Below are positions 1 to 64,000 of a stretch of 64,000 nucleotides of DNA, one piece after another. A program made the position numbers and the translations under genes. The stretch is from a virus (lineage: Duplodnaviria; Caudoviricetes), in IMG/VR virus record IMGVR_UViG_3300032295_000707, positions 2,700-66,699 of that record; one strand, 5' to 3'. Every line of letters starts with the position of its first letter. Position 1 is the stretch's first letter. The notes below the pieces were generated by a model, which ran no database searches, was not told the origin of the DNA, and was given only the letters and a program-made list of their open reading frames with translations.

Positions 1-195
1 TGTTAACGCACCGCCTTGGCTAAAATCTGTTCCACTTACTGCGCCGACTCGCGAAATACGGCCTTGAACATTTAAATTGCCACCTATGCCGGCGCCGCCA
101 GCGACAATTAAAGCACCAGTTGCCGTCGAGTCTGACTGTGCAGTCCCTTCTGCAACTATGCCTTGCTTGACAATAAAATCTTTATTCAATGCCAT
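1..195 (-). CDS. Partial virion fibre/structural protein (5' end only; runs off the window start; not in ORF track)
   Basis: ATG at 195 preceded by AAGGA; reads MALNKDFIVKQGIVAEGTAQSDSTATGALIVAGGAGIGGNLNVQG with no stop to position 1; same STxTGALxVxGGxGIGGN repeat as the neighbouring 587-aa protein. Confidence 0.8.
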   Translation of the reverse strand, partial: MALNKDFIVKQGIVAEGTAQSDSTATGALIVAGGAGIGGNLNVQGRISRVGAVSGTDFSQGGALT

Positions 196-211
196 TTCTT
201 ATTCCTTAGTA

Positions 212-1975
212 TTACCTAGTTATGCTGGTTCTTTGAACTTTTACAGTTTTGTTACTTGGGCTAGCAGCTCTAAACAATAACCTAACTAAGCCATTGCCTC
301 CGACATTGAAATCAACATCGAAACTGCCATTTACTCCCCCAGTGGTGATTATACCGTATTCTGATTTGTAAACATTACCTGCATTATCGTTTAACACTAC
401 AATCTCCACTACATGAAACTTTGCTGTAGGTCCGGTTCCGTCTGTTACTTGAACTAAACTCTTTGCAGTTCTATAACTTAAGGCGGGCCAACTGTCAACT
501 ACAGTAGTACTCGTGTTATTTATGCTGGTACTGCGAGTAAACAGTTGGGCATCCCCGTATTGGATACTGCCGTTAACCTGTAATTTATCTACAAGATTGT
601 CTGTTTGTTGGCCAACTAGTAAATTTCCAGTAGCTTTAACTAAAATTAATCTATATTGATTGTTTCTGTCGTCGTATAATGTTAAGCTACCTTCTCTTAA
701 ACTTGTTCCACCTTGACCTGCTGCGTTATTTCCGCCTACTGCCCATGTATAACTTTGTCCGTTAGTAGCTGTGTTACGCATACGGAAGAATACACTGTCA
801 ACTGCTACGCGACTTTCTAGTGTTAGGCTCTTACCGCCGTAAATATTACCGCCAATTCCAACTCCTCCTAGTACTTTTAAAGCACCAGTCATTGTACTAA
901 ATGATTCTTCTATGTTAGCTACATAAAAAGGGCTTGAAATTTCACCGCCATTCCATAACGGTGTTTCTAACGGAACTCCGTCTACATAGACTGCTCTGGC
1001 ATAAACTGCACCGTTAACTCCTAGTCCGCCAGCTACTTGTAATGCACCAGTAAATGTAGATGTTGCAGAAGTTGCATCCATTACTGTTACAGTACCAGTG
1101 GACACTATTTGTCCTCCAATATTAACATTTCCGCCAATACCTGCTCCGCCGGCAACAATTAATGCACCAGTATCTGTACTAATACTTGTTTCTGTGCTTA
1201 ACAGTCTTAGTTTATTTGCTTGAAATGTTCCAGTAGAATATAAGTTTGTAAAATATCCTACATCGGGAATTCTAGTTCCAATAGGACTTGAATCAATTGT
1301 CTTTGCAAATAAGTCTTGAGTTAACCCATCTCCTACAATTTGATACCAATACAGAGGATCTATGTTTAACTTTAGGCTAGTTGTCCAGTCTGTAAAAAAG
1401 TACCGGCCTGGGCTAACTGTACCTGTACTAACTGCAACAATAGCTCCAGCAAGCTCTTGTGTGGTATCTGCATCTTTAGCTCGTGCCCAAGTTCCGTTAA
1501 ATCCAATGCCTAAGAAAGCAACAACATAGACACCGTTTTGTGCTGGATTAGTTTGATTTTTAACTAGAACTCTATCGTCTAATTTTAAATCAACTCCACT
1601 AACTTTGTTAGGTGCTCCGCCGACTAGTGTAACATTAGATGTAGTTGCAACTCTAACAGGTCCTTTAAAGGCTGTGTTTGCTTCTAGCGCAGGAATTACA
1701 ACTGGTCCGTTAATATATAGTGTACCTGTTCCTTGAGGATTAATAATAATATTGCCATTAGGAATAATACTCTGTAGAAAAGTTGCAGTATTACTAAAAG
1801 TAAAATTTAATTTACCCAGCGTAGTTTGATAAGTCGTTTGACTGTTAATAGTTGAAATTGTATAACCAGTTCCAGTAGTAGGAGAATTACCTAAAGCAGC
1901 CTGTGTCTGATTAAGTGTAATGTAACCGCTAGTAGAACTGGGGTTTTTAACTTTTCCGCTTAAAAGCAATGCCAT
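212..1975 (-). CDS. Tail-fibre-like virion protein, 587 aa
   Basis: VRVATTSNVTL...DDRVLVKNQTNPAQNGVYVV...WARAKDAD fibre motif; three STxTGAL(I/Q/K)VxGGxG(I/V)GG repeats; C-terminal VDSW...YRTAKSLVQV...EYG module of the kind seen in T4-like fibre proteins. Confidence 0.75.
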   Translation of the reverse strand: MALLLSGKVKNPSSTSGYITLNQTQAALGNSPTTGTGYTISTINSQTTYQTTLGKLNFTFSNTATFLQSIIPNGNIIINPQGTGTLYINGPVVIPALEANTAFKGPVRVATTSNVTLVGGAPNKVSGVDLKLDDRVLVKNQTNPAQNGVYVVAFLGIGFNGTWARAKDADTTQELAGAIVAVSTGTVSPGRYFFTDWTTSLKLNIDPLYWYQIVGDGLTQDLFAKTIDSSPIGTRIPDVGYFTNLYSTGTFQANKLRLLSTETSISTDTGALIVAGGAGIGGNVNIGGQIVSTGTVTVMDATSATSTFTGALQVAGGLGVNGAVYARAVYVDGVPLETPLWNGGEISSPFYVANIEESFSTMTGALKVLGGVGIGGNIYGGKSLTLESRVAVDSVFFRMRNTATNGQSYTWAVGGNNAAGQGGTSLREGSLTLYDDRNNQYRLILVKATGNLLVGQQTDNLVDKLQVNGSIQYGDAQLFTRSTSINNTSTTVVDSWPALSYRTAKSLVQVTDGTGPTAKFHVVEIVVLNDNAGNVYKSEYGIITTGGVNGSFDVDFNVGGNGLVRLLFRAASPSNKTVKVQRTSITR

Positions 1976-1976
1976 A

Positions 1977-4900
1977 TTATGATCCTACCACTAAAATAAA
2001 CGGTGTCATTGTAGCATACAAACTCTTCTCAAAAGTTCGTCCTGCTAATACACCTGTACTCTGGCTAATAACTAAAGTTGGACCAATTCGGAAGTCACCA
2101 TTTTGGTCAGTTGATGTAAAGAATACCTTACCATTGTTCAACTGAACAGTTTCTTTTCCTTGGTCTGGGTCAGCAGTACCAACCTGAGGTAAAGCACCGT
2201 ACTGAGTTCCTGCTCCAACATATTCAAACAAGTACCCCGAAGCTGAAATATAACTCTGTTGATAGAAGTTAACACTACATCCATCGATGAACAATGTTGG
2301 ATTTGTTACATTTTGTTCTAATTTCACAATATGATATTGACCTTTTCTTGAGAAATAACCATTGCCTGTATTTACTGACCTGTAATTTCCGCCATACACA
2401 ATATCAAAGATTACTGCATCAATAATTGCTCCTGTATCTCTATAACATTTATTTTTATCATAGTTATACTCACCTGTAAATGTTTGATCAATGTATGCAA
2501 TAACTTCTGCTTTGACAAATTCTTTATTTGCCATAATCATATTATATGCATTAATTTTATTTGTACTAGGCGTTGAAGACCCGTCAATCGGTTCTGGAGT
2601 CGGAGCAACACTTGGTCCATTATTAATAATATTTGTAATTAGATCAACTCCTGCGTATGCAAGTGTAGTTTCGCTGCTACTTGCGATTGGCAGATTAACA
2701 ACTTGTTTTTGTTTTCTTTGATAAGTCTTATTAACTGGAGTTCCTTGAATAATATTGCCGATAATTTGTTTAATAAATTCATAGGCAGCAGTAGTTTGAG
2801 GAATTTCGTTTTCAATCGCAGTTGATTCTCCGTCAAAGCCGTAGTAATAAACTCCTGCATGTACACTTTGACGATTTCCGCCGTGTGTTAAATCAAATCC
2901 AATGCAATCAATTACATATCCAATGTCTCTCTTACATTTAACATCATCAAATGCCCACCCATCATTGTCTAAACTAATTCTAGCAACAACTTCATCTTCA
3001 ATGAATGTTTTGTTAGCAACAAGAATATCAAATGAATCTAACAATCCTGTATCAGTTGTAATAAGTCCGTTTGGTACAATAATGTCACTTACTCCACCTG
3101 TGCCATTTTCTAATATGTTAATAATTACACTCATATTAGAGTCAAGTAAAGTAGCTGCTTCTTGAGTACCTGTAGTTAAATTAACAACTTGTGTGGTTAC
3201 ATTTCCTGTTGATACAGACACTGTTTCATTTAGCACAATTTTCTCTACTATTTCTTTCATGTAACTGAAAGCATTTGTAGTCGTAGTAATTTCATTACTT
3301 ATATCGCCAGTGTATCCACTTTGATTCCAATATTGCAATCCTGCAAATGCGCTTTGCGTATTACTATCATATAAGATATCCATTGCAATACTATCTAAGA
3401 TTAGTCCAGTATCTCGTTTGCATTTTGTCTTATCGTATAAGAATCCAGTATCGAATGTATTATTAATATATGCAATAGTTTCTGCTACAATGAAAGACCT
3501 GTTTGCATTTAGTAGTTTAGCACCATTTAATGTGCTTAAAGTCGCACTAGGTACTAGTCCAATTGAGCTAGGTTCAGGCGCAACGGTAGGACCATTGCTA
3601 ATAATATTAGTAATGATATCAATATTGTTTCTTACATTTTCAACTTCAGTGTCAGTTCCTGCTAGATATGTATAATTTACATAGTTAACAATTTCTTCTT
3701 GAATAAATTCTCTGTTTGCTGCAAGAATACTTGCCGCACGACTTACATTTGTAGAAGTAGACCTTGCTTGACCTACTGGTAACTGTGGTTGAGACGCTGT
3801 AGGACCGTTGTAAATGATTCCTGTTATTAAATCTACCATGTTACCTAACAAGTTACTTTCACTAACTGTTGCAGTAGCCAAATTCTTAACTTGTGCAATA
3901 GTATTATTTGGAGAAACAACTACAGTTTGATTTGTAACAATGTCTGATAAGATATCTTTCAGTCTGTTATATGCTGCAATTGTTTGATCTCTTTCTCCTG
4001 GGATAGCAGATGCAGTATCTGAGAACCCGTAATAATATACGCCACTTTGAATAGCTTGTCTATTTCCACCGTATAAAATATCAAAAGCAACACTATCAAG
4101 TATGTATCCAACATCTCGATAGCACTTGTCTCTATCAAACTCAAATACATATTTGTTGTTAATGTATGCAACAACTTCTGCTTTAATAAAATCTTTGTTA
4201 GATAACAATAACTGTGTAGCATTTAATCTACCTTCGTCAGTTGTTTTTGTTAAACTAATAGGCTCTACGCTAGTAATAATTTGAGGACCGTCGTTAATAA
4301 TACTATTAATTAAATTAATTTCGTCTGCAACAAACGCAACTTCAGCAGGAGTTGATGATGCATCATTAATAACCTGAGTCACACTAGTTTGTGCAGGATT
4401 AGTAATTAGTGTATTTGTAATAATTTTCTGTGCAATTGTCTTAATATAATTAAATGCGTCAGTTGTTTGAGGAACTTCTGTGGGAATTGCACTTGAATTA
4501 GAATTAAACGAGTAATAATAAACACCGCTAGTTATAGCTTGTCTATTACCTCCATACAACAAATCAAATGCAACACTGTCTAACATGTATCCAGCATCTC
4601 TCAAACATTTAGCTTGATCATAAACAAATCCAATTGGTTTAATACTTTCAACATAAGCAACTACTTCAGCTTGAATATATTCTCTGTTTGCTACTAATAA
4701 ATCATAAGCAGTTTGTACAGTAGAAGTTGAGCTGGCAGTAGTACCTTCTGTAACTATTAAATCTGACACACCTGCTGTGCCATTCAACAATATATCTGTA
4801 ATTATTGTAAAATCTGCGCTAATGGATGCCGTTTCAAATACAGTCGCAGTAGTTGTAAAGACTGTCTGAGTTGCAGTGCTTTGATATCGAGGACCACTAG

Positions 4901-7900
4901 TATCGTTAATTGCAATTTTTTGTGCTAGCTGACTTAGATAATTAGTTGCACTAACTGTTACATTTAATTCAGATAAAATATCTCCGGTATATCCGTCTTG
5001 ATTCCAGTATTGTAATCCAGCAAAAGTACTTTGACTCTTAGAAGCTGTCGGAAATGCTAAATCTAGTGCCATTGCTTCAACAACGAGACCAGTATCACGA
5101 GCACATTTAACTGGATCGTAACTAAATCCTTTTGCTTCTTCTACATAAGCAAGTGTTTCTGCCTGCAGATATGCTTTGTTAGCCATCAATATATTGTAAG
5201 CATTTTGAGCATCAACTGAAGTTGCAGTTGTTCCGTTTGCAACAATAATATCACTTACTCCGGCTGTTCCGTTTGTTAAGATATTTGTAATAACTTTAAA
5301 ATCTGCTCTCAACGCCAATGATTGTGTAGTAGTTGCAGAAGTTAAGTTTGTGATTTGACTTACTGTATTTTGAAATCTTACAACCGTTGAAGTATTGTTT
5401 AATACAACTTGTTGAGCTAATGAGCTTAGATACTTAATTGCATTAGTAGTAGTGGTTAACTGGTTAGCAATGTCTCCTGTGTAGCCTGCTTGATTCCAAT
5501 ATTGTAACCCAGAAAAATTACTTTGCGTATACCCGTTACCTTGAAATAGTAGGTCAGTGATAAACGAATCTACAATGATTCCGGTATCTCTGAAGCATTT
5601 GTCTTCGTTATAGCTGCTCAAAGTAGACTGGACAACACTAGTTTGTTGAGGAATAATAATTTGCCCTGTTACAATATCGCCTACTATATCTTTGATAAAT
5701 TCATAGGCCGCAGTAGTCTGTGGAATTTCATTAGGAATAGCTGTACTATATTGATCAAAGCCGTAGTAGTACACGCCACTTTGGATAGCTTGTCTATTAC
5801 CGCCATACAATAAATCATAACTTACACTATCTACCATGTAGCCAACATCTCTGTAGCACTTATTCTGGTCGTATTCAAATCCAGTAAATGTAGAATTAAT
5901 GTATGCAATTACTTCAGCAGCAATAAAATCTCGGTTAGCTAACAATAAGTCAAACGCTTTGTCTACATTAGGGTCTGTACTTTCTGTTAAGCTAATAGGA
6001 GTAGGAGCCGCAGCAACACTTGGACCATTATTAATAATATTTGTAATTGTAGTAATAAATCTTTGTGCCTTAACAACTTCAGAAATAGTTGCAGGTCGCA
6101 TGTATGTAACTTGGTCCGCTGTATTTCCTGGACTCTTTGTAATCGGAGTACTCTGTAAAATGCTTGTTATAATAGAACTAATATGATTATATGCCGCAGT
6201 AGTCTGAGGAATTTCTCCAACAATTGCTGTTGAAGTTGAATTATACCCGTAGTAGTACACACCACTTTGAATAGCTTGTCTATTACCGCCGTGTAACAAG
6301 TCAAACGCTACACTATCAATCATATATCGCATATCTCGGCGACATTTTTCTTGATCGTAATCAAACAATGCTGGACGAGTGGCTTCGATGAACGCAATAA
6401 CTTCTTCAACCATAAAAGTTTTATTAGCTATCAATAAATTGTATGCCTTGCCTATATTTTCATCGTATGTTTTTTGTCCGTTAGGAATGATTATATCAGT
6501 TATACCGTTAGTTCCAGTTTGTAATATATCTATGATATATCCAAATCCAGTACCTGCCTTGGCAGATTCAGTTGCAGTTGCGGGCTCTAATTCTAATTCT
6601 TGTGCAACTGCGTACTGATAACGAGTTCCTGTTGAATTAACAATAACTTGTTGTGCTAATTGTCCTAGATAGATAATAGCATTTGTAGTTGTGGTTAACT
6701 CGCTTTGAATTGTGCCAACATATCCGTTCTGGTTCCAGTATTGGATGCCTGCAAAAGTGCTTTGACTATTACTTGTAGTTGGATACTTTAAATCAAACGC
6801 AATTGCATCAACAATTAATTTTGTATCTCGTAAGCACTTAGCTTGATCATATTGAAAGTCAGCAATAGAATTAACATAGGCTATTGTTTCTGCCTGAATA
6901 AATTCTTTGTTAGCTTGTAATGCTGTATATGCATTATTAGTACTAGTAGAAGAACTTGCAGTTAGACTATTAGGAATAATTCTATCTGTTACTCCTTCAG
7001 TTCCGTTATCAATAATATCAACAATTAAATTAAATTCAGAAATAACTCTATTTGAATCTGATTCAGATGCTGAAGGAGTATCTAAATTCTGTGTCACTAA
7101 AGTTTGATATGTATAACCAACACTTTGATTTTTAACAATCTTGGAAGAAATATCTCTTACGAATTTAATTGCGTTGGTTGTGGTAGTTAACTGTCCGCCA
7201 ATTCCATCAACATATCCGCTTTGGTTCCAATATTGAACGCCGGCAAAAGTACTTTGACTAGAAGTATTAAACAATAAATCTTGTGCTAATGCATCAACAA
7301 TTAGTCCTGTGTCTCGAGCACACTTAACTGGGTCATAATTAAACTTACTAGGCCATATTGCATCAACATAGGCTACTGTTTCTGCTTGAATAAAGTTTCT
7401 ATTCTTTTCAAGCAATTTCTTTGCAGCTTTAATTTCGGTACTAGGCTGAATATATTGTCTAGCTGGAATAATTTCAGGAGCACTGTCAGGACCTTTCCTA
7501 ACAATATCTGCAATAATATTAAATTTTTCTTGTAAGCTATCTATTGCTACTTCACCGCCTGGAAAAGTAGGATCAATAGTTTGAGAATATATTGATTGAT
7601 AAGTGCCAGTAATTAAACTATTAGCAACAATTTGAGTAGCTAAGTCTCTAGCATATAAAATTGCCAAACTGGTAGTTGTTTCCTCTCCGGGGATTAAGGT
7701 AGTTTTTGTAGTTGTAGTTGAACTTAAACTTTCGTCAACCACACTAGAAAGCACTGTGTAATATGCATTTCCACTAAAGAATAAATTTAAGAAATTTGGA
7801 TTCGTAGGATCGTTGACACCATTTAAAATAGGTCTGCTTAAATGTACTGTTTGATATGTAACATCAACTACTTCTGTGTCGTTACTTAGATACTTGAGAC

Positions 7901-10900
7901 CAGGTGCTGGACCTTCTTCTCCGTAAATGTCACGAATATATAATGTATGACCAATTGCAACATTACTTACATCAATGCCGCTGATAGTATAGCTGCCTGT
8001 AGTAAGTGTTCCGGTATTAGAAGTAGCAGCTAAGTAACCAGGATATCCCTGTTCGTTAACAAAAGGAACACGCTTACCTTCGTAGTCAAGATAAGTGTCT
8101 GGCGGAACTACTTCCATAACTAGTCCAATGTGAGGACGATTTGCAGTATCAGGTACAAATACTTCCATTCGTTGCTCTTGTGGCCAGAATCCTATTGGAT
8201 AAAATTCACTGTTTGGAATATTTGAAGGAAACGGAGGGTTATGAATAATACCAGAGAATTCATTAACTCCAATACCTTTAGCAACTAAACACAAATCACC
8301 GAAGTTAGCATTGGAGTTAGTAATAGAAGCAATGCCACCGTTCTCTACAATAACAGCTTCTGAACAGAAAATTGTAAACACAGAAACTAGCTGTGCGTAT
8401 CCGTTGTTAATAATGTGGATACCCTTTCCACCTTGATTCAATTGTGTAAACGCATCAAATACAAATGATTGAATCGGACTCTTTAATGAAGGAGCATTAC
8501 CGTCAACTAAAGCACCGCCGCCAGATCCGTGGCCGTCTAGTCTTCGCATAGCCCATTCTTCTGGAATGTCAGCTGCCAGTGTAGGATAGACTTGTGTCTT
8601 TCCAAAGTACAATGTAGCGCCGTCACTTGAAGAAATTGTAGGTCTATTTAGAACAACTTCATATGTTCCTGTTGTTATTTTTTGAACATGTGTTACTACA
8701 CTTGCTGTGTTTAACGCATCTGGACTTAATCCGCTTGGTACAATTAGTGCATATATATCTTTGACAGGATCAGGAGTTGCATTTGGACCTTGTGTGATAA
8801 TACTTGTAATGATGTCAATTCCATCGTTAATACGAGTAGCAACTATTTCTCCGTGTACTAAACTAGGATTAATTACTTGGGTCGCTACTGAGTTAATGAC
8901 ATTGGTAATAGTTGTGTTAGCAATAATTTGTAAAGATAAATCTTTTAGATAATTGATTGCGCTAACTGTTTCTGTCTGCTCTCCAGGAATTAAAGTAGTA
9001 GCCCCATCCCAATAAGATAATCCTGCTTCAATACTTCGTTGATTGCCTCCAAATCGAGCATCTCCAGCAATAGCGTCAATAATGAATCCAGTATCTCTAT
9101 AGCATAGTGGTTGATTATAAACAAAATAGTTGTTATCAATATAAGCAATAACTTCTGCTTGAATAAATTTTCTATTAGCTTGTAAAATTTTTGCAGCGTT
9201 AATAACATTTGCATCTGAAGACGGAGTTATTCCTAAAGGAGCAGGATCATCTGCTACTGTAGGGCCGTTATTAATAATATCAGTAATGATAGAAATTTTA
9301 TCTATAGCAACATTAGCTTCTGTAATTGTTCCACCAATCATATCAACTACTTGCGGTACAATACTTTGTTGAGGACTAATTGCTTGACCGCTAATAACTG
9401 ATTGTACAATGTCGCTAATATAAGTGTATGCAGCAGTTACTTGAGGTATTTCGTTTGGTACAGCAGTAGAAGTAGTGTAGCTATAATAGTATACACCGGT
9501 CTGTACAGCCTGTCTATTGCCGCCATATAATAAATCAATACTTACGCTATCGATCATATTTCCAATATCTTGAATGTACTTAGATTGGTCGTACTCAAAT
9601 CTATCAGGATACTTTTGATCAATATATGCCACTACTTCTGTTTGAATAAAATCTCTATTAGCTATTAGCAATCTTGCCGCATCTGTATCGTTTATATTTG
9701 TACTAGATGTTATACTAATTGGAGATTTGTAAGGAACTATATCAGCACCGTTCCTAATGATGTTAGTAATTGTACTAACAATATCATAAATTTTAGCAGA
9801 CTCTGTATAAGTTGCAGTATAGGCAGCAAATACCTGAGTAACAGTATTTTGATATGTTATTGCTGGAACATTCTGAATAACTTTTTGTGCCAAGTTTCCT
9901 AAGAAATCAAAGGCATCAATAGTTTCATTAATTTCGTTTGGTATTGCAGTGTTGGTACTAAATGAATAGTAGTATACACCGCTTTGTACAGCTTGTCTAT
10001 TGCCGCCATGTAACAGGTCAAAGCTGATACTGTCAACCATATAGCCTACATCTCTATAGCATAATTCTTGATCGTAAACAAATCCAGGAGTCTTTGTAGA
10101 TTCTACAAATGCAACAGCTTCTGCTTGAATATATTCTTTATTAGCCTGAAGAATATTATAGGCACTAATAACATTAGTTACAGTACTTGGAAGAATATTG
10201 TTTGGAACAATAATGTCTGACACTCCGTCAGTTCCGTTACTTAAAATATCTGTAATTACAGAAAAATCATTAGCAATTAATGTTACTTCTGCAGAACTTG
10301 CAGAAGGTAAACTTGTATTTTGTGTAACAGTACTTTGATAACGAGGACCTGTAGTAATATTTCTTGCTAATTTTTGTGCAAGAGTACTAACATAATTAAT
10401 TGCATTAGTAGTAGTTGTTAATTCGTTAGCAATAGTACCAGTGTAACTACCTTGACTCCAATACTGTAATCCAGAAAAAGTAGCTTGACTGTTGCCAGGT
10501 GTTGGGTATAACAAATCAAGGGCGATAGCATCAACAATTAATCCGCTATCTCTATAACACTTAGGTTTATCAAAGCCAAATCCTGTTTTTATAGACTCAA
10601 TAAAAGCAATTGTTTCGTTTTGAATAAACGATCTATTTCCTTGTAACAAATCAACTGCTGCAAGTATGTCAGTTTCTGTACTTGCAGAAATTCCGTTAGG
10701 TATAATAATATCTGATACGCCTTCAGTTCCTCTATTAAGGATATCTAATATAACTCCAAAATCATCAGCGATAGTCTCAGCTTCTAACGAAGTTGCTGAA
10801 GGCCCAGAAAGAACTTGACTAAATGTATTTTGATATCTAGTGCCTGTTGTCTTTGTAACAACTTGTTGCGCCAGTGTGCTGACATATTCAATAGCCCTAG

Positions 10901-12152
10901 TAGTTGTACTAATTTCTCCAGGTACTGTGCCAACATATCCGTTTTGATTCCAGTATTGTAGGCCTGCAAAAGTACTTTGGCTTGAAGTATTGAATAATAA
11001 ATCTTGTGAAATAGCGTCAACAATTAACCCAGTATCTCTAATACATTTGTTTTCGTCGTAGAAGAATCCGTTATAGGTAGTGTTTACATAAGCAACAATT
11101 TCATTTTGTAAAAATCTTTTGTTGGCCTGTAACAATAATTGTGCATTACGATATCCTTCATTTGCAGAATCATTAATTGCTTGACCAACAACAATAGTTC
11201 CTGTAGAAAGATGAACAGTTAATGTATATTGATTAGCTGTCCATGTACTTGTTCCAGCGGCTTCAGGCACCTGTACTGTTTGGTTAGGAATAAACATTGT
11301 TCCGTCAAACAACCAAGGTCCTGATTGATTGGTACAGTTTTGAATGTACGGTGAATAGTATAAGTCAATCGGATTTTCTAAGCTAGGAGGAAATGCTACT
11401 GCATAAGCGCCAGTAGTGTATGTACCTGCTCCACCAGGAGCGTATCTCTCAACACTACCTCTTCTTAGGTTTAACATGTTCATTTGCGCGATATATACGC
11501 CGGAATTAACATGGAATAGGTCTAAATCTTTGTTTAACGGCTCAACAAATGTTGTTCTTAAGTCACTGCCTTTAACTGAGGTATAAGGTTTTAACGGGAT
11601 TGGATTGTCTTCAAAGTAGTGCCCGGCTGCAACAATAATACTTGTACCTTCTTGGTAGTAAGGACTACGAATTGCTCCACTAATTGTTCGGCAAGCCCTA
11701 GTAGAATCCATTGCTCTACCATCATTTGTATCATCACCGTCCATTGTAACATAGAGGGTATTAGTAACAAATGGAAATGTACCTTTTGGATCTTCTCCTA
11801 GTACTCTAATTTTTCCGTTTAGTAGAGTATCATTAGAAACTTCAAAATTACTAAAAGTTTTAGTTAAGGCAGATGGTCGTAGATTAATGTCTGCTTTATT
11901 ATCGCCATCGACAGTAATTGGTGTAGTGTTGCCAGTTGCTTTAATTGTTTGATTTTCAAACTCTAGTTTGCCTAATGTGTTGTCAAATACTACTTTGTTA
12001 TCGCCAACTTGTTTTAATGTATAGCCGGTGTCAGCAGACGGTGGCACACCTAGATTAGGCTGAGCCTGATTCAGTCCTAAATAATCCCACCTACTTTCTT
12101 TAAGCTCAGCTGGTGGAGTTACTTTTTTTCTATTACTCAGTAATCTTGGCAT
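1977..12152 (-). CDS. Giant virion-associated repeat protein, 3391 aa: beta-helix-like scaffold with 16 ~162-aa helical repeats (phycobiliprotein/globin-like, see findings)
   Basis: Single uninterrupted ORF; YVTMDGDDTNDG...CRTISGA and YIQNCTNQSGPW beta-helix-type motifs; 16 (K/L)CxRDxGxxxD repeats; paralogous to 12565-19080. The CDS is certain, the function is inferred. Confidence 0.8.
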   Translation of the reverse strand: MPRLLSNRKKVTPPAELKESRWDYLGLNQAQPNLGVPPSADTGYTLKQVGDNKVVFDNTLGKLEFENQTIKATGNTTPITVDGDNKADINLRPSALTKTFSNFEVSNDTLLNGKIRVLGEDPKGTFPFVTNTLYVTMDGDDTNDGRAMDSTRACRTISGAIRSPYYQEGTSIIVAAGHYFEDNPIPLKPYTSVKGSDLRTTFVEPLNKDLDLFHVNSGVYIAQMNMLNLRRGSVERYAPGGAGTYTTGAYAVAFPPSLENPIDLYYSPYIQNCTNQSGPWLFDGTMFIPNQTVQVPEAAGTSTWTANQYTLTVHLSTGTIVVGQAINDSANEGYRNAQLLLQANKRFLQNEIVAYVNTTYNGFFYDENKCIRDTGLIVDAISQDLLFNTSSQSTFAGLQYWNQNGYVGTVPGEISTTTRAIEYVSTLAQQVVTKTTGTRYQNTFSQVLSGPSATSLEAETIADDFGVILDILNRGTEGVSDIIIPNGISASTETDILAAVDLLQGNRSFIQNETIAFIESIKTGFGFDKPKCYRDSGLIVDAIALDLLYPTPGNSQATFSGLQYWSQGSYTGTIANELTTTTNAINYVSTLAQKLARNITTGPRYQSTVTQNTSLPSASSAEVTLIANDFSVITDILSNGTDGVSDIIVPNNILPSTVTNVISAYNILQANKEYIQAEAVAFVESTKTPGFVYDQELCYRDVGYMVDSISFDLLHGGNRQAVQSGVYYYSFSTNTAIPNEINETIDAFDFLGNLAQKVIQNVPAITYQNTVTQVFAAYTATYTESAKIYDIVSTITNIIRNGADIVPYKSPISITSSTNINDTDAARLLIANRDFIQTEVVAYIDQKYPDRFEYDQSKYIQDIGNMIDSVSIDLLYGGNRQAVQTGVYYYSYTTSTAVPNEIPQVTAAYTYISDIVQSVISGQAISPQQSIVPQVVDMIGGTITEANVAIDKISIITDIINNGPTVADDPAPLGITPSSDANVINAAKILQANRKFIQAEVIAYIDNNYFVYNQPLCYRDTGFIIDAIAGDARFGGNQRSIEAGLSYWDGATTLIPGEQTETVSAINYLKDLSLQIIANTTITNVINSVATQVINPSLVHGEIVATRINDGIDIITSIITQGPNATPDPVKDIYALIVPSGLSPDALNTASVVTHVQKITTGTYEVVLNRPTISSSDGATLYFGKTQVYPTLAADIPEEWAMRRLDGHGSGGGALVDGNAPSLKSPIQSFVFDAFTQLNQGGKGIHIINNGYAQLVSVFTIFCSEAVIVENGGIASITNSNANFGDLCLVAKGIGVNEFSGIIHNPPFPSNIPNSEFYPIGFWPQEQRMEVFVPDTANRPHIGLVMEVVPPDTYLDYEGKRVPFVNEQGYPGYLAATSNTGTLTTGSYTISGIDVSNVAIGHTLYIRDIYGEEGPAPGLKYLSNDTEVVDVTYQTVHLSRPILNGVNDPTNPNFLNLFFSGNAYYTVLSSVVDESLSSTTTTKTTLIPGEETTTSLAILYARDLATQIVANSLITGTYQSIYSQTIDPTFPGGEVAIDSLQEKFNIIADIVRKGPDSAPEIIPARQYIQPSTEIKAAKKLLEKNRNFIQAETVAYVDAIWPSKFNYDPVKCARDTGLIVDALAQDLLFNTSSQSTFAGVQYWNQSGYVDGIGGQLTTTTNAIKFVRDISSKIVKNQSVGYTYQTLVTQNLDTPSASESDSNRVISEFNLIVDIIDNGTEGVTDRIIPNSLTASSSTSTNNAYTALQANKEFIQAETIAYVNSIADFQYDQAKCLRDTKLIVDAIAFDLKYPTTSNSQSTFAGIQYWNQNGYVGTIQSELTTTTNAIIYLGQLAQQVIVNSTGTRYQYAVAQELELEPATATESAKAGTGFGYIIDILQTGTNGITDIIIPNGQKTYDENIGKAYNLLIANKTFMVEEVIAFIEATRPALFDYDQEKCRRDMRYMIDSVAFDLLHGGNRQAIQSGVYYYGYNSTSTAIVGEIPQTTAAYNHISSIITSILQSTPITKSPGNTADQVTYMRPATISEVVKAQRFITTITNIINNGPSVAAAPTPISLTESTDPNVDKAFDLLLANRDFIAAEVIAYINSTFTGFEYDQNKCYRDVGYMVDSVSYDLLYGGNRQAIQSGVYYYGFDQYSTAIPNEIPQTTAAYEFIKDIVGDIVTGQIIIPQQTSVVQSTLSSYNEDKCFRDTGIIVDSFITDLLFQGNGYTQSNFSGLQYWNQAGYTGDIANQLTTTTNAIKYLSSLAQQVVLNNTSTVVRFQNTVSQITNLTSATTTQSLALRADFKVITNILTNGTAGVSDIIVANGTTATSVDAQNAYNILMANKAYLQAETLAYVEEAKGFSYDPVKCARDTGLVVEAMALDLAFPTASKSQSTFAGLQYWNQDGYTGDILSELNVTVSATNYLSQLAQKIAINDTSGPRYQSTATQTVFTTTATVFETASISADFTIITDILLNGTAGVSDLIVTEGTTASSTSTVQTAYDLLVANREYIQAEVVAYVESIKPIGFVYDQAKCLRDAGYMLDSVAFDLLYGGNRQAITSGVYYYSFNSNSSAIPTEVPQTTDAFNYIKTIAQKIITNTLITNPAQTSVTQVINDASSTPAEVAFVADEINLINSIINDGPQIITSVEPISLTKTTDEGRLNATQLLLSNKDFIKAEVVAYINNKYVFEFDRDKCYRDVGYILDSVAFDILYGGNRQAIQSGVYYYGFSDTASAIPGERDQTIAAYNRLKDILSDIVTNQTVVVSPNNTIAQVKNLATATVSESNLLGNMVDLITGIIYNGPTASQPQLPVGQARSTSTNVSRAASILAANREFIQEEIVNYVNYTYLAGTDTEVENVRNNIDIITNIISNGPTVAPEPSSIGLVPSATLSTLNGAKLLNANRSFIVAETIAYINNTFDTGFLYDKTKCKRDTGLILDSIAMDILYDSNTQSAFAGLQYWNQSGYTGDISNEITTTTNAFSYMKEIVEKIVLNETVSVSTGNVTTQVVNLTTGTQEAATLLDSNMSVIINILENGTGGVSDIIVPNGLITTDTGLLDSFDILVANKTFIEDEVVARISLDNDGWAFDDVKCKRDIGYVIDCIGFDLTHGGNRQSVHAGVYYYGFDGESTAIENEIPQTTAAYEFIKQIIGNIIQGTPVNKTYQRKQKQVVNLPIASSSETTLAYAGVDLITNIINNGPSVAPTPEPIDGSSTPSTNKINAYNMIMANKEFVKAEVIAYIDQTFTGEYNYDKNKCYRDTGAIIDAVIFDIVYGGNYRSVNTGNGYFSRKGQYHIVKLEQNVTNPTLFIDGCSVNFYQQSYISASGYLFEYVGAGTQYGALPQVGTADPDQGKETVQLNNGKVFFTSTDQNGDFRIGPTLVISQSTGVLAGRTFEKSLYATMTPFILVVGS

Positions 12153-12167
12153 ATCAATCTCTACTTA

Positions 12168-12554
12168 TTATGTGTTAGCAGTTTCTAGAATACTTAAAAC
12201 TAATTTTAATGTTCCTGTAGAATCTGCAAATGCTCTAATACTATCTTGGCTTTCTAAAATCATCTTACCAGTAATTAAACTTGCAGAATCGTTAGGTGGA
12301 ATTTCAAATCCTTTAACTAATTCTGTTGTGATGTTAGGATCTTGAGCGTTGTTACCTTGGGCGTCAGGCAAGACTCTAAAGCGTCTGTGGTGACTAAAAG
12401 TAATAGTGTGGGCAGCATTTGCGTCCACATTGGATACTTGTGCCATAAGAACAATGCTTGTAACGCCGATAGGAGCCACATAAACCGTAGAGGTGGTATT
12501 AGTGTCTAATGTCTTTGTTTTCGTTTTAAATGTGTTTAATGGAATTAATGCCAT
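12168..12554 (-). CDS. Small virion structural/adaptor protein, 128 aa
   Basis: AGGAG SD; beta-rich; TVYVAP...SIVLMAQVSN...IPPNDSASL..GKMILESQDSIRA resembles the 105-aa protein at 19988-20305. Confidence 0.65.
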   Translation of the reverse strand: MALIPLNTFKTKTKTLDTNTTSTVYVAPIGVTSIVLMAQVSNVDANAAHTITFSHHRRFRVLPDAQGNNAQDPNITTELVKGFEIPPNDSASLITGKMILESQDSIRAFADSTGTLKLVLSILETANT

Positions 12555-12564
12555 TTATATCTCC

Positions 12565-15500
12565 TTATCCCCCAGCATCCGCTTCAACAGCAAGGATGAA
12601 AGGTGTCATCTCAGCAAATAAACTCTTTTGGAATGTTCTTCCTGATAATACACCAGTTGCCTGACTAATTACCAATCCAGGTCCAATACGGAAATCTCCG
12701 TTTTGGTCTGTGGAAGTAAAGAACACCTTACCATTATTTAACTGAACTGTTTCCTTGCTCTGATTTGGGTCTACTCGACCGACCTGAGGCAAGGCTCCGT
12801 AATTTGTTCCTGCTCCTACATACTCAAATAAGTATCCAGAAGCACTCATATAACTTCTTTGATAGAAATTAACTTTACATCCGTCAACAAATAACAACGG
12901 ATTAGCTACATACTCCTCCATGGTAACAAGGTGATATGTTCCATCTTTAGTATAATATGTTTTTGCAGCTTCCACGCTTCTAAAGTTTCCTCCAGTAGCT
13001 AAGTCTGCTTGTAATGCATCAATGATTAACCCAACATCTCTACGACATTTTAATCTGTCGTATGTAAATCCGCCATACTCACTATCGATATAAGCAATAA
13101 CTTCTGCTTTGATATAATCTCTATTTGCATTAATTAAGTTATAAGCATTGACCACATTTGTAGAAGTTGATGCTGTTAAACTAATTGGTGTGACTGGTGT
13201 TATGCCTGGGCCGTTATTAATAATACTAGTAATTAAATCAATTCTTTCTGCGGCTGCATTTACTTCATCAATAGTACCAGGGTTAGAACTTACAGTCTGT
13301 GTTATCTGATTTTGATAGCTAGGGCTTGTAGGTGTTCCAGTAATAATATCGCCGATGATAGATTTAATAAAATTATAAGCTGCGGTAGTCTGAGGAATCT
13401 CATTAGGTATTGCACTTACATTAGAACCAAAACTGTAATAGTAGCTACCAGCTTGTATACTTTGTCTATTGCCGCTATGTATTAAATCAAATGCAACAGA
13501 ATCAACAATGTATCCTAAGTCTCGTTCGCAAGTATTTTGATCATAAGTAAAATCTGGATTATTTGCATTAATCCATGCAATAGTTTGACTTTGAATACTT
13601 GATTTGGCTGCAAGCAATGCGTTGTATGCATTAACAATTGTTGGAACACTACTCACAGGTCCGTTAGGAACAATAGCATCAGAAGTATCTACTAGAACTC
13701 CTCCTAAAATATCTAATATGGTATTAAACAATGTAGACACTGTGTTGTTAGTAGATCCATATCCAGTAACCACTGATACTGCCAAGTCTCTTGCGTAAGC
13801 GATTGCATTAGAAGTTGTAGTTAACTGCCCCTCGATACCGCCAGTTAGGCCAGATTGATTCCAATATTGGATACCTGCATACTGACTTTGAGTAAAGCCG
13901 TCATGCAATAAATCTAATGCAATACTATCAACGATTAGTCCAGTATCTCGTTCGCATTTTGCTTGATCGTAAGTAAATGAATTATATATTGCATCAACAT
14001 ATCCAACTGTTTCATTCATTATGAATATTCTGTTTAGTTCTAATAATGTAATTGCATCTTTTGCGCCTAGTGGAATTGTTCCGGTAGTTAGTACTAATGG
14101 CGCACTTTGAGGACCTGATAAAATTACATCTGTTAAGATACTTAATTTTTCGTCAACAAAAGCAGTAGCGCCGGCCCCTGCTGGATAAGTTAAGTTAACA
14201 ACTTGTGCAGTAGCTGTGCTATATGGAGTATCTATTGCAATATTAGAGATAACAGAATCAACTACTGAGTTCATAAAATTAATGGCGTCAATAGTTTCGT
14301 TTTCTTGACCTCTAATTTTACTAGCACCAGATGCATACGGACTTGATGCTATTTCACTTGTTAGTACTGTATAGTAAGCGTTTCCGCAGGCATACAGATT
14401 AAAATAATTTTCGTTGCCTGGTTCAGATCCAGTTGCAGTAATTGGATTGCTTAATTGAATAGTTTGGTAACTGATATCGGTGATGATAGTATTTGAATTT
14501 AAATATCGTGTCCCTAGGCCATTATTATCTGACTCGTTACCAAATTGATCTCTAATGTATAAATTTTGTCCTATTGCAAATCCAGTAGTATCAATTCCGC
14601 TGATAGAATAACTTCCAGTAGACAGTGTACCAGTAGTGTTAACTGCTGCTAAAAATCCAGGATACCCTTGTTCATTCTTATACGGAACAACATTTCCATC
14701 ATAGTCGTCGTATATATCAGGCGGAACTACTTCCATAACTAATGCAATGTGTGGCCTGTCATTAGGGTCAGGCACAAATATACATACTTCTGACTTGTTA
14801 GGAAAGAAGCCTTCAGGATAATTTTCACTGTATTCCCAAGATTTTGTTAACTTGTTATAGAAGAAACCTGCTGGGTTATATACAGTTCCTCCAAATTCTC
14901 TCGGGCCGTATCCTTCTGCTACTAGACATAAATCACCAAAGTTAGCATTAGAGTTAGTAATTGAACAAATGCCTCCGGACTCACAACGAACTGCAATGTC
15001 GCAGAAAATTGTAAACACAGATACTAATTGAGCATAGCCTCTATTGATAATGTGAATTCCAGTTCCGCCTTGATTCAATTGTGTAAACGCATCAAATACA
15101 AATGATTGGATAGGAGAATTTAATGAAGGAGCATTGCCATCGACTAGGGCGCCGCCACCTGCACCGTTCGGATCTATTCGACGATCCGCAAAACCATTTT
15201 TCTCCCACTCGCCGGGGATATTTTTATCTTCGACTGGGTATACTGTCGTTTGTCCAAAGTAAACAACATCGTTATTTGCGCTGGCAATAGTTGATGTGCT
15301 TAAAGTAACAATAAATTGTGTCAGCGTAGAGTTTGTGCTAAAAGGAGTGTACTCTGGGCCGTTTTCAATAATAGTAGAAATAGCATTGAAGTTAGATTCA
15401 ACTAACGGCGTAGCAAGAGCGCCACCTTGCAGTAATGGGTTAATTAATTGCGTAAGAACTGTGCCAGTTTGATAACTGTAAGTTACCGGGTTATTAGAAA

Positions 15501-18500
15501 TGATATCTAATGCAACATTTTTTGCATATCTAATAGCATTAGCAGTTTCTTTTAACTGTCCCGGAATCACACTCACTGCACCATTCCAATAACTTTTCCC
15601 AGCAATCAATGTGTTAACATTTGATCGATTAATAATATCATTTGAAATAGCATCAACAATTAATCCAACATCTCTATAACATAGATCTTCGTTGTATGTG
15701 AATACATATGGATCAATGAATGTCTTGTCAACATAAGCAATTGTTTCTGCTTGAATAAAATTTCTATTTGCTTTTAATAAATCAAATGCTCTAACAAGAT
15801 TAGTACTGGTAGAATATGTTAATCCTACAGAAGTTAGTTCAGGGGCAACACTAGGACCGTTTCTAATAATGTCTGTTATTAAACTTAAATTATTAACAAT
15901 ACTATTTGCTTCTGCTTTTGTTGCAGGAGGCAAATTAACATTTTGTGTACTGGTTGATTGATAAGGATTTGTAATTTTTGTACCTTGTACAACTTTGTCT
16001 ACTACAAATTTTAAGTACTTGTAAGCAGCAGTAGTTTGTGGAATTTCATTTACAAGAACTGTGCTTGTTGAGTTATATCCAAAATAGGACACTCCAGCCT
16101 GGATACTTTGTCTATTGCCACCGCGAAGTAAATCAACTGCAATAGAATCAACAATGAATCCTGCATCTCTTAAACATTTTGCAGAATCATAAGAGAATCC
16201 AATTGGTTTATTAGCTTCTACCCAAGCAATAGTTTCAGCTTGAATAAAAGATTTATTTGCAACTAGAGAATTGTATGCATTTATAATTTGACCGTCGGTG
16301 CTAACTTCGCCATTTCCTAAAATTAGATCGCTAACTCCAACAGTTCCAGTGCTTATAATATTAATAATTAAATCACAATTGTCTACAACACTTTCTACAA
16401 CCGACGCGGAAGCTGTTCCAGTTGTTACTGTATTTTGTTGAACAGGAACTTGGAGAGGACTAATAGCATTGCCTTGGATAATCTGTTCAACTATATCTCG
16501 AAGATAGGTGAACGCACCTATGGTAGTTGGCTCTTCTCCGGGGATATTTGTTGCTGCCTGATTCCAATACTGCAATCCTGAAAAAGCAGAGTTAGAGTTG
16601 CTTTCATATATTAAGTCTATTGCTAAACTATCTACAATAATACCAGTATCTCTATAACATTTAGCTGCATTGTAAATAAAATCTAATTTAGTAAAAGTAG
16701 TATCAACAAATGCAACAACTTCATGTTGTATAAATTCTTTATTATCAACTAGACTTTGGTAACTGTTTAATGTTCCTGGAACAGTAGTTGGTGCGCCACT
16801 GTTAGATTGAACAATAACTGATGTATCTGTACCTAAGTTAATAATATCAGTTAATACTAGAACATTTTTTTCTATTATTTCTGCAGAAGCATTACTACCA
16901 ATTGTTAGTGTGTTAATATATTGAGTAACTGTACTTTGATACGGCTCTAATAAAGATTTTCCTAAAATTACATTTCTTGCTACATTGGCTAGATAGTTAA
17001 ATGCTGCAATAGTTTCTTCTTGTTCTGTTGGAATTAAAGAAGTCACTCCGTCCCAATATTGATTACCTGCAATAACAGATTGTTCATTGCCGCCATACAG
17101 TAAATCTGTTGCTAGAGCATCTATTGCCAAACCTACATTTGCAAAAAATATTGATTTATCGTAGGTAAACCCGGTTAGTGGCTGTCCTACATAAGTTTGA
17201 TTAACAAAACTAACTACCTCATTCTGCAAAAATCCTCTATTAGCATTTAGTAATGCGGCAGCATTTTCATAACTTACATTATTAAGAATTATATCGTTTA
17301 ACAGTTGTACTAATTCAGTAACTCTAGGAGCAACTACTACACCTCCGGTTAATCCCAGATTAAAAGTTTGGGATTCTACATTTCCAAAAGTGACCGACAC
17401 AGGAAGGTTATCAACAACTTGATTTATAACTGATGCTAAATGGGTAAACGCTGCTACTGTAGCAGTAGTTGCAGTTCCTGAATACTGTCGACCAGCACTA
17501 ACAATTTTAGTGTTTCCGCCTAATATAGTATCGTGTGCAATTGCATCAATAATTACTCCTGCATCTCGTCTAAATTTAACTCTATCATATGTTAGTGTAG
17601 GAAAAGTTAAATCAACATACGCCACTGCTTCTGATTGCAAGAAAGATTTATTTGATACAATTAAAGATTTAGCTGATTGAAAGTCAGGATCAGGATTAAG
17701 AATGTCTTCAACTACTGCTACTGGAATATCAGGATTAATTAAAATACCAGTTCCATTTATGGCCATGCCAATTTCAAGCATCTGAGTAGTAGGAATTTCT
17801 AATACATTAATTAGTAATGTAGTTGTTCCTGATATATAAGTTGAAGTTCCAACCACTAGAGGAACTTGTACAGTTTGATTAGGTACAAACATTGTACCAT
17901 CAAATAACCACGGTCCGCTCTGATTAGTACAGTTTTGAATATATGGGCTGTGGAATAAATCAATCGGATTATCTAAGCGAGGAGGAAATGCTACAGCGTA
18001 AGCACCAGTTGTGTATGTACCGGCTCCTCCTGGTGCGTAACGAGTTACTTCTCCTCGACGAAGATTTAACATTGTCATCTGAGCAACATATACACCTGAG
18101 TTTACATGAAATAAATCAACTGTATTGTTAAGTGGTTCTATAAATGTAGTTCTTAAACTATCTCCCATTACAGTTGTATAGGGTTTTAGTTGAATAGGAT
18201 TGTCTTCAACATATTTTCCAGCGGCAACTTTAATAATAGTGCCTTCTTTGTAGAAAGGACTGTTAGTAGCACCTGTGATAGTACGGCATGCTCTACTAGA
18301 ATCCATTGCACGGCCATCATTGTCATCGTTGCCATTTTCGTTAACATACAATACATTGTTAACAACAGGGAATGTACCAATTGGGCTACCGCCATAGACA
18401 CGAATGTCTCCATTGATAGTAACAGTCTTATTAATTGTTCTTTCAAGTAATGGAATGTCTGGGAAGAATTGAATATCAGTGCCAGTGGCAATTGTGTCAA

Positions 18501-19080
18501 TTCTCTTTGTATAGATATCTTGTATGTAACCAGATAGCCAGCCGCTTTCTGTTGAGCCTAAACTAAATTCTGATACTACACTGGTATTAGTTACAAAGTA
18601 AGTAAGTGTTCCAGTTGTAATAACTGTCCCGGTTCCGTTAAAAGGAATAAAATCTGATTTAATATCAGATCCGAATATAACAGTGTCAGTGGTTGTGTTG
18701 TCACCTAAGACGATGTCGCCGTCTGCTGTGATATTTCCTGTTACATGAAGATTACCGTCGATAAGTGTATCGCCGATAAGTGTGATTGTTTCTTCGCCGC
18801 CTGGTTGAAATACTAGCGGGCCATAAAGTGTTTCAATTAAACTAGTACCAGTTGTACTAGAGCTGATGTTTACTAGACCAATTGTGCCAGTGTTGGCAAT
18901 AATCTTGAAGGCATTAATTGTGCCATTAACATCTAATTCGTATTTAGGAGCACTATTTCGAATACCAATCTTTTTGGCACCGACATCCCAGAAAATTAAA
19001 TCTCCGTCAATTGCTAATGGAATCCCGTCGCGATTCAGGTTAGCAGCAAGTAACGGACCGGTAATACGACCTACGGCCAT
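12565..19080 (-). CDS. Giant virion-associated repeat protein, 2171 aa (paralogue of the 3391-aa protein; 8 helical repeats)
   Basis: GAGGAG SD; MAVGRITGPLLAANLNRDG N-terminus; same beta-helix segments and near-identical C-terminus (SASGYLFEYVGAG...FFTSTDQNGDFRIG...MTPFIL). Confidence 0.8.
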   Translation of the reverse strand: MAVGRITGPLLAANLNRDGIPLAIDGDLIFWDVGAKKIGIRNSAPKYELDVNGTINAFKIIANTGTIGLVNISSSTTGTSLIETLYGPLVFQPGGEETITLIGDTLIDGNLHVTGNITADGDIVLGDNTTTDTVIFGSDIKSDFIPFNGTGTVITTGTLTYFVTNTSVVSEFSLGSTESGWLSGYIQDIYTKRIDTIATGTDIQFFPDIPLLERTINKTVTINGDIRVYGGSPIGTFPVVNNVLYVNENGNDDNDGRAMDSSRACRTITGATNSPFYKEGTIIKVAAGKYVEDNPIQLKPYTTVMGDSLRTTFIEPLNNTVDLFHVNSGVYVAQMTMLNLRRGEVTRYAPGGAGTYTTGAYAVAFPPRLDNPIDLFHSPYIQNCTNQSGPWLFDGTMFVPNQTVQVPLVVGTSTYISGTTTLLINVLEIPTTQMLEIGMAINGTGILINPDIPVAVVEDILNPDPDFQSAKSLIVSNKSFLQSEAVAYVDLTFPTLTYDRVKFRRDAGVIIDAIAHDTILGGNTKIVSAGRQYSGTATTATVAAFTHLASVINQVVDNLPVSVTFGNVESQTFNLGLTGGVVVAPRVTELVQLLNDIILNNVSYENAAALLNANRGFLQNEVVSFVNQTYVGQPLTGFTYDKSIFFANVGLAIDALATDLLYGGNEQSVIAGNQYWDGVTSLIPTEQEETIAAFNYLANVARNVILGKSLLEPYQSTVTQYINTLTIGSNASAEIIEKNVLVLTDIINLGTDTSVIVQSNSGAPTTVPGTLNSYQSLVDNKEFIQHEVVAFVDTTFTKLDFIYNAAKCYRDTGIIVDSLAIDLIYESNSNSAFSGLQYWNQAATNIPGEEPTTIGAFTYLRDIVEQIIQGNAISPLQVPVQQNTVTTGTASASVVESVVDNCDLIINIISTGTVGVSDLILGNGEVSTDGQIINAYNSLVANKSFIQAETIAWVEANKPIGFSYDSAKCLRDAGFIVDSIAVDLLRGGNRQSIQAGVSYFGYNSTSTVLVNEIPQTTAAYKYLKFVVDKVVQGTKITNPYQSTSTQNVNLPPATKAEANSIVNNLSLITDIIRNGPSVAPELTSVGLTYSTSTNLVRAFDLLKANRNFIQAETIAYVDKTFIDPYVFTYNEDLCYRDVGLIVDAISNDIINRSNVNTLIAGKSYWNGAVSVIPGQLKETANAIRYAKNVALDIISNNPVTYSYQTGTVLTQLINPLLQGGALATPLVESNFNAISTIIENGPEYTPFSTNSTLTQFIVTLSTSTIASANNDVVYFGQTTVYPVEDKNIPGEWEKNGFADRRIDPNGAGGGALVDGNAPSLNSPIQSFVFDAFTQLNQGGTGIHIINRGYAQLVSVFTIFCDIAVRCESGGICSITNSNANFGDLCLVAEGYGPREFGGTVYNPAGFFYNKLTKSWEYSENYPEGFFPNKSEVCIFVPDPNDRPHIALVMEVVPPDIYDDYDGNVVPYKNEQGYPGFLAAVNTTGTLSTGSYSISGIDTTGFAIGQNLYIRDQFGNESDNNGLGTRYLNSNTIITDISYQTIQLSNPITATGSEPGNENYFNLYACGNAYYTVLTSEIASSPYASGASKIRGQENETIDAINFMNSVVDSVISNIAIDTPYSTATAQVVNLTYPAGAGATAFVDEKLSILTDVILSGPQSAPLVLTTGTIPLGAKDAITLLELNRIFIMNETVGYVDAIYNSFTYDQAKCERDTGLIVDSIALDLLHDGFTQSQYAGIQYWNQSGLTGGIEGQLTTTSNAIAYARDLAVSVVTGYGSTNNTVSTLFNTILDILGGVLVDTSDAIVPNGPVSSVPTIVNAYNALLAAKSSIQSQTIAWINANNPDFTYDQNTCERDLGYIVDSVAFDLIHSGNRQSIQAGSYYYSFGSNVSAIPNEIPQTTAAYNFIKSIIGDIITGTPTSPSYQNQITQTVSSNPGTIDEVNAAAERIDLITSIINNGPGITPVTPISLTASTSTNVVNAYNLINANRDYIKAEVIAYIDSEYGGFTYDRLKCRRDVGLIIDALQADLATGGNFRSVEAAKTYYTKDGTYHLVTMEEYVANPLLFVDGCKVNFYQRSYMSASGYLFEYVGAGTNYGALPQVGRVDPNQSKETVQLNNGKVFFTSTDQNGDFRIGPGLVISQATGVLSGRTFQKSLFAEMTPFILAVEADAGG

Positions 19081-19209
19081 CTTAGCTCCTCAATACACCG
19101 TGTTACACGGATAACCACATTACATTGCGGGTTTACCACAGTATGACTCTGCTAGAAACCTAGCATCAAGTGTATTTATTGGAAAAGTAATATTTGTGCT
19201 TTATAGGCT

Positions 19210-19986
19210 TTAGCTTGGAGGGAAATATCCGTCGTAGCCTAATAATGCCACTACTGGTTTAGCAGGTACTGCTCCTGTAAACTTTAAGTAAGACCCAGTA
19301 TTGTAAGAAAAGAGAACGCTGGTGCTAGTATCTAGTGTAGCAGCGGTTGGGAGACTAATATCAACATGGAATGTTGTTGCAGTAAATGGTATTGTTGTAA
19401 ACACTGAAAATGTTCTAACTACTGTAGTTCCAGAAGCAATTGCAGTTCCAGTTGATGCACTAACTGTGCAACCTTCAAGAATATTATAAATGCCACTAAC
19501 TTGAATAGTAGATGAATTTATGGCAGATTCAGCAACTACACTTCTAGTAATAGTACTAGGATTAAATTGAATGCCGTAGTTAGTTGCCGGAATTTGATAC
19601 ACATTGTCTACATACACCATAGCATTTTGCGGGCCAGCAATATAAGATGCTTCGTAATCTGGATTTAAAGGACCAAATAAATCGTTTGCATAATTTCCAT
19701 TGCCTAAATTTTGTACTACGATAGTTGATGGACGAACTGTTCTAACTCTTTCCCAGGTTCCGCGAATATATGCTTCCATATCTTGAAGATCTTGATTAAA
19801 ACGAATCATACCTTCTTCAGGAGAAGTATTAGGCAGATTAGCATCGCCAGGTCGATCATCAGTTATGCCACTAGGAAGCTGTAAGCTCACTGCGCTTGTT
19901 GTAATAATTTCGCCGTTGTCTTTTACAGCAAACCGATTGCTCATCGGGTTGTGATTATCAAGTGGTAGTCTTTTATAGAATTTCAT
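19210..19986 (-). CDS. Virion structural protein, 258 aa
   Basis: LQLPSGITDDRP...EGMIRFNQDLQDMEAY motif typical of phage fibre/virion proteins; in a late structural operon. Confidence 0.6.
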   Translation of the reverse strand: MKFYKRLPLDNHNPMSNRFAVKDNGEIITTSAVSLQLPSGITDDRPGDANLPNTSPEEGMIRFNQDLQDMEAYIRGTWERVRTVRPSTIVVQNLGNGNYANDLFGPLNPDYEASYIAGPQNAMVYVDNVYQIPATNYGIQFNPSTITRSVVAESAINSSTIQVSGIYNILEGCTVSASTGTAIASGTTVVRTFSVFTTIPFTATTFHVDISLPTAATLDTSTSVLFSYNTGSYLKFTGAVPAKPVVALLGYDGYFPPS

Positions 19987-19987
19987 T

Positions 19988-20305
19988 TTAAGATAATTGC
20001 ATGTAACTTACAGTTGTTGTAATAACGCTGTTTTGAGTTGCTTGAGCTGCAACACTATCGCCGTTACTTAAAATAAAGCGTTCAGTGTCAATACTAAATG
20101 TTTCTTTAGCAGGAATAAAAATTTGATTTAAAATTTTATTGTTATCGCCTGCTGCTTGGCCGGTTGGAACCATCCATACATCGATATACGCATCTGTTGC
20201 ACTATCAACATTGCAAAAAATTATAGAGGTTACTGCGTTTTCTCCAGAAGCAATAAAAACTGTCGACGGAGCCGTTGCGCTTAATTGTGTACATGCAATT
20301 GCCAT
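19988..20305 (-). CDS. Small virion structural/adaptor protein, 105 aa
   Basis: AAGGA SD; similar to the 128-aa ORF (IPAKETFSI..ERFILSNGDSVAA). Confidence 0.6.
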   Translation of the reverse strand: MAIACTQLSATAPSTVFIASGENAVTSIIFCNVDSATDAYIDVWMVPTGQAAGDNNKILNQIFIPAKETFSIDTERFILSNGDSVAAQATQNSVITTTVSYMQLS

Positions 20306-20314
20306 GTTTGTTCC

Positions 20315-21322
20315 TTAAAATATCATTCCAAAAATTAACGCTTTCCTTGCGGAAACTAATTCACCATGTACAGTGTTTACACCGTCAGTGTGGTTATACA
20401 ATAACCCTGTAGAACCTGCACCAGTAGTCGAAGTGCTATACACTTTAGTCTTACCAATTTCAGGTACAGGTGGGGACCATGTAGGAAATACTGGAGATTG
20501 AAATGCAACACCGTTTTGTGCAACAACTAATCCAGTTCCATTTGTTTTTAGAATTAAATCTGTGTTAGTTGTAATTGATTCAATTTGTGCATTAGTGAAT
20601 CTTAATCCACCAATAACTGCACTGTTTGGTCGTAGTACAAACACTGCCGCTGTATTGACATAGGCAGTGATATTACTTTCTTGGAAAGTTGTACTGTCAT
20701 CGTTAATAACAATTCTAGTATCGTTGTCTCTTCCTAATACAGTTGTAGCAGTTGTTGCAAAAGTTGCTAGGCCAGTAAATGGTCTGTTGTCAACATATTC
20801 TTTGTTTGGAATATCATCAGGGTCAACAACTCTACTCGAGTAGTTAGTTTGTCCTGCTACAGATAACATACCCGCAACACCCTGACCTAATAAATTTAAT
20901 CTACCGTCTAAATTAGGACCATTACCATCAAACTGAATAGCACTAACACGAATGGCTGCAAGGTTGGGGCCTTTTTTAAAGTCCCATAATCCTCGAACAC
21001 TTGGGCCGCCTGCTGACCAGTTAACAGTGTCATCCCATACCATGTATGCAGAACTTGTTGAGCTAGCATTGTTTCCACGATCAATTTGAATACCGGCAGT
21101 GTTTAACGATACATACCCATTAGTCTCACCTTGGTTGAGGATTAAAATATTGTCTTTAATTTTTGAATCTACTGATTCAATAAAAGTTTGTGTACCTTTA
21201 ACATCTAAGTTACCGGTAATAATAACCGTGCCAGTAGTAACACCTGTATCTAAGGTGATAGTACCTTTGTCAGCTGTTGCTATTGTATAGTTGCCGGATA
21301 ACTTAAGAACCTCATTAGTCAT
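20315..21322 (-). CDS. Virion structural (fibre-like) protein, 335 aa
   Basis: GTVIITGNLDVKGTQT...IKDNILILNQGE...AGIQIDRG motif common in T4-like fibre proteins; TAAATA and AAAGGA upstream. Confidence 0.65.
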   Translation of the reverse strand: MTNEVLKLSGNYTIATADKGTITLDTGVTTGTVIITGNLDVKGTQTFIESVDSKIKDNILILNQGETNGYVSLNTAGIQIDRGNNASSTSSAYMVWDDTVNWSAGGPSVRGLWDFKKGPNLAAIRVSAIQFDGNGPNLDGRLNLLGQGVAGMLSVAGQTNYSSRVVDPDDIPNKEYVDNRPFTGLATFATTATTVLGRDNDTRIVINDDSTTFQESNITAYVNTAAVFVLRPNSAVIGGLRFTNAQIESITTNTDLILKTNGTGLVVAQNGVAFQSPVFPTWSPPVPEIGKTKVYSTSTTGAGSTGLLYNHTDGVNTVHGELVSARKALIFGMIF

Positions 21323-21352
21323 GAAACTTTCCTTTATTCGTATTTAGCAGTT

Positions 21353-21937
21353 TTAGTAGACTCTTAGTTCTACAGATTCTACCAATACCGTTTCTCTATG
21401 AGGGTAAAACAAATGACTTTGAAATCGAAGTGTTACTCCAAAGCTAGAATCTGTTATAATCTCAGGAGTTAGTACTGCATCCCACAAATCGGTCATGCTT
21501 CCATAGCTAGTAGCATTATAGATAGGTACATGACCTAAGTCATCTGTATTATAGTTGATCTTATTTTCACCTAATAAGTTGTTATTATGTCGCAAGCTAA
21601 TAGTTTCATCCATAATCCTACCCTTGCGTCTAACGATAGTTTTAAGTTCAACACCTGAAATTACTTCAGGTACATCTGAAATTCTAAAATCAGTTAAGTG
21701 TAAGTACCATGTTTTCATTCTTAACGGAGCATGTCCGTCGTTAGAAATATACAGCAAAGGTTTAGAACTTTGTATTAAAGAACCGCCTGTGTTTAGATCA
21801 TAGTTAGGAAAGTCTGTTGGAATTCCGTATTGATCTAGAGTCTTTGTAACACCCTTTTGCCACTGAATGTGATTTTCAAAATCTTCAAATTCAGATTCTT
21901 GTGTTATGTTGTTTGGATTGTACCAGTTTGTTGTCAT
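21353..21937 (-). CDS. Hypothetical late protein, 194 aa
   Basis: ORF with TAAATA core immediately upstream; no family recognised. Confidence 0.6.
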   Translation of the reverse strand: MTTNWYNPNNITQESEFEDFENHIQWQKGVTKTLDQYGIPTDFPNYDLNTGGSLIQSSKPLLYISNDGHAPLRMKTWYLHLTDFRISDVPEVISGVELKTIVRRKGRIMDETISLRHNNNLLGENKINYNTDDLGHVPIYNATSYGSMTDLWDAVLTPEIITDSSFGVTLRFQSHLFYPHRETVLVESVELRVY

Positions 21938-21951
21938 GATTTATTTACCGT

Positions 21952-21977
21952 AAAAAAAGGCTCCGAAGAGCCTTTTT
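21952..21977 (-). terminator. Rho-independent terminator after the 324-aa gene
   Basis: Minus strand AAAAAGGCTC-TTCG-GAGCCTTTTTTT: GC stem, C(UUCG)G tetraloop, U-tract; A/T tracts on both sides, so possibly bidirectional. Confidence 0.9.
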
Positions 21978-21992
21978 GTTATGTACTAACGA

Positions 21993-22967
21993 TTAAGCGT
22001 TAGCAACAGAAACTTTGCCTGTAGACGCAGCATCAAATGACCAACCTGCTTGTGTATTTGTAGCAAATAGATACGAGCCTGACATTGTTCTTCTTGATAG
22101 TAATGCTTTGTGAGCAGTTAACTTCAAGACCCAGTATGTACTGCCGTTAGCATCTGTAGCAACTAATGCCATTTCTTTATGAGCAGGAGTATCGCTTGCA
22201 ACTAATTTACATTGTGCAACCCCGTCAGCAGTCTTAACCAAATATCTGCGACTTGCTTCTTGTTTAATTACATCGCCTGCTTGAGCAGTTCCGCCAGATG
22301 TAGTTTTAGCAGTAAAACTTAGTGCGTTTTCTTGGTTAGTACTTGAACCAATTGCACCAGTATCAACAGTTAATACTGGAGTATTTCCACTCGGAGTTGT
22401 TTGTCCAGTAAATGTATGGCCGCTCCATGATAGTACTGGAACTGCTGTGTAACCAGAACCTTTTTCAAGGATAGTAATACTCTTAACACGGTATGTTGCA
22501 GTAATTTGTAAGTCTGTACCAGCATTAGGTGCTTGTAGTACTTGATGTGTTGTAATACCTGTACCGTCAAAGTCGCCACGGTGGAATTCGCCACGGTTAC
22601 CGCCAACAAAGTCAACTGATGTAACTTTGCTTGATGTTTCGACAATACGAACAACAGCGCCACCGCCCATACCAGTAATAGCCGTTGAAAGACCTGGTAA
22701 GTAGTCGCCATCAGTTTGACCACCTGATGCAAATGTAACTGTATCTAATTCAAATACAACATCAGCAGTAGCTTGTACACCGCCTGGCAATGCTGGTGCA
22801 GCAATGTTTAGTAGTGGAAAGTTTTTGTATGTATTAGTAACAACAAAACTACCAGCTGTTGCTACGCTGATGCTAGCTAATCCTTCACCGCCGATAAAAT
22901 TATCGCCAGCTCCTGTGGTACCGATGTTGCGGTTACCAAAATATTTCTTTTTAATTGGGCGTCCCAT
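21993..22967 (-). CDS. Virion structural protein (possible head decoration), 324 aa
   Basis: Directly downstream of the major capsid gene, with its own promoter, strong SD (AAGGAG), high-expression codon usage and own terminator; MGRPIKKKYFG N-terminus. Decoration role is inference. Confidence 0.6.
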   Translation of the reverse strand: MGRPIKKKYFGNRNIGTTGAGDNFIGGEGLASISVATAGSFVVTNTYKNFPLLNIAAPALPGGVQATADVVFELDTVTFASGGQTDGDYLPGLSTAITGMGGGAVVRIVETSSKVTSVDFVGGNRGEFHRGDFDGTGITTHQVLQAPNAGTDLQITATYRVKSITILEKGSGYTAVPVLSWSGHTFTGQTTPSGNTPVLTVDTGAIGSSTNQENALSFTAKTTSGGTAQAGDVIKQEASRRYLVKTADGVAQCKLVASDTPAHKEMALVATDANGSTYWVLKLTAHKALLSRRTMSGSYLFATNTQAGWSFDAASTGKVSVANA

Positions 22968-23045
22968 TTTGTTTCTCCTTGAGTTATGAGCGTTCTAGGC
23001 CCTACGCGGTGGGTGCCGCATAATAATCTAGATATTATATTTAAC

Positions 23046-23068
23046 AAAAAACCCGCCGAAGCGGGTTT
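23046..23068 (-). terminator. Rho-independent terminator after the major capsid gene
   Basis: Minus strand AAACCCGC-TTCG-GCGGGTTTTTT: C(UUCG)G loop plus U-tract, ~30 nt after the capsid stop codon. Confidence 0.9.
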
Positions 23069-23095
23069 CTTGTATACTTTTAAGTAAAGTTCTGA

Positions 23096-24277
23096 TTAAC
23101 GGAAACTTACTGTAGAGCTTGCAATAGCAACCTTACCTAAGTAGTCAGCTGCATTACCCAAGCTGCTAGCAGTGTTGGATAATTCAACATAGCCATAACG
23201 AGTTAGGAAACCAACGACTGGTTCAAAGGTGTTAGGATCTAGAACAACACCAGAAGACATTAACGGAATGTAAGGGCAATAGAACGCGGCAGCATCTGCC
23301 TCGCTAGAACCTTTGTAACCGATCAAGATCTGGTTGTTATCGTTTGTGTCGCTTAGATAAGCGTCAACATAGATTCTCATGCTGTTGTTTAAAGTACCAA
23401 CAAACTTAGTGTTTGTAGGAGCTTCGAATGTACCTTCTGTAGTACGAGCAAACGCAGAAGTTGTAGCAGACTGAAGGATCGTTAGAGCCTGGTTAGATAC
23501 AACTGCCCAGTTAGCAGCACCACGACGAGTACGCTGAGCGATCAAGTTAGATACACGGTTGATCTGAACAGCTAGAGCAGCGTGTTCGTCACCAACGAAT
23601 GTAGCAGTACCAGATACTAGAGACTGGTCATAAGTTTCTTCAACGGAAGCTAGGGCACGAAGGCTAGCTAGAACTTCTTGGTCGATTTCAACTGTAATTT
23701 CTTGGGCTAGAGCAGCCATGATTTCTGCTTCGATGTCAATACCTTGTTGGGCTTGTGCATCTTGAGCAGCTTCAAAAGTCCAACGAGCACTTAGTTTACG
23801 AGACTTAGCTTCTACGCTGGCTTTCAAGATCTGAATGCTCATACGCTTACCTGGTTGACCTTCTAACTGGCTAGTTGCGCTAGCACGAGGAGTAGTGTCA
23901 TTGTTGTTACCAGAATAAGCAGCAGCAATCTTGAATGGGCTTAATGCCTCTTCACCTGCTACAATACCATCACCACTGCTTGTGTCAGCATAGCGAACAC
24001 GCAATGTATGGATTTGACCAACTGGTCCAGTCATTGGCTGAACGCCGATGATTTCGTTGGCAATAACCGTCGGCATAACACGACGGATAACTGGAAGAAT
24101 AACGCGGTTTAGAGTAGCGATATTACCAGAACTTGTTGCACCACTTGTAGCGGCTTCAGCTAGATACTTGCGTGTGTTTTCTAAGCATACATTCATGCTA
24201 GCTTTACGAGTACCTTGTAGGCCTTCAAGCAGAGCTTCTTTGGTCTCTGACCATCTTTCATTTAATAGTTGTGACAT
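23096..24277 (-). CDS. gp23: Major capsid protein (T4 gp23 family), 393 aa
   Basis: LPVIRRVMPTVIANEIIGVQPMTGPVGQIHTLRVRY, SRKLSARWTFEAAQD, AAFYCPYIPL, GFLTRYG motifs; strongly biased codons. Confidence 0.95.
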   Translation of the reverse strand: MSQLLNERWSETKEALLEGLQGTRKASMNVCLENTRKYLAEAATSGATSSGNIATLNRVILPVIRRVMPTVIANEIIGVQPMTGPVGQIHTLRVRYADTSSGDGIVAGEEALSPFKIAAAYSGNNNDTTPRASATSQLEGQPGKRMSIQILKASVEAKSRKLSARWTFEAAQDAQAQQGIDIEAEIMAALAQEITVEIDQEVLASLRALASVEETYDQSLVSGTATFVGDEHAALAVQINRVSNLIAQRTRRGAANWAVVSNQALTILQSATTSAFARTTEGTFEAPTNTKFVGTLNNSMRIYVDAYLSDTNDNNQILIGYKGSSEADAAAFYCPYIPLMSSGVVLDPNTFEPVVGFLTRYGYVELSNTASSLGNAADYLGKVAIASSTVSFR

Positions 24278-24300
24278 TTAATTTGTCTCCTTGAAAATAA

Positions 24301-25398
24301 TTATTTTAGACCCGCTAATTTGCGGATATCTAAGATGTTATCTAAGCCTACCTGAGGCTGTTTAACTTCGCGATCACCTGTTACGACATGACCTTCTGTT
24401 AAAGTTTCTTTGGCTACTGCTTTAGATTTCTTAACTTCACCTTCCATTACTGCTGGAAGATATTTGTCAAACGCTTCATTTAGTCTTGCAGTCTGTACGG
24501 ACTCTAGCAATTCTTTCATGATCGCTTTCTTTTCAGCACTTAGGGGTGCTAACATTTCTGACATAACATTTTTACGCACCATCATATCTTTGGCTACACG
24601 AATTTCGCGGTCCTTAGATTCGACTAGTTGTGCTTTAGCTGTTACAGCAGACTTTGCTTCTGCTAACTCTGCATCTTTCTTCTGAAGAATCTTTAACAAT
24701 TTACTTGTTTCAGACTTTTCATTTAGATAGCTTGTAGAATACTCTTGGGCAAATGCTTCAAACATCTTACGACCGAACGAGTTCTTGCGGGCAGAATCGA
24801 TATCTTCTTTGAGCTGACTCATTTCAGATTTCAATTGTTTTGTTACTGCTTCTTGAACTAACGCTGCGCTGCGTTTGATGAATTGTGTTTTTACTTCATC
24901 AAATTTAGATCTTGCTTCACGAACTAGACGAACTTTTGCTTCGGCTATGTCACGCTTGTCTTGACTAAACTCGTTGATTTCTCTTGCTAGAGCTGTTACA
25001 ATGAATTGCTCTAACTTACTAAAATTCTCAGATACTTTCTTGCGATCGTTCTGGAATTCTACTAACTCTTTACCTAGCTGTTTTAAAACAAACGATTCCA
25101 TCATTTTAGAATCATTTGTTAACTTGTTCTTATAAGCTAGTTTAGCTTCCGCTAGACCTTTCTTATCTTGTACAAGCTCAGCCATTTCAGCGGCCAATCT
25201 GTCTCCAACCATCTTGTCAAGAGCTTCCACCATTATAGCCTTATCATGACTATATTTTTGTGCAAACTCTTCACGAAGTTCAGCTGTGACTTGGTCGCGA
25301 TTTTCTTGAATCTTAGATTGGAAAGCTTCTTCAATCGCAGACTTTACATCTTCCGAAATCATACCACCTTCTACTAAGCTCTTGAATGCGTCCATCAT
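24301..25398 (-). CDS. gp22: Prohead scaffolding/core protein (T4 gp22-like), 365 aa
   Basis: Coiled-coil, E/K-rich; located between protease and capsid genes as in T4-like head modules. Confidence 0.75.
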   Translation of the reverse strand: MMDAFKSLVEGGMISEDVKSAIEEAFQSKIQENRDQVTAELREEFAQKYSHDKAIMVEALDKMVGDRLAAEMAELVQDKKGLAEAKLAYKNKLTNDSKMMESFVLKQLGKELVEFQNDRKKVSENFSKLEQFIVTALAREINEFSQDKRDIAEAKVRLVREARSKFDEVKTQFIKRSAALVQEAVTKQLKSEMSQLKEDIDSARKNSFGRKMFEAFAQEYSTSYLNEKSETSKLLKILQKKDAELAEAKSAVTAKAQLVESKDREIRVAKDMMVRKNVMSEMLAPLSAEKKAIMKELLESVQTARLNEAFDKYLPAVMEGEVKKSKAVAKETLTEGHVVTGDREVKQPQVGLDNILDIRKLAGLK

Positions 25399-25409
25399 CG
25401 CTTATCTCC

Positions 25410-26036
25410 TTAGGCTTTTAAGCCATTAATAATGTTAAGCATCGCCTCGCGGAGATACTTTTGTGCCTTGGGATCTTCTTTAACCTCTTGCGCCACCCTA
25501 AACGAACTATAACCGCCTCTCATATTCATGAGGCTTTCATATATCGGTGTAGGATAAGCTCCTGGCGCACTTGGCTGAGCAACTATATCAACAGTGATAA
25601 TCTCAAAGTCGGCTACTTCACCAGTTCCTTCGTTAACATTTCCGCTACCTCTAGAACTAACTCCAAGTTTTACACCTGCTTCAAGCATAGTACGAATTAA
25701 ATTGCCCATTGGAGTAGGTAAGACTTTCATCTTACCGTATCCGTTAGGACCGTCCATCCACATATCTGTGATCATATGGCTAACACGGTCTAAATTCACT
25801 TTTAGGTCATCTGGGTGATCTACTTCACCGAGAACACTATAACCGTTTTTAATCTGATCGTTTAAGGTCTTAACAGCAGTAGTGATCTCGTTAACGGGAT
25901 AAACTCTTTGGTTTGCGTTACGAATACCACCTTGAATGGCAATACCTTTTAGATAAAGGTTCTTGCCGTTCTCGCCTTCAGACTCAAGGACTACACGAGC
26001 TTGATCGAAACTTAAATGTTCTCTTAAGTACTTCAT
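25410..26036 (-). CDS. gp21: Prohead core protease (T4 gp21 family), 208 aa
   Basis: GIAIQGGIRNANQRVYP, LGEVDHP, VSH, GVSSRGSG, DIVAQPSAPGAYP motifs. Confidence 0.93.
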   Translation of the reverse strand: MKYLREHLSFDQARVVLESEGENGKNLYLKGIAIQGGIRNANQRVYPVNEITTAVKTLNDQIKNGYSVLGEVDHPDDLKVNLDRVSHMITDMWMDGPNGYGKMKVLPTPMGNLIRTMLEAGVKLGVSSRGSGNVNEGTGEVADFEIITVDIVAQPSAPGAYPTPIYESLMNMRGGYSSFRVAQEVKEDPKAQKYLREAMLNIINGLKA

Positions 26037-26048
26037 CCTGAGATCCTA

Positions 26049-27044
26049 TTATTGTCTACGATCTGTAACAGATCGTGTATTTAGGTCACCAGTTTGGCCT
26101 GCTTTGTCGCCCTTGCCAGAACCCCATCCTTGACCTTCTGGAGCACCTTTCTTCTCAGCACCGTGGCCACCTGCAACTTTGTTTAGTGCATCGCCCTTGC
26201 CGAAGCTAGACTTACTGCTACCAGAGATGTTCTTTTCAACACCTTTAGTAAACTCGCCCTTCTTACCGCCAACTAGGCCTTCTCCGCCTCTAATACCAGC
26301 TTCTCCGCCTTTTTGGCCTAGAATGTTGTGTGCGCTAGCAGTAGTTGTTGGACGACCTTTAGGGTTTTGTAGTCCTACGCTCTTAGTGTTTGTACCACCA
26401 TCTTCTGATTTATAAGCGTTCTTGTCCCAGTCTTTGCCGATTTTTTCGACATATTCACGGGTCATTTCGCGACCTTCGAAAGGCATGCCGCCTTTTTCAT
26501 CGTCGCCTTCTTCATCGTCGGCTTCTTCGCCGTCGTCTTCACCATCATCTTCACTGTCGTCGCCGCCGAAGTCGCCGCCGAAGTCGCCGCCATCAGTGTC
26601 ACCTTGTTCGCCGGCCATTAGGGCTTCGAATTCAGCTTTCAATTCTTCTAATGCATCTTCTAGATCGTCGATGCGTTCTTCTGGGCTACCTTCGCCATCA
26701 AGGCCAAGCTCACCTTCTTCGTCGTCCATTGGGTCATCCATGCCGCCCATTGGATCATCCATACCGCCCATTGGGTCAGCAGATACATCACCGGCTAATG
26801 CATCAGATGCATCGCCACCGATTTCAAGAGTAGTTTCTTCATCTAGCTCTTCATCGTCTTCTTCTGCGGCTTCGTCCATTTCCTCATCGGCGGACTCATC
26901 CATTTCTTCTTGTGCTTCTTCAGCAATTAAATTTTCATAAATTTCTCTAGACTTTTCTACAACGATTTCGTGGAATAATTCATTCGCCTTATCCATTTCC
27001 TCGTTGACTAGAAAATCTAATAGTTGTTCAAACTTGTTAGACAT
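26049..27044 (-). CDS. Highly acidic prohead core-like protein, 331 aa
   Basis: D/E-rich N-terminal two-thirds, G/K-rich C-terminus; position between portal and protease like T4 gp67/gp68. Confidence 0.6.
   Translation of the reverse strand: MSNKFEQLLDFLVNEEMDKANELFHEIVVEKSREIYENLIAEEAQEEMDESADEEMDEAAEEDDEELDEETTLEIGGDASDALAGDVSADPMGGMDDPMGGMDDPMDDEEGELGLDGEGSPEERIDDLEDALEELKAEFEALMAGEQGDTDGGDFGGDFGGDDSEDDGEDDGEEADDEEGDDEKGGMPFEGREMTREYVEKIGKDWDKNAYKSEDGGTNTKSVGLQNPKGRPTTTASAHNILGQKGGEAGIRGGEGLVGGKKGEFTKGVEKNISGSSKSSFGKGDALNKVAGGHGAEKKGAPEGQGWGSGKGDKAGQTGDLNTRSVTDRRQ
26557..26780. repeat. Short coding tandem repeats in the acidic core gene: 12-nt (GGDF)x2-3 near 26560-26592 and 21-nt (DPMGGMD)x2-3 near 26722-26780
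   Basis: gtcgccgccgaa tandem and ccgcccatt(g/t)g(g/a)tca repeats seen directly. Confidence 0.7.
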
Positions 27045-27166
27045 TGCGGGTTCTCCTATGTTAGATTGGCAAGGCTGTCGATGTATTTACAGCCGAGATG
27101 ATATACTTATGTCAAATAGGTGAAAAAACCAGGTTTTTTGATATTCAACCAAAAAAAAACCGAGTC

Positions 27167-27412
27167 TTAAGCGACAGGAGCTTCCTCTGTAGGAGTTTTA
27201 TACATTATTTGTAAAAACTCCAAGTCTTCCTTTTGCTCTTTTTCACGGGCATCGCCACTCTTTCTTAAATCATTTAACATTCTAAGAGTCAAGCGAGTCT
27301 TTCTTAAGTCTTTAGACTTAATAACAGAAGTATCGTTAAAAGGATCGTACCTATCATTAGACTGTAGGTTTGAACTTTCTGCGTTAAAATAAATGAATTC
27401 GTTTAGTAGCAT
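27167..27412 (-). CDS. Small head-module protein, 81 aa
   Basis: ORF between portal and acidic core gene; perfect TATAAATA 6 nt upstream; RKTRLTLRMLNDLRK basic helix. Confidence 0.65.
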   Translation of the reverse strand: MLLNEFIYFNAESSNLQSNDRYDPFNDTSVIKSKDLRKTRLTLRMLNDLRKSGDAREKEQKEDLEFLQIMYKTPTEEAPVA

Positions 27413-27417
27413 AATAA

Positions 27418-27425
27418 TATTTATA
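27418..27425 (-). promoter_or_regulatory. T4-type late promoter TATAAATA
   Basis: Exact T4 late consensus overlapping the portal stop codon; a gp55-like gene is present in the window. Confidence 0.7.
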
Positions 27426-29136
27426 CTGGAGCTGCCGGTGCAGGGCCTTGGGCACCGGGCATTGCTTCACCGCCAGCAGCCTCGGGGCCGCCTTCCATAC
27501 CTTCTGGAGAAGGTTGTGATCCAGCTAATTCTTCAGCATCGGTTTGCATGCCGTCAGCAGTAATGCCTGCGCCTCTTAATTCTGATCCTGCAGGTAATCC
27601 GTTTTTGGCCATGCCGTTTTCTTGACGCCACATTAATTCGTTTTCCGCCATTTCTTCTGCTGTTAAGCCTAAGAATCGTTTCATAGAGAATCGTTTACTC
27701 AAATAAGGTACTTCTGCAAGTGTTGTATATGTGCTAACACGGGCAGTATCCATTTCAGCTTGACGATAACTTGCAAAGTTTTGTGGTGGATTAAACTTTA
27801 AATCAAAGATATTTGGATCAAAGTTAATACCTTTAACTTTCATGTACAGTTTAAATTCTGTATCAAATTGCTCGTTAATTAAACTTTGTAATCGTTCACA
27901 GTACTTGTTAAATCGTAGTTCTTGAATGTAGGCTGTTCCAACTCGACCATCATTAAAGCTAGATCCTCCATCGTCAGGCCCTGTAGGAAGATAACTTGAA
28001 GGTATGCGTAGAGCACGAAACAGCTTATTAGTAAAATATCTAAGATCATCAATTTCTCCTAAGTTTGTGCCGCCTGGTAGAATTTCAACTTTAGATCCGC
28101 GACCTTCACTTGTCTGCGGAAAGAAGTAGTCTTCGTTAATGCTTAATGGATTGTAACTACTGTCAACAACTGTTTGTCCGCCACCTGATACGCTAGGAAT
28201 TCTGCGTTGATTAACTTCGTTTTTAACTCGTTCTACGAAACTCATAGCTAAGTGACTAGGCATATTACCTACATCAATGTAGAATACTCTACGCTCAGGT
28301 GCTCTTTGTACACGATAGATAATAATCGCATCTTCTAAAAGTTCTTTTTGTTTATAAACTTTAAAAATTGGTTCTAATAGACTGTTTCCAAAAGGAAAAT
28401 TGTTGTCTAATCCTTCGCTCATTGACAAATGAATTACATGAGCAGCATCGATTGCGGCTTGATTTTGATTGATTGTAAATCTAGATCCTTGGTTGCCTGG
28501 GCTATAAGAACCAGTCATACCTTTTTGCTGTGCTCCTGCGGTCATAAAGTTGCCACCGCCACTACCTCCACCTGAGTTAGTTGGGTTAATTGCAGTTACA
28601 GCAAGCGTTTGGAAGTTGATATTTAAATCACGGATAACATACTGTTCAGGCTTCTTGCCATCGCTTTCGTTGACAATAATTTTATCTACTTTGCTAGGGT
28701 CAATGTAAAACCAAGATTGTGTTTCGGGATCTCTAATAAAGAAACTATCGCCGTATTTGAAAGCATTACGAACAATTTTAAAGATTCTCGGAGTAAACTT
28801 GTTTAACTTAGTCCACTGCTGTAGATACTTTTTAATGATTTTAATTTCTGTACTTGTAGCTTGCTCTTTGAAAAAGATTTGAAAAGGTGTTCCGTTTTCA
28901 TCGTTTTCTTGTGTGCAGAATTCTGCAAGGATGTCTAAGGCAGCATTAACTTCACTGTCGTTGTCCATCGTATCGTACTGACCATATCGTTCTAAACGGT
29001 TAGGATGTCCAGAATATACATCTGGAAGGTAACTGCTATAGTTTGATTTTGACCCAGTTGGCATCTGAGAGTTACCACTAATGGTACTCAGTTGTCCAGA
29101 TGTATTAACGGGTATAAAGTATTTTTTCCAAGACAT
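27421..29136 (-). CDS. gp20: Portal vertex protein (T4 gp20 family), 571 aa
   Basis: EDAIIIYRVQRAPERRVFYIDVGNMP, EDYFFPQTSEGRGSKVEILPGG, YFTNKLFRALRIPSSYL motifs. Confidence 0.95.
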   Translation of the reverse strand: MSWKKYFIPVNTSGQLSTISGNSQMPTGSKSNYSSYLPDVYSGHPNRLERYGQYDTMDNDSEVNAALDILAEFCTQENDENGTPFQIFFKEQATSTEIKIIKKYLQQWTKLNKFTPRIFKIVRNAFKYGDSFFIRDPETQSWFYIDPSKVDKIIVNESDGKKPEQYVIRDLNINFQTLAVTAINPTNSGGGSGGGNFMTAGAQQKGMTGSYSPGNQGSRFTINQNQAAIDAAHVIHLSMSEGLDNNFPFGNSLLEPIFKVYKQKELLEDAIIIYRVQRAPERRVFYIDVGNMPSHLAMSFVERVKNEVNQRRIPSVSGGGQTVVDSSYNPLSINEDYFFPQTSEGRGSKVEILPGGTNLGEIDDLRYFTNKLFRALRIPSSYLPTGPDDGGSSFNDGRVGTAYIQELRFNKYCERLQSLINEQFDTEFKLYMKVKGINFDPNIFDLKFNPPQNFASYRQAEMDTARVSTYTTLAEVPYLSKRFSMKRFLGLTAEEMAENELMWRQENGMAKNGLPAGSELRGAGITADGMQTDAEELAGSQPSPEGMEGGPEAAGGEAMPGAQGPAPAAPV

Positions 29137-29138
29137 AA

Positions 29139-31709
29139 TTATATATATAAGTTACCTGATAGAGATTTGAAATTGGAAACCAAATCTCTCGATTCCCCGT
29201 GGGTTAGTTTCATATATCGCAACATCTCAGTAGTTTGTTTATTTAATGTTTGCAGTTCTTTTAACAAATTATCTGAAGCTCCTGCTTGAGCATTTCCAGC
29301 TCCTGCTCCACCAACAGGAAGTCCTAAACTTTTTGCCATATCTCCAAACATGCTAGAAATATCCGTACCTTTTGATGCTCCTGCTTGAGCATTTGCGGCA
29401 TCGCCCATTGCGCCGCCTGCACCTGATAATAGACTACCAAAATCCGGAAGTTGTGTCTTGTTAGCTTTTAGATTGTCCATTGGTACAACTGCTTCGTGAC
29501 CGTGTAGCTGTACCATATACCCTTCTTCGGGACCTTTAAATATACCGCCCTTAGATGCACCTAGTCCTCCTGTGGCACTATAATCAACTAAGTCTGCTTG
29601 CTGAGATGTTCCTTTGGCAGCTTCTGCTGCGGCTTCTCCTTGAGCTCTTGCTGTTGTGGCATTTCCTTGAGCTACTGCCGCAGCCTTCATTGCATTTTCA
29701 TTTTTAGAAAGATCTAATATTTCTTGTTTTTTCTTCAGCGTAGCTTGTGCTTCGTCTAATTGTTTTTGTTGTTCACTATCAAGTTTAGTGCCACCTTTCT
29801 TAAGGTCTTCTAACTTTTTAATATCTGCTTCTGCTTTGGCTTTCTCACCTTCTATTTTAGCTCGTTCTTTTTCGTCTTTAGATACTTTTAATGCTTCTAG
29901 CTTTTTGCTGTTGTCCATTTCAATTTGGGCAGCTTCGGCTTTCTTATCGTACGATTGTTTTTCTAAATCTAATTTATCTTTGTCAGCTTTGGCATCGGCA
30001 TCACTGTATAGAAGTTTAGGCAATAATGCTTTTTTAACTTCAATCATCATTAATTTTAGATAGTAAGTTAAATCGTTTACAATTTTTGCGCGGCCGTCTT
30101 CAGAAAACATATTCTTAACAAATTTAGTAGCAAACTCTGCAACATCAGTTAATGCCTTCTTAATTGCGGGCATGTTGTCTTTGACAAATCCCATAAATGA
30201 TTGAGCCATATCTTGCATTAGAGGTATAATAGCAGCCAATGCAGGCTGTAGCATACCGTAAATCATTGCGCCCATATCTTTAAATGCTTTCTCAGCTTCA
30301 GCGGCGCGGCCTGCTGCTGACTCTGCAAGTTTATTTTGTTGTTCTTCTATCTTCTTACGAGCTGCTGTTGCTTGCTCAACAGTCTCTGTTCCTGCGGCAT
30401 GTGCTTGCGAAGCGGCTCTAGCTTGAGCGTTTGCTACATCTCCAGCTGCTCCACCTGAACGAGCAAGTGCTGCGTTTAATGTTCCGCGCTCTTTGTGTTC
30501 TTTTGCTAGTCCAACTGTTAACGCATCACCGGCTTTCTTTTGGTCCTCAGCAGTTTTAGTGCTGTCTTTGACATTGTTTGCCAGAGTATTAACTGCATCA
30601 GCACCTGCTTTTGATTGAGCAACAAACTGTTGACCAGCTTCAGTCATTGGCGGCAAGCCTTGAACTTGATCTTTAAATGCTTGGGCAGCACCTTTGCCGC
30701 CTCGAGCTAAAGATTCTTTCAATCCTTCCATTGCTTTTTCTCTACTCTTTTCATCTAAAGTAGATAGATATGATTGGAATTGTGCTTCTTGAGCTTCTTC
30801 AGCCATTTTAGCTTCGAGTGCTTCTTTACTTTCTCCAGTTAGCTGACTAAGTGCATCTAAACTTTTCATGTAGCGGCCAGCGGATTCTGCAATAGCACTA
30901 GTATTTTTTAATTCTTCTTTGCTTCTAGCGCCAGTCATCTTAATGTAACTGCCTAGTCCAGCGGCTGCTTCTTCACCTGTAATGCCCATTCCTCTTAGTT
31001 GCTCGCCCATCGGGCTTTCTCTAAGTTGTTTAGCAATCTTGTTAAACGCCATAGCACCGTCATTGGTACTGCCGCCTAACATAACAAGAGCTGATTGATT
31101 CTTTTTAATTACTCCGGCATACTCGTCCATTGTCATACCAAGACCAAGTGCAGTTGATCTAATTTCGTTTAACGATCCGCCAAAGTTAACACCTGCTTTA
31201 GTTAAGTCTCGATAAGTCTTAAGTTCAGCTTCTTGCATTTTAGCTATCTTTTCAAATAGCCCTGCTACTGCTCCTAGTCCAAATGGTAAGTCTTTTAATG
31301 CTCCAAAAAACCCGCTTAGTCCTCCAGTGCCGTCCATCAACTGCCCGGCAAAATCTGTTAAGTTACCAATAGTTTTTAAACCACTAGCAACTAAGTCTCC
31401 TAAAACTCCACCTAATAATCCTGCTACCTTGGCTAACGGACCCATAGCGGCTGCAAGTGCTCCGCCAGCTTTTGATGCCAGACCAGATGACTTACCTAAA
31501 TTATTATTTGCGGCTGCGGCTGCTTGAGCTGCTGCTGCGCCTGGACCTGTGCCTCCTCCGCCTGCACCACCTGGTGGTGATTTCATTGCCTGACCTAAGA
31601 CTTGAGTCTGACGGTTCATAGCAGCCAATATCTGTCGTAAGGTTGCCTCCGTAGCAGCGTTGTCTAGTTCTACTGGTTGCCCGCCTATCGATCCTGTTAC
31701 TTCAGCCAT
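29139..31709 (-). CDS. Tape-measure-like tail protein, ~856 aa (likely start MAEVTG at 31709, not 31760)
   Basis: Long Ala/Gly-rich helical protein; NAATEATL N-terminal and GPEEGYMVQLHGHEAVVP C-terminal motifs; TAAATA upstream at 31764-31770. Confidence 0.6.
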   Translation of the reverse strand: MAEVTGSIGGQPVELDNAATEATLRQILAAMNRQTQVLGQAMKSPPGGAGGGGTGPGAAAAQAAAAANNNLGKSSGLASKAGGALAAAMGPLAKVAGLLGGVLGDLVASGLKTIGNLTDFAGQLMDGTGGLSGFFGALKDLPFGLGAVAGLFEKIAKMQEAELKTYRDLTKAGVNFGGSLNEIRSTALGLGMTMDEYAGVIKKNQSALVMLGGSTNDGAMAFNKIAKQLRESPMGEQLRGMGITGEEAAAGLGSYIKMTGARSKEELKNTSAIAESAGRYMKSLDALSQLTGESKEALEAKMAEEAQEAQFQSYLSTLDEKSREKAMEGLKESLARGGKGAAQAFKDQVQGLPPMTEAGQQFVAQSKAGADAVNTLANNVKDSTKTAEDQKKAGDALTVGLAKEHKERGTLNAALARSGGAAGDVANAQARAASQAHAAGTETVEQATAARKKIEEQQNKLAESAAGRAAEAEKAFKDMGAMIYGMLQPALAAIIPLMQDMAQSFMGFVKDNMPAIKKALTDVAEFATKFVKNMFSEDGRAKIVNDLTYYLKLMMIEVKKALLPKLLYSDADAKADKDKLDLEKQSYDKKAEAAQIEMDNSKKLEALKVSKDEKERAKIEGEKAKAEADIKKLEDLKKGGTKLDSEQQKQLDEAQATLKKKQEILDLSKNENAMKAAAVAQGNATTARAQGEAAAEAAKGTSQQADLVDYSATGGLGASKGGIFKGPEEGYMVQLHGHEAVVPMDNLKANKTQLPDFGSLLSGAGGAMGDAANAQAGASKGTDISSMFGDMAKSLGLPVGGAGAGNAQAGASDNLLKELQTLNKQTTEMLRYMKLTHGESRDLVSNFKSLSGNLYI

Positions 31710-31784
31710 TGGTATTTTTCCGTCATTCTGTGCGTATATAAATAAAAACGCAATATCCAAGTTTATTTATCGGAGAACAAACAC

Positions 31785-32651
31785 ATGATTCCTACCCAAA
31801 AAGCAGCCCATAATCCTTTAGCCAATTTTATGAGGCAACCTAAGATCTATATCAAGATCCCTAGTGGAGGAGAGTTTTGGCCAACGGGCAGTATTGACAT
31901 TCCTGAAAACGGAGAGTTTCCAGTTTACTCAATGACTGCCAAAGACGAACTAATGTTAAAAGTTCCCGATGCTTTAATGAACGGGCAAGCCGTAGTCGAA
32001 GTTATTCAGCACTGTATGCCTAACATTAAAAATGCTTGGTTTGTTCCTAACTTAGACTTAGATGTTATTTTAATTGCTATTCGTATTGCTACCTATGGTG
32101 AAATAATGACATTGCCTGTTAACCTAGGCGAAGATAAAGAATTTGAGTATCAGTTAAACTTGAACATATTGCTAGACCAATTACAATCTAAAATTGTTTG
32201 GGAAACTGCGGTTCCTATTAGCTCTGAGTTAACAATTCATGTTAAACCTATTAACTATAAAGTAATGACTGAAAGTGCATTGAAAACTTTTGAAACACAA
32301 AAACTTCTAGAAACTGCATCTAGTGCAATGGCAGAAGAAGATAAATTAAAAACTTTTAATGAGAGCTTTCAAAAGTTAAACGATATTACAATTGGTATTG
32401 TAAATCAATCTGTGTACGCTATTGAAACAAGTGACGGTGCAACGGATAATGCCAAGCATATCAAAGAGTTTATGGAAAATGCTGATAAAGACATCTTCGA
32501 TGCAGTCAGGAATCACATCGACGAGCTTAGAAAGCACAACAGCCTAGGCCCAATGACGATTGAAGTAACTCCAGAAATGAAAGAGCAAGGTATCGAAGCT
32601 GAGAAGATTGAAGTACCGTTAGTATTTGATCCTACAGTTTTTTTCGCATAA
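31785..32651 (+). CDS. Baseplate hub assembly protein (T4 gp26-like), 288 aa
   Basis: NPLANFMRQPKIYIKIPSGG, PVYSMTAKDELMLKVPDALMNG, DLDVILIAIRIATYG motifs; GGAG SD. Confidence 0.7.
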   Translation: MIPTQKAAHNPLANFMRQPKIYIKIPSGGEFWPTGSIDIPENGEFPVYSMTAKDELMLKVPDALMNGQAVVEVIQHCMPNIKNAWFVPNLDLDVILIAIRIATYGEIMTLPVNLGEDKEFEYQLNLNILLDQLQSKIVWETAVPISSELTIHVKPINYKVMTESALKTFETQKLLETASSAMAEEDKLKTFNESFQKLNDITIGIVNQSVYAIETSDGATDNAKHIKEFMENADKDIFDAVRNHIDELRKHNSLGPMTIEVTPEMKEQGIEAEKIEVPLVFDPTVFFA

Positions 32652-32656
32652 GGCTT

Positions 32657-32875
32657 TTGTCTCTAGCAATTGAAGACATCATCGAACTCTCCAAAAAAAT
32701 GGAGCACGAGACAAAAGCCATTAAGGATGAACTGTTTAGATGTTGCTGGTATATGCGTGGATCTCTACAGCTAGCTGATGCTTACGAGTTGCCGTTGGAA
32801 GACAGACAAATCATTAGTAAGATAGTCTCGGATAATTTTGAGACTACTAAAAAGACAAACTTACCGTTCTTTTAA
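32657..32875 (+). CDS. Small baseplate hub assembly protein (gp51-like position), 72 aa, TTG start
   Basis: CWYMRGSL...AYEL..EDRQII motif; follows the gp26-like gene. Confidence 0.5.
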   Translation: MSLAIEDIIELSKKMEHETKAIKDELFRCCWYMRGSLQLADAYELPLEDRQIISKIVSDNFETTKKTNLPFF

Positions 32876-33966
32876 AGCTTCTGACCTAAGAAGTTGCTGT
32901 AGAAGTCAATACTTTCGCGTTGTAGTTTTTTCATCGAAGTACTACCGTCTGGATTTGTAACTAACTTGTTTTGACTTCCGCCTACATAATCTTTAAATCC
33001 AGATCCAGTCTGGCTAGCAGTTGTTTGGCCGGCTGCTCGCTTACCTTGTAACTTAGCCTTCATAGCATCTTGCTGTGCTTGAGTCATCTTACCACCTGTT
33101 TGTGGTGCAGGTGCTGTGCCAGTTGGAGCAGCAGTTGGCGCTGGCTGTTGTTGGGTAGCTTGAACGCCGCTTGGATCTTTACCGGCTGCAACATCTGCCA
33201 TTTGTTGTTTAAATTCAGGAGAGTTAGTTACTTGTTCTGCTTCTTCAGGACTTGTAAATTTTTGTCCTGTTACTGAATTAAACTTAGGAAGCCCTGCTGG
33301 CCATTGAGCAGGCGCATTAGTTGCAGGAGGTGTTCCAATTGAAGCAGCTTTATCTACTTCTGCTTTGAAAGCTGGATCACTTGTATATCGAGGATCTTTC
33401 ATTGCTTCTTCAGGTGTCTTACCTGATACTGGGTCAGTAGCTGGCGCAGTGCCTGCTGGTGCAGAAGCTGGTTGTTTATTTGATTGTTCTATTTGATCTG
33501 CTTGTTTATTAAGATCGGCAGCTTGTTGTCTAAGTGCAGCAGGATCAGCGCCTGCAGGCTGAGCACCTCCAGTTGCGGCTGGAGCAGGTGCGCTTCCACT
33601 TGCTGGTGCTTGTTTTGGATCCCAACTAGCTTTTCCTTGAGCATATCCTGCTTTAGCATCAGACCATGCATTTTTTAAACCTCTACCGGCAGCTTTAGTA
33701 GCACCAACAACATTACCCGCAGCTTTACCTAAAAAAGATCCAACGCCTTCCTGTAAACATCTGTTGTTATAAGAAATTAGCATTTCTGAAATAAAAGACT
33801 CTGTAAAGATTCTTCCAGCTTGATTAACGCCTAAATCTTTGACAGCTATCTTTATAGATTCATCACATAGTTGCTTAATAGTTCTAATACCTAAAGGTAA
33901 TTGATCTGCTAATTTTTGATGATAAGCAGTATATTGTGATTCGACAATAAGGTCAGTAATTTTCAT
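32872..33966 (-). CDS. Low-complexity Pro/Ala/Gln-rich late protein, 364 aa (candidate internal head protein)
   Basis: Own TATAAATA promoter (34023-34030) and AGGA SD; MKITDLIVE N-terminus; PAxAAPA linkers. Confidence 0.6.
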   Translation of the reverse strand: MKITDLIVESQYTAYHQKLADQLPLGIRTIKQLCDESIKIAVKDLGVNQAGRIFTESFISEMLISYNNRCLQEGVGSFLGKAAGNVVGATKAAGRGLKNAWSDAKAGYAQGKASWDPKQAPASGSAPAPAATGGAQPAGADPAALRQQAADLNKQADQIEQSNKQPASAPAGTAPATDPVSGKTPEEAMKDPRYTSDPAFKAEVDKAASIGTPPATNAPAQWPAGLPKFNSVTGQKFTSPEEAEQVTNSPEFKQQMADVAAGKDPSGVQATQQQPAPTAAPTGTAPAPQTGGKMTQAQQDAMKAKLQGKRAAGQTTASQTGSGFKDYVGGSQNKLVTNPDGSTSMKKLQRESIDFYSNFLGQKL

Positions 33967-34022
33967 ATTAGATAAGTCCTATTTTTAAATATGATGAAAC
34001 TAAGTTTCAGAAGCATTTGTTT

Positions 34023-34030
34023 TATTTATA
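34023..34030 (-). promoter_or_regulatory. T4-type late promoter TATAAATA
   Basis: Exact consensus 57 nt upstream of the 364-aa gene, abutting a GNRA-loop hairpin. Confidence 0.7.
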
Positions 34031-34104
34031 ATGAGCTTACGCTCATTTGCTTCTTCGTTAACACTCGAAGCATTTTAGTTAGTAGAGATTAACGCGAAGC
34101 GTTT

Positions 34105-34488
34105 AAATTCATGTAGATTGCTTCGGTCAGACGGAACCGTTTTGCTGCGGTTCCATCTTTTGTCTTCATGTGAGTTGCACACAGCCGAGACATTGGAAGT
34201 AGGTATTTTTTATTCACCGTAAGCTAATGGGCTCTGATCTTTCCCAACCTACATCGACTCGCATAATGCGTCTTAGACCTCGTTCCTAGTGTCTAAGTTT
34301 TCTTAGCCGGTGATTTCGTATGCTAACATTCATACTATAACAATGCGTTGGGCGTATGGTTCGTACCCTCAGACTCGCTTCCAATTTTTCAGGATAGTCA
34401 GATTTACTGACGGGAGTGCATCATCATGTTGCGTGTCCGGTTATTCCCCGGTTTTTCCACAGCGGTATTATAAACTGGCCCGCTAACC
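34105..34488 (-). ncRNA. Candidate large structured non-coding RNA (~380 nt), family not recognised
   Basis: No ORF >=60 aa in an otherwise fully coding genome; GC higher than flanks; multiple helices by eye, e.g. ATGTAGGTTG(34253-34244)/CAATCTACAT(34120-34111), ATGGAACCG/CGGTTCCGT, CTTAGAC/GTCTAAG, GTCAG/CTGAC, GTATG/CATAC, AGCGG/CCGCT; G-U pairs favour the minus strand. Confidence 0.55.
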
Positions 34489-34767
34489 TTAGGTGTTAGG
34501 TGATATATAGCCCTTAGGAAGCCAAGAAACAAACATGCCCTTGCCTTTTTTATTCTTGCAAGTATTGCAGACTACTTTGCCTGCATGTGGTCCTGTAGGT
34601 TCGTTAATGATTTCCCAATCATGGTCTTTATGGATGCCTAAATTTTGCTTGAGATTGTCTCTTTGAGTATGCCATGCTTTGTCAAAACCGTTTTTAGGAT
34701 TTGTATAATATTCTGTGTTTAATACACTTGTTTTATTACTAGGTCTTTCCCAATTAAGTTTTGTCAT
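34489..34767 (-). CDS. Small hypothetical protein with H...CxxC motif, 92 aa
   Basis: ATGA overlap with the GIY-YIG gene (translational coupling); GPHAGKVVCNTC...FVSWL. Confidence 0.65.
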   Translation of the reverse strand: MTKLNWERPSNKTSVLNTEYYTNPKNGFDKAWHTQRDNLKQNLGIHKDHDWEIINEPTGPHAGKVVCNTCKNKKGKGMFVSWLPKGYISPNT

Positions 34768-35192
34768 GTCTTGCCTTTGATATGAGAGCCATGTACACGG
34801 ACTTGTATATGTCCGTTATAGTATTCATCGGATTCTAATACTTTGCGGTCGAATTGTTCGCGGGCCTCAATGTAAGATGTTTCTGCTTTAGATTTACAAT
34901 AATAAAGTATTTCTCTTGAGAAGTTATCTTTGCCTAGTGATGTGATATCTGCTGTTAAATTAGGACTGGACCCGTAATACTCCTGCCAGTCGCTGTCGAT
35001 TTTGCTTCGAATCTTCTTTTTCTTCTTGGTGCCGTTCTTTAACTTTACAGTCTTGTAGGTCGTTTTACTAAATTTTGCTAACTTTTTGCCAATGTATCGG
35101 CGCCCCGAAGCTATATTGGTAATGCAATATACAAAACCGACACAGTCCTCGGGTAATTCATTTACAACTTGTCCTTGATAAGTCCAGGTCAT
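34764..35192 (-). CDS. Minimal GIY-YIG nuclease, 142 aa
   Basis: GFVYCITN....RRYIGKK, later YYGSS, EAREQF and YYNG residues fitting the GIY-YIG catalytic core; no C-terminal DNA-binding module. Confidence 0.85.
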   Translation of the reverse strand: MTWTYQGQVVNELPEDCVGFVYCITNIASGRRYIGKKLAKFSKTTYKTVKLKNGTKKKKKIRSKIDSDWQEYYGSSPNLTADITSLGKDNFSREILYYCKSKAETSYIEAREQFDRKVLESDEYYNGHIQVRVHGSHIKGKT

Positions 35193-35195
35193 TAA

Positions 35196-35390
35196 TTACT
35201 TTGCTGCTTTTTCTTCCTTGCGAGCGTTCTTAGTTTCAGTAATTTCGTTACGGCGTACCTTAACAGCCTTACCCATTTCAGCTAACGCCTTACGAGCACG
35301 AGTACCAGCTGCACTGTTACCGCTTTCAAACTTTGCATTTTCTGCCATGTATGCTTCGAATGCGGCTTGTAATTCTTGTTGTGAGTTCAT
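35196..35390 (-). CDS. Histone H1-like (Hc1-family-like) small basic protein, 64 aa
   Basis: KFESGNSAAGTRARKALAEM matches the GNxAAGTRARK motif I recall for short Hc1-family proteins; high-expression codons; AAGGA SD. Confidence 0.65.
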   Translation of the reverse strand: MNSQQELQAAFEAYMAENAKFESGNSAAGTRARKALAEMGKAVKVRRNEITETKNARKEEKAAK

Positions 35391-35391
35391 T

Positions 35392-35682
35392 TTAGTTTCC
35401 TTGATTTAATTTTTTAGCAGCTTTTTCTGCTTTCTTTTGTTCCCGTACACGCTTTTCTTCAGCCTGTATGCGAATAATCTCTTTCTTTGTTGCATCTAGA
35501 CTAGCTTTCATTGGTGTACATGCGTTCTTAACAGCATTGATTGCAAATTTTAACCTTTTAGATCTAACTCGATTTGGTGATTCGAGATAGTACATATGGG
35601 CATTATGCACTTCGCACACTTTAGAAATATAATCTTTATACATCTCTTTGTACTTGTTTAGCAGTTCTTCTTTTGTGGCCAT
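35392..35682 (-). CDS. Hypothetical basic helical protein, ~96 aa (likely start MATKEE at 35682)
   Basis: K-rich C-terminus; start chosen to avoid overlap with the upstream gene. Confidence 0.55.
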   Translation of the reverse strand: MATKEELLNKYKEMYKDYISKVCEVHNAHMYYLESPNRVRSKRLKFAINAVKNACTPMKASLDATKKEIIRIQAEEKRVREQKKAEKAAKKLNQGN

Positions 35683-35693
35683 ACAGATCTTGA

Positions 35694-36548
35694 TTAGTAA
35701 ACAGTCCAATCAACAATATGATCGCAAGATCTTACCAAAGTATTAGTAACTGACCTAGTCCACGGTTGTTGATCTACATATTCTAACTTACCTAAATTAA
35801 TATATCCCACAGCTAATCTTGGATCTTGTGGCGCATACGGCCAAATTAGTCCGCTAGAACTATAAAAATTCTCAAATTCTTGAGCCGATACCCTAATATC
35901 AAAGAATCTCAAAGTATGGAACGGGGATATGCTATGCTGTGGCAGTATTTGATCTGCAGGACAACCAGTGTCTTTGCTAATATACAGCTCTAAAGGATGT
36001 CTCCCAACATGAGGATAATGAAGTACTAAGTCTCCAAAATTTAAATTGGGACTAAACAATTTATAATCATCAATTTGAATTTCTTCCCAACTTGACCTAT
36101 GACTATTGGGACATAATAACAGATACATGAATTCTTTCTTCTTCTTCTTTACATTATATAGGAATTGTAGCTCATGAATCAAGTCGTTGTACACAGTTAG
36201 CTGTTTTCTTTTAGAGATATCTGTTTCTACTCGTTCTTGATTAGGAAAATGAACATGTAATCTGTTTAAACTTTCTTCAGGATCTAAGTTATTCCAATAT
36301 CCTTCAATCTTTTCAGGAAGCCATACATTAAGATCAGTGATTAAATTATCTAATTCCAATATCTTTGAATCCCAGTTACGAATAATTCCTCTCCAAGGAT
36401 CTAAACTATCTCTTAGTTGAGACGGATTACATTGACTTATCTGTTCCGCCCATTGCTGTGCAACCCTGTGAGACTCTAAGCGATATGTTAAAACACATCG
36501 CTTAGATTCTGATGCAATAGTAATTTCGTAAAAATTATGCTTCGACAT
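35694..36548 (-). CDS. Hypothetical protein, 284 aa
   Basis: Long ORF overlapping the gp46 stop by 14 nt; no family recognised. Confidence 0.65.
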   Translation of the reverse strand: MSKHNFYEITIASESKRCVLTYRLESHRVAQQWAEQISQCNPSQLRDSLDPWRGIIRNWDSKILELDNLITDLNVWLPEKIEGYWNNLDPEESLNRLHVHFPNQERVETDISKRKQLTVYNDLIHELQFLYNVKKKKKEFMYLLLCPNSHRSSWEEIQIDDYKLFSPNLNFGDLVLHYPHVGRHPLELYISKDTGCPADQILPQHSISPFHTLRFFDIRVSAQEFENFYSSSGLIWPYAPQDPRLAVGYINLGKLEYVDQQPWTRSVTNTLVRSCDHIVDWTVY

Positions 36549-38313
36549 AGTCGGTATCAGTAGCGTAGCTAGTGAATCCGTTCTCTTTAACTACTTTTAA
36601 CACATTGTTAACTCGTCCGATAAGTTCATCTTTATGACTAATCAAGTAAATGTTCTTATTCCGTTCACGACCCATCTTTTTAAGCACTGCTAACCCTGCT
36701 TCCACACCGGCAGCATCCATACCTGCATCAATTAACTCGTCAATAAACAACAAATTAATGTGTTGATACAAGTTTTCCCATACATCTCGGAACGCCCAAG
36801 ATAAACTTAGGATTAATCTGTTTCGTTCACCTCTAGAAAGATTATCAAAATCTAAGTCTTGTCCTAATTGGGTAATCTCAACATTTAAGTCATTTAAGAA
36901 AACAACCTGATGCGGCAAGCCAATTTTAGTAATATAATAGCCTAGTCGCTTGTTTAAGTAGTTTAAATTCTGATCGATAATCTTTTTACGAATAAAACTA
37001 TCTTTGTTTGTTAGCAGTTTAAGTAAAAACTCTTGATGATCTTTAACTTTTGTCAAGTTGTTTACTGTATCCCACTTAATTTCTTGAAGGGCTGTCTTTT
37101 TTAGTTCTTCAATTTGTTCTTCGTAGGGATTAAATTCGATGGCTTTAGCTTCTAAACTATTTTCTAAGCTCTTTAAATTGTTTTTATGGCCTAAGGCTTC
37201 TGCTTCTCGCTCGTAAAAAGTACTAGGCTTACGAAGTTGCACTCCGTCCCCAACTTCTTCTGCAATCTGTTTAAGTTGAGCCCTCATCCGTTGCCAATAT
37301 TCGTATGCTTCATCATGATGTTGTGTAGCAGTAGCAGTCATTTCTTCGTGCTTATGATCATGTAGTGCTTGTTCGCAAGCATGACATGTTTTGTTTGCTA
37401 GACTTTCTAATTCTTTTGTATACTTTGCTAGACTTTTTTCAGCTTGTATAACCGCAGACTCTACAGTGGCTTTTTGTTTATTAAGGTTTCGAATCTTTGT
37501 ATCGTTTTCTTCCCAAGCCTTTAGATCAATATGTGCCTGTAATTCGGCTTCAATGTCAACTGCTTCTAAACTAACAATAGCTTTACCTAAGTTTTCGAGC
37601 TCAGTTTGCTGTTTACTATCCCAAGCCTTGCTTTTAAATTGTAAACTATCAATGCTTTTCTGTACATTTTCGTTAGCTGCCTTGATTGCTTCAATTTTAG
37701 CAGCTTCTTGTTGAATAGCATCTTTACTTTCTTTAACTTGAGCTTTTAAAGATTCTGCTTTTTCGGAAAGTAATGTAATTCCTAGTAACTGTTCAATAAC
37801 TTCTCGTTGTTCAGCCGCCTTAAGACTTAAAAAAGGCTCTGTATATGTGTTCAACGCAACTAGATGCTTGAACATAGTATGGCTCATACCTAATAAGTGC
37901 TCAATAGTTTTCTGAGTTTCTCGGCTATCGCCTTGAGCATCATCTTCGTCCTTGGCTTTTACTTGCTCGTTGTCAACATAGAATTTAAGAACATTAGGCT
38001 TGCGTCCTCGTTCAATCTTATAAGATCTTCCTTGAACTTCAAACTCAACAGTTACTAACATAGCTTTGCCGTTAGTTTTGTTGATCAAGTTTTCTTTTTT
38101 GATGTTTGTAAGGGCATTACCATACAAAGCATAGCTCAAAGCATTAACAATAGTAGTTTTTCCAGTACCGTTCCTTGAACCGCTATCATCTCCGCCCATG
38201 TCTAAGTTTTCACCTAGCACTAAAGTTAGTTGATGCTTGTCAAAATCGACAGCCTGTGTTTGATTACCTACACTTAAAAAGTTTTTAACAGTTATATTCT
38301 TGAGTTTAAACAT
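36535..38313 (-). CDS. gp46: Recombination ATPase, Rad50/SbcC-like (T4 gp46), 592 aa
   Basis: KNFLSVG N-terminus, Walker A (GENLD...RNGTGKT), coiled coil with CHAC zinc hook, LSRGE signature, LLFIDE Walker B, LISH switch. Confidence 0.93.
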   Translation of the reverse strand: MFKLKNITVKNFLSVGNQTQAVDFDKHQLTLVLGENLDMGGDDSGSRNGTGKTTIVNALSYALYGNALTNIKKENLINKTNGKAMLVTVEFEVQGRSYKIERGRKPNVLKFYVDNEQVKAKDEDDAQGDSRETQKTIEHLLGMSHTMFKHLVALNTYTEPFLSLKAAEQREVIEQLLGITLLSEKAESLKAQVKESKDAIQQEAAKIEAIKAANENVQKSIDSLQFKSKAWDSKQQTELENLGKAIVSLEAVDIEAELQAHIDLKAWEENDTKIRNLNKQKATVESAVIQAEKSLAKYTKELESLANKTCHACEQALHDHKHEEMTATATQHHDEAYEYWQRMRAQLKQIAEEVGDGVQLRKPSTFYEREAEALGHKNNLKSLENSLEAKAIEFNPYEEQIEELKKTALQEIKWDTVNNLTKVKDHQEFLLKLLTNKDSFIRKKIIDQNLNYLNKRLGYYITKIGLPHQVVFLNDLNVEITQLGQDLDFDNLSRGERNRLILSLSWAFRDVWENLYQHINLLFIDELIDAGMDAAGVEAGLAVLKKMGRERNKNIYLISHKDELIGRVNNVLKVVKENGFTSYATDTDYVEA

Positions 38314-39326
38314 TATAGGTTATTGTAAATTTCTAACAACAGCTTCTTATCAAACTGTTCGGATTCTATGTTAATCAACTGTTCAGTAACAATCTGATCA
38401 ACTGATTCAAATTTAGCATCAGTAGCATCTTCTACTATTCCTTCTAAATTATCTTTTTCTTGTATTAGACTAATCTCTCTAATATCGTGTTCATTAATAA
38501 ATGTTTCTTTTAAGAAGTTTGCTTCTTCAAAACTAATATCAATATCTAACTGTACCTTCAAGTACATTTTAGATTTCATTAGATCGTCTTTTTCGTCAAT
38601 TAACCTGCTAAGTTTAATAGTTCTAAACTTAGGCGCATCGGGCCAAGCCCGGAATTGGGGCTCGCCGCCCCAGTCCATAAACATCATTCCGCGCTCATCG
38701 TCCCATGTATCTGCATAGTTGTGCGGGAACGAATTTCCAATGTACCAAATCTTGCCTTGATTTTGTCGTTTGTGGAAGTGTCCGCTAAACACATAGTCTG
38801 GCCCGTTAAAAGAGTCACTCTTTAATTCGCCGTGATCGGGCATTTGTACCATGGCGTTCATGTAAAATAGCGGAAGTTCGAAATGACCAAAAACATATTT
38901 GCTTTTAATTTCTTTCATCTTCTTCCATTCGTCACCCACTAACCACGGTACAAGGGTAACATCGCCTAGAGTGGTGACAGAGTCTACGACAGTTACGCCT
39001 GGAATATGGCGCCCGAACGCACTGCTATGGATATCTCGCTTGTCCTTGTAGAACAAATCGTGGTTACCAGGAAACCAAAAGAACTGCTCAAAGGCAGCAC
39101 CTAGCTTTTCCAAGCACCGCATACTAGTATCTAAAGTAATTAGATTAATAGAGTTGCGATTATGATGCCAGTCGCCAAGAAAGATACAAGTATCGCACCC
39201 TTCTTTCTTAGCTTCGTCTATAAACCAATCTACAAAGTCCTCACAATCTTGATTATGAGTTGAGCTATTTGACTTTAGCCCAAAGTGAATGTCTGTGAAA
39301 CATGCTACTTTTTTAAATAGTGACAT
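38313..39326 (-). CDS. gp47: Recombination nuclease, Mre11/SbcD-like (T4 gp47), 337 aa
   Basis: DIHFG, FLGDWHH, PGNHD, GHFE, SGHFH metallophosphoesterase motifs; TAATG coupling to gp46. Confidence 0.93.
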   Translation of the reverse strand: MSLFKKVACFTDIHFGLKSNSSTHNQDCEDFVDWFIDEAKKEGCDTCIFLGDWHHNRNSINLITLDTSMRCLEKLGAAFEQFFWFPGNHDLFYKDKRDIHSSAFGRHIPGVTVVDSVTTLGDVTLVPWLVGDEWKKMKEIKSKYVFGHFELPLFYMNAMVQMPDHGELKSDSFNGPDYVFSGHFHKRQNQGKIWYIGNSFPHNYADTWDDERGMMFMDWGGEPQFRAWPDAPKFRTIKLSRLIDEKDDLMKSKMYLKVQLDIDISFEEANFLKETFINEHDIREISLIQEKDNLEGIVEDATDAKFESVDQIVTEQLINIESEQFDKKLLLEIYNNL

Positions 39327-39374
39327 TAATTAGAATCCTTTACAGAACAGTTTAACAGGTAAACTGGGCAAAGG

Positions 39375-40277
39375 TCAAGCCTCTTCTTCTTCAATATCTG
39401 GCTCTTCAGATTTAGGCATCCTAAAGTTTTTATACAGTTCGGCTTGTCTTGCAATCTCAGTAGCAAACTCTGCTTGGTATTGTCTAGTTGAGCTAGGTGT
39501 TAATCCGTTTTCTTGTAACATATCGTCACGAATATTTTGCATTTTCTTTTCGATATTAAGAATTCGAGTAAAGCTATTAGTAACTGCGGCAGTATAATAG
39601 GCAAACGGGTTTTCGGATTTACTTTCGTCAAACTGTAAACCAATCTGACTTAACTGTAAAATAGCTTGTCCTTTCATTTCTTCGACATAAGTATATCCGC
39701 GCCAGTTACTGCGTTGTGCATATCTTTCGCTTAGTTTGATATACATTTTACCTAAGTTTTCAGTAATTCTACCGTGATCTTTGCTGAAGTGTCCTGTATC
39801 TAACGGACCCTTCCAATGACTCTTGCCCACGCAAATTAGCTCATCTTCTTCATTAAATTTCCAATGTTGGAACGGTGGAAAATTAACCTTATCATGCCCG
39901 TCGGCTGTGCTTTTTACTGTCTTTTTGCGCCCTGGCGCAAGAGGAATATGGTCAAATGTCATAATACGAATAACAACATCTGTTTTAGCAACTGTAGTGT
40001 AGTCCGGAGTACACTCTGCTAACTTAATTTTTTTATCACCTGATAGTCTTGCTGTGACAAACGCTTCGAGACCCATGCGTTTAGCTCGATTTCTTTTTGC
40101 TTCTGCTATAGTTCTAATGTTTACTTTGTCTAAATTTGTTAGAATAACATCATGTTGACTGTATTCCGGCTTGGCAAAAGTAGAAAAAGTATTTTTTGAT
40201 TTGTGGATTTCTGCTAGCAAGTCCTTGTTATTCAAGTACCGAACTTTGCGCCCGGTTGGGGAAATAGTTGTGGCCAT
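39375..40277 (-). CDS. gp55: Late-transcription sigma factor (T4 gp55-like), 300 aa
   Basis: YLNNKDLL, RYAQRSNWRGYTYVEEMKGQAILQL, FDESKSENPFAYYT motifs; adjacent to gp47/gp46 as in T4-like phages. Confidence 0.8.
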   Translation of the reverse strand: MATTISPTGRKVRYLNNKDLLAEIHKSKNTFSTFAKPEYSQHDVILTNLDKVNIRTIAEAKRNRAKRMGLEAFVTARLSGDKKIKLAECTPDYTTVAKTDVVIRIMTFDHIPLAPGRKKTVKSTADGHDKVNFPPFQHWKFNEEDELICVGKSHWKGPLDTGHFSKDHGRITENLGKMYIKLSERYAQRSNWRGYTYVEEMKGQAILQLSQIGLQFDESKSENPFAYYTAAVTNSFTRILNIEKKMQNIRDDMLQENGLTPSSTRQYQAEFATEIARQAELYKNFRMPKSEEPDIEEEEA

Positions 40278-40348
40278 CTGTCGTGGTCTCCTTTATTAAA
40301 CAGTGTAACATTTTTGTATTACCTGTGTCAACCGATTAAATGAGCATA

Positions 40349-40366
40349 TATTTACCCGGTTAAATA
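40349..40366. promoter_or_regulatory. Back-to-back divergent TAAATA cores (TATTTAC-CCGG-TTAAATA)
   Basis: Imperfect palindrome at the switch between the gp55 gene (minus) and the baseplate operon (plus). Confidence 0.5.
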
Positions 40367-40388
40367 AGCTATAAGGAATATTAAGAAC

Positions 40389-42281
40389 ATGCCATTCATT
40401 ATAGAAAACGGTGTAACACGAGAAGTAACTGACGAAGAGTACGATGCGTTTCGCTTAGCCAATAATATGCCAATTCCTAAATTTGGAACGGTAACTGCCC
40501 CAACCTTGTCTAATGCCACCGGGCTAGATATTAATTTAGTTAACAGTCCAATGACTAAAGTTAACACTAATATATTCACGGTTAATACTGAGTTACAAAG
40601 CGAAAAAAGATATTTAGATGATCAAAAATCTAAGTTAGCTGATAGGCAATCAAGATTAATTGAATATCAGGAGCAATTAGCAGCCGCTAAAGATATTGGT
40701 GCAAGTGAAAGTGAAATAGCTGCAATACAATCTAAAACTGATACACTAACTGCTAGGATTGAAAATACTCGGGCTAATATTGCTGATTCAGAAAGTCATG
40801 TTTCTTATCTTAATACTAAAATAGGTTCTTCTGATCTTCCGCCGAGGGCTGAAGCGTTTACCAATGAACAAAATGCTGAGTATAATGCACTTTCAGAAGA
40901 TCGACAATCTACTGTAGAAAATAATATCAATTCTGCTCCAACAGAAACAAATCGATCTCTTGAAGATGGAAATACAACAGTTCAAACATTTGATGATGGT
41001 TCAACTTTACAAACATTTGATGATGGGTCTACCCTTGCAACGGATACTGACGGTAACACAAGTTCAAGTCCTGCTACAGACGGCAATCCAGCATCGGACC
41101 CGTCTGCTCGAAGAGAAGCTGCTAAGGCCGAGCTCGATGCTGCAAAGGCTGACTTAGTTGCTAAACAACAAGCATCAGCAGACGCACAAGAAAGAGTAAT
41201 TGATGCTCAATTAGCAGTTGATGAAAAACGATCAGAGTTAGTAACAAAGCAAATTGCTCTGTCTGACGCAGAAACAGCAGTAGAAGAAAAACAAGAAGCA
41301 TTAGATGCCTTGGAAAATGATCCAAATTCTACAGTAGAAGAATTAGAAGCCGCTCAAGCAGAGCTAGACGCTGCCATAGACGAAGTACTAACTGCTACCG
41401 CAGAAGAAAGCGATGCTCAACAAGCAGTTGATGATGCTGAATCAGAATTAGAAACTGCTAACGAAGAAGCAGCTATTGCTGCGTCAGAAGTTGATGACGC
41501 TCAAGGTGTAGTTGATGATGCAGAGGCAGCATATGATGAAACTGGATATTCGTCTAATCAAGATGAAGATTCTACAAATACCAACAATTTATTTGAAGCC
41601 CGAGGCGATGGAAATGTTCCTGATCCATCCGTCGATGGCAGCGAAGTAGTTGTTACTGGAACCAGGCCTACAAGAACTTCTGCAAGGTGGTCAGGCTCGA
41701 ATGATATGAGAGTTATCTTACGGATACCTGATTTATATTTAAAAAGTACTTTAACAGAACCATTAAGAAATAATGGCGGAATTTTATTTCCATACACTCC
41801 TACCCTAAGTTACGATACTAGTGCTTCTTACGGAAATGTAAATCCTACCCATTCTAACTATACACAATACTTTTTTAAGAATAGTGCAGTTGGCCAAATT
41901 AGTCTAAGCGGTAAGTTTACTGTACAAAACGAAACAGAAGCAAAAATTTGGTTGTCAGTAGTACACCTTGGCAGAATGTTAACAAAGATGAGGTTTGGGT
42001 CTGATCAGTATGCAGGATCAGCACCGCCTGTGTGCAGACTTGACGGATACGGTGATATGGTCATTTCAAATGCTCCCGTCTCAGTTACTAACTTTAAATT
42101 TGACTTACCTGAAGGTGTTGACTATATTTCAGTTAAAGGATCCCCGTTTGGTAATTCTATGGTTCCTACTTTATCAACTATATCCTTTACATTGATACCG
42201 ATGTACAGTCGAGACGAAATTAGAAAATTCTCCGTTGACGGATTCTTAAACGGAAAACTTAGAGGAGCAGGATACTTATAA
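40389..42281 (+). CDS. Baseplate/tail-tube-initiator-like protein with long acidic coiled-coil N-terminal extension, 630 aa
   Basis: C-terminal ~200 aa: GGILFPYTPTLSY...PTHSNY...ISLSGKFTVQNE...PPVCRLDGYG...PV.VTNF, tube-fold (gp48/gp54-like) by my recognition; N-terminal ~430 aa heptad-rich. Confidence 0.65.
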   Translation: MPFIIENGVTREVTDEEYDAFRLANNMPIPKFGTVTAPTLSNATGLDINLVNSPMTKVNTNIFTVNTELQSEKRYLDDQKSKLADRQSRLIEYQEQLAAAKDIGASESEIAAIQSKTDTLTARIENTRANIADSESHVSYLNTKIGSSDLPPRAEAFTNEQNAEYNALSEDRQSTVENNINSAPTETNRSLEDGNTTVQTFDDGSTLQTFDDGSTLATDTDGNTSSSPATDGNPASDPSARREAAKAELDAAKADLVAKQQASADAQERVIDAQLAVDEKRSELVTKQIALSDAETAVEEKQEALDALENDPNSTVEELEAAQAELDAAIDEVLTATAEESDAQQAVDDAESELETANEEAAIAASEVDDAQGVVDDAEAAYDETGYSSNQDEDSTNTNNLFEARGDGNVPDPSVDGSEVVVTGTRPTRTSARWSGSNDMRVILRIPDLYLKSTLTEPLRNNGGILFPYTPTLSYDTSASYGNVNPTHSNYTQYFFKNSAVGQISLSGKFTVQNETEAKIWLSVVHLGRMLTKMRFGSDQYAGSAPPVCRLDGYGDMVISNAPVSVTNFKFDLPEGVDYISVKGSPFGNSMVPTLSTISFTLIPMYSRDEIRKFSVDGFLNGKLRGAGYL

Positions 42282-42583
42282 TGTCTACAGATTATTCAAA
42301 AACAAGCCCGTACTATACAACTTCGTTTAGTTACGGTTATTTAGATACTTTAAACTTTAGAGATATATCTGCTAATTCAGATGATGTATTGTATATTGTG
42401 ACTCAACAATATTCTATGCGCCCAGACTTACTAGCATATGATTTATATGGAGATCCGGGACTATGGTGGGTGTTCGCAGTTCGAAATAAATCAGTTCTTA
42501 AAGATCCGGTCTACGATATGCTGGCAGGACAGAGAATATACATTCCAAATTTAACTACCCTTCAAAACGAGTTAGGCATATAA
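42281..42583 (+). CDS. Baseplate wedge LysM-like protein (T4 gp53-like), 100 aa
   Basis: RPDLLAYDLYGDPGLWWVFA...IYIP motif. Confidence 0.75.
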   Translation: MSTDYSKTSPYYTTSFSYGYLDTLNFRDISANSDDVLYIVTQQYSMRPDLLAYDLYGDPGLWWVFAVRNKSVLKDPVYDMLAGQRIYIPNLTTLQNELGI

Positions 42584-42584
42584 T

Positions 42585-45500
42585 ATGGCGGCAGGCGATA
42601 CAGCAAATATTTTAAACGGTTATAGGTCTATTACCTATAACTTCACGCTGGCGGCAGTTACACCTGCTAATTTAAAAGATCCTGAATCTTATAGAAATAA
42701 AAAATTACCTTTTGTAATTGCTAGGTCTGCAGGCAAAGGAGTAAACGCATTACAGTCATCGGCAGTTATTCCTACACAATCTTCTTCTGGCGACCAAGCT
42801 GAAGACGACACTGCAAAGAAAAAAACAGAAGTAGATTCATTTAACAAAGAAAGTCCTGGTGCGTTTGACTTGTTTATTGATAATGTTGAATTAGACACTA
42901 TTATTGCACCCAACGAACAAACAGGCGCAGCGTTGGGAACTAAAGTTAAGTTTGAAATATACGAACCTTTTAGTATTAACGGATTTATTGAAGCTCTACA
43001 TGTTGCAGCTAGAGCGGCAGGATGGTCTGGTTATATAAATGCTTCTTTCTTATTAAAGATAGAATTTTGGGGATACTCTGATAAGGATACTGGTCCTAGT
43101 GCAACGCCTCAAAAAATTCCTGCAGACAAATATGTTATTATTAAACTAACAGGAGCAGAAATTGAAGTTACTGAACAAGGTACTCGATACAGATGCACAG
43201 GTATTCCGGTAAACGAATCTGCATACAGTAATGCTAACAAACTAACTGCTCAACGGCAAATGACAGGTAACACTGTGCATAAAGTTATTGCAGATTTATT
43301 TGACGGTCTTAATGAGGGCGAGGCTGATAAAGCAGAAAATTCTACAGGAAAAAAACGAGATAGAGATAGGTATACGGTATTCTTTCCTAAAGAACCAGAT
43401 GCTGGTGAAGCATTAAAATTAGATGAAAATATAATTAGTAAAATTGGCCTAGCTAAAATAAATGAGGTGCTAAAAGAGAACACCATTTATAGATTTCCTC
43501 CTCTGAAAGATAAGGAAACAAAGCCTAATGCAAAATATAATCCTTCAGAGAATTCGATACAATTTGCAGCAGGGTCAGATATACTTGACATCATTACAGC
43601 GGTTATTCGCGATAGTCACTACATGAAAAGTGTGTTAGAAAACTTAGATAAAGAAGCTAAGTCTGGTGACGGAATGATTGATTATTTTCAAGTAACTGTT
43701 AACACTATTCCTCTTAAATTAGACTCAGCAACCAATAAACAGTTATACGAGTTTCAATACATTATAACACCCTATAAGGTACATTTTAGTAAATTGCCCG
43801 ATCAACAATTTAATAAATTTGACCCGTCAAGGCTAAAAGCATTTGTTAAAAGAACATACGATTATCTCTATGGCGGAAAGAATGTCGATATTATAAATTT
43901 TAAATTAAATTTTAATAATTTGTTTTTTCAGGCTGCAAATCCAAACATGGGTAATAAACCAACTAGTGAAAAAGCAACATCGGCAGCACCGTCAGGCGGA
44001 GTTGAAGTTACTAGATCTACCAATGCTGCTGCTGGCGCTTCAAATCAAGAAACTGAAGCAAGTCCGTCTGTAGTCATACCAGAAGCTAGTAGTCAAGCTG
44101 GTCGTGCTAGCCCAGGCAGGAACGATCCTTATTATCAAATTTCCTACAATGCACATCAAGCAATTTTAGAAAGTGTTAATATGATCACTGGTAATCTAGA
44201 ACTATTAGGCGATCCATTTTTCTTATGTACTAGCGGGATGAGTAACTACCTTCCTAAAATTAAAGATGTTGCTACTACTTCAGACGGTGAAGCAAACTTT
44301 ACACAAGGTCCAGTTATTGTAAAATTAAATTTTAGAAATCCAATAGATATAGATTCTGATCCGAGAAGTCCAACTTACGGACTTTTAAAATTTAAAGACT
44401 TAGCACCTTTCAGCGGCCTATACCAAGTTCTTAAATGTCAAAGCACATTTAGAGACGGAGTGTTTAAACAGACTATTAAACTACTTCGTTACCAAGGGCA
44501 AATAGATGCAGGTTCGAACGAGAAAGAAAAATTTGCAGAAGCATTTAACGAAGCTCCTGATCCCGATAATAATATAAGAACTGATACTGCAAGGCCTGAC
44601 ATTCAAAAATACGGAGCCAAAGCAAACGATATTAACCTGCTTAATTTAATTAATAAAGGGTTGCCCACAAACGGGTTACCGGGGCAGTTACTTAATATTG
44701 CAGGTACAACAATTGCAGGAGTTAGTGGAGCACTTTCTCAAGTAAATGGTATAGTATCTCAAGGAGTTAATTTGTTAAATCAAGTTGCTGGGCCAGGAGG
44801 CGCAATTAATATAGGTAGTGCGCTTCCTGCAATAAACGCTTTATCTGCAGGGCTAAGAGCAAATTCTGCCGCTTTAGCAAATATATCAAATGTTACTGGA
44901 GGACTATCTGCTGTGGCAAATAAATTTACTGTTGGCGGCGCAACTGAAAATCTTAATAATCCTTTCTCTGGTCAACTTACTGCACTAGCAAGTAAACTAA
45001 CTTCAGAAGCTTCTAATATAGGAGTCAATCCGGGAGTACTATCTCCAGAAAGAACGACAGCTATTACAAGAGATGCAATTGAACGAGGATTAGATGTTAA
45101 CAAAGCACTAGCAAATGCCAGCGTATATACAGGTGCTCCTGTTAATCCTGAATCATTAACTGCATTGGCTAATAATCTAGACATAACTAAGGTTGTAGGA
45201 GCTAGTAATTCAGGATTTATTGGACCAGCAACAGATAAAATTGACAAACTATTTTCAACAGATCCTACAGGATTAACTGCTAATCAAAAATCTGCTGTTA
45301 TTGCAGATGCAATGTCAAAAGGTATTCCAGTAGATCAAGCATTAAGAAACGCTAGTGTGTTTGGAGTTAATCTACCAGGAGTATCTGAAATTAATGCAAC
45401 ATCAGCTATGGCCAAACTAGGATTTTCTGCTGCTCAATTAAGCGGAGTATCTAATTTAGATAGTAAAGTGTTTAATCAAATAGAAGAAATTACAAAGTCT

Positions 45501-46574
45501 ATTCCTAAGAATGTAAACCTTGCAGCAGTTAAAGAACAGGGTATTATTCTTGGAGGATTAACTGCTGATACTTTACAAAACTTACCAGCAACTGAACCAA
45601 ACGCAGTAGCACCAAGAGCAGACTTGCCCGACAGTGGATTAACTCCTGCAGAAGAAAAATCATTAATGGCCGCTCTAGCTGCCAGTGTTTTAAGTCCTTC
45701 TGTTAAGAGTAAATTACCTAAAGCAGTTGTAGGTAGTCCAGCAAGCCTTGATCCGGGTATCGCTAAACTAAACAATCTAGTTGCTTCTGGTTACAAGAAA
45801 CCAAAAACTCCGGCATGGAACTCTACCCCAGGTGGTGGCGGCACTGGTGGAGGTGGAGGAGTCGAAGGTGGAGGAGGAGGCGGCACTGTTGGATTTGCAG
45901 CAGGCGGCGGAGGACCTGTCGGCAAAGTTGCTAGAGATCCTTCATGGGATTATGCAGCTCATTCATTCTTTGAAAATCAAGCGCACGATAGACAATATTT
46001 TGCTATTGAATATGCTGGAATGGATTATCTACCTAAGACCGGTGTTGCGGCGCTACCTACGGAAAGTGCTAGACAACTAATGCGAGACTATGCAGTAAAT
46101 GTATTAGGATGGGCAGGCGACGAAGGTATTCCTACAGGACCAGACGGAGAAGTATCGTTTACTGATCCTAACTTTAAACCAGCACGAAGTTTACAAGAAT
46201 ATATGCTAACAAATGCAACACAAAACGGCTGGTTAGACAGCAACGGCCAAAGCACCCTACCACCAGATTTCCAACAACAATATGAAGCTGCCCAATTAGC
46301 ATCTCTTAACCCGCATATTCAAGCACAGTTAGAAAGGATTAAATCTGGACAACAACAGTTAGTAAATCCTAACATACCATCAGCGGCCGATATAGCGGCT
46401 GCATCTGCAGCCGCTATTGATTATGTTTCTGGATACCCTATAGCCAGCGATCCAAACTTAATTGGCGGTCCAATTCAACAGTTTACACAAACTGGTCCTA
46501 GTACTTCATCATCTGGTGCAACAGGACCTGCAGAGCCAGAACCAATATTTGATAATAGTTGGGGAGGTGCATAA
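42585..46574 (+). CDS. Baseplate hub protein (gp27/contractile-system hub-like) with long C-terminal extension, 1329 aa
   Basis: Between the gp53-like and gp5-like genes; LELLGDPFFL, FSGLYQVLKCQSTFRDGVFKQTIKLLR hub-type motifs end near aa 640; the rest is low-complexity plus a unique domain. Confidence 0.6.
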   Translation: MAAGDTANILNGYRSITYNFTLAAVTPANLKDPESYRNKKLPFVIARSAGKGVNALQSSAVIPTQSSSGDQAEDDTAKKKTEVDSFNKESPGAFDLFIDNVELDTIIAPNEQTGAALGTKVKFEIYEPFSINGFIEALHVAARAAGWSGYINASFLLKIEFWGYSDKDTGPSATPQKIPADKYVIIKLTGAEIEVTEQGTRYRCTGIPVNESAYSNANKLTAQRQMTGNTVHKVIADLFDGLNEGEADKAENSTGKKRDRDRYTVFFPKEPDAGEALKLDENIISKIGLAKINEVLKENTIYRFPPLKDKETKPNAKYNPSENSIQFAAGSDILDIITAVIRDSHYMKSVLENLDKEAKSGDGMIDYFQVTVNTIPLKLDSATNKQLYEFQYIITPYKVHFSKLPDQQFNKFDPSRLKAFVKRTYDYLYGGKNVDIINFKLNFNNLFFQAANPNMGNKPTSEKATSAAPSGGVEVTRSTNAAAGASNQETEASPSVVIPEASSQAGRASPGRNDPYYQISYNAHQAILESVNMITGNLELLGDPFFLCTSGMSNYLPKIKDVATTSDGEANFTQGPVIVKLNFRNPIDIDSDPRSPTYGLLKFKDLAPFSGLYQVLKCQSTFRDGVFKQTIKLLRYQGQIDAGSNEKEKFAEAFNEAPDPDNNIRTDTARPDIQKYGAKANDINLLNLINKGLPTNGLPGQLLNIAGTTIAGVSGALSQVNGIVSQGVNLLNQVAGPGGAINIGSALPAINALSAGLRANSAALANISNVTGGLSAVANKFTVGGATENLNNPFSGQLTALASKLTSEASNIGVNPGVLSPERTTAITRDAIERGLDVNKALANASVYTGAPVNPESLTALANNLDITKVVGASNSGFIGPATDKIDKLFSTDPTGLTANQKSAVIADAMSKGIPVDQALRNASVFGVNLPGVSEINATSAMAKLGFSAAQLSGVSNLDSKVFNQIEEITKSIPKNVNLAAVKEQGIILGGLTADTLQNLPATEPNAVAPRADLPDSGLTPAEEKSLMAALAASVLSPSVKSKLPKAVVGSPASLDPGIAKLNNLVASGYKKPKTPAWNSTPGGGGTGGGGGVEGGGGGGTVGFAAGGGGPVGKVARDPSWDYAAHSFFENQAHDRQYFAIEYAGMDYLPKTGVAALPTESARQLMRDYAVNVLGWAGDEGIPTGPDGEVSFTDPNFKPARSLQEYMLTNATQNGWLDSNGQSTLPPDFQQQYEAAQLASLNPHIQAQLERIKSGQQQLVNPNIPSAADIAAASAAAIDYVSGYPIASDPNLIGGPIQQFTQTGPSTSSSGATGPAEPEPIFDNSWGGA

Positions 46575-48805
46575 TGCCAGATTTCTCCAGACAAGCCAAG
46601 GGCATATACGGAAAAAATAACACAAAATTACCGTCGCCCGGACCATGGTTAGGGATTGTTACTAATCACCTTGATCCTACATATATGGGTGCTTTAGAAG
46701 TTAGTCTAATACAAGCTGCTCAAGGCACAACAGATCTTCAGAGTCAGACTTTTGTTGTTAACTATGTGTCTCCTTTTGCAGGAACTACTTCAATTGAGTT
46801 TGAAGGCACTAATTCTGCAAAATTTCAAGACTCTCAGCAAAGCTACGGATTTTGGGCGGTGCCTCCGGATATTGGCGCAACTGTCATGGTTATCTTTATT
46901 GATGGAGACCCTAATTCTGGATTCTGGTTCGGATGTGTCCCTGACAGATTTCAGAATCATATGATACCAGGTATAGCTGCTAGTAAGAATGTAGCAATAG
47001 ACCCTTCGCAAGAAAGGAAGTATGGAACCCGTTACTTACCTGTCGGTGAATTTAATAAATCTACAAGAAAAGACACTAACGGAACAGGCGGACAAAGCAT
47101 ACGATTAGTAAACGAATTTAACAAACCTGTACACCCATTTGCTGATAGATTATTAGCCCAAGGACTGTTGCTAGATAAAGTTCGTGGCGTTACAAGTTCC
47201 GGCGCACGACGAGAGGTGCCTAGTAGCGTGTTTGGTATATCTACTCCTGGGCCTTTAGACAATGGTCCAGATGGAAAAAAGAGGCAAGTAGGATACACCA
47301 ATGATAAAACTGGCCCTATACCTGTAACTAGATTAGGTGGTTCTTCTTTTGTAATGGACGACGGCGACAAAGAAGGTCAAAACGAGCTTGTTAGAATCCG
47401 CACAAGAACAGGTCATCAGATTTTAATGCATAATAGTAGTGACTTGATCTACATAGGAAACAGTAAAGGTACTGCTTGGATTGAATTAACTAGCAACGGA
47501 AAAATTGATGTATACGCTGAAGACAGTGTTAGTATTCATACAGAAAACGATTTTAACTTTAAAGCAGAAAGAGATATCAACTTAGAAGCTGGTAGAGATA
47601 TGAACTTTAAGGTAAGTGGATCTTATCAAATGGATGTTACTGGTGACTACACTTTACTTGTACAGCAATCTGGAATGATAACTTTTTCTGAACATTACGA
47701 TCATAGCGTTGGAAAAGATCTTAAACTAACAGTAGGCGAAGACGGTCACATTGCTGCAGGTGGAAAGATGTACACTACTTCTATTGGTGATATGCATATT
47801 CGTACTGGCAATATAATGCATCAAACTTCTGCAGGAATATTTAATGTGCTAGCAGGCGGCAAATATATTGAAACAGCTACAGAAATTCATATGAATGGTC
47901 CAGCGGCTACTAGTGCCGCAGCCGCATCGGCAGCTGATATTCCAGAAGCATTACCTTTATTCCTGCTACCTAACAGGGCCAAAGATGCTGGATGGGAAAA
48001 CGGACAGTTTTATAAAGCATCAGATATAGAATCGATTATGAAACGAGTTCCAACTCACGAACCATGGGACCATCACGAAAGTTTAAATCCAGGCCAGTTT
48101 ACTCCTTCTCAGACTGATATAGGAAAAGCTGTACCTACAAAAACAGGCGCTAAAGACCCTAACACTCAACCAACTCCGGGTACTACTCCAGACCAACCTC
48201 CTAATCTTAATAGAGGAGATATGCCGTCTGATTGGACACAGGATGCTGATTTTATTAAGAAAGTTAGATCAGTTGCTGCTTCTCTAGGATGTTCACATAT
48301 TGACTTGTTGTGCTGTATGGCGTTTGAAACTGGGAGAACATTTAATCCTGCAATACGAAATAGTATTGGAGCTACAGGATTAATACAGTTTATTAGACCT
48401 ACTGCAATTGCTTTAGGAACAACAACTGATGCTCTTGCTGCCATGAGCAGAACGGAACAAATGGATTGGGTATTAAAGTACTTTAAGGCCGGGCCAGTAT
48501 CAAAGATTGCTGCTCCATCACTTGAAGATTTATATATGCAGATTCTATGGCCTAGAGCAGTTGGCAAACCATTAGACTATATTTTATTCTCTGCAGGTGA
48601 AAAAGCGTATGCACAAAATCCTTTAGATAAAGACAAGAAAGGATATGTAACTAAAGCCGATGCAGCTTCAAAAGTAAGAGATCAATTAAATTATGTTAGA
48701 ACACAATTGCTAAAAGTACCCGACTCAGGCAGTGCAGTTACTGACAGTAGCGGCAATCCAATCAAAGACGGTAGTGGTAATCCAGTTAGATATGGCGGCG
48801 GTTAA
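46574..48805 (+). CDS. gp5: Baseplate central spike (gp5/VgrG-like) with C-terminal lysozyme-fold domain, ~743 aa (likely start MPDFS at 46574)
   Basis: OB-fold (DPTYMGALEV...YGFWAVPPDIGATVMVIF), RIRTRTGHQILM, beta-helix repeats, EIHMNGP; then MAFETGRTFNPAIRNSIGATGLIQF; GGAGG SD with TAATG overlap. Confidence 0.75.
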   Translation: MPDFSRQAKGIYGKNNTKLPSPGPWLGIVTNHLDPTYMGALEVSLIQAAQGTTDLQSQTFVVNYVSPFAGTTSIEFEGTNSAKFQDSQQSYGFWAVPPDIGATVMVIFIDGDPNSGFWFGCVPDRFQNHMIPGIAASKNVAIDPSQERKYGTRYLPVGEFNKSTRKDTNGTGGQSIRLVNEFNKPVHPFADRLLAQGLLLDKVRGVTSSGARREVPSSVFGISTPGPLDNGPDGKKRQVGYTNDKTGPIPVTRLGGSSFVMDDGDKEGQNELVRIRTRTGHQILMHNSSDLIYIGNSKGTAWIELTSNGKIDVYAEDSVSIHTENDFNFKAERDINLEAGRDMNFKVSGSYQMDVTGDYTLLVQQSGMITFSEHYDHSVGKDLKLTVGEDGHIAAGGKMYTTSIGDMHIRTGNIMHQTSAGIFNVLAGGKYIETATEIHMNGPAATSAAAASAADIPEALPLFLLPNRAKDAGWENGQFYKASDIESIMKRVPTHEPWDHHESLNPGQFTPSQTDIGKAVPTKTGAKDPNTQPTPGTTPDQPPNLNRGDMPSDWTQDADFIKKVRSVAASLGCSHIDLLCCMAFETGRTFNPAIRNSIGATGLIQFIRPTAIALGTTTDALAAMSRTEQMDWVLKYFKAGPVSKIAAPSLEDLYMQILWPRAVGKPLDYILFSAGEKAYAQNPLDKDKKGYVTKADAASKVRDQLNYVRTQLLKVPDSGSAVTDSSGNPIKDGSGNPVRYGGG

Positions 48806-48813
48806 ATAGTATT

Positions 48814-49248
48814 ATGGCCTATAAAAATATCGTTGTTAAATCAAATAATATCAAAGCGCAGACTACAGTAAAGAGTAGCCAGTTTTACAAAGGATTCAGT
48901 ACGGTTGATGAATCGTCGTTTACTACTAAGATATATGATTATGAATTAGTTAAGCAAGACCTATTAAATCAATTTAATACACGCAAAGGCGAACGAGTAA
49001 TGAATCCAACTTTTGGTACTATTATTTGGGATTTGCTGTACGAACCGTTAACACCGTCGATAAAACAACAAATTGCTGACGATATTGATAAGATTTTATC
49101 TAGAGAACCTAGGGTAATTCCTACCCAAGTTAACATCATAGAACAAGATTACGGCTTTTATTTAGAGCTAACACTAACCTATTCTGGAACTGATGTAAGT
49201 GACCAGATAAGGCTGGCATTTGACCGCGAAGTTGGCCTAATGGGCTAA
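48814..49248 (+). CDS. gp25: Baseplate wedge subunit (T4 gp25 family), 144 aa
   Basis: LVKQDLLNQFNTRKGERVMNPTFGTIIWDLLYEP, EPRV motifs; TTAAATA at 48802-48808. Confidence 0.88.
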   Translation: MAYKNIVVKSNNIKAQTTVKSSQFYKGFSTVDESSFTTKIYDYELVKQDLLNQFNTRKGERVMNPTFGTIIWDLLYEPLTPSIKQQIADDIDKILSREPRVIPTQVNIIEQDYGFYLELTLTYSGTDVSDQIRLAFDREVGLMG

Positions 49249-49271
49249 TAATATACCAGGTTTATGTTAGC

Positions 49272-49279
49272 TATAAATA
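49272..49279 (+). promoter_or_regulatory. T4-type late promoter TATAAATA
   Basis: Exact consensus 24 nt upstream of the gp6-like gene. Confidence 0.7.
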
Positions 49280-49302
49280 TGCTATAATTGGGCAATTAGC
49301 AT

Positions 49303-52300
49303 ATGATTCCATCGACAAATAATAAACTTCTTGTTGCAGAAGACTGGAAAAAGATATACCAGTCTTTTAATAATTCAGATTTTAAATCGTACGACTTTGA
49401 AACACTTCGTCGTACTATGATCACATATCTTCGTGAAAATTATCCCGAAGATTTCAACGACTACATTGATTCTAGCGAGTATGTTGCTTTAATTGACCTT
49501 ATTGCATACCTAGGACAAAACCTAAGTTTCCGTGTTGATTTAAATGCCCGAGAAAACTTTTTAGAAACAGCGCAACGCCGAGAAAGTATTTTAAGACTTG
49601 CCCAGTTAATAAATTACAATCCAAAAAGAAATACTCCTGCTAACGGATTTTTAAAAATCACTAGCATTAGCACTACTGAAAATATTACAGATGCTAACGG
49701 TGTCAATCTATCAAATACTCCAATCGCCTGGAATGATCCAAGTAACAGTAATTGGTATCAACAGTTTTTAACTGTAATTAACAATGCTATGCCAGCTGAT
49801 ATTACATTTGGCAAACCGTATGATAGAAAATCTATTAGTGGCATTCCTACAGAACAATATAAAATCAATTCAGCTATAACAGATGTACCACTGTTTACAT
49901 TTTCAAAATCCGTCAGTGGCGTATCTATGGAATTTGAAATTGTTAGCAGTACATTTGCTGAATCAACTTATATAAAAGAATCTACTCCTTTACCTGGCTC
50001 TAATTTTAGTTTTATATTTAGAAATGATTCTAGGGGAAGTGCTAGTGCAAATACTGGTTTCTTTGTACATTTCCGTCAAGGTACTTTAGGGGTTAGTTCA
50101 TTTAGCGTTGATACTCCTGTTGCTAACGAAGTAGTAGGTATCGACATTGCAAACATTAATGACACTGATGTATGGTTATGGCAACTTGACGGTAATGGAA
50201 ATTATGGTACAGAGTGGACTAAAGTTTCAAACATTACTGGAAATAACATCATTTATAACAGTTTAGATATTTCTAAAAGGAATATCTATGCAGTAACATC
50301 TCGAGATCAAGATCAAATTGATCTAACATTTGCTGATGGTGCGTTCGGAAACTTGCCTAAAGGTAATTTTAAATTATTTTATAGACAAAGCAACGGGTTA
50401 CAGTACTCTATCAAACCTGATCAGATGAACGGTATTCAAATCCAGGTGCCTTATGTTAACAAGGGCGGCCAACGAAACACTATTACTTTTACTTTAAGTT
50501 TGCAGTATACAGTAAACAATTCTTCTGCTCCTGAAACTAACGACAACATTAAATTAAAGGCTCCTCAAGCATATTATACACAAAACCGTATGATCACTGC
50601 TGAAGACTATAATATTGCTCCGCTAACAGCAGGAACAGATATTCTTAAAGTTAAAAGTGTTAATAGAATCAGTAGTGGCATTAGTAAGTATTTTGAACTT
50701 AGCGATGTAAGTGGAAAGTATTCTACTACAAATATCTACGGTAGTGATGGCGCTCTTTACAAAGACATAAAACAATCAACAATTGAGTTTAGTTTTGATA
50801 ATAGGAACGATATATATTCTGTAATTCAAAATCAAATAATTCCTATTGTTGAATCTGATATGCTGAGAGATTTTTACTTTGATAACTATCCAAGACCAGA
50901 TTTGCAATCTCAAAGCGCATTATGGCAACAGTTAACTAGCACTACAAATCAATCTACTGGGTACTTTAAAGATAAAATTTTAGGAACTCCTTTGCAAACA
51001 GGATTCTTTAGCGGTAATAATCTATCGTATGTTGATACAGGTGCTCTAGTAAAATATGTTCCGGGCGACGGATATGTATTTGCTAAGAATGGAAAACGAA
51101 TTCCTGTAGCCAATGCCGACTCTACTACTTCAAAATACATGTGGAGTAAGATTGCATTAGTCATAGGTGACGGTGCAAATGCAGGTGCAGGTGCCTTAGC
51201 AAACGGCACAGGACCTATTGTAGCTACAGGATATGTTCCTACCGATGCAGTAGCTAGCTCGGTCATTCCTAATTTTAGTACAGTTTTTAGTTATTCTTTA
51301 CAAAATGAAATTATTAATCTATGTCTAGCTACACGAAATTTTGGAATTGCTTTTTCTGCAGACACTCGTTCTTGGTATATTATCAACGATACTAATTTAA
51401 ACACAGCAGATCCTTTTACTCTGGTATACCAGAAAGATGTGTCTAATTCTAATAGAGATACAGGCTGGATGTTTGCGTTCCTGTGGAACGGTACTGGATA
51501 TGAAGTAGTATATAGGACTTCTGATTATATCTTTGAAAGTAAAGCTGAGACTGCGTTCTTCTATGATGGGACTGATAAGAATTATGACTTTGTTACAAAT
51601 ACAGTGGTCAAAGATAAAATTTCTGTTTTGGGAATAAACACAGTTTCTACATCTTCATTCTACAGTCTAGGAAAAGATTATCATTGGCAAGTTAATGGAA
51701 ATATTGTTGAAGCAGACGGCTATGTTGAGCCTAAAAAAGTTAAAGTATCATTTTTTGATGCACAAGATGATGGACAAATTGATAACCCTGATAGTTTTGA
51801 AGAAATTGTAATTTCTAATTCTACTAGTTCGTATACAACCTATAAAGATAAGTTTGTATATTTTAAAAATAGTGCAGATGAATTAACTTATAGTTTAGTT
51901 GATTCTTCTAATTTCTTAGCATACCCAATTCCTGACAACATTCCTGCAGACATGAAAATAGAAGGTCAACTTTATTATTTTTATGACTACGGGCTCGATT
52001 ATGTTGCTAGTTATTCTACAGCTACTTCAGCACCTTTTACACTAGAGCCTAGCTATTATGCTAAACCCGGTAGACATTCTCTTAAATTTCATTATGTACA
52101 TAATAGTGGAGATAGTAAACGATTAGATCCTAGCAAAACTAATTTAATCGATGTTTTTATTTTATCATCGTCGTACGATACTACTTTTAGAGCATGGTTA
52201 TCTTCCGGTGCTGGCACAGCTCCCCTCCCTCCTACTAGTTCTAGTCTTGAAACAAACTATAGTGCAGCATTGGAGCCAATAAAAGCAATTAGTGATTCAA

Positions 52301-52722
52301 TTGTTTATCAACCTGCAATTTATAAAGTTTTATTTGGAACTACTGCTAATAAAAATTTACAAGCAACATTTAAAGCAGTTAGAAATTCGACAAGGTCTAT
52401 TTCTGATAACGATATTAAATCTAGAATTTTAACAGCAATTAATGAATTCTTTAGTTTAGATAATTGGGACTTTGGACAACCATTCTATTTTAGCGAACTG
52501 TCCACTTATGTGATGAACACACTGTCTCCTGATATAACAAACTTTATTCTAGTACCTAAAGCAGATGTACCGTTTGGTAGCTTATATGAAATTGCATGTC
52601 AAAATAATGAAATTTTTGTAAGCGGAGTTACAGCAACTGACATTGAAGTAATTGATACTATTACTTCTAGTCAAATTAAAACAACCTCAACAATTATTAA
52701 CAGTTCAGTAGGAGCAGCCTAA
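49303..52722 (+). CDS. gp6: Baseplate wedge subunit (T4 gp6-like), 1139 aa
   Basis: DFKSYDFETLRRTMITYLRENYPEDFNDY, LIDLIAYLGQ, ENFLETAQRRESILRLA, FADGAFGNLP, QNRMITAEDY motifs. Confidence 0.85.
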   Translation: MIPSTNNKLLVAEDWKKIYQSFNNSDFKSYDFETLRRTMITYLRENYPEDFNDYIDSSEYVALIDLIAYLGQNLSFRVDLNARENFLETAQRRESILRLAQLINYNPKRNTPANGFLKITSISTTENITDANGVNLSNTPIAWNDPSNSNWYQQFLTVINNAMPADITFGKPYDRKSISGIPTEQYKINSAITDVPLFTFSKSVSGVSMEFEIVSSTFAESTYIKESTPLPGSNFSFIFRNDSRGSASANTGFFVHFRQGTLGVSSFSVDTPVANEVVGIDIANINDTDVWLWQLDGNGNYGTEWTKVSNITGNNIIYNSLDISKRNIYAVTSRDQDQIDLTFADGAFGNLPKGNFKLFYRQSNGLQYSIKPDQMNGIQIQVPYVNKGGQRNTITFTLSLQYTVNNSSAPETNDNIKLKAPQAYYTQNRMITAEDYNIAPLTAGTDILKVKSVNRISSGISKYFELSDVSGKYSTTNIYGSDGALYKDIKQSTIEFSFDNRNDIYSVIQNQIIPIVESDMLRDFYFDNYPRPDLQSQSALWQQLTSTTNQSTGYFKDKILGTPLQTGFFSGNNLSYVDTGALVKYVPGDGYVFAKNGKRIPVANADSTTSKYMWSKIALVIGDGANAGAGALANGTGPIVATGYVPTDAVASSVIPNFSTVFSYSLQNEIINLCLATRNFGIAFSADTRSWYIINDTNLNTADPFTLVYQKDVSNSNRDTGWMFAFLWNGTGYEVVYRTSDYIFESKAETAFFYDGTDKNYDFVTNTVVKDKISVLGINTVSTSSFYSLGKDYHWQVNGNIVEADGYVEPKKVKVSFFDAQDDGQIDNPDSFEEIVISNSTSSYTTYKDKFVYFKNSADELTYSLVDSSNFLAYPIPDNIPADMKIEGQLYYFYDYGLDYVASYSTATSAPFTLEPSYYAKPGRHSLKFHYVHNSGDSKRLDPSKTNLIDVFILSSSYDTTFRAWLSSGAGTAPLPPTSSSLETNYSAALEPIKAISDSIVYQPAIYKVLFGTTANKNLQATFKAVRNSTRSISDNDIKSRILTAINEFFSLDNWDFGQPFYFSELSTYVMNTLSPDITNFILVPKADVPFGSLYEIACQNNEIFVSGVTATDIEVIDTITSSQIKTTSTIINSSVGAA

Positions 52723-55700
52723 TGGCAAATAGCATTTCTCAAGTAGTCGATATTAGTAGTCCCGGAACTACAAGAAGGTCAGTTGATTTATTACCTGCTC
52801 TTTTTAGAACTGATAAAAATACTAAATTTTTAGCAGGAACATTGGATCAGTTTATTCAACCGGCTCAGTTAGAAAGACTTAATGGGTGGGTTGGTAGTAG
52901 AGCTACGCCTACTTATAATCCTGCTAAAGACAACTATATCACTTCTAATTCTAAATTAAGAAATGCATATCAAGTGGCACCTGCATTAGTGGTTAAAGAT
53001 GAAAATTTAAATATTTCAAAAGTTTTAAATTATGACGATTTAATTAATCAATTAGAATTTCAAGGAGCATCTGTTAAAAAGTTAGACAGACTAGCTGATC
53101 CGCAATTATATTCTTATAATCCTCATATTGAATGGGATAAATTTGTTAATTTTGATCAGTACTACTGGATGCCTAACGGACCTGATGTAGTATCAGTAGC
53201 CGGTGAAAATAATTTGTCAGTTAGTACCTATACTGTTAGTGACAGTGAAGACGGCCAGTATTTTATTTTTACACCTGACGGGTTAACACAAAATCCTTTA
53301 CTGACACTATATAGAGGTGTTACCTATATTTTTAATATTCAATCTTCTAAGAAATTTTGGCTTAAGAATGTTCGTATTGCAGGTACCGAAGGCCAATATC
53401 GAGGTGTTGATATTAACGGAATTAGTAATGGTAAGATAATTTTTAAAGTAGACGAAAATACTCCTGCTAGTTTATTTTATGTAGCAGAAGACTCTGTCAT
53501 TAACGGCGGAGAAATATTAATTAAATCATTAGTCGATGATTCTAAAATAGATGTAGATGCAAATATTATAGGTAAGAAAACTTATACTTCTGGTAACGGA
53601 GTTGTATTTACAAACGGGTTACGAATTAGATTTTCTGGTAATGTTTTTCCAGATACTTATGCTGACAAAGAATTTTTTGTTGAAGGAGTAGGTAACAAGA
53701 TTGTATTGATAGATGTTGCAACTTTAGAAACTCCTGAAAAATTTGTTAGTGTGCTAGATGAAAATTTTGATGGAACCGGGTTTGATGATTACGGATTTGA
53801 TACATTTAAAAATACTCCATTAGTGCCTGAATACATTACTATCAATCGTGCCAGTATTGATCGTAATCCATGGACAAGATACAATAGATGGTTCCACGAA
53901 GATGTAATTATTGCGTCAGCGGGATATAATAACAGAACTCCTGTGCTGCCTGTTGAAAACAGAGGCAAGCGCCCTATTGTTGAATTTGAGCCTAACCTTC
54001 AATTGTTTAACTTTGGCTCTACTGCTATTGCTAATGTTCAACATATTGACACAATTACTACAGATGCATTTTCTGATATTGAAGGTCAATTGGGCTATTA
54101 TGTTAATGGTGTAGAAATAACACAAGGTGATAGAATTGTGTTTACATCAGATACTGATCCGTTTGTAAACTCTAAAATTTTTGTTGTAAACTTTGTAAGA
54201 ATTGACGGCATCTTAAAAATTGCATTGGAAGAAGCGACTGATTCACCACCGTTTGTTGGCGCCTCTATTATTGTTACTAAGGGTGTTAACAATGCCGGAA
54301 CTAATTGGTGGTTTGACGGTACAACATGGCAATTTGGTCAACAAAAAGAAGTATATAATCAAGCTCCGTTATTTGACATATTTGATAAAGACGAACATAG
54401 CTACGGTGATAGTGCATATTATCAAAGTTATTTCTTAGGTTCGAAGGTATTTGGGTATGCTATGGGAACAGGCAGCAATGATCCTATACTTGGATTTCCT
54501 CTAAAATATAAAAATATTGCAGACCAGGCATTTTATTTGTTTGAAAATTATTTTGTAACAGATTTAAGCAGGGTTGTGGACTTTGACACAACTTATTATT
54601 TGCCAATAAGCAAAGGGTTTATTAGAAAAAATATTTCAGCTGATGTAAATTTTTATATAAATGTTTGGGATGAGTCTTCTCATTATACAGTTCCTATTTT
54701 ACAATACGAAGTAATTCAAAGTAACACATCACAAGTTGAAATTACATCTATTAATAATCCAGCTTATCAAGATGTTAAAATAGAAGTATTTCTAAATAAT
54801 AATAAAGCATTTTTAGAAACTGATTATACTTTATATGCACAAGGTTCAAGATATTTTGTATCTTTTATAAATCAATTAAAAGCGCAAGATACTGTTTTAA
54901 TTAAAGTTTATGGAAATGTTGTTCCGAGTGAAACTGGATATTATGATATTTCTATCGGCTGGTCCAACAACCCACTTAATGGCCCAATTGAAGAATTTAC
55001 ATTATCTGAATTAACAGATCACGCTAAATCTATGGCAGATAGTCATCCAGATTTTGCAGGAAAATTTTTAGGAAAAAATAATTCTAGAGACATTATTGAT
55101 CTTTCTAGATACGGTAGCAGATTAGTTAGAAATAAAAATCCACTTTCAATGGCTGGGTATTTTATTGCCGATAAAGAGCATAATATTATTAATGCAGTTA
55201 AACAAGTCTGTTTGCAATATAATCAATTTAAATTACGATTCTTAGAACAAATTACAAATTTAAAAGGTAATTACGATGCTATAACTTCAGTTGACCTAGC
55301 ATTACATAATATGAATATTGCTAGAGATGCGTCATCTGCTTATGCTTATGCAGATATGCTGCCATATGGCAATGATGTAACTTCTAGGCAAGTTACAGTA
55401 ACTGATTCTAGAAATGTAACATACGGTATTAATAGCATATATCAATTAACACAAACTGATCCCAGATCGGTACTAGTATATCATACTCCTGTATCTACCG
55501 GAACACGATCTCAATTAATTGTTGAAAGAGATTATTATTTTGATCCTTATGACTCAACAGTAATTATTAAAGCTCCGTTAACTAAGGGTGATATTCTTCT
55601 TATAAATGATTATGCCAGTACAGATGGTTCTTTTGTTCCTCCTACCCCTACTAAGTTAGGATTATATCCAAAATATTACCCAGAAATTTTTGTAGATAAC

Positions 55701-58700
55701 ACTTATGCAACTCCACAAAAAGTTATCCAAGGCCATGACGGAAGTATTATAATTGCATTCGATGACTATCGAGATGATATTATATTAGAACTAGAAAGAA
55801 GAATTTATAATAACATTAAAGTTAATTATAATCCTGATCTTTTAGATTTTAACGACATTGTGCCGGGCGCATTTAGAAAGACTGAGTATGGCCGCCAGGA
55901 AATAACTAATTTAATTAGAGCAGAGTTTTTAAGATGGAATAATTTTTATGGATTTGATTACGAAAATAATAATCTATATGATGACAATCCTAAAACTTGG
56001 AATTTTAAATCTGGTAATTCATTAACTAGTCCTGCTCCGTTATTAGGAAATCAGAGAGCAATATACAAATATTTCTACGACACTGATCGTCCACATACGC
56101 ACCCTTGGGAAATGTTGGGATTTAGCATAGAGCCTTCATGGTGGAAGTCTATCTATGGTCCTGCACCTTATACATCTGGCAACCTTATACTATGGGATGA
56201 TCTTGAAGCAGGTTTAATTAGAGACCCTGCTGGCAGAAAAATTGATACTAAGTATGCAAGACCTGGGTTGCTTGATATAATTCCTGTAGACAGTAACGGC
56301 AATCTACTAGATCCGGCTAAATCGCAAATTGTTCATAATTTAAATTTTGAAGATATTTCTAACAATTGGGAGTTTGGCGATTGGGGCCCAGTTGAAACAG
56401 CATGGAGAAGAAGCAGCTATTGGCCGTTCGCTGCTCAAATTATGGCAATACTTGCTAAGCCTGCTACATACTCTAGCTTATTGTTTGATACAAGCAGAGT
56501 TAGTCTTAACAATGCTGGTCAAGTAGTATATTCTCCTACTTATGATTTTGTAACTCCGTCTGATTTGTTATTATATACTGATACTATCTCTGGTAACATT
56601 GTACGATCTGCAGGCTACTCTGTAATGCTAATTGAAACAGGTAACCAAAAAAGTAGAACTTATGTAGCTGATATTAAGTCAGAACTATCAGAATTATCAA
56701 TGAATCTAACTCATAAAGTTGGAGGGTTTGTTAGTAAGGATAAGTTAAGTATTGTAATTGATTCAGTTAATCCTGCAACTGCAAATCCAGGAACATCGTT
56801 ATCTAACGAAGATTATAATATATTCTTAGATCAAAGTACTCCTATATCATCTTTAGCTATATCAGGTATTATAGTACAACGAACACTTGCTGGCTATGTA
56901 TTAAGAGGTTATGATAAATCTTATCCATTCTTTACTTGTCTTCTTCCTGAAGAATCTGCAAAGAATCCAGATTTTACTGTTGGCGGTAAAAGTGAACAGT
57001 TTGTTATATGGGAGCCTAGTTCTTCTCATGATACAGGTCTAAGTACTGCTGAATTAACTACTGCGGTTTCTTCTAATGACGGGTATAAATTTTATAGAGT
57101 TGGCCAAGTTGTAAAATATAATGAACTGTATTATAGAGTAGTTGTTAGTCATACTAGCGGTAGCTTTTTTAACTTTAAATATTTTAAACAACTTCCAGGT
57201 ATTCCGAGTGTAGGAGGTATTACAGTATCTAAGCCTACTAAATTTGCAACCGTTGAAACTTTAATTCCTTATGGTAGAACTTATAAAACTGAACAAGAAG
57301 TTTTTAATATTATAATGGGATACGGCGCATGGCTAGAAAGTCAAGGAGCCATATTTGACGAGTTCCAACCAGAACTTGAAGAAGTATTAAACTGGTTATA
57401 TACCGGAAAAGAATTTTTATATTGGGCAAGTCAAGGATGGGGACAGAACACAGTTATTACTCTAAGCCCGTTTGCAAATAGTGTAAAATATAAAAACAAT
57501 AACGGAGCTATTGACAATTTAGGTAGTGCATTTTACGAATACAGTATTACAAAAGCTGATGGTACTTCTTTGAATGAACGATTTTTAAATGTTAATCGTC
57601 AAGACGGTGTTATTACAGTTACTACTACTAATACAGCTGACGGAATTTTCTTTATTAGATTTAATTGTGTACAAAAAGAACACACCCTTGTTTTTAACAA
57701 TTATAGTTTGTTCAACGATACAATATACGATGTTGGAACAGGTTATAGACAGCGTCGCCTACAACTAAATGGTTTTAGGACTGCTAACTGGAACGGCGAT
57801 TTGTTTAGCCCGGGATTTTTATACGACGAAGCCAATATAACTGAATGGACAAAGCATAGTATCTATCAAGCAGGTGCGGTTGTTAGATTTGCTGGAAATT
57901 ACTATTCTGCAATTAAAACTATTAATTCAATTGATACATTTGATTATAATGAATGGAGATTACTAGGAGAAAAACCTGTATCTCAATTGCTACCTAATTT
58001 TGATTATAAAATTAATCAATTTGAAGATTTCTATAGTCTTGACATTGACAACTTTGATGCCAGCCAACAACAACTTGCACAGCATCTAGTTGGATATACT
58101 CCTCGACCATACCTTGACAACATTTTTAATAATCCTATTAGTCAATATAAATTCTACCAAGGATTTATTAAAGAAAAGGGAACTAGGAATACAATTTCTA
58201 AATTAGGAAAAGCTAGCTCTCAAAATATTGGCAGCTATGTTGATTATTTCGAAGAGTGGGCATTTAGAATAGGTGATTACGGATCATATACTACTGACAA
58301 ATCTATTGAAATTACTCTAGACGAAAGCAAGTTTAAAGAAAATCCACAAATTGTAAAATTTGTAGAATCTGCTCCTATTAACCCTAACGAAACCTATATA
58401 TTCCAAACTGAAAATGATGTTGTTATTAAGCCTATTACTTATAACAACAAACCTTTTGCAACTACATCAAGTATCTACGCAGAAAATATTTTACAATTAC
58501 CTGTTGCTGGATATGTTAGAATAGATGATGTTACAGGAACTGCATTTAATAAATCTAGTTTGCTAGACATTTCGGGAAGTTTAAATGACGGAGATGTAGT
58601 TTGGATTGCTTATAAAGACAACGGAGACTGGGATGTTTATAGATATACTAACATAACCACTAGAGTTGTCGATGCATCTATTCGTGTACCCGGAAATTAT

Positions 58701-61700
58701 GTAACACTTACAACTGATTACTATCATGGATTATCTGTAGGAGATCTAATCAGCGTACAACAATTTGATACTCAACTCGACGGAGTACATCAGATATTAG
58801 CTATTCCTGAGTTAGATCAATTAGTAATATCAAGTACCTTAACTACTTTAAGTACACCATTCTCTCCAGCAGTTGGACTGATGTTTAAGTTTGTAAGTTC
58901 TAGATTTAGTAACCCTGATGCGTTATCATACCTTGACAGTATCAATCGTTTACAATTTGGAGAAAAAGTTTGGGTCGATGATGACGGAACAGGCCGCTGG
59001 GCAGTATATGAAAAAACAGATGCCTATACTTCTAAAAACTACACTCCTGGTACATCCGGTATTACATTCAATCAACGATTTTCTTTTAAAGTTGTTGCAA
59101 ACAATGCCGGTACTAAGGTAGTATCCAGCGCCCCGGAATACTATAATAGTTCGGCAGGAATTTATGGAAGAGTTTATGCCTACTCTAAATCTAGTACAGG
59201 TACTAACAATCTTGTTAACGCTGCTGGAATACTTTTAAATATTTCTAGTAACCAAACTTATTATAATTCAACTGACAATCCTAGCTTTGGTGCCGCCTTA
59301 GCATTAGATGATACAAATAATTTTATTGCAATTGGCGCCCCGACAGCTAGCTATGTTAAGTTTACTACTTCGACTAACAAATTAAACACAGTATCGGCAA
59401 CTGGTACAACATCTACATATACTCAACAAGGTATGGTAAAAATGTACCAACTAAACTTTGCCAGAGCAGAGACATTACAAGAATTTGCCGTATCAAGCCC
59501 CCAACCGCAGACAGGCGCATTATTTGGATCTGAGATATTCATTGCCGAATCTTCTACAGGTACTAAACTGTTAATGATATCTAGTCCTGGACAAGACAAC
59601 GAATCTGGAGCTGTTCACTATTCACGATATACTGTGAGTACCAGTAATGTTGTAACTATTTCTACTAGTTCTCAAGTTCAATTACCTTATACAGTAACAT
59701 CCAATACTTGGGGAGATAAATTTGGTACTAGTATAGCTGGCTCATCTAACGGTTCGTCAATTGCTGTAGCAGCACCTGGATATGCGAACGGTGAAGGTGC
59801 AGTATATGTATATGCCGCTACTAATACAGGTACTTTTGTAAACACACAACTTATTACGATTTCTTCTCCTGGAATGGCTGGAAATATAGTAAAAGCTGAT
59901 GGATTTGCCTCTAAAGTATTGATGGATTCGACGGGCAAATATCTATTTGTGTCAGCGCCTAAAAGCTCAGACAATCTGTTTAAATCCGGAAAAGTTTTTG
60001 TATTTTCTAAAAATGAATCTGGAACATATTTGTTAAATCAAATTATTGTAAATCCATATTCTAATAACGGGTCAGATTTTGGATCAACTATGAGTCTTAC
60101 TCCTGACGGTAAGTCGTTAGTGATAGCCAGTGTTGGATCTAATCATCGTCCGTATGTAACATTTGATACATATACAACACCACTAAGTGGCGCAGTACAA
60201 TATGTATTAGATCCTGAAAGCAAAGAAAAAGAATCAGCTACTACATTTGATTCTGGCACAGTTAATTTCTTTACCACCGTAAAGAATTCTGGATCTGTCT
60301 TTACTTTCACAAGACTTACTGATAGATATTTCTATTCACAAGAGTTGTTTGACAACACAATTGTTTCTAATCAAGTTTACGGACGAAGTATTGCTGCCTC
60401 ATCAAATTGTATATTTGTAGGAGCACCTGGCTTAACTACTGACATTGGTCAAACTGGCAATATGTTCTTGTTTGACTATTCGTTAGATACATGGAATAAG
60501 AAAAGATACGAGTCTGACTTAGTTGATATTTCTAAAATTAAATCTATTAAATTAATTAACACTGAACAAGAATCTGTTGTTAGCTATCTTCAGTTTATAG
60601 ATCCTATTAAAGGAAAAATTCCCGGTACCGCCGACAGCGAATTAAAATACAAGACAGTGTTTGACCCTGCTGTTTACAGCATAGGTTTACCTGGAACTAC
60701 TGTTGATTCTTCGTCAAGTTGGATTGATGAACATGTTGGTGAACTATGGTGGGATCTCGGCAGCGTAAAATATGTGTGGTATGAACAAGGCGAATTAGAT
60801 TTTAGAAAAAATAATTGGGCAACTGTCTTCCCAGGGTCTACTATTGATGTATACGAGTGGGTAGGTAGTAGGTATTTGCCTAGCCAATGGAGTTCTATTG
60901 CTGGAACTAATGAAGGTCTTTCTCAAGGTATTAGTGGTCAACCTAAATTTCCTAACAATTCAGTTATGAGTGTTAAACAAGTTTGGGACCCAATTACAAA
61001 TACAATGTCTAACATTTATTATTATTGGGTAAAGAATAAAATTACGATTCCTAGTACAGGTAATAGAAAAATGAGTAGTAACAGTGTTGCTAATTCGATT
61101 GCTAATCCTCGTGCTCAAGGACTTCCTTTTATTGCTCCTATTTCAGAAGATGCAATTATATTAACAAATATTAAACCTTATGTTGTAGGTTCTAATATTA
61201 ATCTATCTATTGATATAGATGATATTGATAATAGTATTAACAAACATACTGAATGGTTATTATTGCAAGAAGGAAATAAAGATAGTGTTCCTAATGCAAT
61301 GTTAAAGAAAAAAGTTAAAGACAGTATTTTAGGCAGAGATACATTAGGTAATATTATACCTGATCCGTTATTGCCTGCTAGACTAAAGTATGGTGTTAAA
61401 ATCAGACCAAGACAAAGCATATTCAAAGACAGACTTGCAGCTTTAAGAGTTTTAGTTGAATATTCTAACTATGTCTTAAAAGATCAGAACATTGTTGATT
61501 CAACAAATTTAGATTTTTTTAATAAAAAAGAAGAGTATCCTGCTGTGAGTACCGGCTTATATGACTATCAAGCTGAAGATGTACTAACAAGAGATACAAT
61601 TATTCCTACTAGAAAATTAACTAAGGGTATAATAACAGTATCTGTAGCTAACGGAAAAATTAATGCAGTAGTAATTGAAAATCCTGGGTTTGGCTATGGA

Positions 61701-64000
61701 AATCAATTTGCAGTTGAGTATGATGTTGATAACAATCCAACATTATGGACAGGTCCTACATTAACAATTACCGGTACTGGAACAGGTGCTGAAATTATTA
61801 CATCGGTTAATAGATTAGGAGAAATTGTTCGAGCAACAATTAAAAATCCAGGAACTGGATTTATTACTGCTCCTATCATCGAAGTTAGACCGTTTACTGT
61901 ACTAGTACTAGCTGACGAAACTGTAGCAAATCGTTGGAGCTTATACCAGTGGGATTATGAAGCATATCAATATATTAGAGTTAAAACTCAAAGCTATAAT
62001 ACTCAAATGTATTGGACTTATGTAGATTGGGCAGTGTCTAACTTTAATCCTGCCCAAGATATGTATATTACTTTAGAATCTCCTTATCAATTACCATCCG
62101 TAAGAAATATAACAGCGGGTAATTATATCAAGATTAAAAATGCAGGAGATGGTAGATATATTATTATTAGAAAGACTAATAATTCAATAGGAACTTATAG
62201 TAATTCCTACGATCTAGTATACCAGGAAAAAGGAACTATACAGATATCTGACGAATTGTGGAAAATTACCACAGGATTTGATTACAATGCAGGATATGAT
62301 CAACTTTTATATGATCAAATTCCAGGAGTTGAAGTTGAAAATATTATAGATGGATTGGATGTAATATTTTCAAACAGTTTAAAGGTATATTCTAATTTAC
62401 TATTCTTTAGATTAATAAAATATGCATTTGCAGAACAAAAATTCTTAGACTGGGCATTTAAGACTAGTTTTATTTCTGTTGTAAATTATGCAGGATCATT
62501 GGACCAGCGACCTACATATAAGTTAAACAACGAAACTTATTACGAGTCTTATATTAACGAAACTAAACCTTATCATACAAAGGTAAGAAATTTTTCTGTT
62601 AACTATACTGCTACTGATGTAACTTCTGCCGTATTAACAGATTTTGATTGCCCTCCTACATTTAGTCCAGCAATTAACAATTTTGTACCAGTCACATTTG
62701 GTTCTGCGCTACTGAATACATATCCTTGGAAAAGTTGGTCAGATAATTATGCTTTCCACTTAGATAGTATAGAGATTTACGACGGTGGCTCCGGATACGA
62801 AGTTCCTCCGGTTGTTGTATTTTCAAATCAAGCAGGCGACCAAGGATCTGGTGCTGAAGCGGTTGCATATATTTCTCTAGGAAAAGTAACTAAGATTGTT
62901 GTTACTAAACCTGGTAGTGGATACACCGCTACTCCTGTTGTAACATTATTAGGCGGCGGCCCAACAACATTGACTCCTGCTAAAATAGGTATTAGAATGA
63001 CAAACGGGCTAGTTAGATCTAGTCTAATTAAAATGAAGTTTGATCGAGTATCGGGATTCAATGAAATTGATACGGTGTTAGCTGAAGATAATTTTACATC
63101 TAACGGATATACAAACACTTATAAATTAACTTGGGCACCTAATGCAGATAAGAATAACATCACAGTAAAGTTAGATGGTATTAAAGTTTTAGCAGACGGT
63201 TATTCTGTTAAAACTTGGACTGAAAAATTTGCAGGTTACTCTAAAAAATATGGTAGCATTACTTTATCAACAGTTCCTAACATTAAATCTGTTGTAACAG
63301 TAATCTATGAAAAAGATATTAGTTTGTTTAATGCAGTTGATAGAATTATGAATTTCTATCAACCAGAAGTAGACATGCCAGGTAATACTGCTACTATTTT
63401 AATGGCAGGTTTAGAGTATCCCGGAGTAACAATTGATACATTGCCATTAGAATCGTCAACTGGTTTTGATTCTACTCCGTTTGCCACTAATAATTGGGAT
63501 GACTTTTCTCCTGAAGAAGGGTTATACGAGACAGTTGGATCTGCGTCTACAACAATGTTTACATTAGGGTACATTCCGGCGATCACATCTACCCTAACTG
63601 TATATAAAAATAATATTCGATTATACGGATCTACTGTTACAAATACATTATCCAATGTATTGCAACTAGTAAACGGATTAGTAATACCTGACGGTACAAA
63701 AAATAGAGTTAACATTTTTACAACATCTAGTTCTACTGATGTTATTTCTTTTAGACTTGAAACTAGTGACGGTTCGTTAAATGTAATCGACCTAGATCTA
63801 GATATGTATTTGTCAGGTGGCGATCCTTTAGCAGACAAGTCGTTGGGATACGGGTACGACCGTACTATTCCAACAGGTCCAGACGATTTAGAAGATATTG
63901 TAATCGACGGTGACAGTCTAGTATCAACTTGGAATAGTTACGGCCCTGAAGAAAATTTACCAGGTCGAGTCTCTGATACTGTAGGCATTAGTGTATATAC
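52722..64000 (+). CDS. Giant baseplate wedge/structural protein, >3759 aa, truncated by the window end (not in ORF track)
   Basis: TAATG coupling to gp6; starts MANSISQVVDISSPGTTRRSVDLLPALFRTDKNTKFLAGTLDQ; same frame spot-checked at ~57.1, 57.8, 59-60.4 and 63.96 kb; the ORF track lists no terminating ORF from this start, consistent with no stop. Follows gp6 as gp7-like wedge proteins do. Confidence 0.85.
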   Translation, partial: MANSISQVVDISSPGTTRRSVDLLPALFRTDKNTKFLAGTLDQFIQPAQLERLNGWVGSRATPTYNPAKDNYITSNSKLRNAYQVAPALVVKDENLNISKVLNYDDLINQLEFQGASVKKLDRLADPQLYSYNPHIEWDKFVNFDQYYWMPNGPDVVSVAGENNLSVSTYTVSDSEDGQYFIFTPDGLTQNPLLTLYRGVTYIFNIQSSKKFWLKNVRIAGTEGQYRGVDINGISNGKIIFKVDENTPASLFYVAEDSVINGGEILIKSLVDDSKIDVDANIIGKKTYTSGNGVVFTNGLRIRFSGNVFPDTYADKEFFVEGVGNKIVLIDVATLETPEKFVSVLDENFDGTGFDDYGFDTFKNTPLVPEYITINRASIDRNPWTRYNRWFHEDVIIASAGYNNRTPVLPVENRGKRPIVEFEPNLQLFNFGSTAIANVQHIDTITTDAFSDIEGQLGYYVNGVEITQGDRIVFTSDTDPFVNSKIFVVNFVRIDGILKIALEEATDSPPFVGASIIVTKGVNNAGTNWWFDGTTWQFGQQKEVYNQAPLFDIFDKDEHSYGDSAYYQSYFLGSKVFGYAMGTGSNDPILGFPLKYKNIADQAFYLFENYFVTDLSRVVDFDTTYYLPISKGFIRKNISADVNFYINVWDESSHYTVPILQYEVIQSNTSQVEITSINNPAYQDVKIEVFLNNNKAFLETDYTLYAQGSRYFVSFINQLKAQDTVLIKVYGNVVPSETGYYDISIGWSNNPLNGPIEEFTLSELTDHAKSMADSHPDFAGKFLGKNNSRDIIDLSRYGSRLVRNKNPLSMAGYFIADKEHNIINAVKQVCLQYNQFKLRFLEQITNLKGNYDAITSVDLALHNMNIARDASSAYAYADMLPYGNDVTSRQVTVTDSRNVTYGINSIYQLTQTDPRSVLVYHTPVSTGTRSQLIVERDYYFDPYDSTVIIKAPLTKGDILLINDYASTDGSFVPPTPTKLGLYPKYYPEIFVDNTYATPQKVIQGHDGSIIIAFDDYRDDIILELERRIYNNIKVNYNPDLLDFNDIVPGAFRKTEYGRQEITNLIRAEFLRWNNFYGFDYENNNLYDDNPKTWNFKSGNSLTSPAPLLGNQRAIYKYFYDTDRPHTHPWEMLGFSIEPSWWKSIYGPAPYTSGNLILWDDLEAGLIRDPAGRKIDTKYARPGLLDIIPVDSNGNLLDPAKSQIVHNLNFEDISNNWEFGDWGPVETAWRRSSYWPFAAQIMAILAKPATYSSLLFDTSRVSLNNAGQVVYSPTYDFVTPSDLLLYTDTISGNIVRSAGYSVMLIETGNQKSRTYVADIKSELSELSMNLTHKVGGFVSKDKLSIVIDSVNPATANPGTSLSNEDYNIFLDQSTPISSLAISGIIVQRTLAGYVLRGYDKSYPFFTCLLPEESAKNPDFTVGGKSEQFVIWEPSSSHDTGLSTAELTTAVSSNDGYKFYRVGQVVKYNELYYRVVVSHTSGSFFNFKYFKQLPGIPSVGGITVSKPTKFATVETLIPYGRTYKTEQEVFNIIMGYGAWLESQGAIFDEFQPELEEVLNWLYTGKEFLYWASQGWGQNTVITLSPFANSVKYKNNNGAIDNLGSAFYEYSITKADGTSLNERFLNVNRQDGVITVTTTNTADGIFFIRFNCVQKEHTLVFNNYSLFNDTIYDVGTGYRQRRLQLNGFRTANWNGDLFSPGFLYDEANITEWTKHSIYQAGAVVRFAGNYYSAIKTINSIDTFDYNEWRLLGEKPVSQLLPNFDYKINQFEDFYSLDIDNFDASQQQLAQHLVGYTPRPYLDNIFNNPISQYKFYQGFIKEKGTRNTISKLGKASSQNIGSYVDYFEEWAFRIGDYGSYTTDKSIEITLDESKFKENPQIVKFVESAPINPNETYIFQTENDVVIKPITYNNKPFATTSSIYAENILQLPVAGYVRIDDVTGTAFNKSSLLDISGSLNDGDVVWIAYKDNGDWDVYRYTNITTRVVDASIRVPGNYVTLTTDYYHGLSVGDLISVQQFDTQLDGVHQILAIPELDQLVISSTLTTLSTPFSPAVGLMFKFVSSRFSNPDALSYLDSINRLQFGEKVWVDDDGTGRWAVYEKTDAYTSKNYTPGTSGITFNQRFSFKVVANNAGTKVVSSAPEYYNSSAGIYGRVYAYSKSSTGTNNLVNAAGILLNISSNQTYYNSTDNPSFGAALALDDTNNFIAIGAPTASYVKFTTSTNKLNTVSATGTTSTYTQQGMVKMYQLNFARAETLQEFAVSSPQPQTGALFGSEIFIAESSTGTKLLMISSPGQDNESGAVHYSRYTVSTSNVVTISTSSQVQLPYTVTSNTWGDKFGTSIAGSSNGSSIAVAAPGYANGEGAVYVYAATNTGTFVNTQLITISSPGMAGNIVKADGFASKVLMDSTGKYLFVSAPKSSDNLFKSGKVFVFSKNESGTYLLNQIIVNPYSNNGSDFGSTMSLTPDGKSLVIASVGSNHRPYVTFDTYTTPLSGAVQYVLDPESKEKESATTFDSGTVNFFTTVKNSGSVFTFTRLTDRYFYSQELFDNTIVSNQVYGRSIAASSNCIFVGAPGLTTDIGQTGNMFLFDYSLDTWNKKRYESDLVDISKIKSIKLINTEQESVVSYLQFIDPIKGKIPGTADSELKYKTVFDPAVYSIGLPGTTVDSSSSWIDEHVGELWWDLGSVKYVWYEQGELDFRKNNWATVFPGSTIDVYEWVGSRYLPSQWSSIAGTNEGLSQGISGQPKFPNNSVMSVKQVWDPITNTMSNIYYYWVKNKITIPSTGNRKMSSNSVANSIANPRAQGLPFIAPISEDAIILTNIKPYVVGSNINLSIDIDDIDNSINKHTEWLLLQEGNKDSVPNAMLKKKVKDSILGRDTLGNIIPDPLLPARLKYGVKIRPRQSIFKDRLAALRVLVEYSNYVLKDQNIVDSTNLDFFNKKEEYPAVSTGLYDYQAEDVLTRDTIIPTRKLTKGIITVSVANGKINAVVIENPGFGYGNQFAVEYDVDNNPTLWTGPTLTITGTGTGAEIITSVNRLGEIVRATIKNPGTGFITAPIIEVRPFTVLVLADETVANRWSLYQWDYEAYQYIRVKTQSYNTQMYWTYVDWAVSNFNPAQDMYITLESPYQLPSVRNITAGNYIKIKNAGDGRYIIIRKTNNSIGTYSNSYDLVYQEKGTIQISDELWKITTGFDYNAGYDQLLYDQIPGVEVENIIDGLDVIFSNSLKVYSNLLFFRLIKYAFAEQKFLDWAFKTSFISVVNYAGSLDQRPTYKLNNETYYESYINETKPYHTKVRNFSVNYTATDVTSAVLTDFDCPPTFSPAINNFVPVTFGSALLNTYPWKSWSDNYAFHLDSIEIYDGGSGYEVPPVVVFSNQAGDQGSGAEAVAYISLGKVTKIVVTKPGSGYTATPVVTLLGGGPTTLTPAKIGIRMTNGLVRSSLIKMKFDRVSGFNEIDTVLAEDNFTSNGYTNTYKLTWAPNADKNNITVKLDGIKVLADGYSVKTWTEKFAGYSKKYGSITLSTVPNIKSVVTVIYEKDISLFNAVDRIMNFYQPEVDMPGNTATILMAGLEYPGVTIDTLPLESSTGFDSTPFATNNWDDFSPEEGLYETVGSASTTMFTLGYIPAITSTLTVYKNNIRLYGSTVTNTLSNVLQLVNGLVIPDGTKNRVNIFTTSSSTDVISFRLETSDGSLNVIDLDLDMYLSGGDPLADKSLGYGYDRTIPTGPDDLEDIVIDGDSLVSTWNSYGPEENLPGRVSDTVGISVY

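What the first reader, a model, noticed from the sequence alone, without database searches (positions are those of the whole stretch)
34105..34488. Candidate large, ornate non-coding RNA hidden in the only sizeable ORF-free gap
SEEN: starts right at the stop codon of the 92-aa gene. The 5' part has local helices AGCGG/CCGCT, CCGG/CCGG, GTCAG/CTGAC, GTATG/CATAC and CTTAGAC/GTCTAAG. The 3' domain is closed by a 10-bp long-range helix (34253-34244 with 34120-34111) and contains G(A)TCAG/CTGAC(C), TGTCT/AGACA, TGTGTG/CACATG and a 9-11-bp helix ATGGAACCG/CGGTTCCGT. Alternative pairings (CCCAAC/GTTGGG, GTAGGT/ACCTAC) compete for the same GTAGGTTGGG segment, and GCGAGTC and ACGCATT each occur twice. 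KNOWLEDGE: large structured RNAs of unknown function (GOLLD, ROOL) occur in phages; I cannot match this sequence to them from memory. INFERENCE: a ribozyme-like, switchable or scaffold RNA.
Basis: partly seen in the sequence, partly recalled or inferred. Interest (0 to 1): 0.8.

Follow-up and report, generated by a model that had tools for sequence, protein, structure and literature searches.

The report
Twin-box structured phage RNA gene
The gene-free gap behind a small nuclease gene of this uncultured giant freshwater T4-like phage encodes a real, intricately folded non-coding RNA of an uncatalogued type that carries one short word twice, always letter-identical, and whose job is still unknown.

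Summary
Window 34488 to 34108, minus strand, is the roughly 380-nt core of a structured RNA gene. On 37 distinct homologues, 12 helices (63 pairs) are 98% paired and 33 pairs show compensatory changes. G-U to A-C counts of 221:7 fix the strand. No reading frame is conserved, and the core is more conserved than the neighbouring genes. No Rfam family matches.

Related phages carry another RNA at the same spot, whose first 140 nt are the orphan Rfam motif Polynucleobacter-1. The window's RNA shares only the 3' module with it, not that motif.

The 3' module shows one 7-12-nt word twice, identical within each of about 38 sequences, in at least 12 variants between them. The 10-bp long-range helix and the alternative pairings are not.

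The RNA also occurs in podovirus-like contigs without the nuclease gene, so it is a gene in its own right.

Function is unknown. My favoured reading (about 0.3, inferred) is a ColE1-RNA-II-like transcript that re-pairs with its own DNA through the twin boxes.

This scan has already met the family on more than 25 other genomes.

The parts
34108..34505 (-). Conserved core of the RNA (W-type twin-box RNA), including a conserved 5' leader (CUAACAC..AAGG, about 34501-34486).
   Evidence: The conservation profile over 38 homologues is high from about -19 to +380 relative to 34488. Model R2 scores 214 bits at 34313-34490 and model R1 scores 95 bits at 34100-34191.
34318..34485 (-). 5' domain. Hairpins h1 (34485-34480/34465-34460) and h2 (34451-34448/34440-34437). 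Long-range helix Hc (34427-34418/34346-34337) encloses the ACUC/GAGU helix (34417-34414/34376-34373), h3 (34411-34407/34401-34397), UCC/GGA (34394-34392/34382-34380) and He (34368-34365/34353-34350). Hairpin Hf follows (34335-34331/34322-34318).
   Evidence: Every helix has compensatory changes. This is the most variable domain; it is partly deleted or replaced in L087, L090 and L111.
34199..34297 (-). Central domain. Hairpin Hg (34297-34291/34278-34272) has a near-invariant loop containing GGAACGA. Then a variable hairpin (34270-34260), a 3-bp pseudoknot (34255-34253 with 34238-34236), helix Hj (34252-34248/34203-34199) and hairpin Hk (34246-34243/34231-34228).
   Evidence: At the middle pseudoknot position there are 5 pair types and 100% pairing.
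34108..34192 (-). 3' twin-box module. Hairpin A (GUCU 34191-34188 with AGAC 34165-34162) holds box 1 (ACAUGAA, 34171-34165). Then 10-bp hairpin Hl (34158-34149/34138-34129), the invariant GUCUGAC (34132-34126), and box 2 (ACAUGAA, 34114-34108) in a tail predicted to be single-stranded.
   Evidence: Model R1, built from this module, finds the same module in 21 of 23 X-type loci.
34048..34107 (-). Variable linker after box 2, ending in a hairpin (GCUUC...GAAGC, about 34072-34048) that is kept by compensatory change between locus types.
   Evidence: It cannot be aligned between homologues. The hairpin is visible.
34030..34047 (-). Near-invariant 7-bp hairpin with a G-Y-N-A loop that abuts the late promoter. 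It is the likely 3' end or terminator of the RNA unit. A related hairpin follows the RNA in podovirus-like contigs.
   Evidence: The exact hairpin-plus-promoter pattern occurs in 47 to 55 IMG/VR contigs.
34023..34030 (-). T4-type late promoter TATAAATA for the 364-aa gene (32872-33966). It lies downstream of the RNA, so the RNA is not made from it.
   Evidence: The window has only 4 copies (9.9 expected by chance), each just upstream of a gene.
34489..34767 (-). 92-aa Cys/His-containing gene inserted between the nuclease gene and the RNA in a subset of phages. It is not part of the RNA.
   Evidence: It is present in the window, L019, L042, L061, L067, L069, L079, L092 and L107 and absent from the other loci. 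It has no Pfam or PHROG match.
34764..35192 (-). Stand-alone 142-aa GIY-YIG nuclease gene, the usual upstream neighbour of the RNA.
   Evidence: It matches PF19835 at 2.5e-33. The fold is nearest the I-TevI catalytic domain. It is adjacent to the RNA in nearly all T4-like loci.

Best explanation
SHOWN. The gap holds a gene for a folded non-coding RNA on the minus strand. Its core runs from 34505/34488 to 34108, and the whole unit probably ends at the hairpin at 34047-34030. It has three parts: a variable 5' domain, a central pseudoknotted domain with near-invariant loops, and a 3' 'twin-box' module. It is a new ('W-type') relative of the RNA that sits at the same locus in sister phages and whose 5' third is the Rfam motif Polynucleobacter-1. 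Only the 3' module is shared between the two.

INFERRED.
(1) The RNA is made early, as the tail of the gp47-gp46-...-GIY-YIG operon, and not from the late promoter, which lies downstream of it.
(2) The working part is the purine-rich box, shown once inside hairpin A and once in the free tail. The two copies are always identical, differ between lineages by single-letter steps, and have no full-length complementary partner nearby. The simplest two-site reading is therefore that each RNA box pairs with the template DNA strand under the other box.
(3) The transcript would then stay on its own DNA as a persistent hybrid, as ColE1 RNA II does through a repeated G-rich segment (recalled knowledge), and would prime or mark DNA replication. 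The folded 5' and central domains would control when this happens.

Odds: real RNA gene 0.95; the boxes are the effector 0.6; the R-loop/priming mechanism about 0.3.
For: RNA gene:
- 63 pairs are 98.3% paired and 33 have compensatory change, against 34-43% paired and 5-9 compensated pairs in the slid controls.
- G-U to A-C counts in the helices are 221:7.
- z = -3.78.
- No reading frame is conserved.
- Nucleotide identity of the core is 79-94%, against 66-74% for gp46 in the same loci.
- There are 45 distinct homologues in IMG/VR.

Relationship to the sister RNA:
- RF01718 scores 76-111 bits in sister loci but finds nothing in the window.
- Model R1 of the 3' module finds the syntenic module in 21 of 23 sister loci.

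Twin boxes:
- The two copies are identical in about 38 distinct modules, with at least 12 variants between them.
- Each box occurs exactly twice per locus, 50-62 nt apart, with no full-length complement in 3-14 kb of held sequence.
- The 5' strand of hairpin A does not covary with the box in register.
- Box 2 marks the exact end of conservation.

Independence from its neighbours: the same RNA lies in podovirus-like contigs between tail-adaptor genes and small ORFs, with or without the nuclease gene.

The late promoter lies downstream of the RNA.
Against: - No transcription data could be obtained.
- Cumulative GC skew has its minimum at about 40 kb, where transcription diverges, and shows no inflection at 34 kb.
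- Known T4 origins (oriF, oriG) need no elaborate RNA (recalled knowledge).
- A priming role does not obviously require invariant loops and a pseudoknot.
- The linker after box 2 is not markedly AT-rich by eye (not computed).
- An unseen trans partner, RNA or protein, would also keep the boxes identical.
- Iteron-like protein sites on the DNA would do the same.
Confidence: 0.3

Rival explanations
1. A free, trans-acting structured RNA (scaffold, decoy or ribozyme, in the manner of GOLLD, ROOL or phi29 pRNA). The exposed box 2 would bind an unseen partner, such as a host or phage RNA or a sequence-specific protein. Box 1 would be an internal, masked copy that competes for that partner or for the strand that masks it.
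For: The fold is compact and has several domains, with a pseudoknot and near-invariant loops and junctions, as seen in RNAs with tertiary structure. The RNA occurs in unrelated phage types. Box 2 lies in a tail predicted to be single-stranded while box 1 sits in a hairpin.
Against: This reading needs three partners to change in step for each of at least 12 box variants. No complementary sequence was found in the held loci. There is no match to any Rfam ribozyme or large RNA.
Confidence: 0.3
2. An intramolecular or intermolecular strand-exchange switch. The 5' strand of hairpin A would pair either with box 1 (closed form) or with box 2 (a long-range helix, or a swap between two molecules that gives dimers or oligomers).
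For: Both boxes can pair with the same upstream strand. MFE folds of some homologues (L079, L099) choose the long-range form. The only box difference seen is A versus G, at box position 7 in L067, L069, L070 and L092, which wobble pairing would tolerate.
Against: Hairpin A shows almost no compensatory change in register: 1 of 10 pairs. Box positions that are unpaired in hairpin A are nevertheless identical in both copies, and wobble-tolerant differences are otherwise absent.
Confidence: 0.15
3. The RNA is the cofactor or guide of the adjacent GIY-YIG nuclease (a ribonucleoprotein), or the nuclease is a homing endonuclease whose target is the RNA gene.
For: The nuclease gene, a bare catalytic domain of 142 aa, lies directly upstream of the RNA in nearly all T4-like loci of both RNA types. 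In four podovirus-like contigs it lies directly downstream. In podovirus-like contigs the nuclease gene is present or absent next to a conserved RNA gene, which looks like a free-standing homing endonuclease.
Against: Six podovirus-like loci carry the RNA without any homologue of the nuclease in 4.7-13.8 kb. 448 cultured phages carry homologues at 38-53% identity; in all four I inspected no large gap follows the gene. The nuclease is 90% identical in phages whose RNAs cannot be aligned. Homing would explain the linkage, not the RNA's function.
Confidence: 0.1
4. A cis-acting 3' UTR, terminator or insulator element that ends or stabilises the early operon and shields the late promoter.
For: It sits at the end of a co-directional operon, immediately before a conserved hairpin and a late promoter.
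Against: About 380 nt with a pseudoknot and invariant loops is far more than termination needs. The same RNA occurs with other neighbours and without the late promoter in podovirus-like contigs. The twin boxes are left unexplained.
Confidence: 0.1
5. It is not an RNA at all: a small conserved protein-coding gene, or chance structure.
For: Open frames of 50-70 codons exist on the opposite strand of the 5' domain in most homologues.
Against: Those frames fall in different reading phases and give unrelated peptides in different homologues. Single-base indels are common. Compensatory pair changes and the 221:7 G-U to A-C asymmetry are RNA signatures.
Confidence: 0.01

Closest known systems
Polynucleobacter-1 RNA motif (Rfam RF01718; Weinberg et al. 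2010, PMC2864571) and the uncatalogued full-length RNA that contains it
   Same: It occupies the same genomic slot in sister phages, right after the 142-aa GIY-YIG gene and before the same hairpin and late promoter. The paper's supplement already noted the position downstream of one gene family. The 3' twin-box module is homologous. Size (about 400-470 nt) and modular build are similar, and the function is unknown in both.
   Different: The window's RNA has no match to RF01718. Its 5' domain model finds nothing at the Polynucleobacter-1 position even with filters off. A sequence profile of the sister RNA finds nothing in the window. Its central pseudoknotted domain has no evident counterpart. 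The Rfam motif covers only the first 140 nt of the sister RNA.
ColE1 RNA II (plasmid replication preprimer)
   Same: It is a several-hundred-nt structured transcript whose folding decides whether it stays hybridised to its template. An upstream RNA segment has the same sequence as a segment near the 3' end, so that it can pair with the template DNA there (recalled knowledge: Masukata and Tomizawa 1990). That is what the twin boxes would allow.
   Different: There is no sequence or structural similarity, no antisense regulator is seen, and no origin activity, hybrid or RNase H processing has been shown here. GC skew gives no support.
GOLLD and ROOL large ornate RNAs (Rfam RF01998, RF03087)
   Same: They are large, multi-domain, phage-associated non-coding RNAs found by comparative analysis in environmental sequences, with unknown biochemical function.
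   Different: No covariance-model match. This RNA is smaller. There are no tRNA genes in the window, whereas GOLLD and ROOL often lie near tRNAs (recalled knowledge). Twin boxes are not described for them.
OMEGA/HEARO-type guide RNAs next to nuclease genes
   Same: A structured RNA lies next to a small nuclease gene.
   Different: The nuclease here is GIY-YIG, not IscB or TnpB. There is no Rfam match. The RNA occurs without the nuclease gene. The variable part is an internal pair of short identical words, not a terminal guide.

Membership tests
Polynucleobacter-1 (RF01718) | Covariance-model score at or above the gathering score (37 bits) | tested here: not met
   There is no hit in 33800-34700 at E up to 10, nor in the whole 66.7-kb record. 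Sister loci score 76-111 bits.
Polynucleobacter-1 (RF01718) | The 5' architecture: P1, P2 and P3 hairpins, then a long-range helix that encloses the CUAUCC..GGA element and P5 | tested here: not met
   By eye the order of motifs is similar (GCACUC, UAUCC..GGA). But the window's third hairpin lies inside the long-range helix, and model R2 of the window's 5' domain finds nothing at that position in 23 sister loci, with filters on or off.
Polynucleobacter-1 (RF01718) | Genomic context downstream of the GOS11034 / small GIY-YIG gene family | tested here: met
Full-length 'twin-box' RNA superfamily (uncatalogued) | A 3' module made of ACUC + box, a hairpin, G-N-N-UGAC, then AUCU + the same box | tested here: met
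   R1 scores 94.8 bits in the window and 12-28 bits at the syntenic place in 21 of 23 sister loci. Box identity is shown.
GOLLD / ROOL / HEARO / OLE / raiA and other large Rfam RNAs | Covariance-model match | tested here: not met
   The window's only Rfam hit is freshwater-2 at 22965-23041.
Group I / group II introns | Covariance-model match and an interrupted host gene | tested here: not met
   There is no Rfam hit. The flanking genes are complete, and a late promoter separates the RNA from the next gene.
tRNA / tmRNA | Detection by ARAGORN | tested here: not met
   One search finds none in the window.
RNA-II-like replication preprimer (works-like claim only) | An upstream RNA segment identical to a downstream segment, able to pair with template DNA | tested here: met
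   Twin boxes at 34171-34165 and 34114-34108, identical in all homologues.
RNA-II-like replication preprimer (works-like claim only) | Origin activity, persistent RNA-DNA hybrid, RNase H processing | not testable with these tools
   The only proxy available is cumulative GC skew, and it has no extremum at the locus.

The most novel reading that the evidence does not exclude
The twin-box RNAs (this W-type, the Polynucleobacter-1-containing type and a marine type) are a widespread class of phage-encoded origin RNAs. A folded transcript would use two identical purine-rich boxes to re-invade its own template, form a persistent R-loop, and prime or license replication. The same device would serve both giant T4-like phages and small podovirus-like phages.
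Probability: 0.3. Interest if true: 0.85.

Novelty: new variant of a known kind. Interest (0 to 1): 0.68.

Why it matters
Large, conserved RNAs with pseudoknots and invariant loops are rare, and they have usually turned out to be ribozymes or the cores of molecular machines. This one is common in uncultured lake phages (45 distinct sequences in IMG/VR) and also reaches marine phage contigs. It occurs in two unrelated phage body plans and is more conserved than the replication and recombination genes beside it. Neither Rfam nor the papers I could search describe it. It also shows that the orphan Polynucleobacter-1 motif is only one interchangeable head on a larger modular RNA.

The twin boxes are direct, not complementary, co-variation. 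That signature gives a concrete handle for experiments: single and double box mutants. If the R-loop reading is right, it would identify the unknown replication origins of a large group of aquatic T4-like phages.

Tried and rejected
- blastn of the gap and of a sister RNA against 50,697 cultured phage records found no match.
- An nhmmer profile of the sister RNA against the window found nothing.
- RF01718 on the window's own record found nothing.
- The W 5'-domain model searched against sister loci, with filters on and off, gave only noise.
- A conserved short ORF on either strand is rejected: the frames differ between homologues.
- I searched for a full-length complement of the box in each locus and found none.
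- Covariation between the 5' strand of hairpin A and the box is inconclusive: 1 of 10 pairs.
- A GC-skew inflection as an origin proxy is absent at the locus.
- PDB sequence searches for the nuclease, single and profile, gave nothing. In particular T4 endonuclease II was not matched. Foldseek gave only a weak I-TevI catalytic-domain match.
- The idea that the RNA is made from the late promoter is rejected, because that promoter lies downstream of the RNA.
- The metagenome scan, complex prediction and protein-atlas tools were not used.

Full report
**Setting.** The window is part of a 66.7-kb IMG/VR virus record that CheckV rates 18% complete, so it comes from a giant phage. Around the finding all genes read on the minus strand. 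In order they are:
- a gp47-like gene and a gp46/SbcC-like gene (36535-38313);
- three small genes;
- a 142-aa stand-alone GIY-YIG nuclease gene (34764-35192; PF19835, E = 2.5e-33);
- a 92-aa gene (34489-34767);
- the 522-nt gap (33967-34488);
- a 364-aa gene (32872-33966).

The gap is the largest ORF-free stretch in the window. TATAAATA, the T4 late-promoter word, occurs only four times in 64 kb, each time just upstream of a gene. The copy at 34023-34030 lies between the gap's structured part and the 364-aa gene. The RNA is therefore upstream of that late promoter, not behind it.

The decisive evidence comes from relatives. Two short words taken from the invariant centre of the gap were scanned through IMG/VR. 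Together with the earlier loci they gave 59 stretches and 45 distinct sequences of the same RNA.

On an alignment of 37 sequences, RNAalifold finds 40 pairs, 22 of them with compensatory changes. A mutual-information scan added a long-range helix and a pseudoknot. The curated structure of 12 helices and 63 pairs is 98.3% paired, and 33 pairs have changes on both sides. With the partners slid by 1-3 columns, only 34-43% of cells pair and 5-9 pairs look compensated. None of 500 shuffles reaches the observed pairing or covariation score.

In these helices there are 221 G-U cells against 7 A-C cells, so the RNA is read from the window's minus strand.

No reading frame is conserved. The 50-70-codon open frames seen on the opposite strand fall in different phases and give unrelated peptides in different homologues.

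The core is 79-94% identical at the nucleotide level in loci where the gp46 gene is 66-74% and the nuclease gene 68-94% identical. The linker behind the core cannot be aligned at all.

**Anatomy (window coordinates).**
- 5' domain: two hairpins, then a 10-bp long-range helix (34427-34418 with 34346-34337). That helix encloses a 4-bp ACUC/GAGU helix, a hairpin, a small UCC/GGA hairpin and a GGGU/GCCC hairpin. A further hairpin follows.
- Central domain: a 7-bp hairpin whose 12-nt loop is nearly invariant, a hairpin of variable length, and a GUAGG/CCUAC helix. That helix encloses a UGGG/CCCA hairpin whose loop pairs back to the three bases just 5' of the helix, forming a pseudoknot. One position of the pseudoknot shows five pair types and none breaks.
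- 3' module: a hairpin ('A'), a 10-bp hairpin, the invariant word GUCUGAC, and a tail predicted to be single-stranded.

The proposed 10-bp closing helix is not confirmed. It is complementary in most sequences, but wherever its 5' strand changes the supposed partner does not follow; the change is instead matched in the pseudoknot and in CCUAC. GTTGGG/CCCAAC fails in the same way.

**The twin boxes.** In the 3' module, the 7-12 nt that follow ACUC (inside hairpin A; window 34171-34165) are letter-for-letter the same as the 7-12 nt that follow AUCU in the tail (34114-34108). This holds in every one of about 38 distinct modules, yet the word differs between lineages in at least 12 variants linked by single-letter steps. 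The only mismatch seen is an A/G difference at position 7, in L067, L069, L070 and L092.

Each word occurs exactly twice per locus, 50-62 nt apart. No full-length complement exists in the 3-14 kb held for each locus. The 5' strand of hairpin A pairs with part of box 1 (83% of cells), but it does not covary with the box in register. The identity of the boxes is therefore not explained by that hairpin.

**Relatives at the same locus.** The hairpin-plus-late-promoter word at the 3' end of the gap is almost invariant, and it picked up 55 IMG/VR contigs. Nine of them carry the window's RNA type. The rest carry another RNA of similar length, whose sequence cannot be aligned with the window's. This happens although the nuclease upstream is 90% identical.

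That sister RNA is itself well supported, with 88 pairs of which 30 are compensated. Its first 140 nt are the Rfam motif Polynucleobacter-1, at 76-111 bits. The motif was described in 2010 from freshwater and estuary sequences as lying downstream of one gene family and having no known function.

The window's RNA is not a member of that family:
- RF01718 gives nothing in the window or in its whole record.
- A sequence profile of the sister RNA finds nothing in the window.
- A covariance model of the window's 5' domain finds nothing at the corresponding place in 23 sister loci, with filters on or off.

A model of the window's 3' module, by contrast, finds the syntenic module in 21 of 23 sister loci over its full length, at 12-28 bits. 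The sister RNAs also carry twin boxes. The two RNAs therefore share a tail and a genomic slot but have different heads.

A third head occurs in Red Sea contigs binned into a 'Neomarinimicrobiota' MAG. They show the same gene order, the window's central core and 3' module (R1 at 79.6 bits), and no hit of the 5'-domain model.

**Link to the nuclease gene.** In nearly all T4-like loci of both RNA types, the RNA follows the 142-aa GIY-YIG gene directly, or with the 92-aa gene in between. The window's RNA type also lies in podovirus-like contigs, where a Gp77-type tail adaptor gene sits upstream. Four of those contigs have a 58%-identical nuclease gene immediately after the RNA. Six have no homologue in 4.7-13.8 kb.

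The protein family is very large: at least 8000 clusters, almost all of those listed 140-147 aa long. Cultured T4-like phages hold 448 homologues at 38-53% identity. In the four I inspected, no large gap follows the gene. The predicted fold is nearest the I-TevI catalytic domain.

The RNA thus does not depend on the nuclease gene, nor the nuclease on the RNA. The adjacency looks like linkage. The presence-or-absence pattern in the podovirus-like contigs fits a free-standing homing endonuclease beside a conserved target.

**How it may work.** Shown: this is an RNA gene with a compact, multi-domain fold, an exchangeable head and a conserved tail carrying twin boxes. Everything that follows in this section is inferred.

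The RNA sits at the end of a co-directional early-type operon and before the late promoter, so it is probably made early and ends at the conserved hairpin at 34047-34030. A related hairpin follows the RNA in the podovirus-like contigs.

The boxes are the most telling feature. Identity, rather than complementarity, kept through many single-step changes, is what a two-site system produces. The only two-site reading that needs no unseen partner is that each RNA box pairs with the template DNA strand under the other box. ColE1 RNA II works this way: an upstream segment of the transcript pairs with template DNA near the origin and turns the nascent RNA into a persistent hybrid that primes replication (recalled knowledge). 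I give this reading about 0.3.

Against it:
- GC skew shows no inflection at 34 kb; the minimum lies at the point of divergent transcription near 40 kb.
- Known T4 origins need no such RNA.
- Nothing here shows a hybrid.

The rivals are a free trans-acting RNA with an unseen partner (0.3), a strand-exchange switch or oligomer (0.15), a partner or target of the nuclease (0.1), and a cis-acting operon end (0.1).

**Earlier notes of this scan.** After I had found the structure, the boxes and the Polynucleobacter-1 link, I looked up the scan's own notes. The same family has been reported on more than 25 other genomes, under the name 'twin-box RNA', with the same closest known family. Some of those reports proposed RNA-primed replication. 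I took that as a lead. I tested it only indirectly, through GC skew, the complement search and the covariation of hairpin A. It is not independent evidence.

**Verdict.** This is a real RNA gene of an uncatalogued type. It is related through its tail to the RNA that contains the orphan motif Polynucleobacter-1. Its function is unknown.

Noticed in passing
window 22965-23041 (-): The window's only Rfam hit is freshwater-2 RNA (RF02980): 61.4 bits against a gathering score of 49.9, full length. It lies directly upstream of the 324-aa gene 21993-22967.
   Followed up: no
window 27418-27425 (-), 31737-31744 (+), 34023-34030 (-), 49272-49279 (+): TATAAATA occurs only 4 times where 9.9 are expected by chance, each time just upstream of a gene start. 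It appears to be avoided outside true late promoters.
   Followed up: partly
window 34489-34767 (-): A 92-aa protein containing Cys and His, with no Pfam or PHROG match, is inserted between the nuclease gene and the RNA in a subset of phages (51-82% identity). Its start overlaps the nuclease gene's stop (ATGA). It might be a separate DNA-binding partner of the bare GIY-YIG domain.
   Followed up: partly
window 34764-35192 (-); L113, L114, L115: Homologues of the 142-aa GIY-YIG protein are labelled 'NAD synthetase' in many GenBank phage records and in PHROG 447, which looks like a propagated mis-annotation. In cyanophage S-SCSM1 the gene lies just after nrdA-nrdB, where T4 has denA (recalled knowledge), so it may be the endonuclease II counterpart. 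PDB sequence searches did not confirm this.
   Followed up: partly
L110 (JBDNIA010000124.1), L111 and L112 (PBPT01000016.1, PBPT01000082.1): Contigs of 73-335 kb binned into Crocinitomicaceae and 'Neomarinimicrobiota' MAGs carry the T4-like block (L112 the full order gp47, gp46, p64, GIY-YIG, twin-box RNA, baseplate hub; L110 and L111 parts of it). They are probably phage contigs mis-binned into bacterial genomes.
   Followed up: partly
L060, L068, L076 about 75 nt upstream of the RNA; L072, L086 about 250 nt upstream: In podovirus-like contigs a conserved word of the form TAAATA-N-TT-N-TGACAGGC precedes the RNA. It may be a phage-specific promoter.
   Followed up: no
window 34030-34154 (+): Read on the plus strand, three of the hairpins (34133-34154, 34053-34070, 34030-34047) are followed by T-rich runs and score as intrinsic terminators: 3 found against 1.1 expected. 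The G-U/A-C test places the RNA on the minus strand, so these may also stop antisense transcription.
   Followed up: no
window 1977-12152 (-), 12565-19080 (-), 52722-63998 (+): Three giant ORFs of 3391, 2171 and more than 3759 aa lie in the window. Other first-stage notes describe repeat domains in them.
   Followed up: no
window 32872-33966 (-): The 364-aa late gene behind the RNA encodes a protein rich in Pro, Ala and Gln with no family match. Its relatives (292-295 aa) lack the first 58 residues or so and are only 49-51% identical over the best aligned segment, far less conserved than the RNA or the nuclease.
   Followed up: no
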